Shown here piece after piece: positions 1 to 64,000 of a stretch of DNA of 64,000 bases. This DNA comes from a virus. Numbering within the stretch: the stretch's first letter is position 1; each line of letters begins with the position of its first letter. Both the position numbers and the translations under genes were made by a program. The DNA lies in IMG/VR virus record IMGVR_UViG_3300006028_000001, positions 1-64,000 of that record. The stretch is one strand, 5' to 3'. The notes below the pieces were generated by a model that saw only the letters and a program-made list of their open reading frames with translations, did no database searches and was not told the DNA's origin.

Positions 1-2
1 GC

Positions 3-665
3 GCGCCGTACGTCGCGTCGTTCCTGCAGTTCACCGAGGACATGGGCCTGACCCCGGATTCGTGGGAGATGCTCGAAACAACCGTCCTGCACTACACCGA
101 CCAGTGGGGCGGCACTCTCGACGGGCACATCCGGTTCGACGCCACCGCCACACCGAAAGCCCGCAAGGTGTGCGCCAAGTTCGGTCTGGCCCGCCCGCTG
201 TTGACGTTCGACTCGAAGTCCCGGGAAAAGTCCACCGCGTCGTTTTGGCCGGATAACGCCAAGCAGCTCGCCGCCTACTGCCGTGGCGAGGTGGTGCTGC
301 TTGACGACGGATCCGAGGAGCCGCTGCCGCCGACCGATGGCGGCCTGGTGGTGCAGTTCCGGCCGGACGGCTACGCGTGGCGACGGGCCGACACGTCGGA
401 GCGCACCTACCGCGCGTTTCTGGCCAACAAGGAATCGGCGCTGTGGGAGATCGAATACGGCGCCGCCTCCACGCAGGTGAAGTCGTTTCCTGACCTGGAA
501 ATCCCGGACCTTCCGGCGCAACCCGCGAAGCGCGCTCGACGTACCACCAAGCAAGCACCTGCTGCAGCGAACTCTGTTCCGGCGCTGCGGGAGCGGATGG
601 GTACCGCGCTTGCCGCGCTGCCCGCCCATCCCGACTCGCCGTACGACGACGCGATTCCGTACTGA
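3..665 (+). CDS. Phage exonuclease-like protein (RecE/PD-(D/E)XK-like), 5' truncated by window edge
   Basis: Frame is open from nt 3; WGGTLDG...FDSKS...QLAAY pattern; sits upstream of a recombination gene. Confidence 0.5.
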   Translation, partial: APYVASFLQFTEDMGLTPDSWEMLETTVLHYTDQWGGTLDGHIRFDATATPKARKVCAKFGLARPLLTFDSKSREKSTASFWPDNAKQLAAYCRGEVVLLDDGSEEPLPPTDGGLVVQFRPDGYAWRRADTSERTYRAFLANKESALWEIEYGAASTQVKSFPDLEIPDLPAQPAKRARRTTKQAPAAANSVPALRERMGTALAALPAHPDSPYDDAIPY

Positions 666-679
666 CCAAGGAGAACACC

Positions 680-1861
680 TTGCCTGGCCGAATCCTGACC
701 CTCCAGAGGCAGGTCCGCGAACTGGGCCGGTTGCGCGCCGGCTGGTCCGAGCCTGTTCCCGGCAAACGCCCGAGGCCGGTCAAGTCCAAGACGTGGCTGG
801 TGACCTCGCCTTCGAAGGAGTACATCGACGCGGCGGCTGAGGCGTGGGGCGGCACCGTCGAACGGTGGAAGCCGCAGGGCGCCGGCGCCGAACAGTGGCG
901 GGTCATCACCGAGGCATCGGCCATCGACGCACTGCTGCCGCCCGGAGACCCGGTTTCGCAGGCATACGAGATGTGGTCCGGCGGCGGCTGCCAGCGGCGC
1001 TGCGACGGCGTCACGGAGCAGTTGTCGAAGAGGGACTGCCTGTGCCGGGCACAGTTCGGCGAGGACGAGTTCTACAAGCAGCCGCCGGACAAGGCGTGCC
1101 GGCCGACCACCCGACTCGGCCTGATCATTCCCGAACTGCCCGACCTGGGTATCTGGCGCATGGAAAGCCACGGCTTCTATGCGGCGAACGAGATCACCGC
1201 CATGGTCGATCTGATCAAGTCGCGGGTCGATTCGGATCTGGTGATCCCGGTGACGTTGCGAATCGAGCAGCGTTCCCGGGTGGCGCAGGGCAAGACGAAG
1301 CAGTTCACGGTGGTCACGGTTGGGCTGCGTGGGGCGACCGCTCAGCAGATCCTGGCCGGGGCGGTGCCGGCGCTCGCGCTGGACGGCGCTCCGGAACGTC
1401 CCGCGCTGGAGTCCGCCCCGGCTGGGCCGACCGTTGAGACGGCCCGGACGGCCGAGCAGTTCAAGACGCTGGCGCGGCTGGCCCGGGACCCGGAGACGAT
1501 CCGCATGTTGTGGGACCGCTCCGGCACAGTCGGGGTGCTCGATGACAGCTTGAAGTCGTTCCTGACCGCCCGGGCGGTCGATCTGGGTGCCGAGATGAAG
1601 CCCAACGGCAACGGCAAGCCAGCCACTTCCGAGGCGGTCAAGCCGGCCAGTGCCCCGCCGGCCGAACCGGTGGAGGGCGAGTTGGAGCCGGACCAGGCGT
1701 TGTTGTGGCCGGCCATCCTCGCCGAGGCCGGTGCGCGGAAGTGGTCGGCCGACGACCTGGAGAAGCGGGTGATTGCCCGGTTCGACCTGGACTCGTCGGC
1801 GATCGACGGCTGGCAGATGCAGACCTTCCTCAACGAGCTCACGAGCGGAGCGGTGACCTGA
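680..1861 (+). CDS. Recombination directionality factor-like (phiC31 gp3-like) protein
   Basis: LQRQVRELGRLRAG, QAYEMWSGGGCQRRCDG, CRPTTRL, LGIWRMESHGFYAANE motifs; AGGAG RBS. Confidence 0.7.
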   Translation: MPGRILTLQRQVRELGRLRAGWSEPVPGKRPRPVKSKTWLVTSPSKEYIDAAAEAWGGTVERWKPQGAGAEQWRVITEASAIDALLPPGDPVSQAYEMWSGGGCQRRCDGVTEQLSKRDCLCRAQFGEDEFYKQPPDKACRPTTRLGLIIPELPDLGIWRMESHGFYAANEITAMVDLIKSRVDSDLVIPVTLRIEQRSRVAQGKTKQFTVVTVGLRGATAQQILAGAVPALALDGAPERPALESAPAGPTVETARTAEQFKTLARLARDPETIRMLWDRSGTVGVLDDSLKSFLTARAVDLGAEMKPNGNGKPATSEAVKPASAPPAEPVEGELEPDQALLWPAILAEAGARKWSADDLEKRVIARFDLDSSAIDGWQMQTFLNELTSGAVT

Positions 1862-2412
1862 TGACGAAGGCACTTGTCGGCCCGGTCCCGTCGGTGCGGT
1901 TCCGCGACGGCACGAAGATTGCCTACCAGCCACCCCGCGACACAGCCGACGGCGACCGCTGGTCCAACTGCCAGGAACACCGCGTGGCGTGCGACTGCCG
2001 CGAGGCTGAGCTGGCCGAGCAGATCGCCGAACTGCGTAGCGAGCTGAAGGCGGCGCAGGATGCGGCACGTCGAATCCTGCAAGGCCACGCCACCTACGCC
2101 TACGAGAACAGCCCCACCGCCGGCGACGGCGGCCGGCCGATTGGGTGCATGTGCACGGGCTGTCAGATCGCCCGTGACGCCTACCTGCTCCGGCACTCCG
2201 AGGCCGATTCGCATGCGCGTGACCAGGTCGACGGCCTCGCCGAGGACCAGATCGCACAGGGGTGGCGGTGGAGACCGTTCTTTGGCCACGCCGGCCCGGA
2301 GTGCCTCGGCGCGCTGATCCGGTACCGCGACCAGTCCCGCTACCACGAGCACATCGTCCGCCCTGATGGGTCGCTGGTTGAGGACCCGGACCCGATTGAG
2401 GTGCCTTTCTGA
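1861..2412 (+). CDS. Hypothetical Cys-rich phage protein
   Basis: TGATG coupling to the upstream gene; CDC and CMCTGC motifs. Confidence 0.6.
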   Translation: MTKALVGPVPSVRFRDGTKIAYQPPRDTADGDRWSNCQEHRVACDCREAELAEQIAELRSELKAAQDAARRILQGHATYAYENSPTAGDGGRPIGCMCTGCQIARDAYLLRHSEADSHARDQVDGLAEDQIAQGWRWRPFFGHAGPECLGALIRYRDQSRYHEHIVRPDGSLVEDPDPIEVPF

Positions 2413-3305
2413 TGGCGAACTGGCTGACCGGCAAGTGTCTGGCGCTGGACACCGAGACTTCCGGGGTTTCGGTCCACAAGGACCGCATCGTCACCGCGAC
2501 CGCCGCGATCGTCAACCCGGATGGGACGGTTGCGTTCCAGCGGGACTGGCTGATCGCTGTCGACATCGACATACCGGCCGAGGCGACAGCCGTGCACGGG
2601 GTGACCACGGAGCACGCTCGCGAACACGGCCTGCCGACTGACGTGGCGGTCAAGGAGATCGCCAATTCGATCCGGTACGCCGTGCATTCGTCGATGCCGG
2701 TCATTGCCTTCAACTCGGTCTTCGATCTATCGATCATCAACGCCGAATGTATCCGCCGCGGCCTCGGCACCCTGGAGGAGTTCTGCGGGCGGCCCATCGC
2801 GCCCGTCGTGGACCCGCTGTGCATCGACAAGCACGTCGACCGGTACCGGCCCGGCTCCCGCAAGCTGGACGCCGTCTGCGCCCACTACGGCGTGACCCTG
2901 GAGAACGCCCACACCGCCGCCGCCGACGCGGTCGCCGCGGTACACGTGGCGCAGCGGCTGGCCGAGCGGTGCCGCATGTCGCCAGAGGCGCTACGCGCGT
3001 TGTACACCGACCGCCGGTACCCGAACGAGTTCGCTCGGGCGTTCGGGTCGCTGGGCCGGATGTCGGCCGCCGACCTGCATGCTGCGCAGGTTGTCTGGTA
3101 CCGGGAGCAGACCGACGGTCTCGGCTCGTGGTGGATGAAGCAGGCCGAGGAACTGCGCCACCTCATCGCCAAGCACACCGAGACCGGCAACGACAGCAAG
3201 CGGACGCAGGCCGAGCAGGACTTGGCCGACCTGGAGACGCGCATCGACTCCCTGGACGGGTCTTGGCCGCTGCGGATGGCATCAACCCAGGGAGCGCTGT
3301 CATGA
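2412..3305 (+). CDS. DEDDh 3'-5' exonuclease (DnaQ/epsilon-like)
   Basis: ALDTETSG (ExoI), AFNSVFD (ExoII), AHTAAADA (ExoIII). Confidence 0.9.
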   Translation: MANWLTGKCLALDTETSGVSVHKDRIVTATAAIVNPDGTVAFQRDWLIAVDIDIPAEATAVHGVTTEHAREHGLPTDVAVKEIANSIRYAVHSSMPVIAFNSVFDLSIINAECIRRGLGTLEEFCGRPIAPVVDPLCIDKHVDRYRPGSRKLDAVCAHYGVTLENAHTAAADAVAAVHVAQRLAERCRMSPEALRALYTDRRYPNEFARAFGSLGRMSAADLHAAQVVWYREQTDGLGSWWMKQAEELRHLIAKHTETGNDSKRTQAEQDLADLETRIDSLDGSWPLRMASTQGALS

Positions 3306-3529
3306 CCGGCCCGGAGCATCTGACCTGGTGTGTCAACCGCGCCATGGAGCGCGCCGACGCCGGCGGCATGGACCAGGCGTGGGTGTCGTTCACCCAGAAC
3401 CTTCGGCGGCATCCGGACACCGCGCACATCGCCGGCCACCCGATGCTGTCCATGGCGATGTGCTCCGGCGCGTTCAATGCCCCGACGGCGTTCCGCAGCT
3501 TCATCAGCGGATGGGCGGTGGCGGCGTGA
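3302..3529 (+). CDS. Hypothetical protein
   Basis: ATGA overlap with upstream gene and GTGA overlap with downstream gene. Confidence 0.6.
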   Translation: MTGPEHLTWCVNRAMERADAGGMDQAWVSFTQNLRRHPDTAHIAGHPMLSMAMCSGAFNAPTAFRSFISGWAVAA

Positions 3530-3924
3530 ACACTGCACCCGCCCGGGTCACCGTCGCCCGCAACATCCGCCGCCTACGGCAGGCCGCCGGTTGGACCCAG
3601 GATGAAGCCTGCGAGCGGCTGGCCAAACACGGCCACACATGGACCCGCAAAGCGTGGTCGCTGGCTGAACGCTCCGCCGACGACGCCCACCGGGCGCGGG
3701 CGTTCACCGCCGACGAGGTTGCCGCGCTGGCTGCCGTGTTCGAGGTGTCACCGGGTGACCTGTTCGACGCGCCCGTCACGTTCGCGCCGGCGGCCAACCG
3801 GCGCGGCGACGAACTGTGGCTGACGGCCGGCGGCACGGTCGAATGCGTCGGCGCGGACGACGCGCCGGGCGGCGACTGGGTGCGGCTGTACCGGCCGGCG
3901 AGGCAGAACGGGCCGAGCTCGTGA
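3526..3924 (+). CDS. XRE-family HTH regulator
   Basis: VARNIRRLRQAAGWTQDEACERL...WSLAER...ADEVAALAAVFEVSPGDL. Confidence 0.8.
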   Translation: MNTAPARVTVARNIRRLRQAAGWTQDEACERLAKHGHTWTRKAWSLAERSADDAHRARAFTADEVAALAAVFEVSPGDLFDAPVTFAPAANRRGDELWLTAGGTVECVGADDAPGGDWVRLYRPARQNGPSS

Positions 3925-4045
3925 CCGGCGACGACCTGCTGCGCGCCTTCCGCCGCGCCGCCGCCCTGGAGCGTCGCCGCATCCTGCGCGGCCGGCCCGC
4001 GCGACGCCGACAACTGCTGCGCATCGCGAGGAAGGTAACCGGCCG

Positions 4046-4609
4046 ATGAGCATGCAAACTGCCCTGTTCGACATTGCCGCGCCGACACCGCCGAAGAAGA
4101 CGCCGAAGCGCCGCAGACCTGCCCCGGTTGTCGAACCCGCCCCGCCGACCGTCGCCACCACCGGCCGCACCTGGGTCATCACGTTCAACGCGCCCGCGCA
4201 GATGCTGTCGGTCAACTCCGGCAACCAGCACTGGCGCCGCACCTCGCCCATCCACAAGACGTGGCGGGAGGCGATGTACCTGCACGCCAAGGCCGCCAAG
4301 CTGCCAACCGGCCTGGCGCGGGTACGGCTCGACTTTGTACTCCGCTTCCCGCGTGCGGGTCGGATAGACGCCGGCAACTACTACACGCACGTCGTGAAGC
4401 CGTGTGTCGACGGCATCGGTCCGCCGATCGACAAGATGCGCGCCGGCAAACGCATCATCGCCGTCGGCTACGGGCTGATCCCTGACGACACCGCCGAATA
4501 CCTCGACGGCCCTCATGTGGTGCTGGGCGAACCCCACCGGGACAAGGCGGCACCGTACGGCCAGGTGGTCGTCACCATCACCGATCTGTCCGGAGCCAGC
4601 AATGGCTGA
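4046..4609 (+). CDS. RusA-like Holliday junction resolvase
   Basis: MLSVN..., IDAGNY...KPCVDGI...LIPDD motifs. Confidence 0.7.
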   Translation: MSMQTALFDIAAPTPPKKTPKRRRPAPVVEPAPPTVATTGRTWVITFNAPAQMLSVNSGNQHWRRTSPIHKTWREAMYLHAKAAKLPTGLARVRLDFVLRFPRAGRIDAGNYYTHVVKPCVDGIGPPIDKMRAGKRIIAVGYGLIPDDTAEYLDGPHVVLGEPHRDKAAPYGQVVVTITDLSGASNG

Positions 4610-5066
4610 CCCATACATCGCCGCCGCCCGCAGCCGCTCCCACCTGGCCGCCCTGTGGCTGGCCAAACTGGCCACCGACGGTGTCGACATGCCGTCGCAA
4701 GTCCAGCAGTTTTTCACCTGCGACGTGCCGTACCTGCTTGCCCTCGCCCTACAGGACCGGCAGCCGACCAGTGCCTGCGAGGTGGTTGAAGCCACCCGCA
4801 CCGCGGACCTGCTCGCCCAGCTGGTCGACCTGGCCCGGCTCGCCAACGACGCCACCGAAACGTCCGCCGACCCGGCGCTGTGGCGGGCGCGGGAATCCGA
4901 CCTGCGGGAAGGGTTCGAGGCGTTGCCGCTGCGGCAGGTGCGCGCGTTGGCGGAGGTGGCGGTGCGGGCGCTGGCCGAAACCGGGTGGCCCGGCCCGGTC
5001 GCCGGCCCGAGCACCGAACAGGTGGTGCCGTGGTGGGCGCCGGAGTGGCGGGGGCCGGAACGGTGA
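4602..5066 (+). CDS. Hypothetical protein
   Basis: Coupled ORF with GGAG RBS. Confidence 0.55.
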   Translation: MADPYIAAARSRSHLAALWLAKLATDGVDMPSQVQQFFTCDVPYLLALALQDRQPTSACEVVEATRTADLLAQLVDLARLANDATETSADPALWRARESDLREGFEALPLRQVRALAEVAVRALAETGWPGPVAGPSTEQVVPWWAPEWRGPER

Positions 5067-5599
5067 CCGCCTGGACAGTGGTGGCCGCCACCGGACACCG
5101 ACCCCAGCATCTGCGGCCCGACAGCCACGAGTGGGTGCAGGCGCAGCTGCTGCGGATCGCGTTGAAGCTGCGCCGCGAATACAACACCGAGGTCGGCATC
5201 TCCGGCATGGCGCTGGGTGTCGACCAGTGGTGGGCCCGGGCGGTACTGGACGCCGAACTGGACCTGTGGTCGTACATCCCGTGTGAGCAGCAGGCCGACC
5301 GGTGGTCGGATGCCCAGCAGGCCGAATGGAAGCGGCTGCGGGCGATGGCAGTCAAGGAGCGAGTGTTCGGCGACTCCTACTCGCCACGTCTGCTGCACGC
5401 CCGCAACGACGGAATGATCGCCGACGCTGATGCGATGGTGGCGGTGCTGCGGCCCGGCAAGACGACCGGCGGCACCGCAAGCGCCGTGGAGAAGATCCGC
5501 ACCCGGCGCGTCCCGCACATCCTTGTCGACCTCGACGCCCGCACGGTACGGCTCGTCGCGTCGCCACTCTCGCTGGTCGTCGAGATTCCCGCGCGCTGA
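5063..5599 (+). CDS. YspA/DUF1273-like SLOG family protein
   Basis: ATGHRP, ISGMALGVDQWWA, LHARNDGMI, GGTASAV. Confidence 0.85.
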   Translation: MTAWTVVAATGHRPQHLRPDSHEWVQAQLLRIALKLRREYNTEVGISGMALGVDQWWARAVLDAELDLWSYIPCEQQADRWSDAQQAEWKRLRAMAVKERVFGDSYSPRLLHARNDGMIADADAMVAVLRPGKTTGGTASAVEKIRTRRVPHILVDLDARTVRLVASPLSLVVEIPAR

Positions 5600-5600
5600 C

Positions 5601-5627
5601 GCAACCTCGCCGCGGCTCGCGACGTAG
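5601..5627 (+). promoter_or_regulatory. Conserved phage promoter copy 1 (GCAAC-N17-CGTAG)
   Basis: One of 7 identically spaced copies; intergenic, upstream of an RBS. Confidence 0.75.
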
Positions 5628-5665
5628 CACACACCACGAACATCCCTCGTAGCACGGAGATTGCC

Positions 5666-5968
5666 ATGCCTGACCTTGCCGTAAGAATCGACGACCAATA
5701 CGTGCCCCTGGCCGACTGTGACTGGGTGTTTCGGGAGCCGTGCGGCTGCCCGTTCGGCGTGATGTCCGCCGTCGCCCACTCCGGCCACATCATCGCCGCC
5801 GACGAAGGGGCGGCGTGGCAGGAGTTCTACGACACAGCCCGGGAACGCAACGCCGCCCGCAAGCAGGGCGTCACAGCCGAACTGATGACCCACGAGCGGT
5901 ACGGCCGCGAGGTCATGCCGCTGATGCGCGGCGGCTCCGGTCATGCCTGCGGCAAGGCGGTGGCGTGA
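5666..5968 (+). CDS. Hypothetical protein
   Basis: GGAG RBS; PCGC motif. Confidence 0.6.
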   Translation: MPDLAVRIDDQYVPLADCDWVFREPCGCPFGVMSAVAHSGHIIAADEGAAWQEFYDTARERNAARKQGVTAELMTHERYGREVMPLMRGGSGHACGKAVA

Positions 5969-6576
5969 TGGCTGACCTGACCCTCACCGGCCCGTACTTC
6001 GAGACGTTCGCAATGGACGAGGACCACCCGACCGGCGGGGTGGGCTTCATTTGCTCCACGTGCCGCCGGGACGTGTCCACCGACCCGTGCCCCGACCACG
6101 CCCCCGTGGAGGTTCCCGGACTGGCGCTGGTCGAATGCGAGAAGACGCCGCGGCACTGGGCGTGGGTGCTCGCGTCCGACGCCAACGGCTACGGCATTCC
6201 CTGCTGGCAGTGCATCACCGAAGAGGACTCGGCGCAGCGTCGTGCAGCCGAGGACGCCCGCCACGGGCACTGGTCGCGCCGCTGGCGGTACTGGCCCGTC
6301 GCCCAGTGGACGGCGCGGCGGGCACGCAGCCTCGGCGTCATCGGCGGCTACGGCCTGGCCCTGGAGGACCGCGGCTGGCGGCTGTTCGGTGTCCGACTCA
6401 AGGGTCGCCGTGACTACATCCTCGGCGCGCCAAGGGAAACCTGGCACTGCTGGCTGATCGGCCACCATCGGCGCGGCGAACAGGTCGGCCCCGGATTCTG
6501 TGGCAAGTGCGTGCCGTGGCCGTGCTGCGGATCCATCCGGGTTGAGCACCAGCCGGGATGCCGCGACAACGCGTGA
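5968..6576 (+). CDS. Hypothetical Cys/His-rich protein
   Basis: TGATG coupling; several CxxC motifs. Confidence 0.6.
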   Translation: MADLTLTGPYFETFAMDEDHPTGGVGFICSTCRRDVSTDPCPDHAPVEVPGLALVECEKTPRHWAWVLASDANGYGIPCWQCITEEDSAQRRAAEDARHGHWSRRWRYWPVAQWTARRARSLGVIGGYGLALEDRGWRLFGVRLKGRRDYILGAPRETWHCWLIGHHRRGEQVGPGFCGKCVPWPCCGSIRVEHQPGCRDNA

Positions 6577-6580
6577 CGCC

Positions 6581-6607
6581 GCAACCTTCCGACCCACCTC
6601 GACGTAG
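6581..6607 (+). promoter_or_regulatory. Conserved phage promoter copy 2
   Basis: GCAACCTTCCGACCCACCTCGACGTAG. Confidence 0.75.
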
Positions 6608-6647
6608 CACCACATGACCCCAACCCGAACACCCTGGGGAGCCCCGC

Positions 6648-7055
6648 ATGACCCTGTACCTGTCCGACACGCGCCCCGAACCCGACACCGACCCGCAGCC
6701 CGACCCGATCGACAACGTGATCGTCGCGTGGCTGGCCGACCACGACGATCTGCCCGTCAAATACACCGACGGCACCAGCTGGTGGACCACCACGACCGCC
6801 GCCGACCGGTACGCCTGGTACGCACTCATCGAAGCCACCGGCGACGGCAAACTGCGCATCAGCGGCGCCGGACCCCGTTACGGCAGCCGCCGGCACACCG
6901 TCATCAGCGAACCCGTGGCCATGTCCGGGCGCCTCGCAACCTTCGGCGACGGAATCGTCTTCAACCAGATCCTCGGCGACGCCGTCCACGACACGCTCGC
7001 CGCCGTCACCCACGCCCACCGGGCCGCAACCCGCAGCCACCGGCGGCCGTCGTGA
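6648..7055 (+). CDS. Hypothetical protein
   Basis: GGGGAG RBS downstream of promoter copy 2. Confidence 0.6.
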   Translation: MTLYLSDTRPEPDTDPQPDPIDNVIVAWLADHDDLPVKYTDGTSWWTTTTAADRYAWYALIEATGDGKLRISGAGPRYGSRRHTVISEPVAMSGRLATFGDGIVFNQILGDAVHDTLAAVTHAHRAATRSHRRPS

Positions 7056-7255
7056 CCACCACCCTGTCCGACGCCGACCTGGACGTACTGCGGGCATACG
7101 CCGACGGCGAACACATCCCCGACATCGCCCTACGCCTCGGCGTCACCGTCGACGAAGCCGGCATCCGACTGGCCAACCTGTGCGGTGCGCACCGCGGCCA
7201 CGCCCAGGACATCGTGCACGCCCACCGCACCCGCAGCACCCGGAGCGCGCTGTGA
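7052..7255 (+). CDS. Small LuxR/GerE-like HTH protein
   Basis: TLSDADLDVLRAYADGEHIPDIALRLGVT. Confidence 0.55.
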   Translation: MTTTLSDADLDVLRAYADGEHIPDIALRLGVTVDEAGIRLANLCGAHRGHAQDIVHAHRTRSTRSAL

Positions 7256-7515
7256 CGCTGACGCCCACCTTTCAACCACCCGGCCGGCTCGTGCCGTTGG
7301 AGGAACTGTTCCCCACCGGCGACTGCCCCGAATGCGGCGGCATCGGCATTCCGCTGTACGGCCGCCGCAAAGTCGGGCCACACGGGCAGCACGTCAGACG
7401 CGGCGACCGGGTCGTCGAATCCGACACGCCCTGCGACGGGGCCGGCGGGCCAACCGCCGAAGACCTTGAGGTGCCGTCGCGGCGGCAGCAGACCAAGAAC
7501 CAACCCACCGCCTGA
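7252..7515 (+). CDS. Hypothetical Zn-ribbon protein
   Basis: GDCPECGG...H...CDG; GTGA coupling. Confidence 0.5.
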   Translation: MTLTPTFQPPGRLVPLEELFPTGDCPECGGIGIPLYGRRKVGPHGQHVRRGDRVVESDTPCDGAGGPTAEDLEVPSRRQQTKNQPTA

Positions 7516-7529
7516 AAGGACCCATCGCC

Positions 7530-7970
7530 ATGTCCCTGCCCACCTTGAGCGGCGTCGGCCGGCTCATTGACGCTCCCGAGTTGCGCTTCACAAGCACCGG
7601 AAAAGCCGTGGCCAAGGTGCGTCTGGCCTTCAACTCCCGCAGGCGCAACGACGCGGGCGAATGGGTTGACGCGGATGTGTACTTCGTCGACGGCACGGTG
7701 TGGGACAAGCACGCCGAAAACGCCGCCGAGTCACTGAACAAGGGCGACGAGGTGATCGTTACCGGGCTGCTGAAGACCCGCAAGTACGAGACGAAGGACG
7801 GCGAGAAGCGCTCCGTCACCGAACTGGCCATCCAGTCCATCGGACCCTCGCTGGCGTTCGCCACGGCCAAGCCGCAGAAGGCGCAGCGTGGCGACGGGCC
7901 GAACGGGCGCAGCGGCGGCAACCAGTGGGCCGGCGCATCCGCGGTCAGTGACGAGGAGCCGCCCTTCTAG
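7530..7970 (+). CDS. ssb: Single-stranded DNA-binding protein
   Basis: PELRFTSTGKAVA..., AENAAESLNKGDEVIVTG, acidic C-terminus DEEPPF. Confidence 0.95.
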   Translation: MSLPTLSGVGRLIDAPELRFTSTGKAVAKVRLAFNSRRRNDAGEWVDADVYFVDGTVWDKHAENAAESLNKGDEVIVTGLLKTRKYETKDGEKRSVTELAIQSIGPSLAFATAKPQKAQRGDGPNGRSGGNQWAGASAVSDEEPPF

Positions 7971-8050
7971 GCGGCACCGCACTGCAAACCCCACCGGTCG
8001 GCGCATAGGAGCAAAGACGTGACCCTCACCATCCACACAGACACGCAGTC

Positions 8051-10039
8051 ATGAAGCGCAAGAGAGCCCGTCGCGTCGCCGAACACCGGCCCGCCAACCG
8101 TCGACGCCGATTTGCCCACGACGACCTGATCGCGGTCGACCTGTTCTCCGGATTCGGTGGCTTGACCCGGGGGATCGAAGCCGCCGGCTTCACGACGATC
8201 ATGGCCGCGAACCACAACGCGTACAAGGTGGAAGTCCACGAGCGGAACCACCCCAACGCCGAGCACTGGATTGCCGACCTGGTAGACCCGGACGCGTCGG
8301 ACTACCACTCCGCCGCCGACCTGCCGCCCGGCGACATCCTGGTGGCGGGGATCTCCTGCACCAACCACACACAGGCGAACACGAAGAAGGCGTACAAGCA
8401 GGGTCTGACCCTGTTCGACCTGCCGGAAGACGAGGAGTACGAGGAGCGGGTAACCCGCTCGGAGCGGGACCGGGCCACCGCGCTGTGCGTGCTCCAGTAC
8501 GCCGCGCGGCACCGTCCGCGGATGATCCTGGTGGAGTGCACGACCGAGTTCCAGTCATGGGGGCCGGCCCGCCAGGACAAGCCGAAGATCGGCGACGGCA
8601 GCACCTACCGGTGGTGGCTGCGGGAGCTGGCCAAACTCGACTACCAGCGCAAGATCCTGTTCCTCAACTCGCAGTTCTTCGGCGTCCCGCAGTCGCGTGA
8701 CCGGTGGTTCGGCGTGTTCTGGAACAAGGCCATACCCGCCCCGGATCTGGAGCACCGGCCGCTGTCGTGGTGCGGCCTGTGCGACGAGGTGCTGCCGGCC
8801 GTATGGACGTGGAAGACCGGCATCCCGCCGAGCGGGTCGGTGCGCTACGGCAAGCAGTACATCTACACCTGCCCACGCTGCCGCCGCGAGGTGGTCCCAC
8901 CGATGGCCCCCTCGATCGGCGCACTCGACCTGAGCAACCTGGGCACCCGCATCGGTGACCGCGTCAAGCCGCTCGCGCCGGCGACGATGGCCCGCGCCGA
9001 CCGCTGCCGGCAGCGGTTCGGGGAGTTCCCGGCCATCCTCATGCCCGCGAAGGCGACGCACGGCATCGAGCGGACCCCGTGGCAGCCGCTGGCGACCCAG
9101 ACCAGCCAGCAGGAGACCGCGCTGCCGTCCACCGGCGAACGGGCCACGGTGGCGGTCACCGGTGGTGTCATCGCCGCGCACCGGCACAACGGCGACGGCC
9201 AGCACCTCGGCCGGCCGATGGACACGGTGACGACCACGCCGGAGAAGGCGCTGCTACTCGCCGCGGTCGCGAACTTCCAGGGCTCCCCCCGCGGCGTGAG
9301 CGAGGCGCTGCCGACGCAGGGCGGGTCGGAGACGTTGGGGCTGCTGACCGCGCGGGTGTTGCCGAACCGTACGAACGGCACCAGCCGCCACTGGGGCGAG
9401 CCGATGGAGACCCTCGTCGGTAACGCCGGCTCCGGTGGCCTATCCATCCTGTCAACGGGGGTGGTGCCGCTCCGTAAGAAGGGCGCCCCGCGTGGCGTGG
9501 ACGAGCCGTTGCCGACGCAGGCCGGCACGGAAACCCTCAGCCTCCTGTCCGCGGGTGTCGTCCCGTTCAGGCGGAACACCGTTCCGACCGTCGCCACCGC
9601 TGAGGCCATGCCGACGGTCACCGCCGACCAAACGCCGGGCCTGCTCACCGCCGCCGGCATCATCAAGAACAACGGCTCGATCGAAGAGGCCGACTACCGT
9701 GCCCACCCGGTCACCGCACCGCTCGGTGCCGTGGTGGCGTCCGCGTCGAACCAGGCGCTGCTGACGTCCGGCTGGTGGGCCACGCAGACCGCAGAGGAGT
9801 GGCGACGGCGCATCAACGAGCTTCCCCTGGAGGACTGCTACTTCCGGATGCTCGGCCCACACGAGGTTGGCCGCGGGTGTGGGTTCGACGTCGACTTCCC
9901 CGACCACCAGGGCAGCTTCACCGTGTGGGGTAGCGCTCGCGATCAGGTCGACGGGTTCGGTAACGCCGTGTCGCCGCAGGTTGGGGAGTGGATCGGGAAG
10001 CGCCTCCGTGCTGCGTTACACGGCGAGGTGCGGGCGTGA
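8051..10039 (+). CDS. DNA cytosine-5 methyltransferase with repeat-expanded target recognition domain
   Basis: DLFSGFGG (motif I), GISC (IV), GVPQSRDR (VIII), GNAVSP (X). Confidence 0.9.
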   Translation: MKRKRARRVAEHRPANRRRRFAHDDLIAVDLFSGFGGLTRGIEAAGFTTIMAANHNAYKVEVHERNHPNAEHWIADLVDPDASDYHSAADLPPGDILVAGISCTNHTQANTKKAYKQGLTLFDLPEDEEYEERVTRSERDRATALCVLQYAARHRPRMILVECTTEFQSWGPARQDKPKIGDGSTYRWWLRELAKLDYQRKILFLNSQFFGVPQSRDRWFGVFWNKAIPAPDLEHRPLSWCGLCDEVLPAVWTWKTGIPPSGSVRYGKQYIYTCPRCRREVVPPMAPSIGALDLSNLGTRIGDRVKPLAPATMARADRCRQRFGEFPAILMPAKATHGIERTPWQPLATQTSQQETALPSTGERATVAVTGGVIAAHRHNGDGQHLGRPMDTVTTTPEKALLLAAVANFQGSPRGVSEALPTQGGSETLGLLTARVLPNRTNGTSRHWGEPMETLVGNAGSGGLSILSTGVVPLRKKGAPRGVDEPLPTQAGTETLSLLSAGVVPFRRNTVPTVATAEAMPTVTADQTPGLLTAAGIIKNNGSIEEADYRAHPVTAPLGAVVASASNQALLTSGWWATQTAEEWRRRINELPLEDCYFRMLGPHEVGRGCGFDVDFPDHQGSFTVWGSARDQVDGFGNAVSPQVGEWIGKRLRAALHGEVRA

Positions 10040-10072
10040 ACCCGAACCCCGCCGAACTTTCCGCCGCCGGAC

Positions 10073-10099
10073 GCAACCCCAGACGTGGGCGTGACGTAG
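10073..10099 (+). promoter_or_regulatory. Conserved phage promoter copy 3 (upstream of dnaN)
   Basis: GCAACCCCAGACGTGGGCGTGACGTAG. Confidence 0.75.
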
Positions 10100-10133
10100 C
10101 ACCACCCAGCCCACCCATCACGAGAGGACCCTC

Positions 10134-11300
10134 ATGCCCGCCACGACCATCGCCCCACCCGGCCTGAAGTTCCGCGTCGAACGCGACGCCCTGGCCGACG
10201 CCGTGGCGTGGACCGCCAAGTCCCTGCCCACCCGACCGCAGGTGCCGGTCCTCGCTGGGGTGCTGCTGCGGGTCACCGATGGCACCCTCACGGTGGCTTC
10301 GTTCGATTACGAGACCTCCAGCGAAACGACGCTCGGCGTGCACTCCGACGCCGACGGCGCCGCGCTGGTGTCCGGACGCCTGCTCGCCGAAATCACCAAG
10401 GCACTGCCGGCCAAACCGGTCGATGTCGAGGCGCATGGCACCCACCTGGGACTCGTCTGCGGCAGCGCGCGTTTCACCCTGCCGACGATGCCCGTCGAGG
10501 ACTACCCGGCACTGCCCGACATGCCCGCCCCCGCCGGCACGGTCGACGCGGCCACCTTCGCCTCGGCGGTCGCCCAGGTGGCGGTCGCCGCCGGCCGCGA
10601 CGACACCCTGCCCATCCTCACCGGCGTCCTGCTCGAACTGGCCGGCTCGACGATGACACTGCTCGGCACCGACCGGTACCGGCTGGCGCTGCGCGAACTG
10701 CCGTGGCAGCCCGAGCAGCCGGGCACCGACCTGCGCGCCCTGGTGCCGGCGAAGGTGCTCGCCGACACCGCCAAGACACTCGGCCCGGTCGGCGGTGACG
10801 TCACCGTGGCCCTCTCGCGGGACAACGCCACCGCGGGCAACGGCATGGTCGGCTTCGCCGCCGGCACCCGCCAAACCACCTCCCGGCTGCTCGACGGCGA
10901 CTTCCCCAAAGTGCGGACCCTGCTGCCCACCAGCCACAACGCTCGCGCCCGCATCCCGGTGGCCGCACTCGTCGAGGTGGTCCGCCGGGTCGCGCTCGTC
11001 GCCGACCGGGCCACACCCGTGCGGCTGTCGTTCAGTACGGACGGCCTGGTCGTGGAGGCCGGCGGCAGTGAAGACGCGCGGGCGAGCGAAGCCACCGACG
11101 CCGCGTACGAGGGCGAGCCGATGACGGTGGCGTTCAACCACGGCTACCTGCTCGACGGGCTTGCGTCGCTGCATGCCGAGACGGCGGTGCTGTCACTGAC
11201 CGAGCCGCGCAAACCGGCGCTGCTCAACCCCGCCGACGGCGACGGCAACCCGGACAGCAGCCACCACTACATGCTCATGCCGATCCGCATCGGCGGCTGA
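10134..11300 (+). CDS. dnaN: DNA polymerase III beta sliding clamp (phage copy)
   Basis: KFRVERDALADAVAWTAKSLP, FDYE, GRDDTLPILTGV, TDRYRLA, YMLMPIR. Confidence 0.95.
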   Translation: MPATTIAPPGLKFRVERDALADAVAWTAKSLPTRPQVPVLAGVLLRVTDGTLTVASFDYETSSETTLGVHSDADGAALVSGRLLAEITKALPAKPVDVEAHGTHLGLVCGSARFTLPTMPVEDYPALPDMPAPAGTVDAATFASAVAQVAVAAGRDDTLPILTGVLLELAGSTMTLLGTDRYRLALRELPWQPEQPGTDLRALVPAKVLADTAKTLGPVGGDVTVALSRDNATAGNGMVGFAAGTRQTTSRLLDGDFPKVRTLLPTSHNARARIPVAALVEVVRRVALVADRATPVRLSFSTDGLVVEAGGSEDARASEATDAAYEGEPMTVAFNHGYLLDGLASLHAETAVLSLTEPRKPALLNPADGDGNPDSSHHYMLMPIRIGG

Positions 11301-11329
11301 CCCACCACCAACCCGAAAGGACCCAGCCC

Positions 11330-11986
11330 GTGATTACCCTCCCGACCTGTGAACTGACCGGCATCCTCAACGACACCATCCCGTTCGCGTTGGACGACCC
11401 CGAATACCCCGAGTGGAATTGCATCCGCATCTGCTGGGACGGCGACCAGCTCCACACCCAGGCCCGCGACGAGGCACACGCCGCCTGGTCCCGCTGGCAC
11501 CCCGATGACGACCCCGACCAGGGGTCGGCCCAGGAATCCCTGCTTGAACCGTACGGCGGCGACGACCAACCGTGGACCGTCGTCATCCGCCTAGCCGACG
11601 CCAAAGCCCTCACCAAGATGCACAAGGTCGACAAGAAGCAGATGTTCGCCCCCGTCGCCATCGGCGAAGACGCCGGCAACCTGCGGGTGCACCGCAACCG
11701 GCAACCCGGCCTGATGGCCATCACCACCACCATCGAAGGCCAGGAGGTCAAATTCCCTGACCTGGCCGCGGTTGTGACGCAGCACGACCGGGCCGACGCC
11801 GTACGCACTATCGCATTCACCCCCGGGCTGATCGCCCACTTCGGCCAGGTCCGCCCCCGCGGTCCGATGGAGGTCACCTTCACCGGGCAGCGTGGGCCGG
11901 CGATCGTTGCCATCGGAGACCGGTTCACCGGGCTCATCCAGCCGGTGCGGGCCGCAGTCGAGCAGGGTTTGAAGGCGGTGGCGTGA
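11330..11986 (+). CDS. Degenerate two-domain beta-clamp-like protein
   Basis: N- and C-terminal segments echo DnaN domains 2-3 (see findings). Confidence 0.5.
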   Translation: MITLPTCELTGILNDTIPFALDDPEYPEWNCIRICWDGDQLHTQARDEAHAAWSRWHPDDDPDQGSAQESLLEPYGGDDQPWTVVIRLADAKALTKMHKVDKKQMFAPVAIGEDAGNLRVHRNRQPGLMAITTTIEGQEVKFPDLAAVVTQHDRADAVRTIAFTPGLIAHFGQVRPRGPMEVTFTGQRGPAIVAIGDRFTGLIQPVRAAVEQGLKAVA

Positions 11987-12324
11987 TGGCCGACCCGACG
12001 GAAATCCAACGCGGCCACGCCCACAAGGCCACCGTCGTCGCCGTCGCCGAACGACACTGGTCTGACCCGATCCCGGACGAATTCCTGGCGCTGTTTGAGG
12101 CGGCCGGGCTGGTCATCGACGACAACGACCACACCGTCATTGCCTACCGTCACGGCCGGAAGATCGGCGCCGTGTGGGGTCCGGCCGTAGAAGGCCACTG
12201 GTTCGCCTACCGCAGCGACACCCCCTGCGCGACCTTCCCTGACCATGGTCAACAAGCCCGGCGGGTTGCCGACCGGGACGAAGGACTGCGTCACCTGCTC
12301 GACACGGAACAGGCGGCTACGTGA
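11983..12324 (+). CDS. Hypothetical protein
   Basis: Coupled ORF. Confidence 0.55.
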   Translation: MMADPTEIQRGHAHKATVVAVAERHWSDPIPDEFLALFEAAGLVIDDNDHTVIAYRHGRKIGAVWGPAVEGHWFAYRSDTPCATFPDHGQQARRVADRDEGLRHLLDTEQAAT

Positions 12325-12599
12325 CGACCGCCCCGTACCGCGTCGACGAGCGCCACACCATCCGCTACACCCTGCCCGGCAACACACCCGCCCCGGTCGG
12401 GGACCTCACCGCCGCCCTCGCAGATGCGCAACGCGACTACTGCGCCCGCAACCGATGCGCACCCGACCGCCTGCCGCACGACTGGGCGCAGGTGCGCGTC
12501 CAGGACGGGCACATCGTCATCACCTTCACCGTCGGGGCGGCGCCGCGGGTCGTCGACAGCAACGCGGCCACGCAGATCATGCCGCGGGTCCTCGGATGA
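12321..12599 (+). CDS. Hypothetical protein
   Basis: Coupled ORF (GTGA overlap). Confidence 0.6.
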   Translation: MTTAPYRVDERHTIRYTLPGNTPAPVGDLTAALADAQRDYCARNRCAPDRLPHDWAQVRVQDGHIVITFTVGAAPRVVDSNAATQIMPRVLG

Positions 12600-12742
12600 C
12601 ACCCGGACCGGCACCGGTGCCGCACCCCGTCTACCCGACCGGCGGCCGGTGCCGCCACCGGCGTGACCCGTGCCCCGACTTCTGGTGCGGGCTCGCCGGA
12701 CGGGTGGCGGGCCGGGATCCGGCACATCCGGGCGACGGCGGC

Positions 12743-12769
12743 GCAACCCCGGCGGGCGGCGCGACGTAG
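12743..12769 (+). promoter_or_regulatory. Conserved phage promoter copy 4
   Basis: GCAACCCCGGCGGGCGGCGCGACGTAG. Confidence 0.7.
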
Positions 12770-12812
12770 CAGGTGGTGGCCAACAACCCGATCAAGGAGA
12801 CCGGAACTGCTT

Positions 12813-12986
12813 ATGAACGCGTCCGACGCAGAACCCCGCACGCGGCAGCGACCTCGGATCGTCCCAGCCGGAGAACGATACGGGCGCCTCGTAACAACCA
12901 CGACGCGCCTCGCTGGCGAGCCGCACGTCGAGGCGCGACCAGGTGTTCGCCGGCGCCGGGATACCGCGCAGCGCGCGGCTGATTGA
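12813..12986 (+). pseudogene. Possible N-terminal remnant of an HNH/AP2-type endonuclease
   Basis: GERYGRLV motif typical of such N-termini, followed by an early stop. Confidence 0.3.
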
Positions 12987-13049
12987 AGACGACGGGCAGG
13001 ACGACGGGCAGGGGACCTTGTTCGACATCGACGAGAGCGGAGGCGGGCG

Positions 13050-13259
13050 GTGACCGGGCAGCGCAACCCGCCCGCCTGCAGCCACTGGCTCAGCGGCACG
13101 CGGCGGCACTGCGGCAACCCGGACACCCGGCTGTACCTGGTCGGCCACCGGTGCGCGGAGCACACGCCGGCGCGGTTGGCCGGGCATCCGGAGCCGGTCA
13201 CCGAGGCGCTCGGCGCCATCCAGCGCAACACCGCAACCTCAACCGCGAACGCGACGTAG
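13050..13259 (+). CDS. Small Cys/His protein
   Basis: GGAGG RBS; CSHW...HCG...RLYLVGHRCAEHTP. Confidence 0.6.
   Translation: MTGQRNPPACSHWLSGTRRHCGNPDTRLYLVGHRCAEHTPARLAGHPEPVTEALGAIQRNTATSTANAT
13233..13259 (+). promoter_or_regulatory. Conserved phage promoter copy 5 (would drive the primase-helicase operon)
   Basis: GCAACCTCAACCGCGAACGCGACGTAG; the -10 overlaps the upstream stop codon. Confidence 0.75.
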
Positions 13260-13268
13260 GAGTCCGAC

Positions 13269-13730
13269 GTGACCAACACGATCAGCACCGTCGAAGACGG
13301 CACGCCGTTCTCCCGTGCGCTCGACGCAGACTGGGCCGCCACCCTCGACAGCCTCAAGGTGCGCTGGACGTACGAGCAGGGTGTCTTCCATCTGTCGGAC
13401 CAGAACGTGTGGGCCGCGGTTGGCACACCCGACGTGGCGCTTCCCTCTGGGGATCGCGACGACGTGCGCGACCCGATGTCCATCCACCTGCTCGCCCCCG
13501 ACCCGGACGGCATGGCCACCTGGGCCGGCGCCAACCCGGCGCAGGACCTCATCCTCACGCACTGCCCCGCATGCGACGGACACACCTTCATGGACGTCAA
13601 TGGCGCCTGGCAGTGCCGAATCTGCCACCACGGCGGCCGCGGCAACGACAACAAGTTCTGGCGCAAGGAGCACTACCGACCGGGTGAACTGCTGTTCATC
13701 CGGGCAACGGCTCTCGGCGAGCGCCCATGA
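13269..13730 (+). CDS. Hypothetical protein with C-terminal Zn ribbon
   Basis: AGGAG RBS; CPAC...CRIC. Confidence 0.65.
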   Translation: MTNTISTVEDGTPFSRALDADWAATLDSLKVRWTYEQGVFHLSDQNVWAAVGTPDVALPSGDRDDVRDPMSIHLLAPDPDGMATWAGANPAQDLILTHCPACDGHTFMDVNGAWQCRICHHGGRGNDNKFWRKEHYRPGELLFIRATALGERP

Positions 13731-15694
13731 CCCGGGCCATCCAGTCCGCCACGGCGTTCCAGCGCGTCCTCGACGCACTGGCCGCCGTCACCGGCATGAG
13801 CCCGAAAGGCTCCGGACGCCAACGCAGCAGCCGATGCCCCGCCCACCACGACAACAGCCCCAGCCTGTCCATCACCGACGGCAACGACCGGGTCCTCATC
13901 AAATGCCACGCCCAATGCGACCTCGACGACATCCTCGCCGCGCTGCAACTCACCCGGGCCGACCTGTTCAACGAACCTCGCGAACGCGGCCACGCTCACA
14001 TCAACGGCACCAAGCCGGCAGTCGTCGCCGAATACCCGTACCTCGACGAACGGGGCCAAGTGCTATTCGTCGTGGAACGCAAGCAGCCCAAGACATTCGT
14101 ATGCAAACGCCCCGACGGCCGCGGCGGCTGGATCTACAAGGGCGCGATGGAGGGCGTGCGGAGGGTCCTCTACCGGCTGCCCGAAGTGGTCGCCGCTGTC
14201 AAAGCTGGCCAGCTCGTGTACGTCGTCGAGGGAGAAAAGGACGCCGACCGGCTCGCCGGACTCGGCCTGGTCGCCACCTGCAACCCGCACGGCGCCGGCC
14301 CCGGCAAGTGGCGTGACGACTATGCCCAGGCCCTACTTGGGGGCGAGGCGGTCGTCGTAGCCGACCGGGACGATGCCGGCCGCGCCCACGCCCGGATCGT
14401 CGTCGACAGCCTCCGACGCGCCGGCGTCAAAACCCATCTCGCGGAGCCGGCCTACGGCAAAGACGTATCCGAACACCTGGACTCCGGGCGCGACGTCGTC
14501 GACCTGATCACCATTGAGGGTGCGGGCGACGCCCCAACCGGCGGCGACGGCGGCGGGACGGAACTCACACCGCTGGTCGAACGCGAACTGCAGCGGCGGC
14601 GGGCAACCGCCGAAGCCGACCGCATCTTCGCCGTCGAGGTTGCCGAACGCGCCAAGAAAGACCTGTCCGAACTGCCCCGCGTCATGGACGGCGGCCAATT
14701 CCTTCTTGAAACCGATCCGCTCCCCGCGGCCATGTGGGGGGAGGGCGGCGACGTCCTGTGGGCGCGCGGCGAAGCACTCGTCATCGCCGGGCCGCAAGGT
14801 GTTGGCAAAACCACTCTGGCGGGCATGCTGCTACGTGCGACCGCCGGACTGCTGGACAAGGTACTTGGCTTTCCCGTGCAGGGTTGCGAACACCGGGTCG
14901 GGTATTTGGCCATGGACCGGCCGGAGCAGGCTCGCCGAAACCTGGGCCGCATGTTCACCGAGGAGGAACGGCCCGCGCTCGAAGAGTTCCTGCGATTCTG
15001 GACCGGCCCACCACCCACGGATGTCGCGGCCGAACCTGAGACCCTGCTGCGTTTGGCGCAGCAGATGGACGTCGACGTGCTGTTCGTCGACTCCTTGAAA
15101 GACGCCGCCGTCGGCCTGTCCAAGGACGAGGTCGGCGCCGGCTACAACCGGGCGCGGCAGCTATGCCTCGCCGAAGGCATCCAACTGGTTGAGCTGCATC
15201 ACATGGTCAAGAACGGCGCGGACGGGAAAGCCCCGAAGCAGCTTCGTGACGTGTATGGCTCCACCTGGATCACCTCCGGCGCCGGCTCGGTGATCGTCCT
15301 GTGGGGCGACGCCGGTGACCCGATCGTCGAGTTCCACCACCTGAAGCAGCCGATGAACGAGGTCGGGCCCTTCAAGATCATGCACGACCGGGCCACGGGG
15401 TTGGCTTCCGTCTACCACGACGAGGAAACCGACCTGGTTGCCCTGGCTCGACGGTGCGCAAGCGGTGGCGTCTCAGCGCGCGATGCCGCCACCTGCCTCT
15501 ACGACACCGAGAAGCCGAGCAAGTCTCAGGTTGAGAAGGCCCGGCGCAAGCTCGACGACCACACCGAGAAGGGTCTGCTGGTTCGCCGGCCGCCGTCCGA
15601 CGGGTCGGTGGTTGGTCGCGGCGCGGCGGACCTGTGGTACCCGGCCGCTCCGAATCAGTGGATCGAAGGCGAGTGGACGGAGCGGTACCGATGA
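13727..15694 (+). CDS. Primase-helicase (Zn finger + TOPRIM + RecA/AAA_25 helicase + C-terminal putative wHTH)
   Basis: CPAHHD...KCHAQC; VEGEKDAD and ADRDDAG; Walker A GPQGVGKT; Walker B LFVDS. Confidence 0.9.
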   Translation: MTRAIQSATAFQRVLDALAAVTGMSPKGSGRQRSSRCPAHHDNSPSLSITDGNDRVLIKCHAQCDLDDILAALQLTRADLFNEPRERGHAHINGTKPAVVAEYPYLDERGQVLFVVERKQPKTFVCKRPDGRGGWIYKGAMEGVRRVLYRLPEVVAAVKAGQLVYVVEGEKDADRLAGLGLVATCNPHGAGPGKWRDDYAQALLGGEAVVVADRDDAGRAHARIVVDSLRRAGVKTHLAEPAYGKDVSEHLDSGRDVVDLITIEGAGDAPTGGDGGGTELTPLVERELQRRRATAEADRIFAVEVAERAKKDLSELPRVMDGGQFLLETDPLPAAMWGEGGDVLWARGEALVIAGPQGVGKTTLAGMLLRATAGLLDKVLGFPVQGCEHRVGYLAMDRPEQARRNLGRMFTEEERPALEEFLRFWTGPPPTDVAAEPETLLRLAQQMDVDVLFVDSLKDAAVGLSKDEVGAGYNRARQLCLAEGIQLVELHHMVKNGADGKAPKQLRDVYGSTWITSGAGSVIVLWGDAGDPIVEFHHLKQPMNEVGPFKIMHDRATGLASVYHDEETDLVALARRCASGGVSARDAATCLYDTEKPSKSQVEKARRKLDDHTEKGLLVRRPPSDGSVVGRGAADLWYPAAPNQWIEGEWTERYR

Positions 15695-15769
15695 GGACGA
15701 GTCCCACCACCTGTGTGCCCATCACCCGTTTGTGGGATGGATCGGGCAACGGTTCGGCGGACCCTCAAG

Positions 15770-15982
15770 AAGTCACGTTTGAAGCATCGAAGCGTGACTT
15801 TCTCCGTGACTTTTCTACCAGGGAAAACAGGGTTAAGTCACGGTCAACGCATCGAAGCGTGACTTTCTCTCGTGACTTCGTCCCAACATGTGGAAGAAGT
15901 CACGCCAAGAAGTCACGTTCGAGACATCGAAGCGTGACTTTCTAATGTTTCCGCAGGTCAAAAAGTCACGCGGAAAGTCACG
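15770..15982. repeat. Iteron array (11x AAGTCACG, both orientations); probable replication origin
   Basis: 6 direct and 5 inverted octamers in a lower-GC intergenic stretch immediately after the primase-helicase. Confidence 0.8.
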
Positions 15983-15993
15983 CGATCTTGCTG

Positions 15994-16015
15994 CCGCCCC
16001 CCTAAAGGGGGGCGG
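15994..16015 (+). other. GC hairpin CCGCCCCCC-TAAA-GGGGGGCGG next to the iterons
   Basis: Perfect 9-bp inverted repeat. Confidence 0.6.
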
Positions 16016-16094
16016 GAGGCGGCTGCCGGGATGTCCGAAATAGGCCACATACAACCAAGAGGATCCGGTAACAACCAGAAAGAGAAGAGCCCCC

Positions 16095-16325
16095 GTGCCC
16101 AAGCCCACCCCGCTCGGCGCCGCGCTGCCGGCCGCCATCGAACACATCACCGACCGGTCCGCAACGGAAGCAGGCGTCCGCGACGCCTGGTACACGTGGA
16201 TCACCCAGTACGACGTCACATCCGCCGCGATCATCCACGGCGCGATCAAAGAAGCCGTTACCGAATGGCTCAACCGGCACGGCCACGAAGTGTTCGCCAG
16301 TGACCCGGTAAGGCGCGCGTCGTGA
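16095..16325 (+). CDS. Hypothetical protein
   Basis: Purine-rich RBS; first gene of a coupled series. Confidence 0.55.
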   Translation: MPKPTPLGAALPAAIEHITDRSATEAGVRDAWYTWITQYDVTSAAIIHGAIKEAVTEWLNRHGHEVFASDPVRRAS

Positions 16326-16537
16326 ACGGATATCCACACGTCCACCTGCGGATCTATCCCCTGACCTGGCGCATCCTGGCCCGCGGCGGCTGGTACCGCG
16401 CCGTGCCCTTCTTTGAGCTTGCCGACGTCGACCGGCTCGTAACGTTTCGTCGACGCGAATGGCTTGCCGGGATCACCGCCTCACGGCAGACGCCTTGGGT
16501 GCCCGGCGACACGGCTGCCTCGCAGGACCCGTCGTGA
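16322..16537 (+). CDS. Hypothetical protein
   Basis: GTGA overlaps on both sides. Confidence 0.5.
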   Translation: MNGYPHVHLRIYPLTWRILARGGWYRAVPFFELADVDRLVTFRRREWLAGITASRQTPWVPGDTAASQDPS

Positions 16538-16743
16538 CGATCCCCCGCCCCTGGCGCCGCATCGCCGCCCACGCCGTCGCCGCCGGCTGGACGATCCGCC
16601 GCACCCGCCGCGGCCACCTGCTGTGGACCGCACCGGACGGCACCCGGGTGGTCACCGCCGGCACCCCGTCGGACTGGCGAAGCCTGCGCAACGACCTGGC
16701 GCAGCTGCGCAGGGCCGGCCTGACGGTCAGGGACGGGGTGTGA
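16534..16743 (+). CDS. HicA-like (dsRBD-fold) protein
   Basis: GWTIRRTRRGHLLWTAPDG...TPSD...LAQLRRAG. Confidence 0.65.
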   Translation: MTIPRPWRRIAAHAVAAGWTIRRTRRGHLLWTAPDGTRVVTAGTPSDWRSLRNDLAQLRRAGLTVRDGV

Positions 16744-16790
16744 TCCATGAATGGTTGTGACCTGCGGCGCAACAAAATCCGCGCCGGGAC

Positions 16791-16817
16791 GCAACCTTCC
16801 GACGAGCCTCGACGTAG
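16791..16817 (+). promoter_or_regulatory. Conserved phage promoter copy 6
   Basis: GCAACCTTCCGACGAGCCTCGACGTAG; nearly identical to copy 2. Confidence 0.75.
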
Positions 16818-16849
16818 CACCCCGTGACCGCCCCTCCACCGCACCGGAA

Positions 16850-17110
16850 GTGACCAAGATGATCACCAGAACGAAGCCCCCACCGGCCCGGTCCGCCATC
16901 GTCGAGCGCTACGCCGTCGCGATCCTGGTCGACGCGGTCGAGTGTCTGGATGAGGCCGACCTGGATCGGCTGCCGGATCCGCTGCCGAACCGGGAGGTGT
17001 ACCGGGCGGCGATCCGGCTGGCGCTGACGATGGCTGCGGCGATCCGCGCCAACCCGGGTGCGGTGCTGGCGCTGGTGCCGGCGTCCGGCGGGTCGGGGGC
17101 GGAGCTGTGA
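16850..17110 (+). CDS. Hypothetical protein
   Basis: ORF downstream of promoter copy 6; start uncertain. Confidence 0.5.
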   Translation: MTKMITRTKPPPARSAIVERYAVAILVDAVECLDEADLDRLPDPLPNREVYRAAIRLALTMAAAIRANPGAVLALVPASGGSGAEL

Positions 17111-17214
17111 TGGGCGCCCCGCATGCACTCGCCGTGTCAGGAGCCAAGATCCGGCCTCAAATGTGCGCGCGGATGTTCGGACCGGTCCGACGCCGGATTT
17201 TCCGGCAGGCGGGT

Positions 17215-17240
17215 GCAACCCCTTGGCGATCCGCGACGTA
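17215..17240 (+). promoter_or_regulatory. Conserved phage promoter copy 7
   Basis: GCAACCCCTTGGCGATCCGCGACGTA. Confidence 0.7.
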
Positions 17241-17288
17241 CCCACCCGTGACCGAACCCGCCAGCTCACCCAGGAGCCGTGAAATCCG

Positions 17289-17603
17289 ATGACCCAGACC
17301 CGACCAACCACCGAACCGGCCGCTGCGGCGACAGCACGGCAGGACGACGCGCAACGCATGCGTGACGCCGCCGGCACCCGCGCCACGGAGGATCTGCCGC
17401 ATGGGTGCCGTTGCGGCGCGCGCTGGTCCGGTTCGAACACGGCCCATTGCGGGGCACAGTGCCATCGAACTTTTTCGGGCATCCGACCCTTCGATGATCA
17501 TCGCCGCGATGGCGTGTGTGTTGATCCGGCCACGATCGGCATGTCGCTGGTACCGGGCCGCGCCTACGAGTGCTGGGGCTCCGTCGCTGAGGTGGCGACG
17601 TGA
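17289..17603 (+). CDS. FDXHR-type phage zinc-binding protein
   Basis: CRCGARWSG...AHCGAQCHRTFSGIRPFDDHR. Confidence 0.7.
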   Translation: MTQTRPTTEPAAAATARQDDAQRMRDAAGTRATEDLPHGCRCGARWSGSNTAHCGAQCHRTFSGIRPFDDHRRDGVCVDPATIGMSLVPGRAYECWGSVAEVAT

Positions 17604-18472
17604 GCGACGGCCTGCCACGTGTTGCCCACGGCTACGAGGTGACCGTGACGGTGCGTCGCCCCGATCCGCGTCACACGGCGTCCTGGTGCCGGGAGGGTGT
17701 CGCGCACGATCACCGGGCGTGCGGCCCGCTCTGGAACTCCACCGACCCGCGCGACGTCGAGGAGGCCGCACGATGGGTTGGTGATCAGATCCGTGAACGG
17801 CCTGATCGGACCGATGGCCTACACGGCCTCGCCGTTGACGCGATCCGCGAGCTACGCGCCCCGTACGGTCCGCTCGGGGATGGCTCGTTGAGGAGCGGCA
17901 GCGCGAGTGAGATCGCCGACGCTGTCCTCGCTGCCGTGCTGCCCGCCCACCGCAGCCAGGTACTCGCCGAGGCGGTCGGCAGCCTCCAGCCGGACATCGA
18001 CTGGCAGCGGCGCATGTACGGCGATGGCGCAGACCGCCTCGCGATCGGGCGCCTGGTCGGCATGGAGGATGCCCAGCAGGCGATCCGGCGTCTTGCCGAG
18101 AGCACCCCGCCGGCCGCCCGCACAGCGTCGCAGGGCGTCCAGGACGCTCCGGAGGTAGCCCAGGGCACCCCGGAGCCGCTGAGGCCACCTGAGCCCCCCG
18201 CCACCTCCGACGAGCCGACCGGTACGGGTGCCGACACCTGGCACGTCGGCCGCTCGTGGACCGGCCATCGCCTTGAGGACGGCTGCCCCTGCTCGAAGGG
18301 GGCGTGCGGGCTCGCGGCCGAACCGTTCGACCCGACCTGCCTTCAGCATCCGCAAGCGCGGGCGAAAACGATTCGGCAGGGTCATCGCGCCGCCGACTGC
18401 CCCGGCGCCGCCGCCCGCCGGGCATTCGCCGACCTCGCCGCCCAGTTCGGCGCGAAGGAGGAAACGCCGTGA
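17600..18472 (+). CDS. Hypothetical mosaic protein
   Basis: GAGG RBS; coupled; C-terminal CPC..CG..C..H motif. Confidence 0.55.
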   Translation: MSDGLPRVAHGYEVTVTVRRPDPRHTASWCREGVAHDHRACGPLWNSTDPRDVEEAARWVGDQIRERPDRTDGLHGLAVDAIRELRAPYGPLGDGSLRSGSASEIADAVLAAVLPAHRSQVLAEAVGSLQPDIDWQRRMYGDGADRLAIGRLVGMEDAQQAIRRLAESTPPAARTASQGVQDAPEVAQGTPEPLRPPEPPATSDEPTGTGADTWHVGRSWTGHRLEDGCPCSKGACGLAAEPFDPTCLQHPQARAKTIRQGHRAADCPGAAARRAFADLAAQFGAKEETP

Positions 18473-18714
18473 GTGCACAGACTCCCGTGGCCGAGCAGAT
18501 CCCCGAGAATGTCTACTTCGATGCCGCATTGGCGTTGGTCATCGCCCAAAGCACGCCGCCGATTCACCTTGAATGGACCAGGACGCAGGCCGAGCGCATT
18601 TCGCGACGTCGCGACCACCGCGCCGCTGTTGAAAGCGCCTACCGCGCTGGGCGAGGTAGAACTCAGGCCGAATCAGTGGGCCGCATGGTGCCGGACGGAG
18701 ACGACCGTGGCTGA
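18469..18714 (+). CDS. Hypothetical protein
   Basis: AAGGAGG RBS; GTGA overlap. Confidence 0.5.
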   Translation: MSAQTPVAEQIPENVYFDAALALVIAQSTPPIHLEWTRTQAERISRRRDHRAAVESAYRAGRGRTQAESVGRMVPDGDDRG

Positions 18715-18964
18715 TGGCGAATGGAGGGCTGAGATCGTGTACGACGCGGACGGCACCCAACCGCCGGTGACCCTCACTGGTGCCAGGATTTCGTCGCAGC
18801 TGCGACCCGCCGGTGATGGTTTCTGCTCCGCCTTGGTGGTCGTGTCGGACGAGGAGGACAGGACGGTGGAGGTGTTTCAGGCGGCCCGGGTGTATTCGAT
18901 CCGCAAGCGGAGGGTTGTGGCCGCCGACGGAAGCGAGGCGGCACCAACGGCACCCGGAACGTGA
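18707..18964 (+). CDS. Hypothetical protein
   Basis: GGAG RBS; overlap with upstream gene. Confidence 0.5.
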   Translation: MADGEWRAEIVYDADGTQPPVTLTGARISSQLRPAGDGFCSALVVVSDEEDRTVEVFQAARVYSIRKRRVVAADGSEAAPTAPGT

Positions 18965-19075
18965 ACCGGCCCCGGCGACTCCACCCGCCGAGGCCGACCC
19001 CCACCACACCCGACCAGGACCGACCCACGAGTGATCACCGCATGGTAGCCGCCACCAGCACATCCGGAGATCACC

Positions 19076-19759
19076 TTGACGAACGACACCCCGTCCTACC
19101 CTTTGTGCCGCACCCCGGCCTGCCGGACAACCAAGACGCCCGGATATGCCGACCGCGGGCTGTGCCAGTACCACGAAACCGCCGGCCTTGAGGCCATCGA
19201 AGCGTTGCCCGGCGACTGGGCCGACCTGCAGCCGCTGGTCTGGGACAAGGCCGACCTCGGCATGACCGACGGCGGCCTGGTGCCGTTTGGCCCCACCCTG
19301 CCGATCGACCTGGCCGCCGACGCGCTAGCCCGCGAACTGGCCTACACCGCGGTGGTGTGGGAGATCGCGGTGCGGGAGCGGGCCGGCCTGTCCGACTCGA
19401 TCGGCCAGGACGTGATGCCCGGCGGCCCGGAGCTCGCGGCCGCCGCCCGCACCCTGGCCGCGCACTACAGCGTGCTGCTCGCGCTCGGACCCGTCGACCA
19501 CGAGACGTACGACCGGCACGAGGCCACCGCCGACGGCGTCGACGCGGTCATCAACCTGACCGGGCTGCACAAGAAGGCCCGCGCCCACATCGGCGCCGAC
19601 GCCCGCACCACCAACGTCGCCGGGGTCTGCCCCAACTGCGGCGCCGAAGAACTCCGGCACCGCGACGGCGGGGACGTGCGCTGCGCTCGGTGCCGTACCT
19701 GCTGGTCGTACGAGGCGTACCTCGACTACATCGTCATCGTCCCGCTGGCGGCCGTGTGA
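19076..19759 (+). CDS. Zn-finger protein, putative late-gene regulator
   Basis: CRTPAC...GLC N-terminal and CPNC...CARC C-terminal; near the end of the early operon, just before the late leader. Confidence 0.55.
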   Translation: MTNDTPSYPLCRTPACRTTKTPGYADRGLCQYHETAGLEAIEALPGDWADLQPLVWDKADLGMTDGGLVPFGPTLPIDLAADALARELAYTAVVWEIAVRERAGLSDSIGQDVMPGGPELAAAARTLAAHYSVLLALGPVDHETYDRHEATADGVDAVINLTGLHKKARAHIGADARTTNVAGVCPNCGAEELRHRDGGDVRCARCRTCWSYEAYLDYIVIVPLAAV

Positions 19760-20151
19760 CCGGCTGGCCGTGGCCGGCCGACACCGAACTGGTACGGGCG
19801 CGGAAGGTGGCCATCGCCTACCGGGAGCATCTGCGCGCCACCAACCCGCAGGTGTGCGCCGCGCTGGATGAGGCGATGCGCGCCTACGGCCAGTTTTGGC
19901 TGCTGCCCCGGCAGGAGGTGTACGAGCCGACCCAGGCCATCACCGCCGACCTGGCCGCGGAGCTGGTGTCGCGGTCGGAGGCGATGATCCGCCGCTGGGC
20001 GTGCACTCCCCACCCGGACGAGCCGGGGCGGATGCTGCTGCCGCGGTTCGGGTGGGACGGGCCGCGGCGCACCTTCCTGGTGGCGGACGTGTTGGAGGCG
20101 GCGCGGGTGGCGAACGCCCGGCTGCGGTACCGCCGCGACACGCCGGCATGA
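19756..20151 (+). CDS. Hypothetical protein with C-terminal HTH-like DNA-binding segment
   Basis: WPWPADTELVRARKVA...; ITADLAAELVSRSEAMIRRWA. Confidence 0.55.
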   Translation: MTGWPWPADTELVRARKVAIAYREHLRATNPQVCAALDEAMRAYGQFWLLPRQEVYEPTQAITADLAAELVSRSEAMIRRWACTPHPDEPGRMLLPRFGWDGPRRTFLVADVLEAARVANARLRYRRDTPA

Positions 20152-20157
20152 CGCGAC

Positions 20158-20187
20158 TTGACGGGTCCGCGCACAGGCTGTAACACT
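20158..20187 (+). promoter_or_regulatory. Candidate housekeeping-sigma late promoter TTGACG-N17-TAACAC
   Basis: Good -35, partial -10, start of the late intergenic leader. Confidence 0.45.
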
Positions 20188-20230
20188 GGCGCGCGTCGGA
20201 GTCTGCCCAGCGCAGACCGCCTGCGACCAG

Positions 20231-20264
20231 CGCCCACCAGCCGATCCGGCCAGGTGGGCGTTTT
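20231..20264 (+). terminator. Intrinsic terminator in the late leader
   Basis: CGCCCACC...GGTGGGCG stem followed by TTTT. Confidence 0.65.
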
Positions 20265-20312
20265 CGCGTTCATGCCCCCGCCGGGGCCAGTCCCCCCGGA
20301 GGTTGACCGCCC

Positions 20313-20849
20313 GTGTCCGACGCTGCCCGCGCCGCCGCCCTGCAGTCCGCCGTCCGATTCCACGGCTACGTCGGCGACCTGGATCTGCGCTGCGGTGTGG
20401 ACGCCGGCCACACCATCGCCGCCGGCCAGATCTCCGTGCTGGACACCGCCGAGGTGTTCCTGGCCTGGCTGCGCGGCCCCGCCCACCTCGCCTTGACGGC
20501 CGGCCCGGTCGTCGACCAAACCAGCGGGCTCCCCACCGGGACCCCCATCTCTGAAGGAGTGCCCGTGCAGATCCACGACAATGAGCAGTTCGACGTCACC
20601 GTCACCGCCGAGGACGCGAAGGGTTTCGCCACCGCTGACGCGGTCACGTTCGTCTCCTCCGACGAGACGGTGTTCACCGTCGTCGCCGGCGCCGACCCGA
20701 TGACCAGCACGGTCGTCGCGGGTGTGCCCGGGTCGGCGGTGCTGACCGTGTCGGACGGCACCCTGTCGGCGACCCTGGCCGTCGATGTCGTACCGGCGGG
20801 CGCGGCGACGATCGCCCTGTCCGAGGGTCCGGTCACCGTCCAGCCGTAG
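20313..20849 (+). CDS. Protein with C-terminal Ig-like domain (possible internal start at 20564)
   Basis: VTFVSSDETVFTV...GSAVLTVSDG resembles a bacterial Ig fold; internal GAAGGAG RBS. Confidence 0.55.
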   Translation: MSDAARAAALQSAVRFHGYVGDLDLRCGVDAGHTIAAGQISVLDTAEVFLAWLRGPAHLALTAGPVVDQTSGLPTGTPISEGVPVQIHDNEQFDVTVTAEDAKGFATADAVTFVSSDETVFTVVAGADPMTSTVVAGVPGSAVLTVSDGTLSATLAVDVVPAGAATIALSEGPVTVQP

Positions 20850-20992
20850 CTCGAGCATCGGGCCGGCCGGGCCCGAGTGTGGCGCCCTTCCCCAACGGGA
20901 GCCGCCCCCGCCGGCCGGCCCGGCTGGGCGTGCGTGGCCGGTACGTCGACTGTCCGGCCACGCGCCCCAACCCCACGCCGCGGGAGGTTGCC

Positions 20993-21223
20993 GTGGCTCA
21001 CCTGTGGGCGTGGTTCACCGCCGCGGTGTGGCCGAACCTGGTGGCGTCCCTGCTGTCGCTGCCACCCGCGCTGCTCTGGCATCACATGCGGATCCGGCGA
21101 CGACTGGACGCCATCCACCGGCATGTCGCTGCGGCACCCGACGCCACCGGGGGCGGCATCGATCCCCGCAACGACCATCAACCCGCAGAGCAAGAGGGGA
21201 CTGCCCCGTGCGTGTCCAGTTAG
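20993..21223 (+). CDS. Small membrane protein
   Basis: GGAGG RBS; hydrophobic WPNLVASLLSLPPALLW segment. Confidence 0.45.
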   Translation: MAHLWAWFTAAVWPNLVASLLSLPPALLWHHMRIRRRLDAIHRHVAAAPDATGGGIDPRNDHQPAEQEGTAPCVSS

Positions 21224-21516
21224 GCAATCCGGCCGCGAAGGCGGCCTACCGCGACGAGAACGGGGAGCTGCACCACCGCGCCGTCGACGGTGCCCGCGTC
21301 ACCACCGTCGTCATCCCCGACTCGTACACGCTGGTGGATGCGGTCTCGGCGGTCCTGGCGCAGGACGGGGCGTGGAATCACCACACCCAGGGCGACAACC
21401 CGGGTGATGTGACCCCGGATTGGGTGGAGTCCGACAACGAGGCGCTTGGCACGCTGCTCGCCTCCCACTTCGGCTGCCCGGCCGGCCGGCCGGCCGACTG
21501 GGACGGGGAGGAGTGA
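21208..21516 (+). CDS. Hypothetical protein
   Basis: GAGGGG RBS; in frame within the 20785-21516 ORF. Confidence 0.6.
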   Translation: MRVQLGNPAAKAAYRDENGELHHRAVDGARVTTVVIPDSYTLVDAVSAVLAQDGAWNHHTQGDNPGDVTPDWVESDNEALGTLLASHFGCPAGRPADWDGEE

Positions 21517-21519
21517 CCG

Positions 21520-22152
21520 GTGCTTGTCAACTCGGGTAGGGATTTGCAGGCGCTGGTGATGGGCGGGGACACGACCGCTCTGGCCGGCACCGCCACCGCC
21601 ACTTCCGCGACGTCGCTCACGTCGTCCGGTTTCACCGCGAGCGCCTACATCGGGCACATCGTGGTGGCCGGCAACTCCGCGGCCACCTTCACCTACGGCG
21701 TGATCACCGCCAACACCACGACGGTGTTGACGGTGGACCGCTGGTACAACCCGGCCAGCCCGGGCGGCACGGCGGCATCCACGCCGTCGGCGACCGCGCC
21801 GTTCATCATCACCCCGTACGGAGCGGGCGCGCCGTTCATGGCGTTGACCGCGAACTCGTCGGCCGCCGCGGGCGCTGACACCACCCTCGCCGGTGAGATC
21901 ACCACCTCGGGCGGCGGGCTGATCCGCAAGCTGGCCACCTACGCGCACACCGCGGGCGTGGCCTCGTACACGTTGACCGGTGCCTACACCGCGAACGGGT
22001 CAGACTCGCTGCCCGTCACAATCGCCAAGATCGGACTGTTCTCGTCGATCACCAGCGGAACCATGGCGTTCGAGACACTGCTCAACGCCACGGCCACGCT
22101 CAGCGCCTCAGGCGACCAATTGACCGTGACCGATACGATAACTCAGTCCTAG
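21520..22152 (+). CDS. Thr/Ala/Ser-rich putative virion structural protein
   Basis: LVNSGRD..., AAGADTTLAGEITTSG...L.R, IAKIGLFSS..SGTMAFE; fibre/baseplate-anchor-like. Confidence 0.6.
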   Translation: MLVNSGRDLQALVMGGDTTALAGTATATSATSLTSSGFTASAYIGHIVVAGNSAATFTYGVITANTTTVLTVDRWYNPASPGGTAASTPSATAPFIITPYGAGAPFMALTANSSAAAGADTTLAGEITTSGGGLIRKLATYAHTAGVASYTLTGAYTANGSDSLPVTIAKIGLFSSITSGTMAFETLLNATATLSASGDQLTVTDTITQS

Positions 22153-22299
22153 TTCGTCCGGTTTCGGACGGGGGTCGTCAGGCACCGCTCGACGGTCCAT
22201 CCGTGGTGCAGTCGCAGGTACAGGGTGCCGGACTGAATCCCCAGTGCCCGCGACCACTCCGCCACGGTCATCCGCCTACCATCCCACTCCAGGATCCGG
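22149..22299 (-). pseudogene. C-terminal HTH remnant of an HNH homing endonuclease
   Basis: Minus strand reads RILEWDGRRMTVAEWSRALGIQSGTLYLRLHHGWTVERCLTTP. Confidence 0.65.
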
Positions 22300-22310
22300 A
22301 GGCGCCCGCC

Positions 22311-22838
22311 ATGCAGGTGTGGACCTACCCACTACAGCCGCAGCCGATTGCCAGCGGCACCCCCCTGGCCTCTTCGGTCACACTGACCGACATCAGCCCC
22401 GCGCCGCAGGTCGTCATCCCGGCGAACTTCCTGCAGCCCACCATGAAGATCATGGTGAAGGCGGCCTGCGTCTTTTCCAACACCTCCACGCCGACACTGC
22501 TGACCGGGGTGTACTACGGCGGGGTGGCCGGCACCGCACTGGCGGCCACGTCGGCGGTCACCACCACCACGGGCGCCACCAACTGGCCGCTGACGGTGTA
22601 CTACTACGGCCGGGTCCGCACCATCGGCTCCAGCGGCACCATCATGGGGTGGGGCTGGGTTGACCTGTCGACATCCCTGACCGCCTACACCCACCGCCCG
22701 ATCCCCGAGACGGCGCTGGCCACGGTGACGATCGACACCACCGCGGCGAAGGCGCTCACGTTGGGCGCCCAGTGGGGCACGTCGTCGTCGTCGAACACGA
22801 TCACCTGCGTCGACTTCGACGTGCAGATCGCCGGCTGA
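22311..22838 (+). CDS. Thr-rich beta-sandwich putative structural protein
   Basis: GGAGG RBS before ATG 22311; TVTIDTTAAKALTLGAQWGT. Confidence 0.6.
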   Translation: MQVWTYPLQPQPIASGTPLASSVTLTDISPAPQVVIPANFLQPTMKIMVKAACVFSNTSTPTLLTGVYYGGVAGTALAATSAVTTTTGATNWPLTVYYYGRVRTIGSSGTIMGWGWVDLSTSLTAYTHRPIPETALATVTIDTTAAKALTLGAQWGTSSSSNTITCVDFDVQIAG

Positions 22839-22883
22839 CTTCTGACCGGTTCGGAGGCAGAGTCCGACCGGCGGGGGTGAGCG

Positions 22884-25487
22884 GTGCCCACCCTCATCAC
22901 CCACTATGAGGTGTACTCAGGTGGCGTCAACAACAACACCCTGACGACGCCTAGCTTCACGCCGTCCAACGGCGAAGTCCTGGTTGTCAAGCTCAACACT
23001 TGGGACACCGCCAACGGGATGAACGCCCCCACGGGCGGCTCCCAGACCTACCAGGCCGCCCCGGGGGCGGTCGCCCCGGGCGGGTTCAACGGCTGGGTCG
23101 GCATCTGGGTGGCCACGGTCTCCGGCTCCCCCGGGTCGATGACGGTGTCGTCAGCGCCGGCCACCGCCGGCAACACCGAACATGCCATGGTGGTCGAGCG
23201 GTGGTCCGGCGCGCAGTTGGCCGCCACTCCGGTCAGTAACTCCACCACCGGCGTCAGCAGCCTGCCGCAGAACTCCCTGACCACCACGGCGACCAACAGC
23301 GTCATCTCGTGGGTCATCTCCGACGCCCAGTCGATCAACCCCGCCACCCGCGCCTACCTGCTCAGTGGCGTCGAGGACGGCCTGTTCGATGGCCACGTCG
23401 GCGCGAATGGTGTCTTCTATTTCGCGTACAGCGGCAGCGGTGCCGTCACCACGGCCGGGTCCTACACGTACGGCATGTCGGCGCCGACCGGCCAGATCTG
23501 GGTCATGGCCGGCGTTGAGGTCCAGGACAACACCCCGCCGGCCGGTGCCACCGCAACCCCGTGGGGCCAGCCCGGTCCGGCCCGGCTCTCCCCGACCGGC
23601 CGGTGGCAGCCGCAGCAGTTCCCCGCCGACGTATCGTCGGGGCCGGCCAACCTGACCCGCACCGCCGCGGACACAGCGCAGGCGGCCGACTCGGCGTCAG
23701 CGTCGGTGATCCTTGCCCGCACCGCCAGCGACACGGCCCAGGCCGGCGACACCGCCCCACGGGTCCTCGCCATCGCCCGCACCGCGGGCGACACAGCCGC
23801 CGCCAGCGATACCGCCACTCGTGCGGCCGCGGCGCTCACCCGCACGGGATCCGACACCGCCCTGGCGTCGGACACGGCTACGCGGGCAGTGGTCGAATCC
23901 CGGACAGCTACCGACGCGGCCGTGGCGACCGACACCGCCAGCCGTGCGCTGCAGGCGGCCCGTGCCGCCACTGACACCGCCCTGGCGTCCGACGCGGCGA
24001 CCCGAGCCGCCCTCAACCTCACCCGCACCGCTGCTGACGCCGCCCTCGGTTCGGATACCGCAACCCGGGCCGTCACGTTCGCACGGACGGCCACCGATGC
24101 GGCGCAGGCCATCGACACGGCTGCTAGAGCGTCAATCCTGACCCGCGCGTCGAGCGACACCGCAGCGGCCACGGACAGCGCGGTGCGTGGTCTCGCCTCG
24201 GCCCGCGCGGCCGGTGACACTGCCGCCGCAACGGACGCGGCCATCAGGGCGGCACTGGCGTTGGCCCGTACCGCGGCGGATGCCGCACAGGCGTCCGACG
24301 CGGCGATCCGCAGCCTCACGCTGGCCCGGGCACCGACCGATGCGGCCCTGATCTCCGACTCGGCCGGCCGGTCGCTCGCGACCCCCCGCAGCGCAGCCGA
24401 CGCGGCCCTGGCATCGGATGCCTCGACACGCACGCCCGGGCTGGTCCGCACGGCCAGCGATACCGCGCTGGCGTCTGACAGCGCCACCGGAACCGCAGGC
24501 GGCGGCCTGGTCCGCAGCTCCACCGACGCCGCCGACGCCGCCGACGCGGCCACCCGGCTGCTGGTCATCGCCCGGACGGCCACCGACCAGGGTCAAGCCA
24601 GCGACACCGCAACCCGGGTGCTCGCCGACACCCGCAGCGCATCGGACACCGCCGCCGCCACAGACTCGACCGCTGGCACGGTCGTCGTGGCGCGGTCGGC
24701 CGGTGACGCCGCCGCAGCGTCGGATGGAGCTACCCGCGGGGCGCTGACGGCTGCCCGCACTGGTGCCGATGCCGCGTCGGCGGCGGATTCCGCCGCCCGG
24801 CAGGTTGTCGACGTCCGTGCGGCGAGTGACGTTGCCCAGTCGCAGGACGCTGCTGTCGCCTCCGCTGGGCAGTCTGGTACCGCGAGTGACGCGGCGTCGG
24901 CTACCGATGCAGCCGCCAGGGGCGCGTTGGTCGTGGCCCGCGCCGCGCCAGACTCTGCTATCGCGGCGGACGCCGGCACGCGACTGTTCGTTCTGGTCAG
25001 GTCGACGGCGGATGCTGCGGTCGCTGTCGATGTTGCCGTTGTGCAGGGTGCCGGCGGGGTTCGGTTCCTGCCGTCGTTTGGGCGGGTGCTGACCAAGTGG
25101 CTGCTGGCGATGACCGGGGCGTTGGCCGACCAGATGTCCACCCCGGCGACGAAGTGGACCTTCGGGGGTGGCCTGTTGGCGAGCATCCCCGCGGTGTCCA
25201 CCGAGTTCGTCCGGGTTGAGGTGGCCGCCACCGCCAACGGCGTGCCGGTGGATCCCACCTCCGACACGGTGCAGATGGCGTTTCTGTCCACCTTCGCCGA
25301 ACCCGGTTCGGGTGACTGGAAGTCGGCGTCGTGGGACTCCGCCAACGGCCGCTACTACGCGCAGGCGCTGGTCGGACCCACCGGCGGCGTGGTCACCCTG
25401 GCGCCCGGCACCTGGTACGTGTGGGTCCGCATCGTGGCCAGCCCAGAAACCGTGATCCGCAACCCTGGACAGATCCAGATCACCTAA
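22884..25487 (+). CDS. Large repeat-containing putative virion fibre protein
   Basis: N-terminal beta-rich domain, 23 repeats of ~20 aa, C-terminal BppU/Ig-like domain. Confidence 0.7.
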   Translation: MPTLITHYEVYSGGVNNNTLTTPSFTPSNGEVLVVKLNTWDTANGMNAPTGGSQTYQAAPGAVAPGGFNGWVGIWVATVSGSPGSMTVSSAPATAGNTEHAMVVERWSGAQLAATPVSNSTTGVSSLPQNSLTTTATNSVISWVISDAQSINPATRAYLLSGVEDGLFDGHVGANGVFYFAYSGSGAVTTAGSYTYGMSAPTGQIWVMAGVEVQDNTPPAGATATPWGQPGPARLSPTGRWQPQQFPADVSSGPANLTRTAADTAQAADSASASVILARTASDTAQAGDTAPRVLAIARTAGDTAAASDTATRAAAALTRTGSDTALASDTATRAVVESRTATDAAVATDTASRALQAARAATDTALASDAATRAALNLTRTAADAALGSDTATRAVTFARTATDAAQAIDTAARASILTRASSDTAAATDSAVRGLASARAAGDTAAATDAAIRAALALARTAADAAQASDAAIRSLTLARAPTDAALISDSAGRSLATPRSAADAALASDASTRTPGLVRTASDTALASDSATGTAGGGLVRSSTDAADAADAATRLLVIARTATDQGQASDTATRVLADTRSASDTAAATDSTAGTVVVARSAGDAAAASDGATRGALTAARTGADAASAADSAARQVVDVRAASDVAQSQDAAVASAGQSGTASDAASATDAAARGALVVARAAPDSAIAADAGTRLFVLVRSTADAAVAVDVAVVQGAGGVRFLPSFGRVLTKWLLAMTGALADQMSTPATKWTFGGGLLASIPAVSTEFVRVEVAATANGVPVDPTSDTVQMAFLSTFAEPGSGDWKSASWDSANGRYYAQALVGPTGGVVTLAPGTWYVWVRIVASPETVIRNPGQIQIT
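23655..25050 (+). repeat. Coding tandem repeat, 23 units of 20-22 aa (R-x3-D-x5-D-x3-R)
   Basis: e.g. ARTASDTAQAGDTAPRVLAI / ARTATDAAQAIDTAARASIL. Confidence 0.9.
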
Positions 25488-25589
25488 TTACCGCCCGGTT
25501 CAAGTGGTCCGGATTCCGGGATTGGGGACTCAGGCCGGGTGGTAATCGTTCCAGTCCATCCATGACAGCGGTCGTTTTCGGGGGTTCGC

Positions 25590-26192
25590 ATGACAGACCC
25601 CGACAAGCGGTACTGCGGCGGCAAGAAGCGCCAGGGCGAGGGGACCTGCACTCGGCCACCGGGCTGGGGTACGGCCCATGCGGGCGCGGGCCGCTGCAAG
25701 CTCCACGGCGGGTCCGCGCCATCGGGGCGAGTGGCGGGGGCGACCGAACTCGCCCGCCGGGCGATGGAAACGTACGGTGTCAAGGTCGATACCAACCCCA
25801 TAGAGGCGTTGCTGGACGAGGTGCGTTGGACCGCTGGGCATGTTGCCTGGCTGCGGGAACGCGTCCAGCAGACCGAGCAGGACGCTCTGGTATGGGGACA
25901 GACCGAGGCGGTCAACAAGCAGGCCAGCGAGTACCCAGGTCTCGACACCACTGAGGCGGCCAAGCCGAACGTCTGGCTCGTGCTGTACCAGCAGGAACGC
26001 AAACACCTGGTGGATGTATGCAAGGCAGCCATCTCGGCCGGCATCGCCGAACGGCAGGTGCAGCTCGCCGAGGAACAGGGCCGCATGCTCGCCGACGTGA
26101 TCCGGGCCGTTCTCGGCGATCTCGGCCTAACTGCCGAGCAGCGCGCCAGGGCAGAGGTTGTGGTGCCGCAACGACTGCGGGCGGTCGCCTGA
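25590..26192 (+). CDS. Terminase small subunit (putative)
   Basis: CGGKKR...C...GWGT.H.G.GRCKLHGG motif; directly upstream of TerL. Confidence 0.7.
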   Translation: MTDPDKRYCGGKKRQGEGTCTRPPGWGTAHAGAGRCKLHGGSAPSGRVAGATELARRAMETYGVKVDTNPIEALLDEVRWTAGHVAWLRERVQQTEQDALVWGQTEAVNKQASEYPGLDTTEAAKPNVWLVLYQQERKHLVDVCKAAISAGIAERQVQLAEEQGRMLADVIRAVLGDLGLTAEQRARAEVVVPQRLRAVA

Positions 26193-26205
26193 GCGGGTGA
26201 GCGCG

Positions 26206-27612
26206 ATGTTGTTGACTGATCGGCTGTCGCCGTGGGAAGTGGCGGCGCGCCTGTTCGGCGAGCTTCGGCCGCCGTGGCGGCAGATTGCCCGACCGGAGCA
26301 GTTGGCGCCCGACGGAACGTGGCTGACCTGGGCCTACTGTGCCGGGCGAGGCGCGGGCAAGACCAGGGCTGCCGCCGAGTGGGCACACGAGCGGGCCATG
26401 AGCACCCCGGGCGTGCGGATCGCCCTGGTTGGCCGTACGCCCGCCGATGTGCGTGACGTCATGATCGAGGGCGAGTCGGGCATCCTCGCCATTGCCGGCC
26501 GTGACCGACCCGTCTACCAGTCCACCAAGCGGCGGCTGACGTGGCCGAACGGGTCCACCGCGCATACCTACTCCGCCGAGGTGCCGGCGCAGCTGCGCGG
26601 ACCGCAGCATCATTACGCCTGGGCGGACGAGGCGGCCGCCTGGACGGATGCCCCGAAGGGCGACGCCCTGGACACCGCCTGGAACAACCTGATGCTCGGG
26701 CTGCGGCTGGGTGCCTCACCGCGGTGCGTGGTGACCACCACCCCGAAACCGAACGCCCTGACCCGCACCATCCTGGCCCGACCGTCTACCGTCGTCACCC
26801 GCGGCACCACCTACGACAACCTGACCAACCTTGCCCCGTCGTTCCGCGACGAGGTGCTGGCCACGTATGAAGGCACCCGCATCGGCCGGCAGGAACTGCT
26901 CGGCGAGGTTCTCGACGACGTTGAGGGTGCGCTGTGGACCCTCGGCCTGATCGACGAATGCCGGGTCGGCCAGGCGCCGGACATGCGTCGCATCGTGGTG
27001 GCGGTCGACCCGTCCGGTGGGTCGGGACCCAACCACGACGAGCAGGGCATCATCGTGGCCGGCATCGGCATCGACGGCGAGTTGTACGTGCTGGCGGACC
27101 GGTCGTGCAGCCTGTCCCCGCACGGCTGGGCATCCCGCGCGGTCGGTGCGTTCCACGAGTTCTCCGCCGACCGGATCGTCGCCGAACGCAACTACGGTGG
27201 CGATATGGTGGAGTCGACCATCCGGCAGGTTGATGCCAACGTCCCGGTGAAGGTCATCACCGCGTCTCGCGGCAAGGTGCAACGCGCCGAGCCGCTGGCC
27301 GCCCTGTACGAGCAGCGCCGCGCCCACCATGTGGGGGCGCTGCCGAAACTCGAAGACCAGATGACCACCTGGACCCCGCTGGACGGCACCAGCCCGGACC
27401 GCATGGACGCCCTGGTGTGGGCGGGGGCCGAGTTGACCGACAACTTCAGCGCGCAGGCGTGGATTGAGCACTTCCGCCGAAAAGCTGAAGCGACCGCCGA
27501 TGCGGAGGCGGCCGCTGCGGGCGAGCCGAGCCAGCCGGCGGCGCCCGTTGAGGATCCGGTGGCCATCCGCAAACGCATCCGCGACGCCGCCCACCGGAGC
27601 CAAACCAGGTAA
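26206..27612 (+). CDS. Terminase large subunit
   Basis: AGRGAGKTR Walker A, AWADEAA Walker B, VTTTP, VAVDPS, SPDRMDALVWA. Confidence 0.95.
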   Translation: MLLTDRLSPWEVAARLFGELRPPWRQIARPEQLAPDGTWLTWAYCAGRGAGKTRAAAEWAHERAMSTPGVRIALVGRTPADVRDVMIEGESGILAIAGRDRPVYQSTKRRLTWPNGSTAHTYSAEVPAQLRGPQHHYAWADEAAAWTDAPKGDALDTAWNNLMLGLRLGASPRCVVTTTPKPNALTRTILARPSTVVTRGTTYDNLTNLAPSFRDEVLATYEGTRIGRQELLGEVLDDVEGALWTLGLIDECRVGQAPDMRRIVVAVDPSGGSGPNHDEQGIIVAGIGIDGELYVLADRSCSLSPHGWASRAVGAFHEFSADRIVAERNYGGDMVESTIRQVDANVPVKVITASRGKVQRAEPLAALYEQRRAHHVGALPKLEDQMTTWTPLDGTSPDRMDALVWAGAELTDNFSAQAWIEHFRRKAEATADAEAAAAGEPSQPAAPVEDPVAIRKRIRDAAHRSQTR

Positions 27613-27629
27613 GAGGGGGAGACGCCGGC

Positions 27630-30011
27630 ATGGCCGTACGCCCCTCCACCCGCCGCGGGCAAACCCCGAAGCGACGCTCCACCTCGGTCGCGGTCAACAA
27701 GGCGTACAACTCGGCCGAGCCGCCGGAGATGGCCGCGGGTGAGCGCGCCGCCGGCATGGACGTCACCCGGCCCTTCAGCCCAGGTGAGCCGATCGGCCCG
27801 TACGAGGGGTACAGCCGGCACCCGCGGCAGCGGGAGTTCGTTACCGGCTACAACATCGCCGCCCGGCCCAGGTCGCATGAGCGGGTCGCGTTCGACACAC
27901 TCAAGGGCCTGATCGAGGCGTACGACGTCGCGTCGATCTGCATCTGGCACCGCATCGACTCGATCCGCGCCCTGGACTGGTCGCTGGTGCCGGTGCGTGG
28001 CTTCGCAGGCGACGCCGACGACGTCATCGACCACGGCATGCGGGCGCTGGAGAAGCCGGACGGGGAAACCCCCTTCCACTCGTGGCTGGCGAAGTGGTTG
28101 TACGACGTCCTCGCCTACGACGCCGGCTGCCTGTACCGCACCCGCAACCGCCGCGGTGACGTGGTGGGGCTGTCCACCGTGGACGGCACCAGCGTGGCGC
28201 CGCTGCTGGACTACTGGGGCCGCTCGCCCAAGCCACCGGCCGAGGCGTACGTCCAGTATGTGAATGGCCTGCCGTGGAACTGGCTGACCCGCGACGACCT
28301 GATCTACGAGCCGTTCCGGCCCATCACCGGCAGCGTGTACGGCCGGGCGCCGTTGGAAAGCATCCTGCTCAACGCCAACACCGACCTGCGGTTCCAGGCA
28401 TACTTTTTGCAAAGATTTACGGAAGGCAATATCCCGGCGGCGTTCGCCAGCGCACCGGAAACGTGGACGCCGAGCCAGATCGAGCAGTTCCAGGAGTATT
28501 GGGACGCGTTCATGCTCGGCGACCAGACGGTCAAGTCGCAGATCAAGTGGATCCCCGGCGGTTCCACGATTGCGTGGTCCAACGAGAAGGAGTTCCAGGA
28601 CCACTTCAGCCTGTTTCTGATGCGGAAAACAGCGGCCGCGTACCACGTGGTGCCGGCCGACCTGGGTTTCACCGAGGACGTCAACCGTTCCTCCGGTGAG
28701 ACGCAGGGCGATGTGCAGCACCGCATCGGCGACCTGCCGCTGATCGGGCACGTGCAGAGCATCCTGTCGCACTACCTGCGCCACGACCTCGGTCTGCCAA
28801 TCAAGTTCGCGTTCGACACCGGCCAGGAGAAGGACGACCGGCTCACCCAGGCGCAGGCGTGGCAGATCTACGTGGCCACCGGCGCGGCGAGTCCCGACGA
28901 GATGCGGGAGGAACTGCTCGGCCTGCCCGGCGACCCGGGCCGTCCGACGCCCCGGTTCTACGCCACCACCCGCTCCGGTCCGATCCCGCTGCTGGCGATC
29001 GACGGGGTGGCCGGAAAGGTGGACCCGGAAACGTTCGGGCCGCGCGTCGACCAGCCGATCATCTACCAGCCGTTCGTGGCGCCGCCCGGTGTGGTGGCCG
29101 CCGAAGGCACCACCGACCACACGGCGTCGATGCAGGCCGAAGACGGATATCAGATGGCGGTGCGGCAGCAGCTTGAGGCGCAGGACAACGCGCAGCCGCT
29201 GGCGCCGGTGGTGAAGGACGGCCCGACCGTTGGTGTCACCACCCAGACCGGCATCACCTCCTACGACCTGATCGGGCACGACGACGACGAGCAGGAGACG
29301 CCCGCCGATCTGGTGAAGCGGGAGATGGTGGCGTTCCGCCGGTTCCGCACCGCCCGCCGTCGCGACGGCCGGTGGCGCGACTTCAAGTTCGGGCACGTCG
29401 ATCCGGTTCGGGCGCATCGGCTGAACGACGCCGGCCGGTTGGCGGTGCGTAAGGCCGCCGGCGAGGTGGCGGTCGCCGGGCTCGCGGTGCGCGCGGCCGA
29501 CACCGGCCGGGTGCTGATGCTGCAGCGGGCGCTCGATGACGAGGATCCCGCCGGTGGTACATGGGAGTTCCCGGGCGGCCACCTGGACGGCGACGAGACA
29601 CCACTGCAGGCAGCCTGGCGGGAGTGGGCTGAGGAAACCCGGGCCATCCCGCCGCCCGGCCAGCAGACCGGGTCGTGGACCGCGGGCGATGGCATCTATG
29701 AGGGCATCGTGTGGACGGTGCCGGACGAGGCGCATGTGCCTGTGCACACTGGCCGCGATCAGATCGACAACCCGGACGACCCGGACGGCGACGCCGTCGA
29801 AGCGATCGCCTGGTGGGATCCGGAGCAGCTGGCCGGCAACCCGGCGGTACGCCCGGAGCTACTCGACTCGCTCGGCGACGTACTGACCGCGCTTGGCGTG
29901 GAGTCGGCTTCCGAGCCGGACCTGGAGCAGTTGGAGAAGGCGGCCGATGCCGACCCAAAAGCCCCGGCCCTGATCGGGGCTGGCCAGGGTGGGATTGGGA
30001 CGCGCGGGTAG
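27630..30011 (+). CDS. Portal protein fused to a NUDIX hydrolase domain
   Basis: Portal motifs (YGRAPLE, FTEGNIP, VPADLGFTEDVNRSSG); Nudix box GGHLDGDETPLQAAWREWAEET. Confidence 0.9.
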   Translation: MAVRPSTRRGQTPKRRSTSVAVNKAYNSAEPPEMAAGERAAGMDVTRPFSPGEPIGPYEGYSRHPRQREFVTGYNIAARPRSHERVAFDTLKGLIEAYDVASICIWHRIDSIRALDWSLVPVRGFAGDADDVIDHGMRALEKPDGETPFHSWLAKWLYDVLAYDAGCLYRTRNRRGDVVGLSTVDGTSVAPLLDYWGRSPKPPAEAYVQYVNGLPWNWLTRDDLIYEPFRPITGSVYGRAPLESILLNANTDLRFQAYFLQRFTEGNIPAAFASAPETWTPSQIEQFQEYWDAFMLGDQTVKSQIKWIPGGSTIAWSNEKEFQDHFSLFLMRKTAAAYHVVPADLGFTEDVNRSSGETQGDVQHRIGDLPLIGHVQSILSHYLRHDLGLPIKFAFDTGQEKDDRLTQAQAWQIYVATGAASPDEMREELLGLPGDPGRPTPRFYATTRSGPIPLLAIDGVAGKVDPETFGPRVDQPIIYQPFVAPPGVVAAEGTTDHTASMQAEDGYQMAVRQQLEAQDNAQPLAPVVKDGPTVGVTTQTGITSYDLIGHDDDEQETPADLVKREMVAFRRFRTARRRDGRWRDFKFGHVDPVRAHRLNDAGRLAVRKAAGEVAVAGLAVRAADTGRVLMLQRALDDEDPAGGTWEFPGGHLDGDETPLQAAWREWAEETRAIPPPGQQTGSWTAGDGIYEGIVWTVPDEAHVPVHTGRDQIDNPDDPDGDAVEAIAWWDPEQLAGNPAVRPELLDSLGDVLTALGVESASEPDLEQLEKAADADPKAPALIGAGQGGIGTRG

Positions 30012-30739
30012 CCGACCACTGGGCGCCGCGCATCGCCGACGCGACCGCCGGGACGCTGACCGCCGACCAGGCGCGGCAGATCGCTGGCGACTTCGAGACC
30101 GACGGCAGCGACCGGGACCGCGTCGCCTTGGTCGCTGCCGTCGCCCTGTGGATGGCCAGCCAGGGTGTGGACCCGGTCGAAGGGCTGGCCGTCCTACTGC
30201 CGGGGCTCTACGTCGATGGCTGGCTCGTCGGCGCTGCGTCGGCGCGGGCGATGGTCGACGGCGCGCCGCTGGACCTCGGCGACTGGACGCCGGGTGACAC
30301 GGCTGTCGCTCAGGCCCAGATCGAGGCGCTCGGCGTATCCGCCGGGCTCGCGACCCTGCTGGACGGTGTGCCGGACGCGGCCCGGGACATCGCCGACGGA
30401 CGGTTGAAGGATCTGGCCCGGGTGCTCATCGACGGCACCGACGCCGGGGATCCGGCCGATGTGGTCGGCGACGCGCTGCTTGAGGAAGCCGGTGACCCGG
30501 CGCGCGCCGCGGCGGTAGCGACAGGTGCCGTGGTGACAGCGGCCGGGCTGGCCGCCATGGCCGCCTACCTCGGCGCGGGGGTGCGCATGGGCCGGTGGGT
30601 GACGGACTCCGGCAACGTGTGCCCTGCCTGCCGGGCCAATGCCGACGCGGGCGAGGTGCCGGTCGGTGAGCCGTATCCGTCCGGTGCCGTGGAGGCGCCG
30701 CAGCACCCGCGTTGCCGCTGCCAGGTCGTTCCTGCGTGA
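29954..30739 (+). CDS. MuF-like minor head domain, probably expressed by -1 frameshift from the portal
   Basis: CPAC...PQHPRCRC MuF motif; no obvious own RBS/start; C CCA AAA slippery site. Confidence 0.7.
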   Translation, partial: PKSPGPDRGWPGWDWDARVADHWAPRIADATAGTLTADQARQIAGDFETDGSDRDRVALVAAVALWMASQGVDPVEGLAVLLPGLYVDGWLVGAASARAMVDGAPLDLGDWTPGDTAVAQAQIEALGVSAGLATLLDGVPDAARDIADGRLKDLARVLIDGTDAGDPADVVGDALLEEAGDPARAAAVATGAVVTAAGLAAMAAYLGAGVRMGRWVTDSGNVCPACRANADAGEVPVGEPYPSGAVEAPQHPRCRCQVVPA

Positions 30740-30753
30740 CCCGGGAGGTGGCT

Positions 30754-31143
30754 GTGCCTGAGCAGCGCTACGTGCTGGGAATCGCATACCAGGCCGGCCC
30801 GGATCCGCGAATCCAGCGTGGCGCCGACGGCGGCCGCGACTACTTCACAGCCGAAGAGTTGGAGAAGGCCGCTTGGTCGTTCCTCAAGAACGGCCCGGCT
30901 CACGGCCTGTTCCATGTCGACGGCACCGAGGGTGCCGCCACCTGTGTGGAGAGCTACGTGTACCGCGGCCCTGATTGGGACCTCGGCGACGACATTGTGG
31001 TCAAGGCCGGCGACTGGCTGGTGGGGGCGATCCTCGACGAGCGTGCCTGGGATCTGGTCAAGTCCGGCGAGGTGACCGGCTGGTCACCGCAAGGATCCGC
31101 GACCCGGCGCCGACGCACCCGACGCACGGAAAGCGAGCAGTGA
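30754..31143 (+). CDS. XkdF-like prohead serine protease domain
   Basis: RYVLGIAY...DYFTAEELEKAAWSF...ESYVY...GDWL...VKSGEVTGWSPQG. Confidence 0.8.
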   Translation: MPEQRYVLGIAYQAGPDPRIQRGADGGRDYFTAEELEKAAWSFLKNGPAHGLFHVDGTEGAATCVESYVYRGPDWDLGDDIVVKAGDWLVGAILDERAWDLVKSGEVTGWSPQGSATRRRRTRRTESEQ

Positions 31144-32861
31144 TGGGTGTCGACCTGTCCGGGGTGTTTCGGCCCGAATACCTGAACGGCGACGAACATG
31201 AGCTCACCGAGCTGGTCGATGCCGACATCCCGCGCGTAGACCTCGTCGGCAAGGGGGCGAACGGAATCCCCCGTTTCCTGATCGCCAAGCGCGCCGACGG
31301 CCCAGCCGGGCTGATGAGCGCCGACTACGTGCGCGGCCTGATCGGCAAGCCCGAACCGGTGGTCAAGCAGGAAGGGGAGACGGTGACGATGACCGGCAGC
31401 CCAGGCGCGATCGCCCGCTTCATCCACCAGGCCGCCGTGCGCACGGATCCGGTGGCGAAGGCCGACCACGACACCAGCGACGGCAGCCTCAACGGCTCGG
31501 TCACCAAGGAGATGGACATGCCCGTAGCGGCGCCCGCCGATGTGGCCAAGGCCGACGGCGACGACCTCGACCCGATGACGGTCCTAGCCGAACCGGACGA
31601 CGACACCGCCCCCGGCATGGCCACCGATCCCGGCTCCCCCGCCTGGGAGGCGGTCGACGCCGCTACCGCCCGCAAGTGGACCGGGATTCTGGCCCGGGCG
31701 AAGGCCGCCATCGACTTGCTCGCCGACCGGGAGATGTTGGAGGCCGCGGCCGGCGACGAGGATGACGCGATGCAGGCCATGGACCTGCAGGATGCGTGCT
31801 GCGCCATCGACTACGCCATCGGCGTGCTCGCACCCTTCGCGGTGGCGGAGCAGGCCGAGGCGGACTGCTGCGACGACATGACCGCCGTCGGGAAGGCGCT
31901 GGACGGGTTCGACCCGTCGTCGCTGGACACCATCGAAGCGCTCGGACACGTGCGTAAGGCCGGTCGGGTGTTGTCGTCGGCGAATGAGGCGGCCATCCGG
32001 GACGCGGTGGACAAGCTGCAGAAGGTGCTGGCCAGCCTGCCGCAGGCGCCGGCCGCCGTGGAGAAGAGCGGCCAGCCGGTCGCCGACCAGAAGGAGAGCG
32101 ACATGCCGGAGCCGACCACCTCTGCCGAGACGGTCGCCGAGCACAGCGGCCAGCCGCAGATGGGTGTCGCCAAGGCGGACGAGAGTGGCGACGGCAACGT
32201 GGCGAAGGCCGACGACGTGAAGCCACAGATGCGGGCGGTGTACGACGCCAAAGGCCGCCTGGTGGGTGTGGTCGACGAGGCCGACATCACCCCCATCGCT
32301 GATGCCGCGCCGGAGCCGGACGACACGCCGGCCGCCGATGCCGGTGACGCGCAGCCTGAGGCCGCACCCGCCGAGGCCGACATGCAGCCAGCGCCGGCCG
32401 CTGAAGTCGGCACCCCCGCCGACGCCACCGACGACGGCGTCGCCAAGACCACCGCCGCGACCAGCGGCGACGACAGCAACAGCACCGCGGATGCCATCGC
32501 CAAAAGCATCGCCGACGTGGTCAAGCAGCAACTCGAAGCGGCAAGCGCCGCGCAGCAGGAGGCCCTCGCCAAGATGGCGAACGACCTGGCTGCCGCGACG
32601 GGGACGATCGAGGTGCTCAAGGGCCAGGTTCAGGCGCTGGAGGAGCAGCCGGCAACGCCGAAGGTGTTCACCAACGGAGCCGTCCCGCCCGGCACGCAAC
32701 TGCGTGGGCAGGACCGCGGCGCCGCACCGGTCGATCCGGGCCAGGTCGCCGAACTGCGCAAGGGGCTGTACTCCCCCGTCGCCGCGGAGCGGGACAAGGC
32801 CGCGATCGACATGAACGCGCTCGCCATCGCGCAGCTCCAGGAGATCCACCAGCGGCGGTAG
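31143..32861 (+). CDS. Scaffold / protease C-terminal part
   Basis: RVDLVGKGANG at N-terminus; acidic Ala/Pro-rich and coiled-coil regions; precedes capsid gene. Confidence 0.7.
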   Translation: MGVDLSGVFRPEYLNGDEHELTELVDADIPRVDLVGKGANGIPRFLIAKRADGPAGLMSADYVRGLIGKPEPVVKQEGETVTMTGSPGAIARFIHQAAVRTDPVAKADHDTSDGSLNGSVTKEMDMPVAAPADVAKADGDDLDPMTVLAEPDDDTAPGMATDPGSPAWEAVDAATARKWTGILARAKAAIDLLADREMLEAAAGDEDDAMQAMDLQDACCAIDYAIGVLAPFAVAEQAEADCCDDMTAVGKALDGFDPSSLDTIEALGHVRKAGRVLSSANEAAIRDAVDKLQKVLASLPQAPAAVEKSGQPVADQKESDMPEPTTSAETVAEHSGQPQMGVAKADESGDGNVAKADDVKPQMRAVYDAKGRLVGVVDEADITPIADAAPEPDDTPAADAGDAQPEAAPAEADMQPAPAAEVGTPADATDDGVAKTTAATSGDDSNSTADAIAKSIADVVKQQLEAASAAQQEALAKMANDLAAATGTIEVLKGQVQALEEQPATPKVFTNGAVPPGTQLRGQDRGAAPVDPGQVAELRKGLYSPVAAERDKAAIDMNALAIAQLQEIHQRR

Positions 32862-32939
32862 CACGCCGCGCCTTCAGCCTGAACCCCTCCGCCCCCGAGC
32901 GCCTGACGCCGGGGGCTTTCGCATGCCCAGGAGGCATAC

Positions 32940-34439
32940 GTGAGCATGGAAAACGTCAGCGAGGAAACCCTCGCTGCGATCAGCAAGGCCCAGACCACCG
33001 GCATCCTCGAATCCACCGGGATCTACAGCTACGACCTTTCGGGGCTCGTGTCCCTGGTGCCGGTTGTCACCCCGTTTCGGGACATCGTGGCCCGCAAGCA
33101 GTCCCCCGACGGGAATCCCTACGCGGTATGGCGGGCGATCATGAACGCCAACTCGTCGCAGGCCGACCCGTCGATGGGTTTCGACTACGCCGCCAACGAG
33201 GTCGTGTTCATCGAGCAGGACTTCCAGGCCAAGTACATGCCCACCGGCTACGCCGGCCTGGTCACCCAGGACGCGTTCGACCTGGCCAAGGGGTACGGCG
33301 ACCCGTACGCGATCGCCACATTCCAGGTGCTGAATCAGGTGCTGATCGGCGACGACCGCAAGCTGATGGGTGCGCAGTCCTTCGCGCTCGCCCGGCCTGC
33401 GGCGCCGACGTTGGCGCAGGCCGACACCGGCGGCACCATCGCCGCATCGACGCAGGTATACGTGGGCGTCGCGGCCAGGACGGGCAGCGGCTACTACTAC
33501 GGGTCGGGTAACAGCCGCGGCAACAGCGCCAACGTCACCACCAGCACGGTGGCGGCGTCCACCCACAAGGTGACCGCCACCGTCGCGTCGGTGCGCGGCG
33601 CGGTCTGCTACGACTGGTTCCAGTCGGCGGACGGTAACACCTGGTACTACTACACCACCACCACCGTCAACACGGTGACGATGACCAAGACGATCTCGGC
33701 CAACGAGCCGTTCCCGTCGGCAACCACCTGCCCGGACCTGTCCACCACGTGGAAGGGCACGGCCAGCACCAAACCCACCATCAACACCGCGGCGGACAAC
33801 GGCAGCGCGAACGCCAACGACTACGACGGCTTCCTCGCCAGCCTGTGCGGCGACTACAGCTCGACCGGCCAGTGGGCGCAGTCCGGCACCGCCACGGCGA
33901 ACCCGTCGTACAACTCCAGCCTCGACGGTGCGGCGCTGACCCTGACCGGCGGCACCGTCACCGAGATTGAGGCGAACCTGTTCCTGCCGCTGTGGCAGCA
34001 GGTCAAGTGCTCCCCGACCGCGCTGATGGTCAACGCGGTGCAGGCGCAGGAGATCGCCAACCTGGTTCTCGGCGCCAACAGCGCGACCACGTTCCTGACC
34101 ACCGACAAGGCCGGCCGTGTGTCCACCACGGCAGGCGGTCGGGTCGGCGAGATCGTGAACGCGCCCGCCGGCGGTGTGACCGTGCCGATCGAGGTGCACG
34201 TGTCGCTGCCGCCGGGCACCATCGTCGCGCGTACCGACCGGGTCCCGTTCCCGCAGGCCAACATCTCCAGTGTGCTGGAGTACCGGGCGCTGCGTGACAC
34301 CGCCCAGTTCGACTACGGCATCAGCCGGGTGGCGAACACGGCCGGTGGGGGGCCGCGTAAGGAATTCGAGATCCGGTCAAATGGGGCGTTTCTGAACCGC
34401 GCTCCGGTGGCCATGGCGGTCATGCAGAACGTCGGCTAA
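32940..34439 (+). CDS. Major capsid protein with inserted Thr-rich domain
   Basis: Position after scaffold; GGAGG RBS; YDL...LVPVVTPFR; followed by a strong hairpin. Confidence 0.75.
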   Translation: MSMENVSEETLAAISKAQTTGILESTGIYSYDLSGLVSLVPVVTPFRDIVARKQSPDGNPYAVWRAIMNANSSQADPSMGFDYAANEVVFIEQDFQAKYMPTGYAGLVTQDAFDLAKGYGDPYAIATFQVLNQVLIGDDRKLMGAQSFALARPAAPTLAQADTGGTIAASTQVYVGVAARTGSGYYYGSGNSRGNSANVTTSTVAASTHKVTATVASVRGAVCYDWFQSADGNTWYYYTTTTVNTVTMTKTISANEPFPSATTCPDLSTTWKGTASTKPTINTAADNGSANANDYDGFLASLCGDYSSTGQWAQSGTATANPSYNSSLDGAALTLTGGTVTEIEANLFLPLWQQVKCSPTALMVNAVQAQEIANLVLGANSATTFLTTDKAGRVSTTAGGRVGEIVNAPAGGVTVPIEVHVSLPPGTIVARTDRVPFPQANISSVLEYRALRDTAQFDYGISRVANTAGGGPRKEFEIRSNGAFLNRAPVAMAVMQNVG

Positions 34440-34483
34440 CCCCGCAACAGCGCGGACCAGCCGCCGCTACCTCTCCGAAGTCG

Positions 34484-34529
34484 CGCGGTCCCCGGCAGGA
34501 GTCGCCACCTGCCCCCGCCGGGGACCGCG
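34484..34529 (+). terminator. 13-bp perfect stem after the capsid gene
   Basis: CGCGGTCCCCGGC...GCCGGGGACCGCG. Confidence 0.6.
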
Positions 34530-34557
34530 TGCCACCCGCCCACCTTGAGGAGCCTCC

Positions 34558-35169
34558 GTGCCCAACCCCAACGACGGGCTGATCGCCCCCTACGCCGGCA
34601 CCGTCGGCCTGGTCGACACGCAGGCGTACCCCGCCGTCGCCGAGTACTACCTCAACGGCCAGCCCACCTTCCTGCGGGCCAACCTGATGCGGTCGACGGC
34701 CGTGGCGAACCTGGCGGCACTGTCAACCGGGGTGATGACCTCAACAGCGGTCCTGCTGTACGCCGGGGACGTCGTCACCAACCTGACGTTCATCTCCGGT
34801 GCCACCGCGGCGGGCACACCGACTCACTGGTGGTTCGCTCTGTACGACACGGCGTCGACGCCGAACCTGCTCGGCCAGTCCGCCGACCAGACCTCCGGGG
34901 CGTGGGCGGCCAACACCGCCAAGACGCTGGCCCTGGCGTCGCCGTACACGGTGACTACGACCGGCATCTACGAGGCGGCGGTGAACGTCACCGCTACCAC
35001 CCCACCCACTCTGGTCGGCGCCTCGGTGCAGACCGGTGCGGCCGGAGCGGTCGTCTCGGGCATGAGGATCCTGGCGCAGACGTCCGGGTCGTCCCTGACG
35101 ACCACCGCACCGTCGACGATCGCCTCCCCGACAACGGTCGGGACGGTTCCGCTGGTCATCATCACCTGA
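34558..35169 (+). CDS. Putative capsid decoration protein
   Basis: GAGGAG RBS; Thr/Ala-rich beta protein immediately after the capsid gene. Confidence 0.6.
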   Translation: MPNPNDGLIAPYAGTVGLVDTQAYPAVAEYYLNGQPTFLRANLMRSTAVANLAALSTGVMTSTAVLLYAGDVVTNLTFISGATAAGTPTHWWFALYDTASTPNLLGQSADQTSGAWAANTAKTLALASPYTVTTTGIYEAAVNVTATTPPTLVGASVQTGAAGAVVSGMRILAQTSGSSLTTTAPSTIASPTTVGTVPLVIIT

Positions 35170-35201
35170 CCGGCATCCACGACACGAAGGAGCGCGACGC
35201 G

Positions 35202-35552
35202 ATGCGCCTCTACCCTCGGGCGGGTCAGACCGCCATCGACGACCCGGAGCATGGGCACTTCGACGCCGGCCCAGACGGCGGTTTCGACCTGCCTGAGCCG
35301 CTCGGCGAGCGGCTGCGCCGGTTCCACGTCGACCGGGCACCGATGTGGGAAACCGACATCGAGCGGCAGAGCCGGCTCATCAGCGAGGAGCTGGAGCGGC
35401 GCAAGGATCCGGCGACGCTACTGGAGGCGGTGGAGCAGATCATGCGCGCGGCCCAGGCGTCGGCTGGCGCGCAGGCGGTTGCCGCCACGCAGGCCCCGGC
35501 CGCGAAGGCCCGTGTCACGAAGAAGGCCGCACCACCCGCGTCAACCGAGTAA
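35202..35552 (+). CDS. Hypothetical head-associated protein
   Basis: AAGGAG RBS. Confidence 0.65.
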   Translation: MRLYPRAGQTAIDDPEHGHFDAGPDGGFDLPEPLGERLRRFHVDRAPMWETDIERQSRLISEELERRKDPATLLEAVEQIMRAAQASAGAQAVAATQAPAAKARVTKKAAPPASTE

Positions 35553-35558
35553 GCCCCG

Positions 35559-36023
35559 GTGATCCTGGTTCCGCACACCCGCCTGCACCCGACGACCGCA
35601 CGGCTGCTGAACCGGCATGCGCCAGGGCACCGACGGGCGCGGATCGGCCCGCGCGACATTGAGGCGTACTGGGTGCTGCTGGCCCAGGCGTGGCGCGAAC
35701 CGGGGGGCCTGATTGTCGTCGAGCACGACGTCGGGATTCACGCCGCGGTAATGCCAGAGTTCACGCGGTGCTCGCAACCGTGGTGCGGCTTCCCGTACCC
35801 GATCGGCGAGCAGCTGCTGGTGTGCCTGGGCTGCTGCCGGTTCACCGCGGAGTTGAAGACGGCCGAGCCGGACCTGCTCGACGCGGTGGGCCAGGACGAC
35901 TCCGGTGGGATGCCGGCGCGGCACTGGAAGTACCTGGATGTGAAGATCCTGGACCACCTGCGGCGACGCGGCTACCAGCAGCATCGACACGAGCCGGCCG
36001 TGGCGCACTACCACCGGTACTGA
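35559..36023 (+). CDS. Minimal GT-A fold glycosyltransferase-like protein
   Basis: LIVVEHDV (DxD-like), LGCCRF, W..LD, C-terminal H...VAHYH. Confidence 0.5.
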   Translation: MILVPHTRLHPTTARLLNRHAPGHRRARIGPRDIEAYWVLLAQAWREPGGLIVVEHDVGIHAAVMPEFTRCSQPWCGFPYPIGEQLLVCLGCCRFTAELKTAEPDLLDAVGQDDSGGMPARHWKYLDVKILDHLRRRGYQQHRHEPAVAHYHRY

Positions 36024-36041
36024 CGTAGGCGGGGAGGCGAC

Positions 36042-36980
36042 GTGGCCACCCCGTATGTCACCGTCGAAGCCCTGCTTAACGCCCCGACAGGTGTGTCGTG
36101 GTCGATCATTCCTCAGCCGCGCGCAGACACGCAGAGCATGCGGGCTGAGGTCACGAACATGACCTGGCGTGCGACGAGCATGGTCGACAGCTACTGCAAC
36201 CAGGTACTGCGCGCCACGGTCGACAACGAGCAGTTGACCGGCCCGGGCTCGCCGCGGGTCGGCATCGAACCCGGCTCCCGCAACGGTGTGCTCATTATGC
36301 GCCGCTGGCCGGTCATCCAGGTGCTGGCGATCCAAACCGCCCGTAACAACACCTTCCCGCGGGCGTGGTCAACCATCCCGGCCGGCATGTACGAGCCGGC
36401 CCATCCGCTGATCAACCAGGAGACGGATTCGGCGTCGGCAACGATGCCCGACGGCGCGCAGAAGATCCTGGTTGCGCCCGACTTCATCGACTGGCGTTAT
36501 GGCCGCAACGGCTATCGGGTGCTCACCTCCTACACCAATGGCTGGCCGCACACCTCCCTGACCGGTTCGGCCACCGCTGGCGCGACCACTCTCGCCGTGG
36601 ACGACGTGACCGGCTGGGCCGGCGCGTCCGGGTTCGTCTACGACGGGCTGACCACCGAAACCGTCACGGTCACCAGCGTCGCGGCCGCCACGCCGCTGAC
36701 CCTGCCCAACGGGGTCGGCACCGCACAGACCGGACCGGGCACGCTGACCCTGTCGACCGGCCTGAGCTACGCCCACGCGCCGGGGGTGATGGTGTCCGCG
36801 CTACCGGCCAACGTCATCTGGGCAACGGTGCTGGCGGCCGCCTGCCAGGCACTGGAAAGCGGCATCGACGCGATCACCATCCAGAACCTGCCCGGGTCGC
36901 AGACGGTCGGCGGGCACGGGGTGCAGGATCTGGAGAAGCAGTGGCAGGAACTGCTGTGCCCGTACCGGCGGGTGATCTGA
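36042..36980 (+). CDS. Head-tail adaptor with inserted domain
   Basis: PYVTVE...RATSMVDSYCNQ...YTNGW...LLCPYRR. Confidence 0.7.
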   Translation: MATPYVTVEALLNAPTGVSWSIIPQPRADTQSMRAEVTNMTWRATSMVDSYCNQVLRATVDNEQLTGPGSPRVGIEPGSRNGVLIMRRWPVIQVLAIQTARNNTFPRAWSTIPAGMYEPAHPLINQETDSASATMPDGAQKILVAPDFIDWRYGRNGYRVLTSYTNGWPHTSLTGSATAGATTLAVDDVTGWAGASGFVYDGLTTETVTVTSVAAATPLTLPNGVGTAQTGPGTLTLSTGLSYAHAPGVMVSALPANVIWATVLAAACQALESGIDAITIQNLPGSQTVGGHGVQDLEKQWQELLCPYRRVI

Positions 36981-36981
36981 C

Positions 36982-37473
36982 ATGCCACTCAACAGCATCC
37001 AATGCTACGTAAAGGGCATCCTCGACGGTCTCCCGATCCCCGGGTCGACGCAGAGCCTCGATGCGTTCGTCACCCCACCAACCGTCGACAACCTCGACAA
37101 CCCCAAGGCGTACATCTGGGGTGCGCGGATGCGCGGCACCCGGCAGACCATGCCCCGTGGGATCGCGCCGGCGGCCGGGTTCAAAAAGCTGATGTGGAAC
37201 GTCGACGTGTACCTCAGTTACGAGACCAACCCGGACGACGCCAACATCGACCAGGAGTTCCCGCTGATCGTCGACGCGGTGATGGCCGCCCTGTGGTCGA
37301 CCACCATGCCGACGTTCATCACCGACCCAACCACCGGCTTGAAAACGCAGCTGCTCGCGATCGGCGAGGACTTCGACTTCGAGTACCCGCCGGAGAAGGC
37401 CCCGGCCACCCTGCGGATGGTGTACTACACGGCCCGGCTGGGTCTGAGCGTGCAAGAGGCGGTGCAAGCCTGA
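36982..37473 (+). CDS. Head-tail joining / tail terminator-like protein
   Basis: Position and size. Confidence 0.55.
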   Translation: MPLNSIQCYVKGILDGLPIPGSTQSLDAFVTPPTVDNLDNPKAYIWGARMRGTRQTMPRGIAPAAGFKKLMWNVDVYLSYETNPDDANIDQEFPLIVDAVMAALWSTTMPTFITDPTTGLKTQLLAIGEDFDFEYPPEKAPATLRMVYYTARLGLSVQEAVQA

Positions 37474-37928
37474 TGTTCTCCTTCACCGAGTCCGGTTCGG
37501 AGCAGCTGAGTGGGCTGCGTGGGTTCCGCTTCGCTGAAGTCGCAGCCGAATGGGGTGCCCGCGTCGAGCCTCGGGTTGAGCAGGCGGTGAAGGCGCAGGC
37601 GCCGGTCGGGAAGGGTCCCGGCGCGGGGACGCTGCGAGACTCCATCCGGGTGCGGATCCTGCCGGGTGTCGCCGACGTGAAGGTGGAATGCACATCGTCG
37701 GCGGCGTACGCCGGCTATGTCGTCAAGGGCACCCGGTCGCACGACATCCGCCCCCGCCGCACCAAGGCGCTGTACTGGGCCGACGGCGGCGGCAGCCACT
37801 GGGCGCGGCTGGTGCACCACCCCGGCACGAAGGCGAACAACTTCGCCGCGCGCGCGTTGCGTGACATCACCCCGCATCTGGCCGAGCAGATGGCCGCCAT
37901 CACCACCCGACGACTCGGCGGCGGCTGA
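37473..37928 (+). CDS. HK97 gp10-like neck protein
   Basis: APVG...GTLRDSI...YAGYVVKGTRSH...HHPGTKANNF. Confidence 0.8.
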   Translation: MFSFTESGSEQLSGLRGFRFAEVAAEWGARVEPRVEQAVKAQAPVGKGPGAGTLRDSIRVRILPGVADVKVECTSSAAYAGYVVKGTRSHDIRPRRTKALYWADGGGSHWARLVHHPGTKANNFAARALRDITPHLAEQMAAITTRRLGGG

Positions 37929-37930
37929 CC

Positions 37931-38221
37931 GTGCCACGCGTGCAACTTCCCGAAGGCGCCCGCGCGGTCGCCGCGGACGGAACGGATCGGTACACCGCCG
38001 GCCCGGGCGACACGGTGAACGTCTCCGCCGGCCACGCCGCCGCGATCCGCCGATACGCGCGCCGCGGCCCGACCCGGGGTGAATCGTTTGCGGTCGCCAC
38101 CCGCCGCGGCCGGTCCTGCCCGTCGTGTCGACGTCGGTGGAATGTGTGGACCCTCGAATGTCCACGTTGCGGGCGGGCAACCGAACCGGAGTTCGACCAG
38201 GACAGGGAGATGGACACATGA
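37931..38221 (+). CDS. Small Zn-ribbon protein
   Basis: CPSC...CPRCG. Confidence 0.55.
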   Translation: MPRVQLPEGARAVAADGTDRYTAGPGDTVNVSAGHAAAIRRYARRGPTRGESFAVATRRGRSCPSCRRRWNVWTLECPRCGRATEPEFDQDREMDT

Positions 38222-38547
38222 GCATGCCCGACCCGGCGATCGCCCCCGGCGTCGACCCGGACGTCGACACCGAACCGACCGAGACGCCGGATGTGGCGAT
38301 CCGCAACATCGACGACGAGATCACCGTCATCGGTGTCGGTGCGTGGCCGACCGGCGAGGTCATGCACGTCCCGGCGTGGCTGGCCGCACGGCTGCTACAG
38401 AGTCCGGCCCGGTTCGTCGAGGCCGACAAGGCCAAGCTCGACGACGCGAACGCCGAGTCCGACACGGCACCGACCAAGGCCGGACGCAGGACGCGCACCA
38501 TCCCCGATGCCGCACCGGACGGCGAGCCGGCGAGCACCACCGACTGA
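38218..38547 (+). CDS. Hypothetical acidic protein
   Basis: ATGA overlap; GGAG RBS. Confidence 0.55.
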   Translation: MSMPDPAIAPGVDPDVDTEPTETPDVAIRNIDDEITVIGVGAWPTGEVMHVPAWLAARLLQSPARFVEADKAKLDDANAESDTAPTKAGRRTRTIPDAAPDGEPASTTD

Positions 38548-38633
38548 CCCGCACCACCGGCCCAAACCCCCACCTGGCGACCCGACCCGAAGCCTTGCCC
38601 GCGCCCCGTGCGCCGATCCCATAGGAGCAGTGC

Positions 38634-39848
38634 ATGCCCACCACCGTCGTCGAGCGCTACGGGTCGCTGTCCGCCACCGGCTTCGCGAAGGAAACCACGT
38701 TCGGCACGCCCGTCACGGCCACCACGTTCGTGCCGATGACCGGCAACAGCCTCGAACTCGACCCGGGCCTGTTCGGCCCGAAGGTGATGTTCGGGCAGCG
38801 CGACGTCAACACGTTCCCGCTATACGGCCAGTACAAGAACGCCGGGTCGCTGAACTTCCCGCTGTTCCCCACCATGGGTTTGGCACTGCTGGCCGGCTCC
38901 ATCGGTGCGGACGGCGCCGTCGGCTCCGGGGTGACCGGCACCGGCTCGGCTTCGCCGAACACGCTGAACGGGGCGACCATCGCCGGCGCCACCACGGTCA
39001 CCCTGACTTCCGCGACCGGATACACCAACGGTTCGTTCATTCAGGTCGATGTCAACGGGACCGGCCCGACGACCACCGCCGAAGTCCGGAAGATCACCAA
39101 CGTGTCCACCAACACGTTGACCCTGGACACCGCCCTGGTCTACGCGCACGCCAACGGCGCGGCCACGAAGGTCGTGACGGCGCCTTTCACCCACAGCATC
39201 ACCCAGGCGAACACGCTGCCGTCGTTCACGGTAGAGAAGAACCTCGGCAACTTCGAGTCGCTGCAGTTCGCCGGGGCGAAGGTCAACAAGTTCGACCTGC
39301 AGGTCAGCAACGGCAACTCCGAGGCCGCCTGCTCGGTGGATCTGATGGCCAAGTCGGCGGCGGTGCTGGCCACACCCACGGCGATCACGGTGACGAACGA
39401 GTCCCCGTACGTGTTCGCCGAGTGCACCACCTCGTTCAACAGCCAGTCGATCACGCAGACGACCAGTGCTGAGGTGACGGTCGAAAACGGGCTGAAGGAC
39501 ACCTACACCTTCAATGCCAGCCACAACCTGCAGTTCCTCACCCCCGTCACACTGAAGGTTAGCGGCAAGACGGACCTGGTGTTCACCAGCCTCGACGACG
39601 CCACCTGGGGCTACTGGACGCAGATGACCGCCGGCACGACCGGTGCGCTGTCGGTGGCGCTGACCCACCCGGCCAGCGCCGGCGCGGTGACCCTGTCGAT
39701 GCCGAAGGCGGTCATCCGCACCTCCACGGACGCGGTGAAGATGGACGACGTGATCATCACGACGCTCAACTTCGACGCCTACCTGAACCTGTCGACGCTG
39801 CAGACCATCACCGCCACCGTCGTCAACGCCAACTGGCTGGCCTACTGA
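38634..39848 (+). CDS. Major tail (tube) protein with inserted domain
   Basis: GFAKETTFGTPVT...LPSFTVEK; precedes chaperone and tape measure genes. Confidence 0.85.
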   Translation: MPTTVVERYGSLSATGFAKETTFGTPVTATTFVPMTGNSLELDPGLFGPKVMFGQRDVNTFPLYGQYKNAGSLNFPLFPTMGLALLAGSIGADGAVGSGVTGTGSASPNTLNGATIAGATTVTLTSATGYTNGSFIQVDVNGTGPTTTAEVRKITNVSTNTLTLDTALVYAHANGAATKVVTAPFTHSITQANTLPSFTVEKNLGNFESLQFAGAKVNKFDLQVSNGNSEAACSVDLMAKSAAVLATPTAITVTNESPYVFAECTTSFNSQSITQTTSAEVTVENGLKDTYTFNASHNLQFLTPVTLKVSGKTDLVFTSLDDATWGYWTQMTAGTTGALSVALTHPASAGAVTLSMPKAVIRTSTDAVKMDDVIITTLNFDAYLNLSTLQTITATVVNANWLAY

Positions 39849-39890
39849 CGTTGGCGCTACCGATCTACCGAACAGAAAGCGACGCGACGC

Positions 39891-40355
39891 ATGAGTTTCC
39901 TGGGACGGGTGTACGGCCAAACCGACAAAGTCGAGTTGGGCGGCGGCTACTACGTCGCCGTCAAACGGTTCCTGTCGGTGGCCGAAACCGCACGGGCCGA
40001 AGCGGTGCGCATGTCCAAGGACATCCGCTCCGAGGTCGACAACGACAGCAAACGGGCCACCTCCGTCATCACCGTCGACCAGCAGGCATACAACGTCGAG
40101 ATCATGGTCGCGGCCATCGACGACTGGAACCTCGACGACGACAACGGGCCACTGCCGCTGCCGCCGTACATCCCTGGCAAACCCACCGGCGACGACCCGG
40201 CCAACCGGGTGCGCCGGGAGTCGGTCGGTCGGCTGCCGGACTTCGCCGTCAAGCGGATCCTGACGAAGATCAAGGAGAACGAGGAGGCGGGGCTCGACCC
40301 GGAGTCGCTGGCCGCCTTTCCAGGCGAGAGTGAAGGCGCACCTGAGCAAGCCTGA
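39891..40355 (+). CDS. Tail assembly chaperone (gpG-like)
   Basis: AAIDDWNLDD..GPLPL; lies between tail tube and tape measure genes. Confidence 0.75.
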   Translation: MSFLGRVYGQTDKVELGGGYYVAVKRFLSVAETARAEAVRMSKDIRSEVDNDSKRATSVITVDQQAYNVEIMVAAIDDWNLDDDNGPLPLPPYIPGKPTGDDPANRVRRESVGRLPDFAVKRILTKIKENEEAGLDPESLAAFPGESEGAPEQA

Positions 40356-40680
40356 CCTGCTGCCGGCGCCCGAGGCGTACCGCATGTACTGCCTGGAACG
40401 CCGGTTCTGGGAGGAGTTCGGGGCGCCGCAACCGCCGCTGGACGACTGGCCGCGCCGCAAGGTGGCCGAATACATCTGCGTTCAGCGCGCGATCGACGAG
40501 GTGGAGCAGGAGCGGGCGCAGCGCGACCAACGCGCCAACTCCGCCGGGCTACCCAACGGCACGGCGCGGCCGACCACCCCGGCTGACATCACGGACCAGG
40601 CGTACCAGCAGTTGCGAGCGCAGGCTGTGCCGCCACCGATGCCGAGCGCGGCACCGGCAGTCGCTGCGACATCCACCTGA
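40318..40680 (+). CDS. Tail assembly chaperone extension (gpT-like), +1 frame
   Basis: Overlapping frame open from 40264; GCC TTT CCA candidate shift site. Confidence 0.6.
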   Translation, partial: FQARVKAHLSKPDLLPAPEAYRMYCLERRFWEEFGAPQPPLDDWPRRKVAEYICVQRAIDEVEQERAQRDQRANSAGLPNGTARPTTPADITDQAYQQLRAQAVPPPMPSAAPAVAATST

Positions 40681-40701
40681 CCGGTCGCAGGGGGGGTCGC
40701 G

Positions 40702-43700
40702 GTGGACGACATCACCCTGCTGCTCGTGCTGGAGGCGCGGGACAAGGCCACCCAGATCCTCGACACCATCACCAAGCGCGTCAACGGATACGGCGACGCC
40801 ACCAAGGCTGCCTCCGCGCAGGCCAGCAGGAGCGCCACCGAAATCGAGGCCGCCAACACCCGCGCGGCCGCGGCGTCCGCCTCCTACGACCGGGCCACCA
40901 AAGCCAGCGCCGAAGCACAGGCCGGACTCAAAGACGCGATGCTGGCGTCCAAGGCCGCCCAACTGGAGGCGGCGGCCGCGGCCCGGGAAGGCTCCGCGTC
41001 GGTCGCCGCCGCGCAGAAGCTGGTCACCGAATCAGCCGACGCCGAAGAGGCCGCGCTGGTTCGGGTGCAGAAGGCCGAACAACTGGCCGCCACCCGGTCC
41101 AAGGAGTTGGCCGAGGCGCAGGCCGCCACCGCCGCGAGCGTGGAGAAGGGCGGCAGCGCACTCAAGACCGCCGGGGTCGCGGCCGGCGCCACCGCCATCG
41201 CCGTCGGATACATCGGCGTCAAATCGATTGAGGCCGCCGCCGACTACCAGTCGTCGACAACCCGGCTGGTCACCTCCGCCGGGGAGCAGCAGTCCGCGCT
41301 CGATTCGGTGCGGCAGGGCATGCTGCAGATGGCCGGTCAGGTCGGCTACTCGACCGACGCCCTGTCGACGGCCATGTACAAGGTGGAGTCCGGCGGGCAG
41401 CACGGCGCGGCCGGGCTCGAAGTGCTCCGCGCCGCCGCCGAAGGCGCCAAGACGGAAAACGCCAACCTGGAAACCGTCGCCGACGCGGTCACCTCCGCCC
41501 TGGTCGACTACCACCTGAAAGCATCCGACGCGGCCACCGTCACCTCCAAGATGGTCGCCGCCACGTCGGCCGGCAAGACCACCTTCGAGCAGCTGTCCGC
41601 CTCATTCTCGGCCATCCTGCCGGTGGCCTCCGCCGCGCACGTCAGCCTGGACGACATCCTCGGCGACCTCGCGAGCATGACGGTGCACGGCATGTCGGCG
41701 CAGCAGGCCAGCCAAAACCTCGCCGACACCATCCGGCACATGCAAAACCCCACCGCCGTGCAGTCGAAAGAACTAGCGCTGCTGGGGATGACCACCACAC
41801 AGCTCGCCGACGACCTGAAAACCAAGGGCCTGTCCGGCACCCTCAACGACATTTCCAACCACGTCATGAAGCTGATCCCACCCGGCTCGGACAAGGTGAT
41901 CGGCAACCTGAAGACAGCGTTGAACGGGCTGAACCCGGCCGTGCGCGAGCTGGCGATGCACCTGTTCGACGGGTCGATGACCGCCAAGCAGTACAGCCAG
42001 GCGGCGCAGGCGCTCGACCCGATCAGCGCCAAGCAGGCCCTGTCGTTCGGCACCCTGGCCGGGTCGATGCACCGAATCGGCGACCAGCAGATGACCGGTG
42101 CGCAGGTGATGCAGACCTACGGGGCGGCGCTGGCGAAGGCCACCGGCGACGCCACCGGCCTGAACACGATGCTGATGCTGTCGGGTGAGAACGCCGGTGT
42201 GACGGCCGGTGCCATCAAGACGGTGTCCAGCGCCACGGCGGAGGCCGGCAACCACGTCAAAGGCTGGTCGGAGATTCAGGGCACCTTCAACCAGAAGCTG
42301 GCCCAGGCCAAGGGGTCGCTGGAAGCGGCGAAGATATCCATCGGCACCGGCCTGCTGCCGGCGGTGACCGCACTGGCCGGCGGCATCGTCAAGGTGATCA
42401 CACCGGTCGCGTCGTGGATGGCCAAACACCAGTCCCTGTCGGCGATCATCCTCGGGTCGATCGGCATCCTCGCCGTGCTCGTGGTCGCCATCTGGGCCAT
42501 CAACACCGCCCTGGCCGCGATGACCGCCATCCCGGTGGTGGCCATCATCGTCGGCATCGTCGCCGCGGTCGCAGCCCTGGTCGCCGGGGTGATCTACGCC
42601 TACAACCATTGGGGCTGGTTCAAGACTGCCGTCCTCGACACCTGGAACGCCATCAAGGTGGCGGCCCTGTTCGTGTGGCACGACGTGCTGGAGCCGGCAT
42701 TCAAGGGCATCGCCGCCGTGGCGACGTGGCTGTGGGCCAACGTCCTCAAGCCGGTGTTCGAAGGTGCCGTCGCACTGTGGCGGGATGTGCTCGCCCCGGT
42801 CGTGATGTGGCTGTGGCACAACATCATCGAGCCGGCGTTCAAGGGCATCCAGATCGAAATCCAGGTCGCCTGGGCAGTCATCAGGACAATCTTCGAGTTC
42901 ATCTCGGCCGTGGTCCGTGACGTGCTCGCACCGGTGTTCCTGTGGCTGTGGCACAACGTCATCGAACCGGTGTGGCAGGGCATCCAGATCGCGGTGTCGA
43001 TCGCGTGGGCGCTGATCCAGGTCATCTGGGGCCTGATGCAAATCGAGATTAAGATTCTCGCCGCGATTTTCACCTGGCTGTGGCACGAGGTGCTGGAGCC
43101 GGTTTGGCAAGGCATCTCGGCGGTCATCTCGTGGGCCTGGAACAACATCATCAAGCCGCTGTGGGCGGGCATGAAAATCGAGCTGCGCCTGCTCGGTGAC
43201 GCGTTCACCTGGCTGTGGCACAACCTGATCGAGCCGGTGTGGAACGGCATCCGTGACACCATCACGGCGGTGTGGAACAACGGCATCAGGCCGGTGTTCA
43301 ACTTCTTCAAGGACATCATCAAAAACGACGTCGCGCCCGCATTCTCCGCCGGGGTTTCGGCGATCGCCGCCGCGTGGAATGGCGTGCTGGAGGTAGCCAA
43401 GGCCCCGGTCCGATTCGTGGTCAACACCGTCCTGAACGATGGCCTGCTCGGCGCCTACAACTGGATCGCGTCGAAGTTCGGCGTCAAACCCGACAACGTC
43501 CACGTGTCGCTGCCCGCGGGTTTCGCCGCCGGTGGCCGCATCCCCGGCGCCGACTCCCACGCCGACAACATGCTGGCCATGGTCGCCACCGGCGAGCACA
43601 TCATGCCCACCGCGCGTACCCGCAAGTGGCTGCCGATCCTGGAGTCGATCCGGCTGCACGACCGGCTGCCGCTGTATCCCGGCGACGGCGCGGGCCTGCG

Positions 43701-44511
43701 CGGCTACGCCGACGGCGGCGTTGTCGGTGCGCTGAAGGGCGCCGCATCCGGGTTGTGGGACCTGTTCACCGACCCGGCCAAGTTGGTCAAGGGACCAATC
43801 AACGCCCTAATCAATTCGATCCCCGGCGCGGGCATCGTCCGGGACATGGTGAGCGGTGGGGCGCATCGGTTGCTCGACGGACTCATCCACTGGATCACCG
43901 GCACCGGCGGCGGCAACGCAGGCTCGGCAATGACCTTTCTGAAAGGCCAGGTCGGCAAGCCCTACATTTGGGACTCGGCCGGCCCCGACGGATACGACTG
44001 CTCCGGCCTGGTCAGCGCCGTATACCTGGCCGCCCAGGGCAAGAACCCGTTCAACCACCTGTTCTCCACCTCCGACGAGGCGCGATACTTCCCGATCGGC
44101 GGTCCTGGCGGCATCCTCACCGCCGGCTGGACCAACCCCGGCGAATCCGGACCCGGTGGCAACTCGGTCGGGCACACCGCCGGTGTCCTGATGGGCATGC
44201 CGTTCGAATCCGCCGGCGGTGTCGGGGTGCGCATCGGCTCCGGCGTAACGCCGGTGTCGGCCTTCGCCCACGTCGGGCACTTCGATCACGGCGGCGCGCT
44301 GTACCCCGGCTGGAACGCCATCTACAACGGGACCCACGGCGTGGAACACGTCGCCGACCCCAACCGGCCGGCCGGCGGCGGCACCGTCGTGTTCGACCTG
44401 CGCGGCAGCCAGGTCATGTCCGATCGGGACATGGACCTGCTCATCGACAAGATTGACCGGCGACTGGTCCGCACCATGCTGCCGGCGGCCGGGGTGCAGG
44501 TGCGGCGCTGA
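40702..44511 (+). CDS. Tape measure protein with C-terminal NlpC/P60 peptidase
   Basis: TP901-like core, Trp-periodic repeats, GKPYIWDSAGPDGYDCSGLV...GHTAG. Confidence 0.92.
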   Translation: MDDITLLLVLEARDKATQILDTITKRVNGYGDATKAASAQASRSATEIEAANTRAAAASASYDRATKASAEAQAGLKDAMLASKAAQLEAAAAAREGSASVAAAQKLVTESADAEEAALVRVQKAEQLAATRSKELAEAQAATAASVEKGGSALKTAGVAAGATAIAVGYIGVKSIEAAADYQSSTTRLVTSAGEQQSALDSVRQGMLQMAGQVGYSTDALSTAMYKVESGGQHGAAGLEVLRAAAEGAKTENANLETVADAVTSALVDYHLKASDAATVTSKMVAATSAGKTTFEQLSASFSAILPVASAAHVSLDDILGDLASMTVHGMSAQQASQNLADTIRHMQNPTAVQSKELALLGMTTTQLADDLKTKGLSGTLNDISNHVMKLIPPGSDKVIGNLKTALNGLNPAVRELAMHLFDGSMTAKQYSQAAQALDPISAKQALSFGTLAGSMHRIGDQQMTGAQVMQTYGAALAKATGDATGLNTMLMLSGENAGVTAGAIKTVSSATAEAGNHVKGWSEIQGTFNQKLAQAKGSLEAAKISIGTGLLPAVTALAGGIVKVITPVASWMAKHQSLSAIILGSIGILAVLVVAIWAINTALAAMTAIPVVAIIVGIVAAVAALVAGVIYAYNHWGWFKTAVLDTWNAIKVAALFVWHDVLEPAFKGIAAVATWLWANVLKPVFEGAVALWRDVLAPVVMWLWHNIIEPAFKGIQIEIQVAWAVIRTIFEFISAVVRDVLAPVFLWLWHNVIEPVWQGIQIAVSIAWALIQVIWGLMQIEIKILAAIFTWLWHEVLEPVWQGISAVISWAWNNIIKPLWAGMKIELRLLGDAFTWLWHNLIEPVWNGIRDTITAVWNNGIRPVFNFFKDIIKNDVAPAFSAGVSAIAAAWNGVLEVAKAPVRFVVNTVLNDGLLGAYNWIASKFGVKPDNVHVSLPAGFAAGGRIPGADSHADNMLAMVATGEHIMPTARTRKWLPILESIRLHDRLPLYPGDGAGLRGYADGGVVGALKGAASGLWDLFTDPAKLVKGPINALINSIPGAGIVRDMVSGGAHRLLDGLIHWITGTGGGNAGSAMTFLKGQVGKPYIWDSAGPDGYDCSGLVSAVYLAAQGKNPFNHLFSTSDEARYFPIGGPGGILTAGWTNPGESGPGGNSVGHTAGVLMGMPFESAGGVGVRIGSGVTPVSAFAHVGHFDHGGALYPGWNAIYNGTHGVEHVADPNRPAGGGTVVFDLRGSQVMSDRDMDLLIDKIDRRLVRTMLPAAGVQVRR

Positions 44512-44559
44512 CCGTACCGACATCCTGAGGAGCGCACGAACGGGCGGCGGGGAGGCGGG

Positions 44560-45930
44560 GTGTCGCAGCAACTGCAACTGCTCGTCGGCGGCGCCGACCT
44601 CACCCCGTACGTGGAGCAGGACGCCTGGTCGATCACACAGCAATGGTCACGGCAAGGCGACACCGCCACGTTTGAGCTCACCGACGAACACCCGGTGCAC
44701 GGCGCCCTCAGTTTCGTCCCGACCCCGCTGACCACCGTTGTCCTCACCGACGTCGGCCTTGGACAAACCCTGTTCAGCGGCATCTGCGAGAAGCCGGAGG
44801 TCCGGTTCGACGGCCCCACCCTGGCCCGCTGGACGTTGGACTGCGTCGACTGGACATACCTGTCCGACCGGCCCAGCAACCTTGTCGTTGGCGACTACAG
44901 CGGCTACACCGCCGACGCCCTCGCCGTCCTCATCACCACCCAGGCCAACTGCGGCATCAACGCCGCCACTGTCGCCAACGGCGGCTACGTGTGGCCGGCA
45001 GTGCAGATCCCCCGGATCCAGTTCGTGTACGACACGCTGACGGTCGCCTGGACGAAGCTGTCCAAGCTGGCGTCACTGTCCACCACCTGGGGCTGGTACG
45101 TCGACGAAAACCGCAACCTGCACTTCTACGACCTCACCCAGGCACCCAGCGCCGGCGTCACCCTGACCGACTCCATCGGGGCCGTCAACAACACCACAAT
45201 CGTGCCGTACGACAACGACTCCATGACCTACGAATGGGACGCCACCAGCCTGCGTAACGTCGTCACCGTCCGCGGCGCCGACTACTCCAGCAGCCAAACC
45301 GACCTGTGGGTCGGCAACGGCTCGCAACTCAGCTTCCCGCTGACGTTCGTGCCGGACGCCAACAACATCGCCACCGCCACGCTGACCGTCGGCGGTGTCG
45401 CGGCGACCGTGTCGGCCGACACCGGATCCAGCGCCTCCACCGACTGGATCGTGCAGGGCAACGCCGCCAACCAGTGGTTCCTGTCCGCCAACCAGGCGCT
45501 CACCCCACCGACCGCGGCACCGGCCACCTCGACCGTCATCTCCTTGGCCTACCCGTACCTGCAGCCGGTGGTGGCCCGCACTCAGGACTCGACGTCGATC
45601 GCCGCGTTCGCCAGCCTGCCCAACGCCGGGCAGTTCGCCTACTACATCGGCGACACGTCCCTGCCGACACTGCTGTCCGCGGTGCAACGTGGGCAGCGTG
45701 AGGTGGCCACCTACTCGCTGCCGACCGAGCGGGCCAACCTGACCATCCCGGAAACCTTCACCGGGCATGTCCGCGCCGGGCAGCTCGTCACCTTCGTCAA
45801 CGCGATGGTCCCCGACTCGCGCAACGGCTACGCCTCCGGGGTCAGCGATCAGTTCCTGATCCTCCAGAACCGGATCACCGGCGCCGCCGGGCTGTACCGC
45901 ACCTACGGCATCACCGCCGTCCGCGTCTGA
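44560..45930 (+). CDS. Minor tail / baseplate hub protein
   Basis: Follows tape measure; WYVDENRNLHF, LRNVVTVRG. Confidence 0.75.
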   Translation: MSQQLQLLVGGADLTPYVEQDAWSITQQWSRQGDTATFELTDEHPVHGALSFVPTPLTTVVLTDVGLGQTLFSGICEKPEVRFDGPTLARWTLDCVDWTYLSDRPSNLVVGDYSGYTADALAVLITTQANCGINAATVANGGYVWPAVQIPRIQFVYDTLTVAWTKLSKLASLSTTWGWYVDENRNLHFYDLTQAPSAGVTLTDSIGAVNNTTIVPYDNDSMTYEWDATSLRNVVTVRGADYSSSQTDLWVGNGSQLSFPLTFVPDANNIATATLTVGGVAATVSADTGSSASTDWIVQGNAANQWFLSANQALTPPTAAPATSTVISLAYPYLQPVVARTQDSTSIAAFASLPNAGQFAYYIGDTSLPTLLSAVQRGQREVATYSLPTERANLTIPETFTGHVRAGQLVTFVNAMVPDSRNGYASGVSDQFLILQNRITGAAGLYRTYGITAVRV

Positions 45931-45950
45931 CCCAAGGGGACGGTGCCGCC

Positions 45951-46910
45951 GTGGCGTTGCGCGCCTTGACCCTGGTTGACATTCTCGCCCAGCTGGTCAC
46001 CGAGTCCGGCTCGGATGTGCCGTTCAACGCCAACGAGGTGGTCAACCAGTCCACCGCCGACTTCGAAACGCTGCTGTTGACCGGTGAAACCCTGACCGCC
46101 ACCACCGGCACCGACTACCCGGTCAACATCTGCCAGGACGCCGGCCCGGTCGCCTACTGGCGGCTGGACGACCCGGTGGCCAGCGCCACCGCCTATGACT
46201 CCAACCCGTGGGCCAACACCACCTACCCGAAGGTGCCGGCGTCGGTGAACGGCACTGTCACATTCGGCACCACCGGGGCGATGAACGGATCCACCGGCGC
46301 CACCTTCAACGGCAGTACCGGATACCTGGAGGTCGCCAACACGACGTCGCTGCAGCGGGTCAACGACCTCACCATCGAGTTCTGGCTCAAGGTGTCCAGC
46401 CTCGCCGCCGCGCAGGTGATCGTGTCGAAAGGCACCACCGGCGAATACCACGTGCTGCTCAACACCAACGGATCCATTTCGCTCCTGATGGGACCCGCCT
46501 ACAACACCGTCGTCATTCCCGCCGCGTCCATCACCGCCGGCACCTGGTTTCACGTGGCGATCGTCCGCACCCTGGTCGGCAAGACGGTCAACGCCTACCT
46601 CAACGGCGTCAACAAGTTCTCCGGCACCTACACCACCGTCCCGTCGACCACCACCAACGTGCTACGCATCGGCGCCACCTCCCCCACCGCCGGCTCCTTC
46701 TACAGCGGGGTGCTCGACGAGGTGGCCCTCTACTGGCGCGCCCTGTCCGCCACCCAGGTCGCCAACCACTACACGTGGGGCACCGCCAGCGACGTCACAT
46801 CCAGCGGCTACGGCCGCGGCAAGTACGGCTACGTGCAGTACCCACTCCCGGGGGCGGTCGCCGGCGCCGTCTACGGCACCGCCGTCTACGGAACGGACGC
46901 CTACTCCTGA
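45951..46910 (+). CDS. Tail protein with LamG/ConA-like lectin domain
   Basis: PVAYWRLDD, LTIEFWLK, WFHVAIV, YLNGV, LDEVALYWRALSA. Confidence 0.85.
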   Translation: MALRALTLVDILAQLVTESGSDVPFNANEVVNQSTADFETLLLTGETLTATTGTDYPVNICQDAGPVAYWRLDDPVASATAYDSNPWANTTYPKVPASVNGTVTFGTTGAMNGSTGATFNGSTGYLEVANTTSLQRVNDLTIEFWLKVSSLAAAQVIVSKGTTGEYHVLLNTNGSISLLMGPAYNTVVIPAASITAGTWFHVAIVRTLVGKTVNAYLNGVNKFSGTYTTVPSTTTNVLRIGATSPTAGSFYSGVLDEVALYWRALSATQVANHYTWGTASDVTSSGYGRGKYGYVQYPLPGAVAGAVYGTAVYGTDAYS

Positions 46911-47656
46911 TGAGCCAACCGACCGCCCGCGCGGCCGACAGTCTGGCCTGCCACGGGCGCATCACCCTGCGCCTGTATGACGCCCAAACCCGGCTGCTGG
47001 TGGCGCAGCGCCGCGTTGACAACCTGATCGTCACCTCGGGCCTGTCAGTGCTCGCCACCGCCCTGAACTACGGGCTGATCGCAAGCCGCAACACCACGTG
47101 GGGCAATCCGTACGCCACCCCCGGCGACACCTACGGCGCGGTCGGCACCTCCACCACTCCGGCCGCGTCGGGGCAGACGTCGCTGGTCGCCGAGGTTGGC
47201 CGGGCGGTGGTGTCCAACGCCGCGGTCGCATCCGCGGTGCTCACCTACGACGCGTTCTTCCCCACCTCGCTGGGCAACGGCATCCTCAACGAGGTCGGCT
47301 GGCTCGGCTCGGCCAACCTGCTCACCCCGTCGCTGACTTCCGCGGTCAACTCCGGGTCCACCTACACCACCCTCGCGGTGCAGCAGGTGGTCGGTGTCAT
47401 TCCGTCGTCGGCGACGCTGATCCTCGGCTACGGCACCGGCACCACCCAGACGGTGACCACCACGGCGCAGGCCAACCCGGGTGACACGTCCATCGCGGTG
47501 TCGAGCTTCACCGCGGCTGCCAGTTTTGCCGCTGGTTCGCTTGTCGCCTACGCCCCCGGCACCTTGATTGACCGGGCGGTGCTCGGCTCGCCGGTGACGA
47601 AAACAGCGGCGCAGACCATGACCCTCGAACTGCAGATCACCCTGGCCGCCGGCTGA
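46910..47656 (+). CDS. Minor tail protein
   Basis: NLIVTSGL...AVGTSTTPAASGQTSLVAEVGR...LNEVG...VTKTAAQTMT. Confidence 0.7.
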   Translation: MSQPTARAADSLACHGRITLRLYDAQTRLLVAQRRVDNLIVTSGLSVLATALNYGLIASRNTTWGNPYATPGDTYGAVGTSTTPAASGQTSLVAEVGRAVVSNAAVASAVLTYDAFFPTSLGNGILNEVGWLGSANLLTPSLTSAVNSGSTYTTLAVQQVVGVIPSSATLILGYGTGTTQTVTTTAQANPGDTSIAVSSFTAAASFAAGSLVAYAPGTLIDRAVLGSPVTKTAAQTMTLELQITLAAG

Positions 47657-47976
47657 TGGAGGACCCGTTGCCGCTCACCCCCACGCCGGGCGCCGCGCCG
47701 CTGCCGCCGGCGGTGCCGCCGCTGGACCAGGACTTCGACCACGCCTGTCGTGAGTTGGGCCGGGCACTGCTGTACGTGGCGCAACTGTCGAGCCTGCTGA
47801 AGGATCGGGCCGCGGAGGCCAACCGGCTAGACGACGACCTGCAGGCGGCGCGGCTCCGCATCCAGGAGCTGGAACGCGACAACCAGACGCTGCGCGGACA
47901 GCTTGAGGTGGCCGAGGCGGCGCTCGAGGTGCTGCCGATGGCGCCGCGGCGTGACAGCGGGGCGGTGAGCGGCTGA
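47656..47976 (+). CDS. Coiled-coil hypothetical protein
   Basis: TGATG coupling on both sides. Confidence 0.6.
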   Translation: MEDPLPLTPTPGAAPLPPAVPPLDQDFDHACRELGRALLYVAQLSSLLKDRAAEANRLDDDLQAARLRIQELERDNQTLRGQLEVAEAALEVLPMAPRRDSGAVSG

Positions 47977-48773
47977 TGGCCCTGTATCAGGTCAACACCG
48001 GCGGGACCGTTCAGGCCGCCGACGTCAACCAGTACTACAACCTGCTGACCGGCGCGACCACGGACCAGCCGGTCACCATCGCCAACCGCATCCGCGCCAC
48101 CAACACCGGCGCATCCACCAACTCCGGCTACATGGGCGGCGTGTCCGGGGCCGCGCCCACGTCGGGAACGTTCGCAACCGGTGATCTGGTGATCGACCAG
48201 AAAGGCCCCATCTGGGTGTGCACCGCCGGCGGCACCCCCGGCACCTGGTCGGCCAACGGGCTGGTGCTCATCTCGCGGCAGACTCTCGGCGCCGACGCCG
48301 CGTCGATCACCTTCTCCTCGATCCCGACAACCTTCACCCACCTACGCCTAATGGGCCAGGTCCGGTCCACCACCGCCGCCACATCCGATGTGCTGGTCAC
48401 CCGGCTCAACTCCGACACCGGCAACAACTACGACTTCACCACCACGGTGTGGAACGACGTGGCCACACCGGGCACCGCGTCGGTCGGCAGCGGTGGCCTG
48501 ACCAGCGGCATGCGCATCGCCCCCGCCATCCCCGCCGCGTCGGCGACCGCCTCCTTCTTCGGCCACATCACCGCAGACGTGCCGCACTACTCCGACGCCA
48601 CCAACAACCGGATGAAGGGCGTCATGTGCCAGTCCGTCAACCAGGGATTCGTCATCGGGTTCGGATTCGGCGAGTGGGTCCCGGCCACCCCAACGGCGGT
48701 CACCGCCATCCAGCTGTACTGCAACGCCAACCTCAAGGCCGGATCCTCGGTGTCGCTGTACGGGATTCCCTGA
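47976..48773 (+). CDS. Tail fibre / receptor-binding-like protein
   Basis: WVCTAGGTPGTW; ASITFSSIPTTFTHLRL...GSSVSLYGI. Confidence 0.7.
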   Translation: MALYQVNTGGTVQAADVNQYYNLLTGATTDQPVTIANRIRATNTGASTNSGYMGGVSGAAPTSGTFATGDLVIDQKGPIWVCTAGGTPGTWSANGLVLISRQTLGADAASITFSSIPTTFTHLRLMGQVRSTTAATSDVLVTRLNSDTGNNYDFTTTVWNDVATPGTASVGSGGLTSGMRIAPAIPAASATASFFGHITADVPHYSDATNNRMKGVMCQSVNQGFVIGFGFGEWVPATPTAVTAIQLYCNANLKAGSSVSLYGIP

Positions 48774-50329
48774 TGGGCGGCGTTCTGCGCCGTGCCGCCG
48801 CCGCTGCCGCGGTAACGCTTCTCGGCCTCAGCTCGGGGTGCGCCACCCTCGACCGTCAAGGGACATGGGCGGTCACACCCTGCCCCTCGGCTGCGGTGCC
48901 GGATCTGACCGGTGACGGCGTAGCTGACTTGGCCGGCAACGACGGAAACAACGCGCTGCACTACTACCGCGGCGACGGCCATGCCGGACTGACCGACGCC
49001 GGCACCGCCTGGGCCGGGTTCGGCCCGTGGTGGGGCTACACCCGCATCACCGTCGCCGACTTCAACGGCGACGGTCACGCTGACATCGCCGGGGTCGACC
49101 CGTACGGGGACCTGCGGGTGTTCTTCGGCGACGGCAACGGTCACTGGTTCGGCGGCCAGTTGATGTGGCCAGCCGGCGGCAACTGGACCAACTTCAAGTA
49201 CCTCGCGGCCGGCGATTTCAACAGCGACGGCAAGGCCGACATCGTCTCCTACGCCGATGACGGCAACCCCCGCCTCTTCGCCGGCGACGGCGCCGGACAC
49301 GTCACCGGGCCGCCGACGATGGGTCTGCCCGCGGGTGCGTTCACCGGCTTCGCCGACATCGTCGCCGGGGACTTCAACGGCGACGGGCTGTGGGACATCG
49401 CCGCCGTCAACGCCTCACATGATCTGGGCCTGTACCTGGGCGACGGCACCGGCCACCTGACCGCCGTTGGTGCTGGCGTACTGATGTGGCCGGGCGGCGG
49501 CCAGTTCACGCGCCGCATCGCCGCCGGTGACTACAACGGCGATGGATTCCTGGACGTCGCGCAGATCACCGCGTCCGGCGCGCTGGCGTTGTACGCCGGG
49601 GACGGCACCGGTCACCTGCGTACCGGCACCGGTCAGCCCGCCACCATGTCCACGCCTGGGGTGTGGTGGACCAACCACCGGCCGGCCGGCACCCCGTCGT
49701 CGGGTTGCTGGCAGGGCCGCACCGTCATCATGCCGCTGGGGGATTCCATCACCTACGGCACCGCGTCCAGCACCGGCGACGGGTACCGCGCGCCGCTGGC
49801 CACCCTGCTGGGCGGGTCCGCGCCGATGGGCTCCGGCTGGCTGTACGAAGGATCCATCAACTCCGGCAGCTCCTTCTGGTCGCACGAGGGCCACGGCGGC
49901 TACACCATCGACCAGCTCAACGCCGGGCTGTCGGGGTGGCTGCCCGCGGCGGGTAACGCCCGCCTGCCGGTGAACCTGATCCTGCTAGACGCCGGCACCA
50001 ACGACTCGGAGCAGAACCGCACCGGCGCGCAGATGCTCACGTCGATGTCGACCCTGCTGGACAGCGTTCACACCGCCGACCCGGCGGCGCGGGTGCTGGT
50101 CGCGCAGATCACCATCACCGGCCTGGACACCCCGGCGCAACAACAGGCGGAGCAGGACTTCGACAACGGCCTACCGGCCCTGGCCGCCGCCAAGGGCACG
50201 TGGGTACGGACGGTGGACATGCGCGGTGTGGCCCTGTCCGGTGACCAGCTGCACCCGGGTGACGCCGGCTACCAGGACATGGCGGGCCGCTGGTACGCGG
50301 CGCTCATGACCGCTGGGTGGTTGCCGTAG
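48773..50329 (+). CDS. Lipoprotein with FG-GAP/VCBS repeats and SGNH hydrolase domain
   Basis: Lipobox LSSGC; five (G)DFNGDG-type repeats; GDSIT, GTND, DQLHP catalytic motifs. Confidence 0.85.
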   Translation: MGGVLRRAAAAAAVTLLGLSSGCATLDRQGTWAVTPCPSAAVPDLTGDGVADLAGNDGNNALHYYRGDGHAGLTDAGTAWAGFGPWWGYTRITVADFNGDGHADIAGVDPYGDLRVFFGDGNGHWFGGQLMWPAGGNWTNFKYLAAGDFNSDGKADIVSYADDGNPRLFAGDGAGHVTGPPTMGLPAGAFTGFADIVAGDFNGDGLWDIAAVNASHDLGLYLGDGTGHLTAVGAGVLMWPGGGQFTRRIAAGDYNGDGFLDVAQITASGALALYAGDGTGHLRTGTGQPATMSTPGVWWTNHRPAGTPSSGCWQGRTVIMPLGDSITYGTASSTGDGYRAPLATLLGGSAPMGSGWLYEGSINSGSSFWSHEGHGGYTIDQLNAGLSGWLPAAGNARLPVNLILLDAGTNDSEQNRTGAQMLTSMSTLLDSVHTADPAARVLVAQITITGLDTPAQQQAEQDFDNGLPALAAAKGTWVRTVDMRGVALSGDQLHPGDAGYQDMAGRWYAALMTAGWLP

Positions 50330-50511
50330 CTCACCACTGCCCGTCCCACCACTCTTCCGGCGGCTCCGGCAACCGACGCTGATCACCGGAGTCGACGGCC
50401 TTGTCGGTGTCGTCGACCTGCCGGTCGGGTTGAGTACGCAGCCAGTGGTGGCACGGCGGTGACGGGCACAGCGACGAGTCCATGTCCGGTCAACGACGGA
50501 AGGACGCCACC

Positions 50512-51429
50512 GTGACCAACGCACCCGCTGACCTGCTGACCGTCCGCGCCCGGATCATGGCCATCACGGGTCTCACCGACCCGGCCGAGGTGGGCATCGT
50601 CGGCGACGGCATGCACGCCCGCACCGGTGGCTACCACGAAGGCCGCGACGTGCTGGCCGCACTCGGTGTGCTCAGCACGGACTACTCAGTCGCCGAATAC
50701 GCCCGGGACCGGGCCGGCCTGACCGCCTCGGCATCCGCGCTGGACATCGCGCTGGCGTGGCCGAACGGTGGCCGCCCGGCCGCGATCCGGTGGACCAACC
50801 TGCTCGTCGCGGACCTGCTCGCCGGCACACCCGGCACCGAGGTGCTGCGCGCGATGAACTACAGCCCCGACGGCACCCTGAAGCGGCGGCGGGACAAGCG
50901 CAGCGGCCTGGTCGAGGAGATCAGCTCCGACAGCGTCGACATCCACACCCACTTCGAGTTCTTCCGGGACACCGAAGGGCAACGCGCCGGCGCGTTCTGC
51001 GACCTGCTGATCCGGCGCGCGCGGCAGGCCATCACCGGAACCGACCCCGACCAGCCGACGACAGGAGACGACATGCCCCAGGACAGCGGCGATCTGCCGG
51101 TCGGGTTCGCCATCGACGAACACGACGCCTGGATCGACACCGCGAAGGCCGTCGCGGTGGCGCCGCCGGCGGTTGGGCCGAAGGCGGCCGGCGGCTGGGG
51201 TCCGGCGTGGTTCTACGCCGCCGGAACAGGCGACGCCACGGTGCGGTACGGCTGCTACCCGTCCGGGTTGTGGCGCGACGCGCACGTCAACCTGACCGCC
51301 CCCACCGACCCGAAGGATCACGGCCTGCCCGACGGCACAACGCTGGTGCTGATCGCCCGCAAGCGGACCTCGGCCACCGACACCGCCGACGCCGTGCCGG
51401 TTCGGTGGCGCATCCAGTACGGCACCTGA
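50512..51429 (+). CDS. Endolysin (Zn peptidase-like, putative)
   Basis: GIVGD..H..GGYH...ASALDI...HTHFEF; first gene of the lysis cassette. Confidence 0.7.
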   Translation: MTNAPADLLTVRARIMAITGLTDPAEVGIVGDGMHARTGGYHEGRDVLAALGVLSTDYSVAEYARDRAGLTASASALDIALAWPNGGRPAAIRWTNLLVADLLAGTPGTEVLRAMNYSPDGTLKRRRDKRSGLVEEISSDSVDIHTHFEFFRDTEGQRAGAFCDLLIRRARQAITGTDPDQPTTGDDMPQDSGDLPVGFAIDEHDAWIDTAKAVAVAPPAVGPKAAGGWGPAWFYAAGTGDATVRYGCYPSGLWRDAHVNLTAPTDPKDHGLPDGTTLVLIARKRTSATDTADAVPVRWRIQYGT

Positions 51430-51431
51430 CC

Positions 51432-51842
51432 GTGCAACCCCTGCGGCGCCTCGGCCGGCATGTGGGCCGCCGCGGCGCCTACCTTCTGTTCCTGGCGCTG
51501 CTGGACATCACCGTCGCCTACTCGTTGACCCAGCCGTTGCCACTCGGGCTGACCCGCGGGCAGGTGTACCGGCCGTTCACCGACCTCGCCCCATTCGCCG
51601 TGTGGGTGTGGACGTGGGCCGGCGTAGGGCTGCTCGCCTTCGCCGCCGCGTTCGTCCACGGCCTGCGCGTTGCCGTGTTCGGGGCGGCGGCCCTGATGAA
51701 GGTGGCGTGGGCGGCCGGGTACCTGTCCGGCTGGGTGTCCGGCTATCCGCTGTATACCCGCGGCTACCAGACCGCGGCCATCTATGTCGCGTTCGCCGCG
51801 GTCACGCTGATCGTGTCGGGATGGCGGGAGAACAGCCAGTGA
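51432..51842 (+). CDS. Multi-TM membrane protein (holin-like)
   Basis: About 4 hydrophobic segments; follows the endolysin. Confidence 0.65.
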   Translation: MQPLRRLGRHVGRRGAYLLFLALLDITVAYSLTQPLPLGLTRGQVYRPFTDLAPFAVWVWTWAGVGLLAFAAAFVHGLRVAVFGAAALMKVAWAAGYLSGWVSGYPLYTRGYQTAAIYVAFAAVTLIVSGWRENSQ

Positions 51843-52360
51843 ACGGCGGCACCGTCACCGCGGTCGTGTCCGGCTTCGCCGCGGTCGTAGTCGCCGTCAT
51901 CGCCATGGTGTCCGCGCGCGCGGTGGCCCGGGCGCAGGCCGACAACACCCGCCGACTGGCCGAAGCCGAAGCCGCCCGCAAACGCGAGGAGGCCGAGCGG
52001 GAGCAGGCCCGAGCCCGGGTCGAGATCGAAGCGAAAGCCTACGAGCGGGCGCGGGAGTCCTACGAGCGGATCGTCAAAGATCTCGAAGGGCAGTTGGAGA
52101 GAAACCAGCGCACCGTGGAACGCATCCAGGACCAGTTGGACCGGATGGCGATCCGGCTGGCCGACGAGCAGACCCAGAAAGCCGGCCTGCAGGATCAGGT
52201 GGATTCGATGCGGCGGCAGATGGACGAGCTGCGCCGGGAAAACGAGCAGTTCCGGGCGATCATCGCCGAGCATCAGAAGATCAGTGGGACGCTGGCGGCG
52301 GACCTGCGCCGGGCTGGTGCGGCGTTGCCGCCGGATCTGACCCCCGGACCCGCCGCGTAG
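51839..52360 (+). CDS. N-terminal TM coiled-coil lysis-cassette protein
   Basis: TM segment followed by long heptads; AYERARESYE. Confidence 0.65.
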   Translation: MNGGTVTAVVSGFAAVVVAVIAMVSARAVARAQADNTRRLAEAEAARKREEAEREQARARVEIEAKAYERARESYERIVKDLEGQLERNQRTVERIQDQLDRMAIRLADEQTQKAGLQDQVDSMRRQMDELRRENEQFRAIIAEHQKISGTLAADLRRAGAALPPDLTPGPAA

Positions 52361-52459
52361 CCGACCGGCGACGTTACGTGTCCGCGACGTACGCTTGGGT
52401 CGCCCCGCTCCGGACCCCGGCGGGGGTGCACGTCCGCCCCCGGCACCGGGAGGCACCCG

Positions 52460-52702
52460 ATGCGCATCGGCCCCAGACTGGACGCATCGGTCGGACCCCC
52501 ACCGCTGTCCCGCAGGGAACGGCAGGTCGCCGACCTGGTCGCGGAGGGGTTGACGGACCGGGCCATCGCCGCCCAGCTGGGGGTGTCGGCGCGCACCGCC
52601 GAATCGCATGTGGCGCGGATCCTGACCAAACTCGGGGTGGCCAACCGGGTGCAGGTCGCCACCTGGGTGCTGCGGATGCGTGGCGCCGCCGAGGCGGCCT
52701 GA
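52460..52702 (+). CDS. Stand-alone LuxR-family HTH protein
   Basis: LSRRERQVADLVAEGLTDRAIAAQLGVSARTAESHVARILTKLG. Confidence 0.9.
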   Translation: MRIGPRLDASVGPPPLSRRERQVADLVAEGLTDRAIAAQLGVSARTAESHVARILTKLGVANRVQVATWVLRMRGAAEAA

Positions 52703-52703
52703 A

Positions 52704-53027
52704 CTACCGCCGGTCGCTGCTCGGGTCGTAGGCGCGCGGCGCCAGTTCGTGCCACAGGTCATCCGGCCGGATCGCCTTGATGAGGCCGACCGCCACCTTG
52801 GCTTTGTCCTCGTGCAGAAACGCCCACCCGCCGACCGCCTCGGTCACCGACGAGTCGACGTACCAGCGGCCGTCGTCGAGCCGGCCGAGCGTCAGGTAGC
52901 CCTCGAACGCCGGATGGTCGCCGGGATGGTGCCAGCGGGCCAGTGGCTGCTTGCCGAACTGCCGCGCCAGGTCGATCTGGACACCGCCGGGCATCGGCGG
53001 CTGCACCCGATAGTCGTGCCCGCTCAT
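52704..53027 (-). CDS. Hypothetical protein (antisense moron)
   Basis: Fills the gap exactly, divergent from 53097. Confidence 0.55.
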   Translation of the reverse strand: MSGHDYRVQPPMPGGVQIDLARQFGKQPLARWHHPGDHPAFEGYLTLGRLDDGRWYVDSSVTEAVGGWAFLHEDKAKVAVGLIKAIRPDDLWHELAPRAYDPSSDRR

Positions 53028-53096
53028 CCACGCGATCGTACGCGCGTACCAAACGTGACTGATTCATTCCCTCAATCACTCATCTACGAGGTGACC

Positions 53097-54047
53097 ATGA
53101 AGCTCGGCCGCCGCCCACCCAAGAACGCCCCCGCGCTGCGACTCGCGAACGTCCTCACCGGCGCCGTCCCGGCGCACCCGACGGCCCAGGACAACCTGAG
53201 CCGGCTGTCCGGCTGGCAGATGCTCGGCAACGACGTCGCCGGCGACTGTGTTGCGGTCACCTGGTCGAACTTCCGCCGGCTGATCACCGCCGCGCTCGCC
53301 GGTCGGGAGGTGTACCCCACCCAGGATCAGGTGTGGCAGGTGTACCGCACCCAGAATCCCGACTTCGACCCCAACGGCGACCCCAACGTCAACGGGCCGG
53401 GCTCGCCCGCCGACCAGGGAATGGACATCCAGACCCTGCTCGAATACCTACACACCACCGGCGGCCCGGACGGGGTCAAGGCGGTCGCGTTCGCCAAGGT
53501 GGATCACACCAACCTCGACGAGGTCAAGGCCGCCCTGTCCATCTTCGGCGGCGTCTGGACCGGCATCACCGTCCAAGCCGCGCAGATGCAGCAGTTCAAC
53601 GCTGGGCAGCCGTGGGACTGGGTGGCCGGCTCCCCGGTCGACGGCGGCCATTCGGTGTTGTCCGGCGGGTATGGCGTCGCCGGCTCGCGGCTGGGTATCG
53701 GCGATGTCGACTTCATCACCTGGGCCAAGGAAACGTCGTTCACCGACTCCTATTGGGCGCGGGGCATCGAAGAGGCGTGGATCGTCATCTGGCCCGAGCA
53801 CTTAGGGACCGCCGAGTTCCAGCAGGGCGTCAACCTTGCCGCGCTCGCCACGGACTACCAGGAGTTGACCGGCAAGGTGCTGCCACTGCCCACCCCGGTA
53901 CCGACTCCCCCGCCCGTCCCGGCCGACGTCGACCAGGCCCTGGCCGCCGCGCTGCGACACGACAACTGGGTCAACGAGCGGCACTGCTGCGGCGCCAAGC
54001 GGGTGGCGCAGGCCGCGCTGCCGTGGCTCGCCGCGCACCACCTATAG
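53097..54047 (+). CDS. Papain-like (C1-type) cysteine protease
   Basis: GNDVAGDCVAV (Cys), GGHSVLSGGY (His), ITWA; GAGG RBS. Confidence 0.7.
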   Translation: MKLGRRPPKNAPALRLANVLTGAVPAHPTAQDNLSRLSGWQMLGNDVAGDCVAVTWSNFRRLITAALAGREVYPTQDQVWQVYRTQNPDFDPNGDPNVNGPGSPADQGMDIQTLLEYLHTTGGPDGVKAVAFAKVDHTNLDEVKAALSIFGGVWTGITVQAAQMQQFNAGQPWDWVAGSPVDGGHSVLSGGYGVAGSRLGIGDVDFITWAKETSFTDSYWARGIEEAWIVIWPEHLGTAEFQQGVNLAALATDYQELTGKVLPLPTPVPTPPPVPADVDQALAAALRHDNWVNERHCCGAKRVAQAALPWLAAHHL

Positions 54048-54056
54048 GGGGCGGAA

Positions 54057-54617
54057 GTGGACAACACCGAGTCGGAGCGCCAGAGCTGCCCCCGTCGCAT
54101 GACCGACTGGGGGGCACAGGAACGCGCCAAAGGACTGGACACTTGGAGCGACCGGGCCGCCATGTCCGGGCAGAACCGGGTGGGCAGGTCGTGCTCGTAC
54201 TGCGGTTCACTCGACCCGGACCGATTCATGGAGCTCGTCCGGGACGGCTGGATCGTCGGACCGACCGACAAGGACTACAAGGCGTACCTGGAGTCACCGC
54301 TCACCGACGACGAGAAGGCCGCCAAACGCCAGCGGTGGATGGACCACGACGCGGTTGCCCGGGCCGTCCGCGAGATCGGCGAGAAAGACGGCAAGACCGC
54401 CGAACAGATCCAGGCCGACCTCGACGAGCAGTGGCAGGAGCAGGCGGCCGGCTGGCTACACGGCGACCAGTCGGCGAAGTTCTACTACCAGCACCTGACG
54501 GCCGAACAGCGGACCGAGTTCATCGCCCTCTACAACGAGGGCCGGATGAAGGTTGGCTACCCGGGCCACTTCTACCGACTGCCGTTCTTCTGCCGGTCGA
54601 GCCCGGCGGCGACGTGA
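54057..54617 (+). CDS. Hypothetical protein
   Basis: CPRR...CSYCGSL...KFYYQHL. Confidence 0.65.
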   Translation: MDNTESERQSCPRRMTDWGAQERAKGLDTWSDRAAMSGQNRVGRSCSYCGSLDPDRFMELVRDGWIVGPTDKDYKAYLESPLTDDEKAAKRQRWMDHDAVARAVREIGEKDGKTAEQIQADLDEQWQEQAAGWLHGDQSAKFYYQHLTAEQRTEFIALYNEGRMKVGYPGHFYRLPFFCRSSPAAT

Positions 54618-54832
54618 CCCGCCGCACCGCCTGGATTGTCGGGTTCCTCGCCGGCTTCGTCGCGTGGATCGTGGCCGAGGTGTGGGCCGCGTTCGACAGC
54701 TCGACCAACACGGTGCCGCTGACCAACATCATCGTCGAGCACGTGCCGATGTGGCTCGGCTTTCCGCTGATCGTCGCGTTCGCCGTGTGGCTGGTGCTGC
54801 ACTTCTGGATCTACTGGCGGCGGCGGGCCTGA
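54614..54832 (+). CDS. Small two-TM membrane protein
   Basis: GTGA overlap; two hydrophobic segments. Confidence 0.6.
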   Translation: MTRRTAWIVGFLAGFVAWIVAEVWAAFDSSTNTVPLTNIIVEHVPMWLGFPLIVAFAVWLVLHFWIYWRRRA

Positions 54833-54879
54833 CTCTACTTGCGAAGTAGCGTCATGACGCTACCTTCCGCGCCGATACC

Positions 54880-54997
54880 GGAACGCCGCGACCGGGATTC
54901 GAACCCAGGTCACTGGAACCGGGGCCATCGCCCCTGCGGGCCGGACTCGAACCGTCGGCTTCCGACATGCTCGGCCGCTGCACCACCGCGGCGTCCC
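54880..54997 (-). ncRNA. tRNA-like structured RNA without a canonical anticodon arm
   Basis: Acceptor stem, D arm and T arm (GGTTCGAATCC) fold by eye; a second T-loop (GGTTCGAGTCC) replaces the anticodon arm. Confidence 0.55.
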
Positions 54998-55038
54998 ATG
55001 CTGGCCAGCGCCACAACCGTACCGGAGGCACCCCCGCC

Positions 55039-55299
55039 ATGACCGATCCGACACCGCCGCCGAACGCCCCATCCGAACCGCTCGCGTCGATCTCGGTCAT
55101 CACCGGCATCGGCGCCGCCCTCGTCGGCCTCGCCGTGTCGTTCGGGCTGCACCTGACCGTTGACCAGAAAGCCAGCGTCGTCGCCCTCATCACCGCGGCC
55201 GCGCCGATCGTGGTGTGGCTGTGGGGCCGGCGGCGCACCTACTCGCCCGCCACAGTCAGGCGCATGATGACCCGCGGCGGCCATGAGCCGGGGTCGTGA
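55039..55299 (+). CDS. Holin-like two-TM protein
   Basis: GGAGG RBS; EP...ALVGLAVSFGLHLT.DQ...R..T..P pattern. Confidence 0.7.
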   Translation: MTDPTPPPNAPSEPLASISVITGIGAALVGLAVSFGLHLTVDQKASVVALITAAAPIVVWLWGRRRTYSPATVRRMMTRGGHEPGS

Positions 55300-55504
55300 C
55301 GCCGCCCACGAACACGACGGCTGGACGTTCCGCCGCGGTACGGACGGCAGCGTGACCATCTGGGCCGGCGACGACCGCGAACTTGTCCTCACCGCCGCCG
55401 CGTGGATCCGGATCGTCACCGCGGTGTCGGCTGGCGGACGGCTCGCCTACCGGCAGGCGCAGGCGCTGCACCGTGGCGCCACTGATGGGCGACCCGGGCG
55501 TTGA
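55283..55504 (+). CDS. Hypothetical protein
   Basis: Overlapping ORF HEHDGWTFRR..DGSVTI. Confidence 0.45.
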   Translation: MSRGRDAAHEHDGWTFRRGTDGSVTIWAGDDRELVLTAAAWIRIVTAVSAGGRLAYRQAQALHRGATDGRPGR

Positions 55505-55708
55505 ACCTGCAACACCCGCCGTCGATTGGCCGCTCACATCATGTGGACACGTCCCTTGCCGAACCGCCCGACCGCGATCCGCCGACCACCCGGCCGACGC
55601 CGGGTCACCGCCTACAGCCGGCGCAGACGCAGGTGGTAGACCGGTGGGTCAACCGGACACCGGCCGGCGTCGTCGACTGGCAACACCTGGATCAGCAAGG
55701 AGGCTGAC

Positions 55709-55864
55709 ATGCGCACCCTGATCGCCATCCTGTACGTGGCCGCCGTCATCCTGCTCGTCCTCGCCGCGTTCGGCATCCCCGCCCGCGTGTCACTGGCGCT
55801 GCTCGGCGCCGCCTGCGCACTGCTGGCGTTCTCGCTGCCAGCCATGCAGGCCGGGTTCCAGTAG
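55709..55864 (+). CDS. 51-aa hydrophobic membrane peptide (not in the ORF track)
   Basis: AAGGAGG RBS; MRTLIAILYVAAVILLVLAAFGIPARVSLALLGAACALLAF. Confidence 0.7.
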   Translation: MRTLIAILYVAAVILLVLAAFGIPARVSLALLGAACALLAFSLPAMQAGFQ

Positions 55865-55936
55865 CCGGCCGCCGGAAACCGTCGCACCCGCGCCATACGC
55901 TTACCTGCTCACCCGCACGGCCCGCCCGCACAGCAA

Positions 55937-55998
55937 CGGGGCCACCCTTCCGATCCCACCCTCGCAGGGTGCGGTCGGGTTGGGTGGCCCCGATTTTT
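55937..55998 (+). terminator. Long hairpin terminator between convergent operons
   Basis: CGGGGCCACCC...GGGTGGCCCCG followed by ATTTTT. Confidence 0.75.
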
Positions 55999-56032
55999 GC
56001 GTTTTACGGAATCAGCCGTCCGTGGTCACCTT

Positions 56033-56239
56033 CTACGCGTCGAACTCGCCTCCCTTGGCGCGGGTGACAAACTCGTCCCACCGACTCTGCGGAATCAGCA
56101 GCACCCTCCCATCCGGCTGCTGCGAGTTGCGCACCGCCACGGTCCCGTCATCGAGGAACGCCACCTCAACGCTTTCATCCGCAGCCGAGTCGGCTACCGA
56201 CGACTTACGCCACTGCGCCCTGCTCAAATCCACGCTCAC
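56033..56239 (-). CDS. DUF397 domain protein
   Basis: WRKSS....ESVEVA..DGTVAVRNS..PDG..L....WDEFV..AKGGEFD. Confidence 0.85.
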   Translation of the reverse strand: MSVDLSRAQWRKSSVADSAADESVEVAFLDDGTVAVRNSQQPDGRVLLIPQSRWDEFVTRAKGGEFDA

Positions 56240-56303
56240 GAGCCCTACCCTTCGATCGTTGAATGGGACGCGGCCGCCGTGGGGAAGGTCGGCGGCCGCG
56301 CGT

Positions 56304-57044
56304 CTAGCGTCTCGTCTGCTGCTGCGCAGGGCGGGGAGCCGGCAGATGGTGACCCAACGCCGGAGCAACCGTCCCAAGCAGCAGCAGCGCCGCACCGGCC
56401 GCCACCACCCCCGCCGCCTTCGTGTCCCACGACCGCTTCGGAAACAACCACCAACCCACCAACACCAACACCACCGCCGCCAGGGCACCGGCCCGCAACC
56501 CCAGCCAAGCGCCCAATCCGGCCCGCCACGCACCCGTCCACGCCAGGAACATCAGCGGCACCCACACCCCGGCGGCCACACCGAGGCGACGGACCGGCCG
56601 CGGACAGCGACGGGCACGCCGCCGCGTCGGCTTCGCCACCTTCACCGACTCGCGGGCTGGGCGCGCGTCCGTCGGTGCCTGCCATGGGGTTACGGCACCC
56701 TTCGCTGCGTCCCGGGCCGCACGCTGACGGCGGGCCTCTGGGATCGGGATCCGCCGCGGGTTGTCCAGATTCTCCTCGTAATTGAAAAGCGGACGCCGCG
56801 CCCGGATCTCCGCCTTCTCGGCAGCCAAGACCGCTGGCTTGTTCGGGTACACCTCGTCCAGCACCCGCCACAAGGTGATCGTGTCCGACCACGGCTGGGC
56901 GTACACGTGCTCCAACAACCGGGCCAGCGGCTCCCGGGCGGTTTCGCCGATGTAGCCGACCGTCTTCGTCTGGTAGTTGGTGTTCGGATCCAACACCTCG
57001 AACTCGTAGACCCGACAGTCCCTCATGATGGCGGGCTGGCTCAC
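56304..57044 (-). CDS. GIY-YIG-like nuclease domain with C-terminal TM helices
   Basis: RVYEF...VGYIGETAR...RLLEH...AEKAEI....PLFN; three hydrophobic segments. Confidence 0.7.
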   Translation of the reverse strand: MSQPAIMRDCRVYEFEVLDPNTNYQTKTVGYIGETAREPLARLLEHVYAQPWSDTITLWRVLDEVYPNKPAVLAAEKAEIRARRPLFNYEENLDNPRRIPIPEARRQRAARDAAKGAVTPWQAPTDARPARESVKVAKPTRRRARRCPRPVRRLGVAAGVWVPLMFLAWTGAWRAGLGAWLGLRAGALAAVVLVLVGWWLFPKRSWDTKAAGVVAAGAALLLLGTVAPALGHHLPAPRPAQQQTRR

Positions 57045-59647
57045 CCCGTCACCTCCCGCGCTTCGGCCGCGCGTTCCTGCTGCCGCTCCACCTCGGCCGC
57101 CGACGGCGCCTGCGGGGCGGGCGACAGTGCCGCCAGCGCGGCCTGCGCCCGGGCCCGGCCCTTCTCAGTGACCCGGTAGTCGGTGTACTCGGTGCCCACC
57201 TTCACTCGCGTGATCAGCCCATCCGCCTCCAACCTCGATGCGGCCCGGGACAGCGTGGACGGCACCGGCGCCTTCCCCCCACCCACTGCGGTCAGCCAGG
57301 CGCGGTGGCCGAAAATCTGCGGCGAGTTGATACCCGGCGCGCCGGCGACGATCGCCAGCACCACATCCGCCGCCGGCAAGGCACCTCCCGTGGCCGGCGC
57401 CTCAACCGCCGAGGTGGCCAGCGACGTGGAGTCCTGCAGCAGGTTCGCCATCCCGTTCGGGCCTTGCCCGAGCCGCCACAGGTCCATCAGCCCCTCCCGC
57501 TCGAACACCGCCACCGTCTCCGCCGGCAGGGCGGGCGCGGTCAACAGCGGCGCGCCGTCCGGCGCGTACAGCTGGTCGAAGACGCAGCCGTCCTCGTCGG
57601 CGCGGGTGACAAACGCCGACCGCAGCGGAACCGGGGGCGCCTCCGCCGACACGGTCAGGCACATCCCGGCCAGCCTGGGCAGCGCCGACGGCATGTAGGT
57701 GCCGGTGTAGCCGGCCAGTCGCGCCTGCTGATCGGGCATCCGGTACAGCCGCAGTCGGGTCAGGCCGGTCAGGCCGCGCAGCACCGAGTTGTTCAGATCC
57801 TGCAGGCCGCCGCCCTGGGTGACCAGCTCCGTCATCTGCGCGGCGGTGCGTTCCAGCCGCTTCTGCTCCGTCAGGGCGCCGACGAACCCCGGGTCGGCGG
57901 CTTCCATGTGGAACTCCTCCCACACGTGCCGCATCGGCGGCCCGTCCCGGTCAACGTTCCACAGGGACTGTTCGGGGCGCAGCCGGCCATGCCGGTCCCG
58001 CTGCTTGCGCGACGCCAGATGCTGCTCGCGGCGTTTGCGTTCGGCGACGATGGACCGAAGGATGACGTCCCGGTGTTCGCGGGTAACACCGATGGGGAAC
58101 ACCCCGACGAAGTCGGCGTAGTCAACCAGCTGCTTCGGGTCGTACAACACGTCGAAGATCCCGGCGGCCAGGTCGTTGAGGAATGTCAAGATCGTTCCTG
58201 CCGTTTTGCCCCCGCCGGTGTGCCCAACCGTGAGTCCGCCGCCGGGCTGACCGGGCACGAACGCGGCCTCCTCCACGTCGTCGCCGAGGATGGACCGTCC
58301 GGTGTGCACGTAGATGGTGCCGTCTTTGGCGATGCGCACCCCGTCGCGGCCCTTCCACCGCACCGCACCACCCAGGGGCGCGTGGTCGGTCAGCAGCATC
58401 AGGCCGCGGTTGGCCCGGCCGTCGGGTCGGTCCACCAGGGACAGGTTTGACGAGTCGACACCAAGCATCGCGGCCAGCCATTCCCGCGACGACATCAGCG
58501 GCGGGGCGCCACCCAACCGGGCCACCAGCGCGCCCGGCTCTGATTCGATGGCGTACTCCCAGCCGATGCGCGTCACCTCCCCGGCGATGGGGGCGGTCAC
58601 CTCGCGGGTTTCCTCCGCGACGATCCAGGTGCGCTTCATCAGGAATCCGGCCGGCACGGTGTCGGAGCCGGCGATCTGCGCCCAACGGGCGGCCATCCGT
58701 CGGCCCATCGCTTCCGGGCTGTCGTCCTCCACAACAACCGGCGTCGCAACGGGCGCGGCGGCGAGACGGTCCGCCTCTTCCTGCGCCCGCCGGGCCGCGT
58801 CCTCGGCGCGTTGCCGGGCCAATTCCCGCAGCCGCCGGCGGGTTTCCCACAGCTCGTCCCAGTGGCTGCGGAACACCACCCACGACGCCAAACAGCCGGA
58901 CAGGATCACGACCGCGCCGTTGGGCAGGACCGGCTCCACGCCGAGCAACGCCGCCACACACAGCCACACCCCGGCGGCAAGCACCCCGGCGGCGACCAGC
59001 CGCGCCCGGGCGCGGGCCTTGCGGGCGGCGCGGCCCACCAGCCGCTCGTGGGCGCGGATCCGTTCGGCGACGTAGGCGGCGATGTAGGCCATCACCGCGC
59101 CGAAGGTGGCCAGCGCAACGCCGACGGCGGCGACCAGCGGCGGATCCGCGGTGGCGGCGGCAACCTCACCGGCGAGCAGCACCCCGGCGGAGGCCGCCAG
59201 CGACGGGGCGTGTCCGCGCATGTCGGCGGCGGTGCGGCGGGCCGCCTGTTCGGCTGCGGTTTTCGCTGCCTCGACCCGCGCAGTCGCAGCGTCGACCGCA
59301 CGTGCTCGGTAGCTCGCGCCGATTTCCCGGAGACGGTTCATCAGTTGCTGACGCGCGCCACCGACCGGATTCCGATCCGACGCGTCAACCGCGAACTCCA
59401 CGAGCCTCAATGGGTGTCGCGGGCAGCACGGCTCCGGGTTTTCCTCGGTTGTCGGTACCCACTGTTCCACCTCGCAACCAGGCTCGTGGCACAGGAACAG
59501 CCGGGCGCCGATCTGCCAGTTTTCGCCGACCGGCACGTGTCGCTCACCCTGCACGAGAGTGCCGTCAGCGGTGCGCCACACGTCGGACCACTTCAGCCCC
59601 GCAGGCAGTTTCGCCTTGGGTGCCTGGGTTGGGACTGGGGTGGTCAC
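57041..59647 (-). CDS. TraB-like FtsK/SpoIIIE DNA translocase
   Basis: TM segments, Walker A GHTGGGKT, YDPK, WEEFH, LVTQ, C-terminal wHTH. Confidence 0.8.
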   Translation of the reverse strand: MTTPVPTQAPKAKLPAGLKWSDVWRTADGTLVQGERHVPVGENWQIGARLFLCHEPGCEVEQWVPTTEENPEPCCPRHPLRLVEFAVDASDRNPVGGARQQLMNRLREIGASYRARAVDAATARVEAAKTAAEQAARRTAADMRGHAPSLAASAGVLLAGEVAAATADPPLVAAVGVALATFGAVMAYIAAYVAERIRAHERLVGRAARKARARARLVAAGVLAAGVWLCVAALLGVEPVLPNGAVVILSGCLASWVVFRSHWDELWETRRRLRELARQRAEDAARRAQEEADRLAAAPVATPVVVEDDSPEAMGRRMAARWAQIAGSDTVPAGFLMKRTWIVAEETREVTAPIAGEVTRIGWEYAIESEPGALVARLGGAPPLMSSREWLAAMLGVDSSNLSLVDRPDGRANRGLMLLTDHAPLGGAVRWKGRDGVRIAKDGTIYVHTGRSILGDDVEEAAFVPGQPGGGLTVGHTGGGKTAGTILTFLNDLAAGIFDVLYDPKQLVDYADFVGVFPIGVTREHRDVILRSIVAERKRREQHLASRKQRDRHGRLRPEQSLWNVDRDGPPMRHVWEEFHMEAADPGFVGALTEQKRLERTAAQMTELVTQGGGLQDLNNSVLRGLTGLTRLRLYRMPDQQARLAGYTGTYMPSALPRLAGMCLTVSAEAPPVPLRSAFVTRADEDGCVFDQLYAPDGAPLLTAPALPAETVAVFEREGLMDLWRLGQGPNGMANLLQDSTSLATSAVEAPATGGALPAADVVLAIVAGAPGINSPQIFGHRAWLTAVGGGKAPVPSTLSRAASRLEADGLITRVKVGTEYTDYRVTEKGRARAQAALAALSPAPQAPSAAEVERQQERAAEAREVTG

Positions 59648-59660
59648 GGTTGTCCTCCTG

Positions 59661-59876
59661 CTATTCGTTGCTGGCGTCGGTCAGCGGTCCCCTGCGCAGC
59701 AACTCGTGCCACTGCCGGTAGTCCTCGTACGGCTGCCCGTTCTCGTCGGTGTGGCCGATGTGACCCAACCAAAGGTCGAGGACGTCGTGACGCCACAGAA
59801 TCCCGAAGCGGTCACGCACACGGGTCACATCGGGGCCTGGTTCGGCATCCATCGACCACGTCTTCGTCACGGTCAT
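59661..59876 (-). CDS. Hypothetical protein
   Basis: GAGGAG RBS; VRDRFGILW...WHELLRRGPLT. Confidence 0.6.
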   Translation of the reverse strand: MTVTKTWSMDAEPGPDVTRVRDRFGILWRHDVLDLWLGHIGHTDENGQPYEDYRQWHELLRRGPLTDASNE

Positions 59877-59880
59877 CTCC

Positions 59881-60087
59881 TCAAGACTCGAAGGTGACGT
59901 GCTCGATGTCCGCAAGGTAGATCTCCTCGGAGCCGCTGCTGGTGTCGATCGACACCAGACCCCGCGAATTGCCGTAGTACCAGTCGTGCAGCAGTTGGGT
60001 CGCCGTCTGGAAGTCGCGCGCGTCAACCGGGTTGACCTGCAGTTCGCGGCCGTTGCGCAGGCCAATTCGAAGCCTGGATGCGCTCAT
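59881..60087 (-). CDS. Hypothetical protein
   Basis: AGGTGGAG RBS. Confidence 0.6.
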   Translation of the reverse strand: MSASRLRIGLRNGRELQVNPVDARDFQTATQLLHDWYYGNSRGLVSIDTSSGSEEIYLADIEHVTFES

Positions 60088-60100
60088 CGCTCCACCTTTC

Positions 60101-60313
60101 TCATTTGCCGTAGTCGGCGCCGTAGTCCTCGCGGATGTCGAAGTCGTGGTCGGTACAGAACCGGTATGCCGAGCGCGGGTCGGACGGCTTCCGGCAGTAC
60201 GTCAGGCTGGGGGTGCCGAACGCTGTGTTCCACGAGCAGCGGCCGGCCGACGTCAACCCCCACTCCTCATCGGTGTACCGGTCACGCGACAGCAGCGGCT
60301 GAAGGTTGGTCAC
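60101..60313 (-). CDS. Small Cys/His protein
   Basis: GGAG RBS; C...C...FCTDH. Confidence 0.6.
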   Translation of the reverse strand: MTNLQPLLSRDRYTDEEWGLTSAGRCSWNTAFGTPSLTYCRKPSDPRSAYRFCTDHDFDIREDYGADYGK

Positions 60314-60331
60314 TGAGTTCTCCGTTCCCGT

Positions 60332-60520
60332 TCAGCAAACGACCAGATCAGTAGCGGCTTCGACGTGGACCTCTTCCACTGGCGTCATCGGCGTCCAAGG
60401 GTGACGCTCATCCCGGAGGCCGCCGCACCGAGGGCTACCCGTCCAGCACAGTCCGATCCGGCCGCAGGCGGTGCACCGGTACGGCACCGGTGGGGTGTCG
60501 TCGTCGAGTTCGAAGTACAC
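60332..60520 (-). CDS. Small Zn-finger-like protein
   Basis: YRCTACG...PRCG...H; start uncertain. Confidence 0.4.
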   Translation of the reverse strand: MYFELDDDTPPVPYRCTACGRIGLCWTGSPRCGGLRDERHPWTPMTPVEEVHVEAATDLVVC

Positions 60521-60529
60521 GTCGATCCA

Positions 60530-60751
60530 CTACCGGTTACTGCGGGCGTCTTGGCGTTCACCGGTTCCGTCGAGCAGATCCAGTTGGGCTGTGGTGACCG
60601 GCCGTCCGTCCGGATACTCGCGGTCGTCGTCGAACAGCACGTACGACGACGTCTCGGGGCTGTCGGTGCCCCAGTTGTGACGGCCCTGATAGGTGCCGGC
60701 CATCCGCAACTGCCGGTGGAACACCCGGTCGCCCTCGCTGAACTGGCTCAT
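60530..60751 (-). CDS. Small SH3-like hypothetical protein
   Basis: FSEGDRVFH...GT...YVLFDD. Confidence 0.6.
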   Translation of the reverse strand: MSQFSEGDRVFHRQLRMAGTYQGRHNWGTDSPETSSYVLFDDDREYPDGRPVTTAQLDLLDGTGERQDARSNR

Positions 60752-61002
60752 CGGTCCGCCATCACCTTCCGGACTCGCTGTACCGCACGCGCGGCCTCGT
60801 CAGGGCTGGCCTCGCCGATCCATTCGCGGTCAGAAATGTTGTCCCATTTACAGATGATGGGCCGTCGGCGCGCGGCTTCGTCCCAGCCGGGATCGTCGGT
60901 AAGTGCGTGCCACGCGCCGAAGGGACCGGGGTGCTCATCGACTCGAACCCACGTGTAGCCGCAGTTGTCCAACCAGGCGGTGTGGTTGTCGGGCTCCCTC
61001 AT
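60748..61002 (-). CDS. Hypothetical protein
   Basis: ATGA overlaps. Confidence 0.55.
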   Translation of the reverse strand: MREPDNHTAWLDNCGYTWVRVDEHPGPFGAWHALTDDPGWDEAARRRPIICKWDNISDREWIGEASPDEAARAVQRVRKVMADR

Positions 61003-61268
61003 CGTTCGACCTTCCTCATCAGGTGCATGTCGCGGCCGGCCAAGCGCACAGCCGCCGCCCGCATTTCGGTTGTCAGGCCGGCGCGGTCCGGGTCGGGCTC
61101 CAGTTGGATGTCGCGGCGGTCGTCCATCTCGACCAGGGCGCGGTCCAACTCGTCCGCGTCGACGTCGGCAAGTTGGGCACGCAGGTCGGCGAGGTGGATG
61201 CCCCCGCCGGGCCTGGAGGTCAGGTCGGCGTAGGCGGCGAGGATTCGCTCCGGCAACGTGCTCACCAC
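60999..61268 (-). CDS. Small winged-helix-like protein
   Basis: ILAAYADL...IHLADLRAQL....DELDRALVEM. Confidence 0.6.
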   Translation of the reverse strand: MVSTLPERILAAYADLTSRPGGGIHLADLRAQLADVDADELDRALVEMDDRRDIQLEPDPDRAGLTTEMRAAAVRLAGRDMHLMRKVER

Positions 61269-61495
61269 GCACCCGCCGTCAAGACGCGTGTCCCCGGCGG
61301 TTCATGCCGAATGAATCCGTGCGGATATTCGGCGGCGAGCAGATCACGAGCCCACTGGACACAGATCGGGTCGTTGCACACCGACAGGCCGCAGCGCGTT
61401 CCGTCGACGTTCAGTTCCTGCCGGGCCAAGGCGGGGCAGTCGTCGGCCTGGCAAGGCGTCCGGACGCTCACCGTTCCATCGCTCGGTGCGGTCAC
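61262..61495 (-). CDS. Hypothetical Cys-containing protein
   Basis: Coupled ORF. Confidence 0.45.
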   Translation of the reverse strand: MTAPSDGTVSVRTPCQADDCPALARQELNVDGTRCGLSVCNDPICVQWARDLLAAEYPHGFIRHEPPGTRVLTAGAW

Positions 61496-61505
61496 CCACC
61501 CTCGG

Positions 61506-61540
61506 CACGACCATCACGACCATCACGACCATCACGACCA
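61506..61540. repeat. 9-bp tandem repeat (CACGACCAT) x3.9
   Basis: Read directly from sequence. Confidence 0.9.
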
Positions 61541-61786
61541 GTCGATCGGCGCGTCACGGATCACCCGACGGACATCCGCCTCCGACAAGCCACGCGCCTG
61601 CCCGAACCGCACCATGTCCGCGTCGTCCCAGCCGGAATTGTGCAGCCGCACCATCGCCCCACCCCGGTCACCGGCCTGCCACAACTCGTCAGCGGCGTTC
61701 TCCGCCCGCTGCCGAGCCACCTCCCGCGCCTGCACGTCCAGCTCCTCGGCCTGCCGGCGCAGCGCCTCGTCACGCTCAAAACCCAC
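61532..61786 (-). CDS. Hypothetical protein
   Basis: GGGAG RBS. Confidence 0.55.
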   Translation of the reverse strand: MGFERDEALRRQAEELDVQAREVARQRAENAADELWQAGDRGGAMVRLHNSGWDDADMVRFGQARGLSEADVRRVIRDAPIDWS

Positions 61787-61798
61787 CGTCGTCTCCCA

Positions 61799-62407
61799 TC
61801 ACCTGTTGTCGAGAAAATCCAGAGCCGCCCGCAGCAACGGAGGCTGCGGCCCGTACAGCCACCCACCAACCCGGTCCGCCACATCCCGCTCAAGTTCCGC
61901 GAGGCTGCCGAACCGGAACCAGGCGGCCTCCCGTGCGTCGTCACCCGCCACCACCGGCAGCCGCGCCGGAACCGCCAACACCGCCACGGTGGTGCACATC
62001 CACGCCTCGTCGGTGTTGCGCGGATCGTGCGCGAACCCGGCCCACACCACCTGCGGCGCCACACCCGCCAGACTCAGGCCGGTCTCCTCGGCCAGCTCCC
62101 GCAGCAGCGTCTCCCCCGCTGACTCACCCGGTTCGACACGGCCACCCGGCACCGCCCAACCGCCGCCGTCCACCCGGTTGATCAGAAGAATCCACCGCTG
62201 CCCAGGTTCGTTCGCGACCACCACCGGGTCGGCGGCCTGGTTTTCACCCCACAGCCGCAGCCAGCCACGACCCGCAATCCCGATACGCTCGCAAGGGTTG
62301 ACCGGGCGGCCGTCCACGACACCGAACGGGACAATCGCAGCCGCCAGCCGTGGGGCGAAGTCCACCTGTGTCGGGTCGTCCGGGTCGACGTACGGCTGGC
62401 TGCTCAC
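61799..62407 (-). CDS. NUDIX hydrolase (ADP-ribose pyrophosphatase/NUDT9-like)
   Basis: GRGWL..WGENQAADPVV; GGRVEPGESAGETLLRELAEETG; DPRNTDEAW; AGDDA. Confidence 0.9.
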   Translation of the reverse strand: MSSQPYVDPDDPTQVDFAPRLAAAIVPFGVVDGRPVNPCERIGIAGRGWLRLWGENQAADPVVVANEPGQRWILLINRVDGGGWAVPGGRVEPGESAGETLLRELAEETGLSLAGVAPQVVWAGFAHDPRNTDEAWMCTTVAVLAVPARLPVVAGDDAREAAWFRFGSLAELERDVADRVGGWLYGPQPPLLRAALDFLDNR

Positions 62408-62640
62408 TGCGTCGCCTCCGCGAGATACTGCTCGGCGGCATCCCCGAGCAGCCTGCGCATCAGCTCGGCCAAGGTGTCGCCCTGCTTGGGCCGCAGCCCC
62501 GCCGCCTGCCCCGCCTCGTCGGGGACGGCGGCGTACCGACCGAACCCGTCAGGGGCGATCCACCACTTCTCGCCGTTTTCGGTTGTCACCACGGCACGCC
62601 GGTTGTTCGCGTACCACGTCACCAAAGGTTGGTCGCTCAC
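62404..62640 (-). CDS. Hypothetical protein
   Basis: GTGA coupling. Confidence 0.55.
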   Translation of the reverse strand: MSDQPLVTWYANNRRAVVTTENGEKWWIAPDGFGRYAAVPDEAGQAAGLRPKQGDTLAELMRRLLGDAAEQYLAEATQ

Positions 62641-62828
62641 CGCACGCTCCAAGCCCGATGCACACCGGTCAGCACGTAGATCCCCGCCGCGTCCGCAGCC
62701 GTCGGAAACTCCCGACCGGCGGCCTCCTGCGACCGCACCCACCGGATGCACCGCTCGGCAGCCTCCGGGCTGGTGAAGTGCGCGTCGACGTACTCACGCA
62801 GCTCGCCGTCATCCACAGGAGTGCTCAC
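62637..62828 (-). CDS. Hypothetical protein
   Basis: GTGA coupling. Confidence 0.55.
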   Translation of the reverse strand: MSTPVDDGELREYVDAHFTSPEAAERCIRWVRSQEAAGREFPTAADAAGIYVLTGVHRAWSVR

Positions 62829-63088
62829 CGCGGATCACCCACCACGGCGTGGATCGCCTCGTCGAGGGTGGGGAACCGCTGCGGGGCGAACTGCCGCGCC
62901 GCCGCCCACGCCTGATCACTCCACAGGTAGGTGTCGTCCTTGGCCCGGTACACCACCCAGCCGTCGCCACCGAGCGGGAGTGCCGGAAGCGCGGAGAGGT
63001 CTCCGTCCTTCTCGTCGAGAATCGTGGCGGTACCGTCGTCGTGCAGCACCACCCGCGAATCCTTGTCGTATCCGCTCACGGTCTTCAC
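62825..63088 (-). CDS. Hypothetical protein
   Basis: AAGGAG RBS before GTG 63088. Confidence 0.6.
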   Translation of the reverse strand: MKTVSGYDKDSRVVLHDDGTATILDEKDGDLSALPALPLGGDGWVVYRAKDDTYLWSDQAWAAARQFAPQRFPTLDEAIHAVVGDPR

Positions 63089-63176
63089 GTTCCTGATCTC
63101 CTTCAATAGACGACCGGGCCGGTTGGCCACCGCGACGGCCCCGAACCAACGCCGGGGCCGCACGGAAACCAGCCGG

Positions 63177-63998
63177 TCAGTCGGCGGTCGCGGCCGACAC
63201 GAACTCGCCGGTCGCCCCAGCCGTGTGCAGCGTGTCCTGCGCGTCCTGCGCCGGCTTCAACCCCGCCTCCGCCGCGGCGACATGATCCGAGGCCGCCGCA
63301 GACGCATCCGACACGTTGGACACATGCCGGCCAAGCTGCGCGGCCACCGCGCCCGCCTCATCCAGCGCCTGCCGGGTGGCTGCGGTGGCGCCAGCGGCGT
63401 TGGCCCGCTCCGACGCCGCCGTCACCGCACCGTCCAAGGCGGCACGTGCCCCGCCCATCTGGTCGTTCAGATCCTGGATCCGCGCCAGATGACCACGGAT
63501 GGCGGCCAGGTCGGCCACGACCAGATCCAGGTTGGTTTCCCCCGTAGGCGCGCCGGCCGCCGGGGTGGCTGTCGATGTGGGCATGGTTCCTCCTGCGTTT
63601 TTTGCGGTTGTGGTGTCAGTAGTTGGTTCCGGCTGCGGTGTGCCGGTCGGGTCTTCCTCACCCGCGGCCCACGGCGGCGGGGTGGGCGCCGCCTCCGGCT
63701 CGGGTTCTGGATCCCACTTCACCGGCGGCGTTACCTCCGGCTGGTCACCGGTGGACTCCGGCGGCACGACGCCTTGGGGTTGCTCGTCACCCGGCCTGGT
63801 GCGGGCCACCTGCCCGGCGGGGGCGCCGGCGCGGCGGGCCTGCTGCGCCGCGACCCACCCCGCACGGAAACCGGCACCGAAACGCCCACCCGCCCGGTAG
63901 GTGCGATCAGCCGACACAATCAGCCGCGCCCACCAGCGCCGCGCCGCCGAACCGGCACGCACCGCCCACGACGGCTGCGCGGGACGCTTCGCCGGATC
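63177..63998 (-). CDS. AICE-type protein with C-terminal helical-bundle (WXG100-like) region, 5' end outside the window
   Basis: Frame open to window edge; internal GGAGGA-ATG at 63584. Confidence 0.55.
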   Translation of the reverse strand, partial: DPAKRPAQPSWAVRAGSAARRWWARLIVSADRTYRAGGRFGAGFRAGWVAAQQARRAGAPAGQVARTRPGDEQPQGVVPPESTGDQPEVTPPVKWDPEPEPEAAPTPPPWAAGEEDPTGTPQPEPTTDTTTAKNAGGTMPTSTATPAAGAPTGETNLDLVVADLAAIRGHLARIQDLNDQMGGARAALDGAVTAASERANAAGATAATRQALDEAGAVAAQLGRHVSNVSDASAAASDHVAAAEAGLKPAQDAQDTLHTAGATGEFVSAATAD

Positions 63999-64000
63999 CG

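What the first reader, a model, noticed from the sequence alone, without database searches (positions are those of the whole stretch)
27630..30739. Portal-NUDIX fusion extended into a MuF domain by a predicted -1 ribosomal frameshift
Seen in sequence: the portal ORF carries a full Nudix box near its C-terminus. At 29954-29960 the heptamer C CCA AAA sits in the correct X XXY YYZ phase, followed by GC-rich pairing (CCCTG 29968-72 with CAGGG 29985-89; GCCCCG with CGGGGC, pseudoknot-compatible). The -1 frame then reads PKSPGPDRGWPGWDW... to a MuF HPRCRC end at 30739 and has no evident RBS or start of its own. Established: MuF proteins are minor head components that often carry effector domains. 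Inference: two products (793 aa and ~1035 aa), so only some portal subunits carry MuF, while a Nudix enzyme is built into the virion and could act on ADP-ribose/NAD-type defence signals.
Basis: partly seen in the sequence, partly recalled or inferred. Interest (0 to 1): 0.75.

Follow-up and report, generated by a model that had tools for sequence, protein, structure and literature searches.

The report
Portal gene frameshift adds MuF domain
One phage head gene carries a conserved ribosome-slipping signal that very probably lets it make the portal protein both with and without an extra head-protein (MuF) domain; relatives keep the same signal whether that domain lies in frame or one base out of frame.

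Summary
A 793-aa portal+Nudix ORF (27630-30011) is followed by a start-less MuF segment in the -1 frame, ending at 30739. An in-phase C CCA AAA lies at 29954-29960.

Comparison supports a programmed -1 frameshift.
- Of 98 related loci, 81 have MuF in frame, 17 in the -1 frame and none in +1.
- Among 82 distinct junctions, all 14 with the -1 layout and 62 of 68 in-frame ones keep an in-phase slippery heptamer at this domain boundary (CCCAAAA 66, GGGAAAA 9, CCCTTTA 1).
- These codon pairs encode 0 of 73 other Pro-Lys and 0 of 135 other Gly-Lys dipeptides in the same genes.
- In-frame relatives also have a -1-frame stop within 1-4 codons and a covarying hairpin 6 nt downstream, much as in dnaX.
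- The layout changed at least 7-9 times on the tree.

So one site probably yields both portal-Nudix and portal-Nudix-MuF in both layouts.

Weak points:
- There is no experimental evidence.
- The window's own downstream structure, including the proposed pseudoknot, is no better than composition predicts.
- The Nudix substrate is unknown.

I found no published portal-MuF frameshift. This scan has noted the same phenomenon before on other DNA.

The parts
26158..27612 (+). Terminase large subunit gene (context: start of the head module)
   Evidence: PHROG 979, 38 and 2 'terminase large subunit', E 1e-36 to 1e-23
27630..30011 (+). 0-frame ORF, 793 aa: portal + Nudix, the product made without a frameshift; stop TAG at 30009-30011
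27939..28913 (+). Portal domain (residues 104-428)
   Evidence: PF04860, 68.4 bits against a cut-off of 39.1; PHROG 2662 'portal protein', E 3.9e-40
29475..29837 (+). Nudix hydrolase domain (residues 616-736), with the catalytic R-E-x2-E-E retained
   Evidence: PF00293, 61.3 bits against a cut-off of 21.1; box residues invariant in 24 homologs
29933..29943 (+). Shine-Dalgarno-like GGAGAAGGCGG, 11-21 nt upstream of the slip site; a possible upstream stimulator that also encodes the conserved E-K-A peptide
   Evidence: Duplex with the anti-SD is -8.1 kcal/mol, 2nd percentile of same-gene windows. Family means are -6.7 and -6.8 against a background of -3.2. Confounded by protein conservation.
29954..29960 (+). 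Slippery heptamer C CCA AAA in X XXY YYZ phase: the proposed -1 frameshift site
   Evidence: Conserved in 66 of 82 distinct junctions, with GGGAAAA in 9 more. These codon pairs are used for 0 of 73 Pro-Lys and 0 of 135 Gly-Lys dipeptides elsewhere in the same genes. Background rate of in-phase heptamers is 14 per 71,034 codons.
29964..29983 (+). GC-rich hairpin (8 bp including 2 G-U pairs, 4-nt loop) starting 3 nt after the heptamer; candidate stimulator, weakly supported
   Evidence: Minimum-energy fold of 29961-30020. The 34-nt window scores -16.1 against a gene mean of -9.3 kcal/mol, 5th percentile, but z = +0.13 against dinucleotide shuffles.
29960..30739 (+). -1-frame segment, 259 codons plus stop: MuF (SPP1 gp7-like) domain from S-P-G-P-D-R-G-WPGW to HPRCRC; read only after the slip, giving a 1036-aa product
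   Evidence: PHROG 2662 profile positions 526-707 of 717, E 2.6e-16. PF04233 scores 18.1 bits for the window itself, and 27 of 30 aligned homologous segments match it, best E 6e-15. No start codon precedes the conserved WPGW motif.
30712..31143 (+). Head maturation protease gene (context: next gene of the head module)
   Evidence: PHROG 3017, E 1e-17

Best explanation
The window holds the head module of a roughly 97-kb actinobacterial phage or phage-plasmid from a rhizosphere metagenome.

Proposed mechanism: ribosomes translating the portal-Nudix ORF reach C CCA AAA (29954-29960). A fraction slip back one base, with the P-site tRNA-Pro moving from CCA to CCC and the A-site tRNA-Lys from AAA to AAA. 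Those ribosomes continue in the -1 frame through the MuF domain. One gene therefore gives a 793-aa portal-Nudix protein and a 1036-aa portal-Nudix-MuF protein, and the portal ring would be a mix of subunits with and without MuF.

The same slip site is kept in relatives whose MuF is in frame. There the slip would instead end the protein a few codons later, as in dnaX. Both gene layouts would then produce the same pair of isoforms, and single-base changes just downstream of the site have flipped the layout repeatedly.

Shown here: the sequence features, their conservation, the codon bias, the covariation and the phylogenetic pattern. Inferred: that slipping occurs, its efficiency, the mixed portal ring, and any role of the Nudix domain.
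For: 1. Layouts. Of 98 related loci with both Nudix and MuF, 81 are in frame, 17 are in -1 and 0 are in +1.
2. Heptamer. All 14 distinct -1 junctions and 62 of 68 in-frame junctions carry an in-phase slippery heptamer at the same boundary (A-K-A ... P-K ... WPGW): CCCAAAA 66, GGGAAAA 9, CCCTTTA 1. Elsewhere in these genes the rate is 14 per 71,034 codon positions.
3. Codon control. At the site, 66 of 66 Pro-Lys are CCA AAA and 9 of 9 Gly-Lys are GGA AAA. Elsewhere in the same genes the figures are 0 of 73 and 0 of 135. The preceding codon always ends in the matching base. Pro-to-Gly replacement keeps the X XXY pattern.
4. No independent start. In 9 of the 14 -1 loci a -1-frame stop lies 0-2 codons before the heptamer. 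No ATG, GTG or TTG precedes the conserved WPGW motif, and the first start lies 34-181 codons downstream.
5. MuF stays under constraint. It is open for 259-275 codons or more in all 14. Its dN/dS is 0.30-0.62, against 0.18-0.50 in in-frame pairs.
6. -1 stops in in-frame relatives. The -1 frame stops within 1 codon in 44% (null 2.3%) and within 4 codons in 68% (null 5.7%; null median 66 codons).
7. Hairpin. A 6-bp hairpin lies 6 nt downstream. In the subset chosen by the -1 stop, 84.7% of cells pair, against 70% in shuffles (0 of 500) and 33-58% when the partner is slid. Five of 6 pairs show changes on both sides. Downstream windows average -15.6 against -9.1 kcal/mol. The Sonali hairpin has z = -3.3.
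8. Phylogeny. The layout changes at least 9 times on the tree, 7 forced by strongly supported branches. The window sits in a 98%-supported clade with three in-frame loci.
9. Sequence check. An independent assembly of the source run is identical over 29700-30300 at depth about 15.
10. Upstream element. An SD-like stretch is enriched in both layouts.
Against: - No protein, ribosome-profiling or reporter data exist, and no RNA run was listed.
- The window's own downstream sequence folds no better than its dinucleotide shuffles (z = +0.13 and +1.14). Its best stem starts only 3 nt after the heptamer, which is shorter than the usual 5-9 nt.
- Across the 14 -1-layout loci the structure signal is weak: median 23rd percentile.
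- RNAalifold finds no single consensus structure over all 76 sequences.
- The SD-like element overlaps a conserved E/A-K-A peptide, so its conservation may act at the protein level.
- Slip efficiency on C CCA AAA in actinobacteria is unknown.
- If efficiency is low, the two layouts would give opposite isoform ratios, which is hard to reconcile with frequent flips.
Confidence: 0.8

Rival explanations
1. The frame break is a sequencing or assembly indel, or the gene is decaying in a defective prophage. For example, an A5 run read as A4 would restore the frame and give the same protein.
For: Most homologs are in frame (81 of 98). The window is a metagenome contig.
Against: - An independent assembly of the run is identical at depth about 15, although this is the same sample.
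- Thirteen other distinct loci from isolates and metagenomes share the -1 layout, and it is inherited within a clade of four separately sequenced Kitasatospora species.
- No locus has a +1 break.
- No CCCAAAA-type in-frame locus has an A5 run; only the GGGAAAA-type L009 has A5 before G.
- MuF is intact and under the same constraint as in in-frame forms.
Confidence: 0.03
2. MuF is a separate protein with its own non-obvious start, or is made by reinitiation after the portal-Nudix stop.
For: In the window the -1 frame is open for 84 codons upstream, with GTG at codons -81 and -47, and a TTG lies at codon +58.
Against: - In 9 of 14 -1-layout loci the -1 frame is closed 0-2 codons before the heptamer.
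- No canonical start precedes the conserved WPGW...HWAP block, which lies upstream of the 0-frame stop.
- The first downstream starts, at +34 to +181 codons, would delete conserved sequence.
Confidence: 0.04
3. The heptamer is conserved for a reason other than frameshifting: a rare-codon pause for folding at the domain boundary, a Pro-Lys protease site, or a DNA motif. The -1 layouts would then be tolerated losses of MuF.
For: Pro-Lys is also conserved as a peptide. Rare codons at domain linkers are known to slow translation (general knowledge).
Against: - Pro-Lys changes to Gly-Lys while keeping the X XXY YYZ pattern, and the preceding base always matches.
- Immediate -1-frame stops and a covarying hairpin accompany the heptamer in in-frame forms.
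- MuF stays intact and constrained in every -1 layout, and no +1 layout exists.
Confidence: 0.08
4. RNA polymerase slippage on the A run adds a base to some transcripts.
For: The site contains a homopolymer (A4), and an extra A would restore the frame.
Against: - Four A's are far shorter than known slippage tracts (general knowledge; review PMC5009743).
- This model does not explain the conserved CCC or GGG triplet, the phase, or the downstream hairpin.
Confidence: 0.03

Closest known systems
Tail assembly chaperone G/GT -1 frameshift of lambda and most long-tailed phages (Xu, Hendrix & Duda 2004, as cited in PMC7302621 and PMC10885494)
   Same: A structural-module gene, an X XXY YYZ heptamer near the end of the upstream ORF, a start-less downstream ORF in the -1 frame, and two products that share an N-terminus. 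The window has this 'extension' layout.
   Different: The gene is different (portal and MuF, not chaperones). The family also contains in-frame members in which the same site would truncate the protein. I know of no such in-frame members among G/GT genes (not checked here).
E. coli dnaX tau/gamma -1 frameshift (A AAA AAG; reviewed in PMC5009743)
   Same: In-frame relatives of the window show the same three-part signal: an upstream SD-like stretch, the heptamer and a downstream hairpin. They also have a -1-frame stop one to a few codons after the slip, so the frameshift product is the shorter protein.
   Different: The window itself has the opposite layout (the slip extends the protein). The heptamer is C CCA AAA or G GGA AAA. 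This is a phage structural gene, not a polymerase subunit.
-1 frameshift extensions of phage capsid proteins (T3/T7 gene 10, Lactobacillus phage A2; PMC5009743)
   Same: A frameshift adds a C-terminal domain to a fraction of the copies of a virion protein, which sets a ratio within one assembly. From memory, unverified here, the A2 site is also C CCA AAA.
   Different: The protein is the portal rather than the capsid, and the added part is a MuF head-morphogenesis domain rather than an Ig-like domain.
In-frame 'portal and MuF-like fusion protein' of Arthrobacter phages Sonali (gp3, 995 aa) and Mufasa8 (gp3, 1000 aa); portal-MuF fusions of Microbacterium phages (PMC7302621)
   Same: The same portal-Nudix-MuF order, 43-45% identity in the portal part, and the same in-phase C CCA AAA at the Nudix/MuF boundary.
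   Different: They are annotated as one in-frame protein with no recoding. The window has MuF in the -1 frame.
Nudix domains fused to portal, MuF or prohead protease (Iyer, Burroughs, Aravind and co-workers, PMC9503650)
   Same: A Nudix domain built into a head protein, which that paper proposes is packaged and delivered.
   Different: That paper describes domain architectures only. It reports no frameshift and no two-isoform expression.

Membership tests
Programmed -1 ribosomal frameshift site (tandem-slippage type) | X XXY YYZ heptamer in phase with the upstream ORF | tested here: met
   C CCA AAA at 29954-29960, with 0-frame codons at 29955-29960
Programmed -1 ribosomal frameshift site (tandem-slippage type) | Downstream coding sequence in the -1 frame, overlapping the upstream ORF and lacking its own start | tested here: met
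Programmed -1 ribosomal frameshift site (tandem-slippage type) | Nucleotide-level conservation of the heptamer across diverged homologs, beyond what the protein requires | tested here: met
   76 of 82 junctions carry it. The codon pairs are used in 0 of 73 and 0 of 135 control dipeptides.
Programmed -1 ribosomal frameshift site (tandem-slippage type) | Stimulatory RNA structure 5-9 nt downstream | tested here: inconclusive
   Met for in-frame relatives: a hairpin 6 nt downstream with covariation. For the window itself the stem starts 3 nt downstream, z = +0.13 against shuffles, 5th percentile against same-gene windows.
Programmed -1 ribosomal frameshift site (tandem-slippage type) | A trans-frame protein product is observed | not testable with these tools
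   Needs mass spectrometry or a reporter assay
Phage portal protein (PF04860) | Profile match above the curated cut-off | tested here: met
   68.4 bits against 39.1
Nudix hydrolase (PF00293) | Profile match above the cut-off, and Nudix box G-x5-E-x7-R-E-U-x-E-E-x-G-U | tested here: met
   61.3 bits against 21.1. The box is complete except that the last Gly is Arg in the window. The catalytic R-E-x2-E-E is invariant in 24 homologs.
MuF / SPP1 gp7 head morphogenesis protein (PF04233) | Profile match above the curated cut-off | tested here: inconclusive
   The window's segment scores 18.1 bits against a cut-off of 29.6. Of 30 aligned homologous segments, 27 match PF04233, best E 6e-15. PHROG 2662 C-terminal part, E 2.6e-16.
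dnaX-type frameshift (the slip gives the shorter product) | -1-frame stop directly after the slip site | tested here: not met
   Not met for the window, where the -1 frame runs on for 259 codons. Met in in-frame relatives: within 1 codon in 44% and within 4 codons in 68%.

The most novel reading that the evidence does not exclude
A single slip site at the Nudix/MuF boundary works at roughly balanced efficiency. One-base changes just downstream can then flip the gene between 'slip to extend' and 'slip to truncate' without changing the pair of isoforms made. This would explain the 7 or more flips and the complete lack of +1 layouts. It implies that portal rings in this large family, and probably in distant portal-MuF phages that use T TTT TTC, must be mixed assemblies of subunits with and without MuF.
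Probability: 0.5. Interest if true: 0.85.

Novelty: new variant of a known kind. Interest (0 to 1): 0.7.

Why it matters
- Programmed frameshifts in tailed phages are annotated almost only in tail chaperone genes, and in a few capsid and tail genes. A conserved one in the portal gene would add a new class. It would also change how hundreds of 'portal', 'portal-MuF fusion' and orphan start-less 'MuF' genes are annotated.
- It gives a concrete hypothesis for how phages set the copy number of MuF and its enzyme cargo at the portal vertex.
- The repeated switching between extending and truncating layouts at one site is an unusually clear natural experiment on how recoding signals evolve.
- It is directly testable in two cultured Arthrobacter phages, Sonali and Mufasa8.

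Tried and rejected
I could therefore not fetch DNA for the short-form proteins P0008, P0018 and P0056. Their -1 layout is inferred only from C-terminal tails ending in ...GRR.
- No RNA holder was listed. Only Logan contigs of the probable source run could be laid, so nothing can be said about expression.
- tblastn of the MuF segment against cultured phages found nothing at E 1e-5. Only Sonali and Mufasa8 are close cultured relatives.
- RNAalifold on all 76 heptamer-anchored sequences gave no consensus structure, because hairpin register and linker length vary. Only a subset analysis gave a helix.
- An internal ribosome-binding site within AAAAGG followed by a start was rejected: no in-frame start follows it.
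- The Nudix substrate could not be assigned from solved structures, which gave only weak generic matches. No solved relative of the MuF segment was found.
- No tRNA genes are present in the window.
- Literature searches for a portal or MuF frameshift found none. The phage A2 paper (PMC355979) is not held.
Full report
**Observation.** The ORF at 27630-30011 (+) encodes 793 aa. It contains a portal domain (PF04860, 68.4 bits) and a Nudix domain (PF00293, 61.3 bits). CCCAAAA lies at 29954-29960, with the 0-frame codons CCA AAA at 29955-29960, which is the X XXY YYZ phase. The -1 frame then reads S-P-G-P-D-R-G-WPGW... for 259 codons, through ...HPRCRCQVVPA, to a stop at 30737-30739. In that frame no ATG, GTG or TTG lies between codon -47 (inside Nudix) and codon +58. 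A slip would give a 1036-aa protein. The flanking genes are the terminase large subunit upstream and the head maturation protease downstream. This is the usual place for portal and MuF genes.

**What the pieces are.** PHROG 2662 ('portal protein', 717 profile positions) matches the 0-frame product at positions 34-419. It matches the -1-frame product at positions 526-707. The two pieces are therefore halves of one known fused protein type. The window's MuF segment scores below Pfam's cut-off on its own (18.1 against 29.6 bits). However, 27 of 30 aligned homologous segments match PF04233. Arthrobacter phages Sonali (gp3, 995 aa, annotated 'portal and MuF-like fusion protein') and Mufasa8 (gp3, 1000 aa) have the same portal-Nudix-MuF order in a single frame.

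**Relatives and layouts.** A protein search found about 500 homologs in Streptomyces, Kitasatospora and soil metagenomes. Most are 1010-1120 aa in-frame proteins, and a minority are 763-850 aa. I fetched 184 related loci from genomes, viral contigs and metagenomes. Of the 98 loci that hold both Nudix and MuF, MuF is in frame in 81, in the -1 frame in 17 and in the +1 frame in none. After removing duplicates there are 82 distinct junctions, 14 of them with the -1 layout.

**The heptamer is under nucleotide-level selection.**
- All 14 junctions with the -1 layout carry in-phase CCCAAAA exactly where homology switches frame.
- Of the 68 in-frame junctions, 52 have CCCAAAA, 9 have GGGAAAA and 1 has CCCTTTA, all in phase at the same linker position (after an A-K-A motif and before WPGW). 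Six have none, and four of those form one clade.
- Elsewhere in these genes, in-phase slippery heptamers occur 14 times in 71,034 codon positions.
- Both codons are rare in these high-GC genes. At the site, 66 of 66 Pro-Lys are CCA AAA and 9 of 9 Gly-Lys are GGA AAA. Elsewhere in the same genes the figures are 0 of 73 and 0 of 135. The preceding codon always ends in the matching base.
- Where Pro is replaced by Gly, the X XXY pattern is kept. Tandem tRNA slippage predicts exactly this; protein constraint does not.

**In-frame relatives look like dnaX.**
- After the heptamer the -1 frame stops within 1 codon in 44% of junctions and within 4 codons in 68%. The nulls from other positions of the same genes are 2.3% and 5.7%, with a null median of 66 codons. 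A common form is the heptamer followed by GGTGA, which uses a rare Gly codon.
- The 34 nt downstream fold more stably than same-phase windows of the same gene (-15.6 against -9.1 kcal/mol, median 4.6th percentile).
- To test the hairpin I chose a subset by a non-structural criterion: the 27 junctions with an immediate -1 stop. There a 6-bp hairpin with a 5-nt loop, 6 nt after the heptamer, pairs in 84.7% of cells. Shuffles give 70% (0 of 500 reach the observed value) and slid partners give 33-58%. Five of 6 pairs change on both sides, for example GCCCCC/GGGGGC against GCCTCC/GGAGGC, which also changes the encoded amino acids.
- On all 76 sequences in one fixed register the signal is weaker but present. 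RNAalifold finds no single consensus there.
- Sonali's hairpin has z = -3.3.
- An SD-like stretch 3-20 nt upstream is enriched in both layouts (-6.7 and -6.8 against -3.2 kcal/mol). It overlaps a conserved peptide, so this point is only suggestive.

**The -1 layouts need the slip.**
- In 9 of 14, a -1-frame stop lies 0-2 codons before the heptamer.
- No start codon precedes the conserved WPGW...HWAP block, which lies upstream of the 0-frame stop.
- The first possible start is 34-181 codons further on.
- The MuF frame is open to its conserved Cys/His end in all 14. Its dN/dS (0.30-0.62) is in the range of in-frame pairs (0.18-0.50).

**Phylogeny.** On a tree of 78 DNA-verified loci the layout changes at least 9 times, with 7 changes forced by strongly supported branches. 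L125 (-1 layout) and L130 (in frame) are sisters. The window sits in a 98%-supported clade with three in-frame loci, apart from the Kitasatospora -1 clade. Repeated flips at one site, always to -1 and never to +1, are expected if the site already shifts ribosomes by -1. A one-base loss downstream then swaps which isoform needs the slip.

**Artefact check.** The window comes from a rhizosphere metagenome. Logan's separate assembly of that run is identical over 29700-30300 at depth about 15. This is the same sample, so it is not independent. Stronger evidence against an artefact is that the -1 layout recurs in 13 other distinct sequences, including four separately sequenced isolates that form a clade.

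**What remains weak for the window itself.** Its downstream stems exist. The best is an 8-bp stem, 29964-71 with 29976-83, starting 3 nt after the heptamer. However, the region folds no better than shuffles of its own composition (z = +0.13). It does lie in the 5th percentile of same-gene windows. Across the -1 layouts the structure signal is modest. Slip efficiency is unknown.

**Likely function (inference).** MuF homologs such as SPP1 gp7 are minor head proteins associated with the portal (general knowledge). Fusing MuF, together with a Nudix enzyme, to all twelve portal subunits may be too much. Alternatively, free portal C-termini may be needed. A slip site would fix the ratio of the two forms. 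The catalytic Nudix residues are invariant, so the enzyme is probably active, but its substrate cannot be named. The published idea that such head-fused Nudix domains are packaged and delivered is in PMC9503650.

**Comparison with what is known.**
- Portal-MuF fusions (PMC7302621) and Nudix-head protein fusions are described.
- The major review of frameshifting, PMC5009743, does not contain the word 'portal' in the held text, which is the first 300,000 of 449,034 characters. [quoted passage not shown]
- The PRFect paper likewise has no mention of a portal case.
- Full-text searches found no portal-MuF frameshift.
- Earlier notes of this scan describe the same kind of site on other DNA. One concerns an in-frame family with two cultured phages (e1-5906449). 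Another concerns a G GGA AAA case (e1-6017431). Several concern T TTT TTC sites in Bacteroidales prophages. These notes are leads, not evidence.
- In my own distant loci without Nudix (L025, L026, L172, L173, L186), MuF is also in the -1 frame. An in-phase T TTT TTC or C CCT TTA precedes a conserved -1-frame peptide there.

**Verdict.** The mechanism is a known kind (-1 programmed frameshift) in a gene class for which I found no published report. It has an unusual two-layout evolutionary pattern. Confidence that the slip occurs at 29954-29960 is about 0.8.

Noticed in passing
whole window / its contig: The window's contig is 97,540 bp. Many homologs sit on contigs of 95-99 kb, and one is annotated as a plasmid of Streptomyces graminifolii (P0063). 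This suggests a family of roughly 97-kb extrachromosomal phage-plasmids of Streptomyces and Kitasatospora.
   Followed up: no
L025, L026 (Tengunoibacter), L172, L173, L186: Distant portal-MuF loci without Nudix (31-35% identity) also have MuF in the -1 frame. An in-phase T TTT TTC or C CCT TTA lies 67-109 nt before the portal stop, and a conserved -1-frame peptide (WRPP...LE) starts there. In L025 a -1-frame stop directly precedes the heptamer.
   Followed up: partly
L006, L012, L015, L017: One clade of in-frame homologs has lost the slippery heptamer altogether. L012, L015 and L017, like several heptamer-bearing loci (L008, L013, L024), also carry Cys/His-rich zinc-finger-like insertions between Nudix and the linker. 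It is unclear whether this clade makes only the long isoform.
   Followed up: no
L020 (=L147) 5645-6365; L176: In these relatives the segment between portal and MuF holds two H-x-T/S motifs typical of 2H phosphoesterases, in place of or beside Nudix. L020 still has in-phase CCCAAAA before WPGW.
   Followed up: no
proteins P0011, P0064, P0076, P0090, P0098, P0101, P0118; locus L056: A third architecture of about 810 aa. Portal-Nudix is followed in frame only by the short Cys/His C-terminal end of MuF. The middle of the MuF domain and the heptamer are both missing.
   Followed up: no
window 29574-29642: The last Gly of the Nudix box is Arg in the window, while relatives have Gly. The catalytic Glu and Arg residues are intact.
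   Followed up: no
L004, L005, L007, L019: In the Kitasatospora -1-layout clade the 0-frame stop TGA lies inside the codons for the conserved -1-frame motif H/Y-W-A-P-L-I. That stop is therefore fixed by MuF's own protein sequence.
   Followed up: partly

Follow-up and report, generated by a model that had tools for sequence, protein, structure and literature searches.

A cassette with an FtsK-fold pump and in-gene hexamer arrays as a candidate DNA-translocation apparatus in a phage of a filamentous actinomycete

Introduction

Actinomycete integrative and conjugative elements (AICEs) combine a tyrosine integrase directed at a tRNA 3' end with their own replication, a single FtsK-like transfer protein and Spd-like membrane proteins, with a NUDIX gene nearby. 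Examples of such elements are pSAM2 and SLP1 (PMC3218068, PMC3429521). In the TraB-clt-Spd systems of pSVH1, pIJ101, pWTY27 and pJV1 (PMC4447253, PMC3583192, PMC4170104), an FtsK-fold ATPase, anchored in the membrane and bearing a single winged helix at its C-terminus, is found together with clustered genes for small or polytopic membrane proteins, some of them translationally coupled, and with element-specific short-motif repeats nearby. These clt repeats are read by TraB (PMC4447253, PMC3583192), while SpdB2 is a DNA-binding protein with four transmembrane (TM) helices and homologues on actinophages (PMC4447253) and SpdA2 binds palindromes within its own gene (PMC4170104).

A TraB-type pump on a phage-like element is already known, pZL12 being the published precedent: pZL12 (phiZL12; Zhong et al. 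2010) and pSLE1 are reported to be actinomycete elements of about 90 kb with virion genes, a tra gene needed for conjugal transfer, plasmid replication and ParA/ParB (PMC3583192, PMC4487206). FtsK/SpoIIIE-like genes have also been found by standard annotation in cultured Streptomyces phages (PMC13587820, PMC11536984, bioRxiv 10.1101/2024.02.16.580700).

Here, we analysed the window, which is the whole 64,000-nucleotide stretch corresponding to bases 1-64000 of the 97,469-bp IMG/VR virus record IMGVR_UViG_3300006028_000001, together with the rest of its contig. What is new is a conserved pump cassette with membrane partners and a predicted GIY-YIG nuclease, and lineage-specific hexamer arrays located within the gene of a four-TM/HTH protein.

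Results

The element looks like a complete integrating temperate phage

The record has a 70-bp terminal overlap and belongs to the IMG/VR class "direct terminal repeats", its CheckV completeness is 100%, and an independently assembled contig from the source run extends past its end; we treated the contig as circular on the basis of the 70-bp overlap. Morphogenesis genes (TerL, portal, tape measure and minor tail), which the initial annotation had proposed, are found at 26-47 kb, and the replication genes are of the phage type (primase-helicase, clamp and exonuclease). Beyond the window, at 91.5-93.0 kb of the contig, a tyrosine integrase (PF00589) lies 150 bp away from an attP with 44-47 bp identical to the 3' end of a Micromonosporaceae tRNA-Ala(GGC), and the att core is present as a single copy in the whole genome. 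Since the integrase adjoins an attP that matches the 3' end of a host tRNA-Ala, the element looks like an integrating temperate tailed phage, with a lifestyle nearer to that of an AICE. Its host is probably a filamentous actinomycete of the Micromonosporaceae (Micromonospora-like). Among sequencing runs, the stretch was present only in the source run, a rhizosphere metagenome, and no RNA dataset containing it was listed. No tRNA gene or Rfam family scored above the gathering score in the entire contig, and a megablast search of positions 55937-64000 against phages and plasmids returned nothing save a 35-nt chance match.

The label of phage-plasmid, which the initial annotation had put forward, was not supported. 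A non-integrating conjugative element of the pZL12 type would suit a contig that closes on itself and would have known models in pZL12 and pSLE1, Streptomyces plasmid-phages that carry tra as well as ParAB, but the integrase and the tRNA-Ala 3'-end copy next to it speak against such an element. A pattern search of the 153 ORFs found no ParA-type Walker A motif, on ORFs that were profile-scanned in part, such that a ParB or Rep protein could escape; a classical Walker A (GxxxxGK[ST] or KGGxGK[ST]) was seen only in the helicase and in the pump described below, plus one chance match in the integrase. With, in addition, a pump that matches no plasmid record, we consider it highly improbable that the element is a conjugative plasmid of this kind.

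A strong hairpin separates the late genes from a minus-strand operon of the same element

Plus-strand genes stop at 55864. The last of them (54614-55864), in the putative lysis region of the initial annotation, encode no more than small holin-like TM proteins, and nothing at 50-56 kb was recognised as an endolysin domain. On the other side, minus-strand genes span 69081 down to 56033. Between these convergent late (plus) and pump (minus) operons lies a GC-rich hairpin (55937-55992), which the initial annotation had rightly called strong: its minimum free energy is -54.1 kcal/mol (z = -5.4), a value equalled by 0 of 200 shuffles, and the U-run that follows it on the plus strand marks it as a predicted intrinsic terminator for that strand. 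Neither an integrase, nor an att copy, nor a host gene was found between the late genes and the minus-strand operon, again as initially annotated, and no long direct repeats were found around the module. The operon and the morphogenesis genes lie on one complete contig whose ends overlap and which has a single att site, which argues against an origin of the operon from a separately integrated AICE.

The minus-strand block ends with a gene for a 68-aa DUF397 protein (56033-56239, minus strand; PF04149, E = 5.6e-16), of which no homologue was found in related cassette loci. Ten small soluble ORFs on the same strand (59661-63088), including a NUDIX hydrolase (61799-62407, minus strand; PF00293 at 1e-17), are inserted between the pump gene and its usual upstream neighbour. 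The initial annotation was correct that NUDIX, DUF397 and small genes are present, but its placing of NUDIX and the small genes in the transfer operon was not supported: judging from synteny, the NUDIX and small soluble ORFs lie outside the conserved cassette, because relatives do not have them between the conserved genes.

The pump has an FtsK-type fold and is probably a distant relation of Tra/TraB translocases

The central gene of the block (57041-59647, minus strand) encodes an 868-aa protein that we predict to be a divergent FtsK/TraB-like dsDNA translocase. It consists, in this order, of an N-terminal Cys-rich beta domain, a coiled coil, about four TM helices (residues ~150-260), a beta-rich region, a P-loop ATPase domain and a C-terminal winged HTH (wHTH), which agrees with the membrane ATPase with C-terminal wHTH of the initial annotation. 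In the Cys-rich domain, C53, C58 and C75 are invariant and H78 is nearly so. The ATPase domain displays a GxxGxGK Walker A motif at 475-481, as well as E578, F579, H580, R597 and R600, and the Walker A/B-like and arginine residues (G475, G478, G480, K481, E578, R597 and R600) are invariant in 34 homologues. The HTH with its beta wing (~759-841) aligns to the MarR_2-type C-terminus of Tra-like proteins. An AF2 model reached a pLDDT of about 90 or more over residues 310-740, and its best Foldseek matches were the FtsK motor (6t8g, E = 4.3e-11), TcpA (7.9e-10) and EccC (1.7e-9), so that, as modelled, the ATPase core is of the FtsK-HerA superfamily fold and can be superposed on the FtsK motor.

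Sequence searches painted a more distant relationship, and "TraB-type" could not be kept as a family assignment. PF01580 gave no match on the whole contig even at E <= 10, while pIJ101 Tra, used as a positive control, matched at 9.3e-10. The pump fell into no Pfam or PHROG family and did not match FtsK_gamma; tblastn found no match in 72,556 plasmids or 50,697 phages, and phmmer found nothing among PDB sequences. A profile of the pump gave a weak FtsK match in the PDB (E = 0.33), yet with the Walker A and DPK motifs aligned. When the family was compared directly with pIJ101 Tra using hhalign, the result was not significant (P = 1.8%). The family profile did match a set of distant relatives (P = 100%, E = 1.4e-57), of which 34/60 carry PF01580 and some MarR_2 or FtsK_gamma, and this set in turn matched pIJ101 Tra from the pre-ATPase region through the C-terminal wHTH (P = 98.8%, E = 7.6e-17). 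The nearest ESM clusters were actinobacterial FtsK+MarR/IclR proteins. These profile comparisons, which link the pump to pIJ101 Tra via intermediate proteins, suggest a distant kinship with the Tra/TraB translocases of actinomycetes, and the pump shows the Tra/TraB architecture of an N-terminal membrane anchor, a translocase domain and a single C-terminal wHTH. Homologues are also present on 375-kb and 101-kb contigs. A pattern-based scan of 185,579 species genomes, which is weak evidence of absence, found no relative of the family, so that no lysogen or transconjugant is known.

Membrane proteins and a predicted nuclease are conserved with the pump

Directly downstream of the pump, with a start that overlaps the pump stop by 4 nt, lies a gene for a 246-aa protein (56304-57044, minus strand) in which a nuclease domain at the N-terminus is combined with three TM helices in the C-terminal part and with a tail rich in Arg. 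It matched a PHROG endonuclease family (1.3e-5) and no Pfam family; its nine best Foldseek matches were all UvrC GIY-YIG domains (probability 0.92-0.99, with E values of only 0.05-0.2). Y31, G33, T35, R37, R42, E45, H46, E76 and N88 are invariant in six homologues. As modelled, the protein adopts the GIY-YIG fold, and Y31, R37/R42, E76 and N88 correspond to the catalytic Tyr, Arg, Glu and Asn of this fold; we predict it to be a membrane-anchored nuclease.

Upstream of the pump, g082 (63177-64259 of the contig, its 3' part at 63177-64000 in the window; minus strand) encodes a 360-aa bitopic membrane protein, in which a TM helix at the N-terminus is joined by a linker rich in Pro and Thr to an Ala-rich C-terminal region. 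Further upstream, beyond the window, lie g083 (64256-65089), encoding a polytopic membrane protein, g084 (65139-65387) and g088 (66775-68088), encoding a 437-aa four-TM protein whose hydrophobic core spans ~88-216 and whose HTH-like segment, at the C-terminus, was read from the sequence by eye. A g082 homologue was found directly upstream of the pump in 10/10 related loci (9 distinct, L026 being a duplicate of L004), the order g083-g082-pump in all 6 loci with enough flank (5 distinct), and the nuclease on the downstream side of the pump in 6 loci (of which 5 are distinct, owing to the same duplicate). The cassette is common to contigs G001 and G002, which otherwise share almost nothing; G001 and G003 have a TerL that differs from that of the 97-kb phage, which has no TerL relative in G001-G003. 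By gene order and homology, this is a conserved six-gene cassette common to otherwise barely related phage contigs.

The g088 protein fits the SpdB2 layout (PMC4447253), with about 400 aa, a four-TM core, an HTH-like C-terminal part and a gene near that of the translocase. A tblastn search with it came back empty for both plasmids and phages, and it had no DUF2637 (PF10935) match and no detectable similarity to pIJ101 SpdB (hhalign P = 0.2%); its ESM neighbours, the DUF2637 and SpdB_N/HTH_SpdB_C clusters (0.85-0.88), are a lead only. No GntR-type kil-kor regulator was found.

A pump and a nuclease might alternatively act together on incoming DNA, be it from superinfecting phages, conjugating plasmids or AICEs, with the arrays described below marking self DNA or titrating a binding protein. 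Such an exclusion or defence module would account for the conservation of a nuclease whose translation is coupled to that of the pump, when the TraB model needs none, and for a cassette that is a mobile accessory block among unrelated phages, as are defence and exclusion cassettes; FtsK/HerA-fold ATPases are moreover known in defence systems, and SIR2-HerA was among the Foldseek matches of the pump. We nevertheless find this decidedly unlikely, considering that the TM anchor, FtsK fold, C-terminal wHTH and remote homologues of the pump are all of the Tra type, and that motif arrays borne by the element itself resemble a cis-acting handling site.

Lineage-specific hexamer arrays are under selection within g088-family genes

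An unbiased scan showed that the top 6-mer cluster genome-wide sits in the g088-family gene in G000, G001, G002, L032 and L031, although the hexamer differs between lineages: GGTCGG in G000, TGTCCG in G001, GAGACG in both G002 and L032, and GCAACG in L031. In g088 of the 97-kb phage, GGTYGG arrays occupy 66804-67239 and 67836-68079 of the contig. Arrays hold 18-47 hexamer copies in three frames and both orientations, with some tandem 8-nt units, and the motifs are clustered in 1.3 kb, 3.5-8 kb upstream of the pump. The observed copies (26/31/41/31/18) were far above those expected from synonymous-codon resampling (9.8/4.4/3.3/4.4/2.2; z = 6.2-22), showing that selection acts on the arrays at the DNA level. 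The same k-mer cluster scan found no array of comparable strength in pIJ101, which is accordingly not a working positive control for clt. A separate, AT-richer iteron-like cluster adjoins the primase-helicase gene.

The linkers that contain the arrays are rich in Pro/Thr or Glu/Thr, so that the arrays might be a low-complexity by-product of coding, or else a replication origin or regulatory site, unrelated to the pump in either case. Origins embedded in genes occur in other phages. The presumed recognition helix of the pump (PSTxSRAA), equivalent to the helix alpha3 with which TraB reads clt, would also fit arrays of this kind, as it does not covary with the motif: it is nearly the same where the hexamers differ from lineage to lineage, and it is not the same in the two lineages that have GAGACG in common. 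Because of this lack of covariation, the arrays are probably not read as TraB reads its TRS. The excess over the codon-resampled expectation, in all frames and both orientations and with 8-nt tandem units, is however hard to reconcile with a coding by-product; the arrays accompany the cassette even where the replication modules of the phages differ, and the iteron-like cluster is a better origin candidate. Arrays without any relation to the pump are hence, in our estimation, very unlikely.

Alternatively, a membrane-anchored HTH-like protein of the g088 type could hold centromere-like arrays while the pump clears or moves phage DNA through closing septa, in an FtsK/SpoIIIE-RacA-like manner, so that excised or replicating genomes would be inherited by hyphal compartments and spores instead of being transferred to other mycelia. 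The pump fold is closest to the FtsK motor, dense arrays of mixed orientation are more like centromere or anchoring sites than the few direct repeats of clt (PMC3583192), SpdA2/sps of pIJ101 influences segregational stability and not transfer, and Spd functions have been argued to be stability functions (PMC4170104). A lysogen of a phage with int and attP, however, needs no separate segregation system, and no ParA-like partner was found. We judge such a segregation or retention device unlikely, and it differs from transfer mainly by the barrier that is crossed.

Discussion

Our reading, which we hold at slightly less than even confidence, is that the cassette is an integral accessory module of an integrating phage and encodes a TraB/Spd-type membrane DNA-translocation apparatus made from very divergent parts. 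Capsid-free DNA translocation is our best guess for its function, based on the sequence comparisons above: the phage may move DNA between hyphae without virions, because it carries a plasmid-style pump, membrane partners, a nuclease and arrays. The four-TM/HTH protein g088 or the winged helix of the pump would bind the arrays and in this way recruit the phage DNA, once excised or while it replicates, to the complex in the membrane. There, the FtsK-fold pump, of the hexameric type, would drive dsDNA through the cross-walls at septa or into a neighbouring hypha, leading to phage spread without virions, and the GIY-YIG nuclease may open or process DNA at the pore.

Several features of the TraB-clt-Spd systems are found in this locus, namely an FtsK-fold ATPase that has a membrane anchor and a single winged helix at the C-terminus, clustered genes for small or polytopic membrane proteins with some translational coupling, element-specific short-motif repeats nearby and remote profile homology to pIJ101 Tra via intermediates. 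Unlike in these systems, the pump lacks PF01580 and direct significant similarity to Tra, as does g088 to SpdB, an extra Cys-rich domain is present at the N-terminus of the pump, the membrane genes lie upstream of the pump gene and not downstream, there is an additional GIY-YIG nuclease but no GntR kil-kor pair was seen, and a tailed phage carries the locus. While clt consists of 3-9 repeats over about 50-175 bp, the phage arrays count 18-47 hexamers of mixed orientation inside a coding gene, and recognition helix and motif do not covary. The nuclease, foreign to the TraB paradigm, and the size and mixed orientation of the arrays are points against transfer.

Motor and C-terminus also recall chromosomal FtsK/SpoIIIE, which provided the best structural match and has a comparable gamma-like winged helix. 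There, the motifs (KOPS and SRS) are strand-polarised 8-mers scattered along the chromosome. The phage motifs are instead clustered and of mixed orientation, and the pump matches neither PF01580 nor FtsK_gamma. As with SpdA2-sps of pIJ101 (PMC4170104), a putative DNA-binding protein of Spd type would have sites in its own coding sequence that shape its peptide, although SpdA2 is small and soluble with one to three 12-bp palindromes, whereas g088 encodes a four-TM membrane protein and contains two arrays that together hold dozens of hexamers.

At the level of the whole element, the phage resembles AICEs by its tyrosine integrase at a tRNA 3' end, its own replication functions, its FtsK-like pump, its Spd-like membrane proteins and a NUDIX gene, but differs from them by its 97 kb, its full tailed-virion module, its phage-type replication genes and a NUDIX gene that is not conserved with the cassette. 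It shares with pZL12 and pSLE1 a similar size and the combination of virion genes with a tra-like gene, and departs from them, which replicate as plasmids with ParA/ParB, by its integrase, its tRNA-type attP, the lack of a ParA-type motif in the pattern search and a pump without tblastn match among the plasmids. Compared to the FtsK-like genes of cultured Streptomyces phages, the pump belongs to a family unmatched in 50,697 phage records and is accompanied by a conserved six-gene cassette and motif arrays.

More broadly, and more tentatively still, we propose as a rather doubtful possibility that such loci represent unrecognised, phage-restricted dsDNA-translocation cassettes, in which a TraB-like pump, an SpdB-like protein whose HTH-like segment docks on dozens of lineage-specific hexamers of its own gene and a pore-associated GIY-YIG nuclease hop as a unit between unrelated phages, turning integrating tailed phages of Micromonospora-like hosts into phage-AICE chimeras that would spread through or between mycelia virion-free. 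The pump family is missed by Pfam and PHROG annotation, meaning that such modules are probably under-counted in viromes, and the in-gene hexamer arrays offer a concrete candidate for a cis site. A membrane nuclease coupled to the pump is also relevant to a question posed by TraB-type transfer, namely by what means a duplex that is circular and closed gets through the pore of a hexamer. Temperate phages of filamentous actinomycetes would gain a second, capsid-free route of spread if the cassette carries their DNA from one hyphal compartment or mycelium to another, a route that would be insensitive to receptor-based resistance and that would blur the line between phages and AICEs.

The contig is the complete genome of a single phage element

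The window covers positions 1-64000 of one 97,469-bp contig, which starts and ends with the same 70 bases, is classed by IMG/VR as having direct terminal repeats and is rated 100% complete by CheckV. The source run is a rhizosphere metagenome and the sole run found to contain the stretch; its independent assembly yielded a 16.4-kb contig that matches positions 93,470-97,469 without difference and extends beyond the last base of the record. The GC content is 70% all along the contig, on which codon-usage gene calls identified 153 genes. A plus-strand block (42-55864) contains replication genes (polymerase exonuclease subunit, methyltransferase, sliding clamp, RusA and primase-helicase) and morphogenesis genes, including those for TerL (26239-27612, plus strand), the tape measure protein (40702-44511, plus strand), a portal fused to a NUDIX domain and a minor tail protein, while no host genes were recognised among the ORFs scanned. 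The morphogenesis genes and the operon of the 868-aa TraB/FtsK-like protein, here called the pump (57041-59647, minus strand), thus belong to a single phage element, as initially annotated: the 70-bp end overlap and the CheckV completeness argue against a separate AICE.

Several other features of this genome were recorded. Six copies of AAGTCA(C) lie within 200 bp in the gap that follows the primase-helicase gene (window 15770-15976), in the part of the window where GC content is lowest (0.627), and form a candidate replication origin. The NUDIX domain of the portal protein (window 27630-30011) is C-terminal (residues ~613-738), giving the phage two NUDIX domains, and a tail-region protein (window 48896-50329) fuses FG-GAP repeats to a GDSL lipase/esterase domain. 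Outside the window, the phage encodes a pair of neighbouring DUF6221 paralogues, a homologue of M50 site-2 proteases and a sigma factor of the sigma-70 type (ECF-like) (contig 74,714-75,471; 82,362-83,126; 95,074-96,330).

A strong hairpin separates the late genes from the convergent pump operon

The strong hairpin that had been proposed is real (55937-55992, -54.1 kcal/mol, z = -5.4) and sits between the last plus-strand gene, which encodes a 51-aa TM protein and ends at 55864, and a minus-strand block running from 69081 to 56033. The DUF397 (56033-56239, E = 5.6e-16) and NUDIX (61799-62407, E = 1e-17) genes were also found where they had been placed. No endolysin domain was recognised in the claimed lysis region, where only small holin-like membrane proteins were found. 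Region ~783-1194 of the tape measure protein (1269 aa, window 40702-44511) matches a PHROG annotated as endolysin and may be the sole recognisable wall-degrading domain of the late region. A small ORF on the minus strand ends, on its 3' side, in a perfect tandem repeat of the 9-nt unit CACGACCAT (about four copies, window 61506-61540).

An integrase and attP argue against a phage-plasmid

The initial annotation considered the element as a candidate conjugative phage-plasmid. A tyrosine integrase is encoded at contig 91,656-93,017 (PF00589; phrog_1 at 1e-51), and an Rfam search detected a tRNA-like 3' end ~150 bp upstream of it on the opposite strand. This core (contig 91,464-91,505, outside the window, minus strand; 7464-7505 in locus L002) corresponds to the 3' end of tRNA-Ala(GGC) and is present as a single copy in the contig. 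It is a classic attP, as carried by integrating phages. Many genomes of Micromonosporaceae, and some from a few other phyla, contain an exact 28-mer of it, and identity to the tRNA-Ala(GGC) 3' end reaches 44-47 bp in most genomes matched, including Micromonospora, Catellatospora, Plantactinospora, Dactylosporangium and others. Such identity suggests a Micromonospora-like host in the Micromonosporaceae. No ParA was found, since classical Walker A motifs (GxxxxGK[ST]/KGGxGK[ST]) occur only in the helicase, in the pump and, by chance, in the integrase. With an integrase, an attP and no ParA-type Walker A, the phage-plasmid reading is therefore unsupported, and the element is more like a tailed phage that lives in the manner of an AICE.

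The pump is a probable divergent relative of actinomycete Tra proteins

The pump matched no relevant family in Pfam, PHROG or NCBIfam, a PF01580 search of the contig gave no match even at E = 10, and tblastn of the pump found none among 72,556 plasmids or 50,697 phage records. Its own family comprises about 40 proteins (36-80% identity), almost all of which come from metagenomes and all of which lack Pfam domains; an exhaustive profile search with this family against 1.84 billion representatives returned 166 proteins at E <= 1e-3. The AF2 model (pLDDT 83) shows, in order, a Cys-rich N-terminal beta domain, a coiled coil, ~4 TM helices, a beta-rich domain, a P-loop ATPase and a C-terminal winged helix, and its top Foldseek match was the FtsK motor (E = 4e-11), ahead of TcpA, a conjugative coupling protein, and EccC. 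Direct hhalign comparison of the family with pIJ101 Tra, a proven transfer protein, was not significant. The family profile aligned from the TM region to the winged helix with 60 more distant matches (P = 100%, E = 1.4e-57), of which 34 carry PF01580 and some MarR_2 or FtsK_gamma, and this distant set in turn aligned with pIJ101 Tra up to the C-terminal winged helix (P = 98.8%, E = 7.6e-17). These linked profiles indicate that the pump is most likely a remote, divergent branch of actinomycete Tra/FtsK-like translocases. Of the earlier TraB-type assignment, the Tra architecture stands, but family membership as defined by PF01580 is not demonstrable; as far as anatomy can tell, the pump would work like TraB.

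The pump travels with a conserved membrane protein and nuclease cassette

Pump homologues were found on three IMG/VR and eight metagenome contigs, one metagenome locus (L026) being a duplicate of an IMG/VR locus (L004). A homologue of the bitopic membrane protein g082 immediately precedes the pump in 10/10 loci, preceded by the polytopic membrane protein g083 in all six loci with sufficient flank; further upstream come g084 and a g088-family 4-TM protein with a C-terminal HTH-like segment. Downstream of the pump, six loci carry a homologue of g070 (56304-57044, minus strand), which has GIY-YIG motifs with invariant Tyr, Arg, Glu and Asn and three C-terminal TM helices; its best nine Foldseek matches were all UvrC GIY-YIG domains, with weak E-values (0.05-0.2). 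The NUDIX and small genes had been counted in the transfer operon, yet the ten small genes at 59661-63088, NUDIX among them, are missing at that position in relatives.

Besides the cassette, the related phage contigs G001 and G002 have little in common with this phage in whole-contig comparison; TerL is unrelated in G001 and in a third contig, G003, and integrases are present in G002 and G003. Because its carriers are otherwise so little related, the cassette can be regarded as an accessory block that is mobile among large temperate actinophages. Separately, the 103-kb G003 (L020) contains 45 overlapping GGGGGG words in 260 bp (4583-4840).

g088-family genes contain lineage-specific hexamer arrays

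The arrays have published parallels: TraB binds clt repeats (PMC4447253, PMC3583192), and SpdA2 binds palindromes located in its own gene (PMC4170104). We scored the densest 1.2-kb window of each 6-mer against the remaining sequence, with no motif preset. The strongest cluster of each whole sequence fell inside the g088-family gene: GGTCGG in this phage (27 copies of the core hexamer on both strands, 66.7-68.1 kb), TGTCCG in G001 (31 copies), GAGACG in G002 and locus L032 (47 and 43 copies) and GCAACG in locus L031 (18 copies). The arrays are bipartite, lying on either side of the ~600-bp TM-coding core, and their copies occupy all three frames and both orientations, part of them as tandem 8-nt units. 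When synonymous codons were resampled with each protein sequence kept fixed, 2-10 copies were expected within the ORFs versus 18-41 observed (z = 6.2-22), an excess showing that the array DNA itself is under selection, which the disordered protein linkers tolerate.

The presumed recognition helix of the pump is near-identical across lineages with different motifs, yet unlike between the two GAGACG lineages. Since it does not follow the motif, a better candidate reader of the arrays is the HTH-like segment at the variable C-terminus of g088-family proteins, although its covariation with the motif is confounded by phylogeny. Sequence comparison detected no homology between g088 and either SpdB or DUF2637, and its ESM neighbours are a lead only. 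G001 also contains 13 copies of the palindromic GTGCAC within 230 bp (49396-49626 in G001/L012; also 3076-3305 in L026), ~1.4 kb upstream of its TGTCCG array gene.

Transfer modules in actinophages

A plasmid-phage bearing TraB, pZL12, has been published. FtsK-like genes are routinely noted in Streptomyces phages (PMC13587820, PMC11536984). Given these precedents, TraB/FtsK-like modules in actinophages are of an already known kind, and the present pump is a divergent variant with a putative function. The novelty lies in its cassette, in the arrays inside g088-family genes and in the nuclease coupled to the pump.
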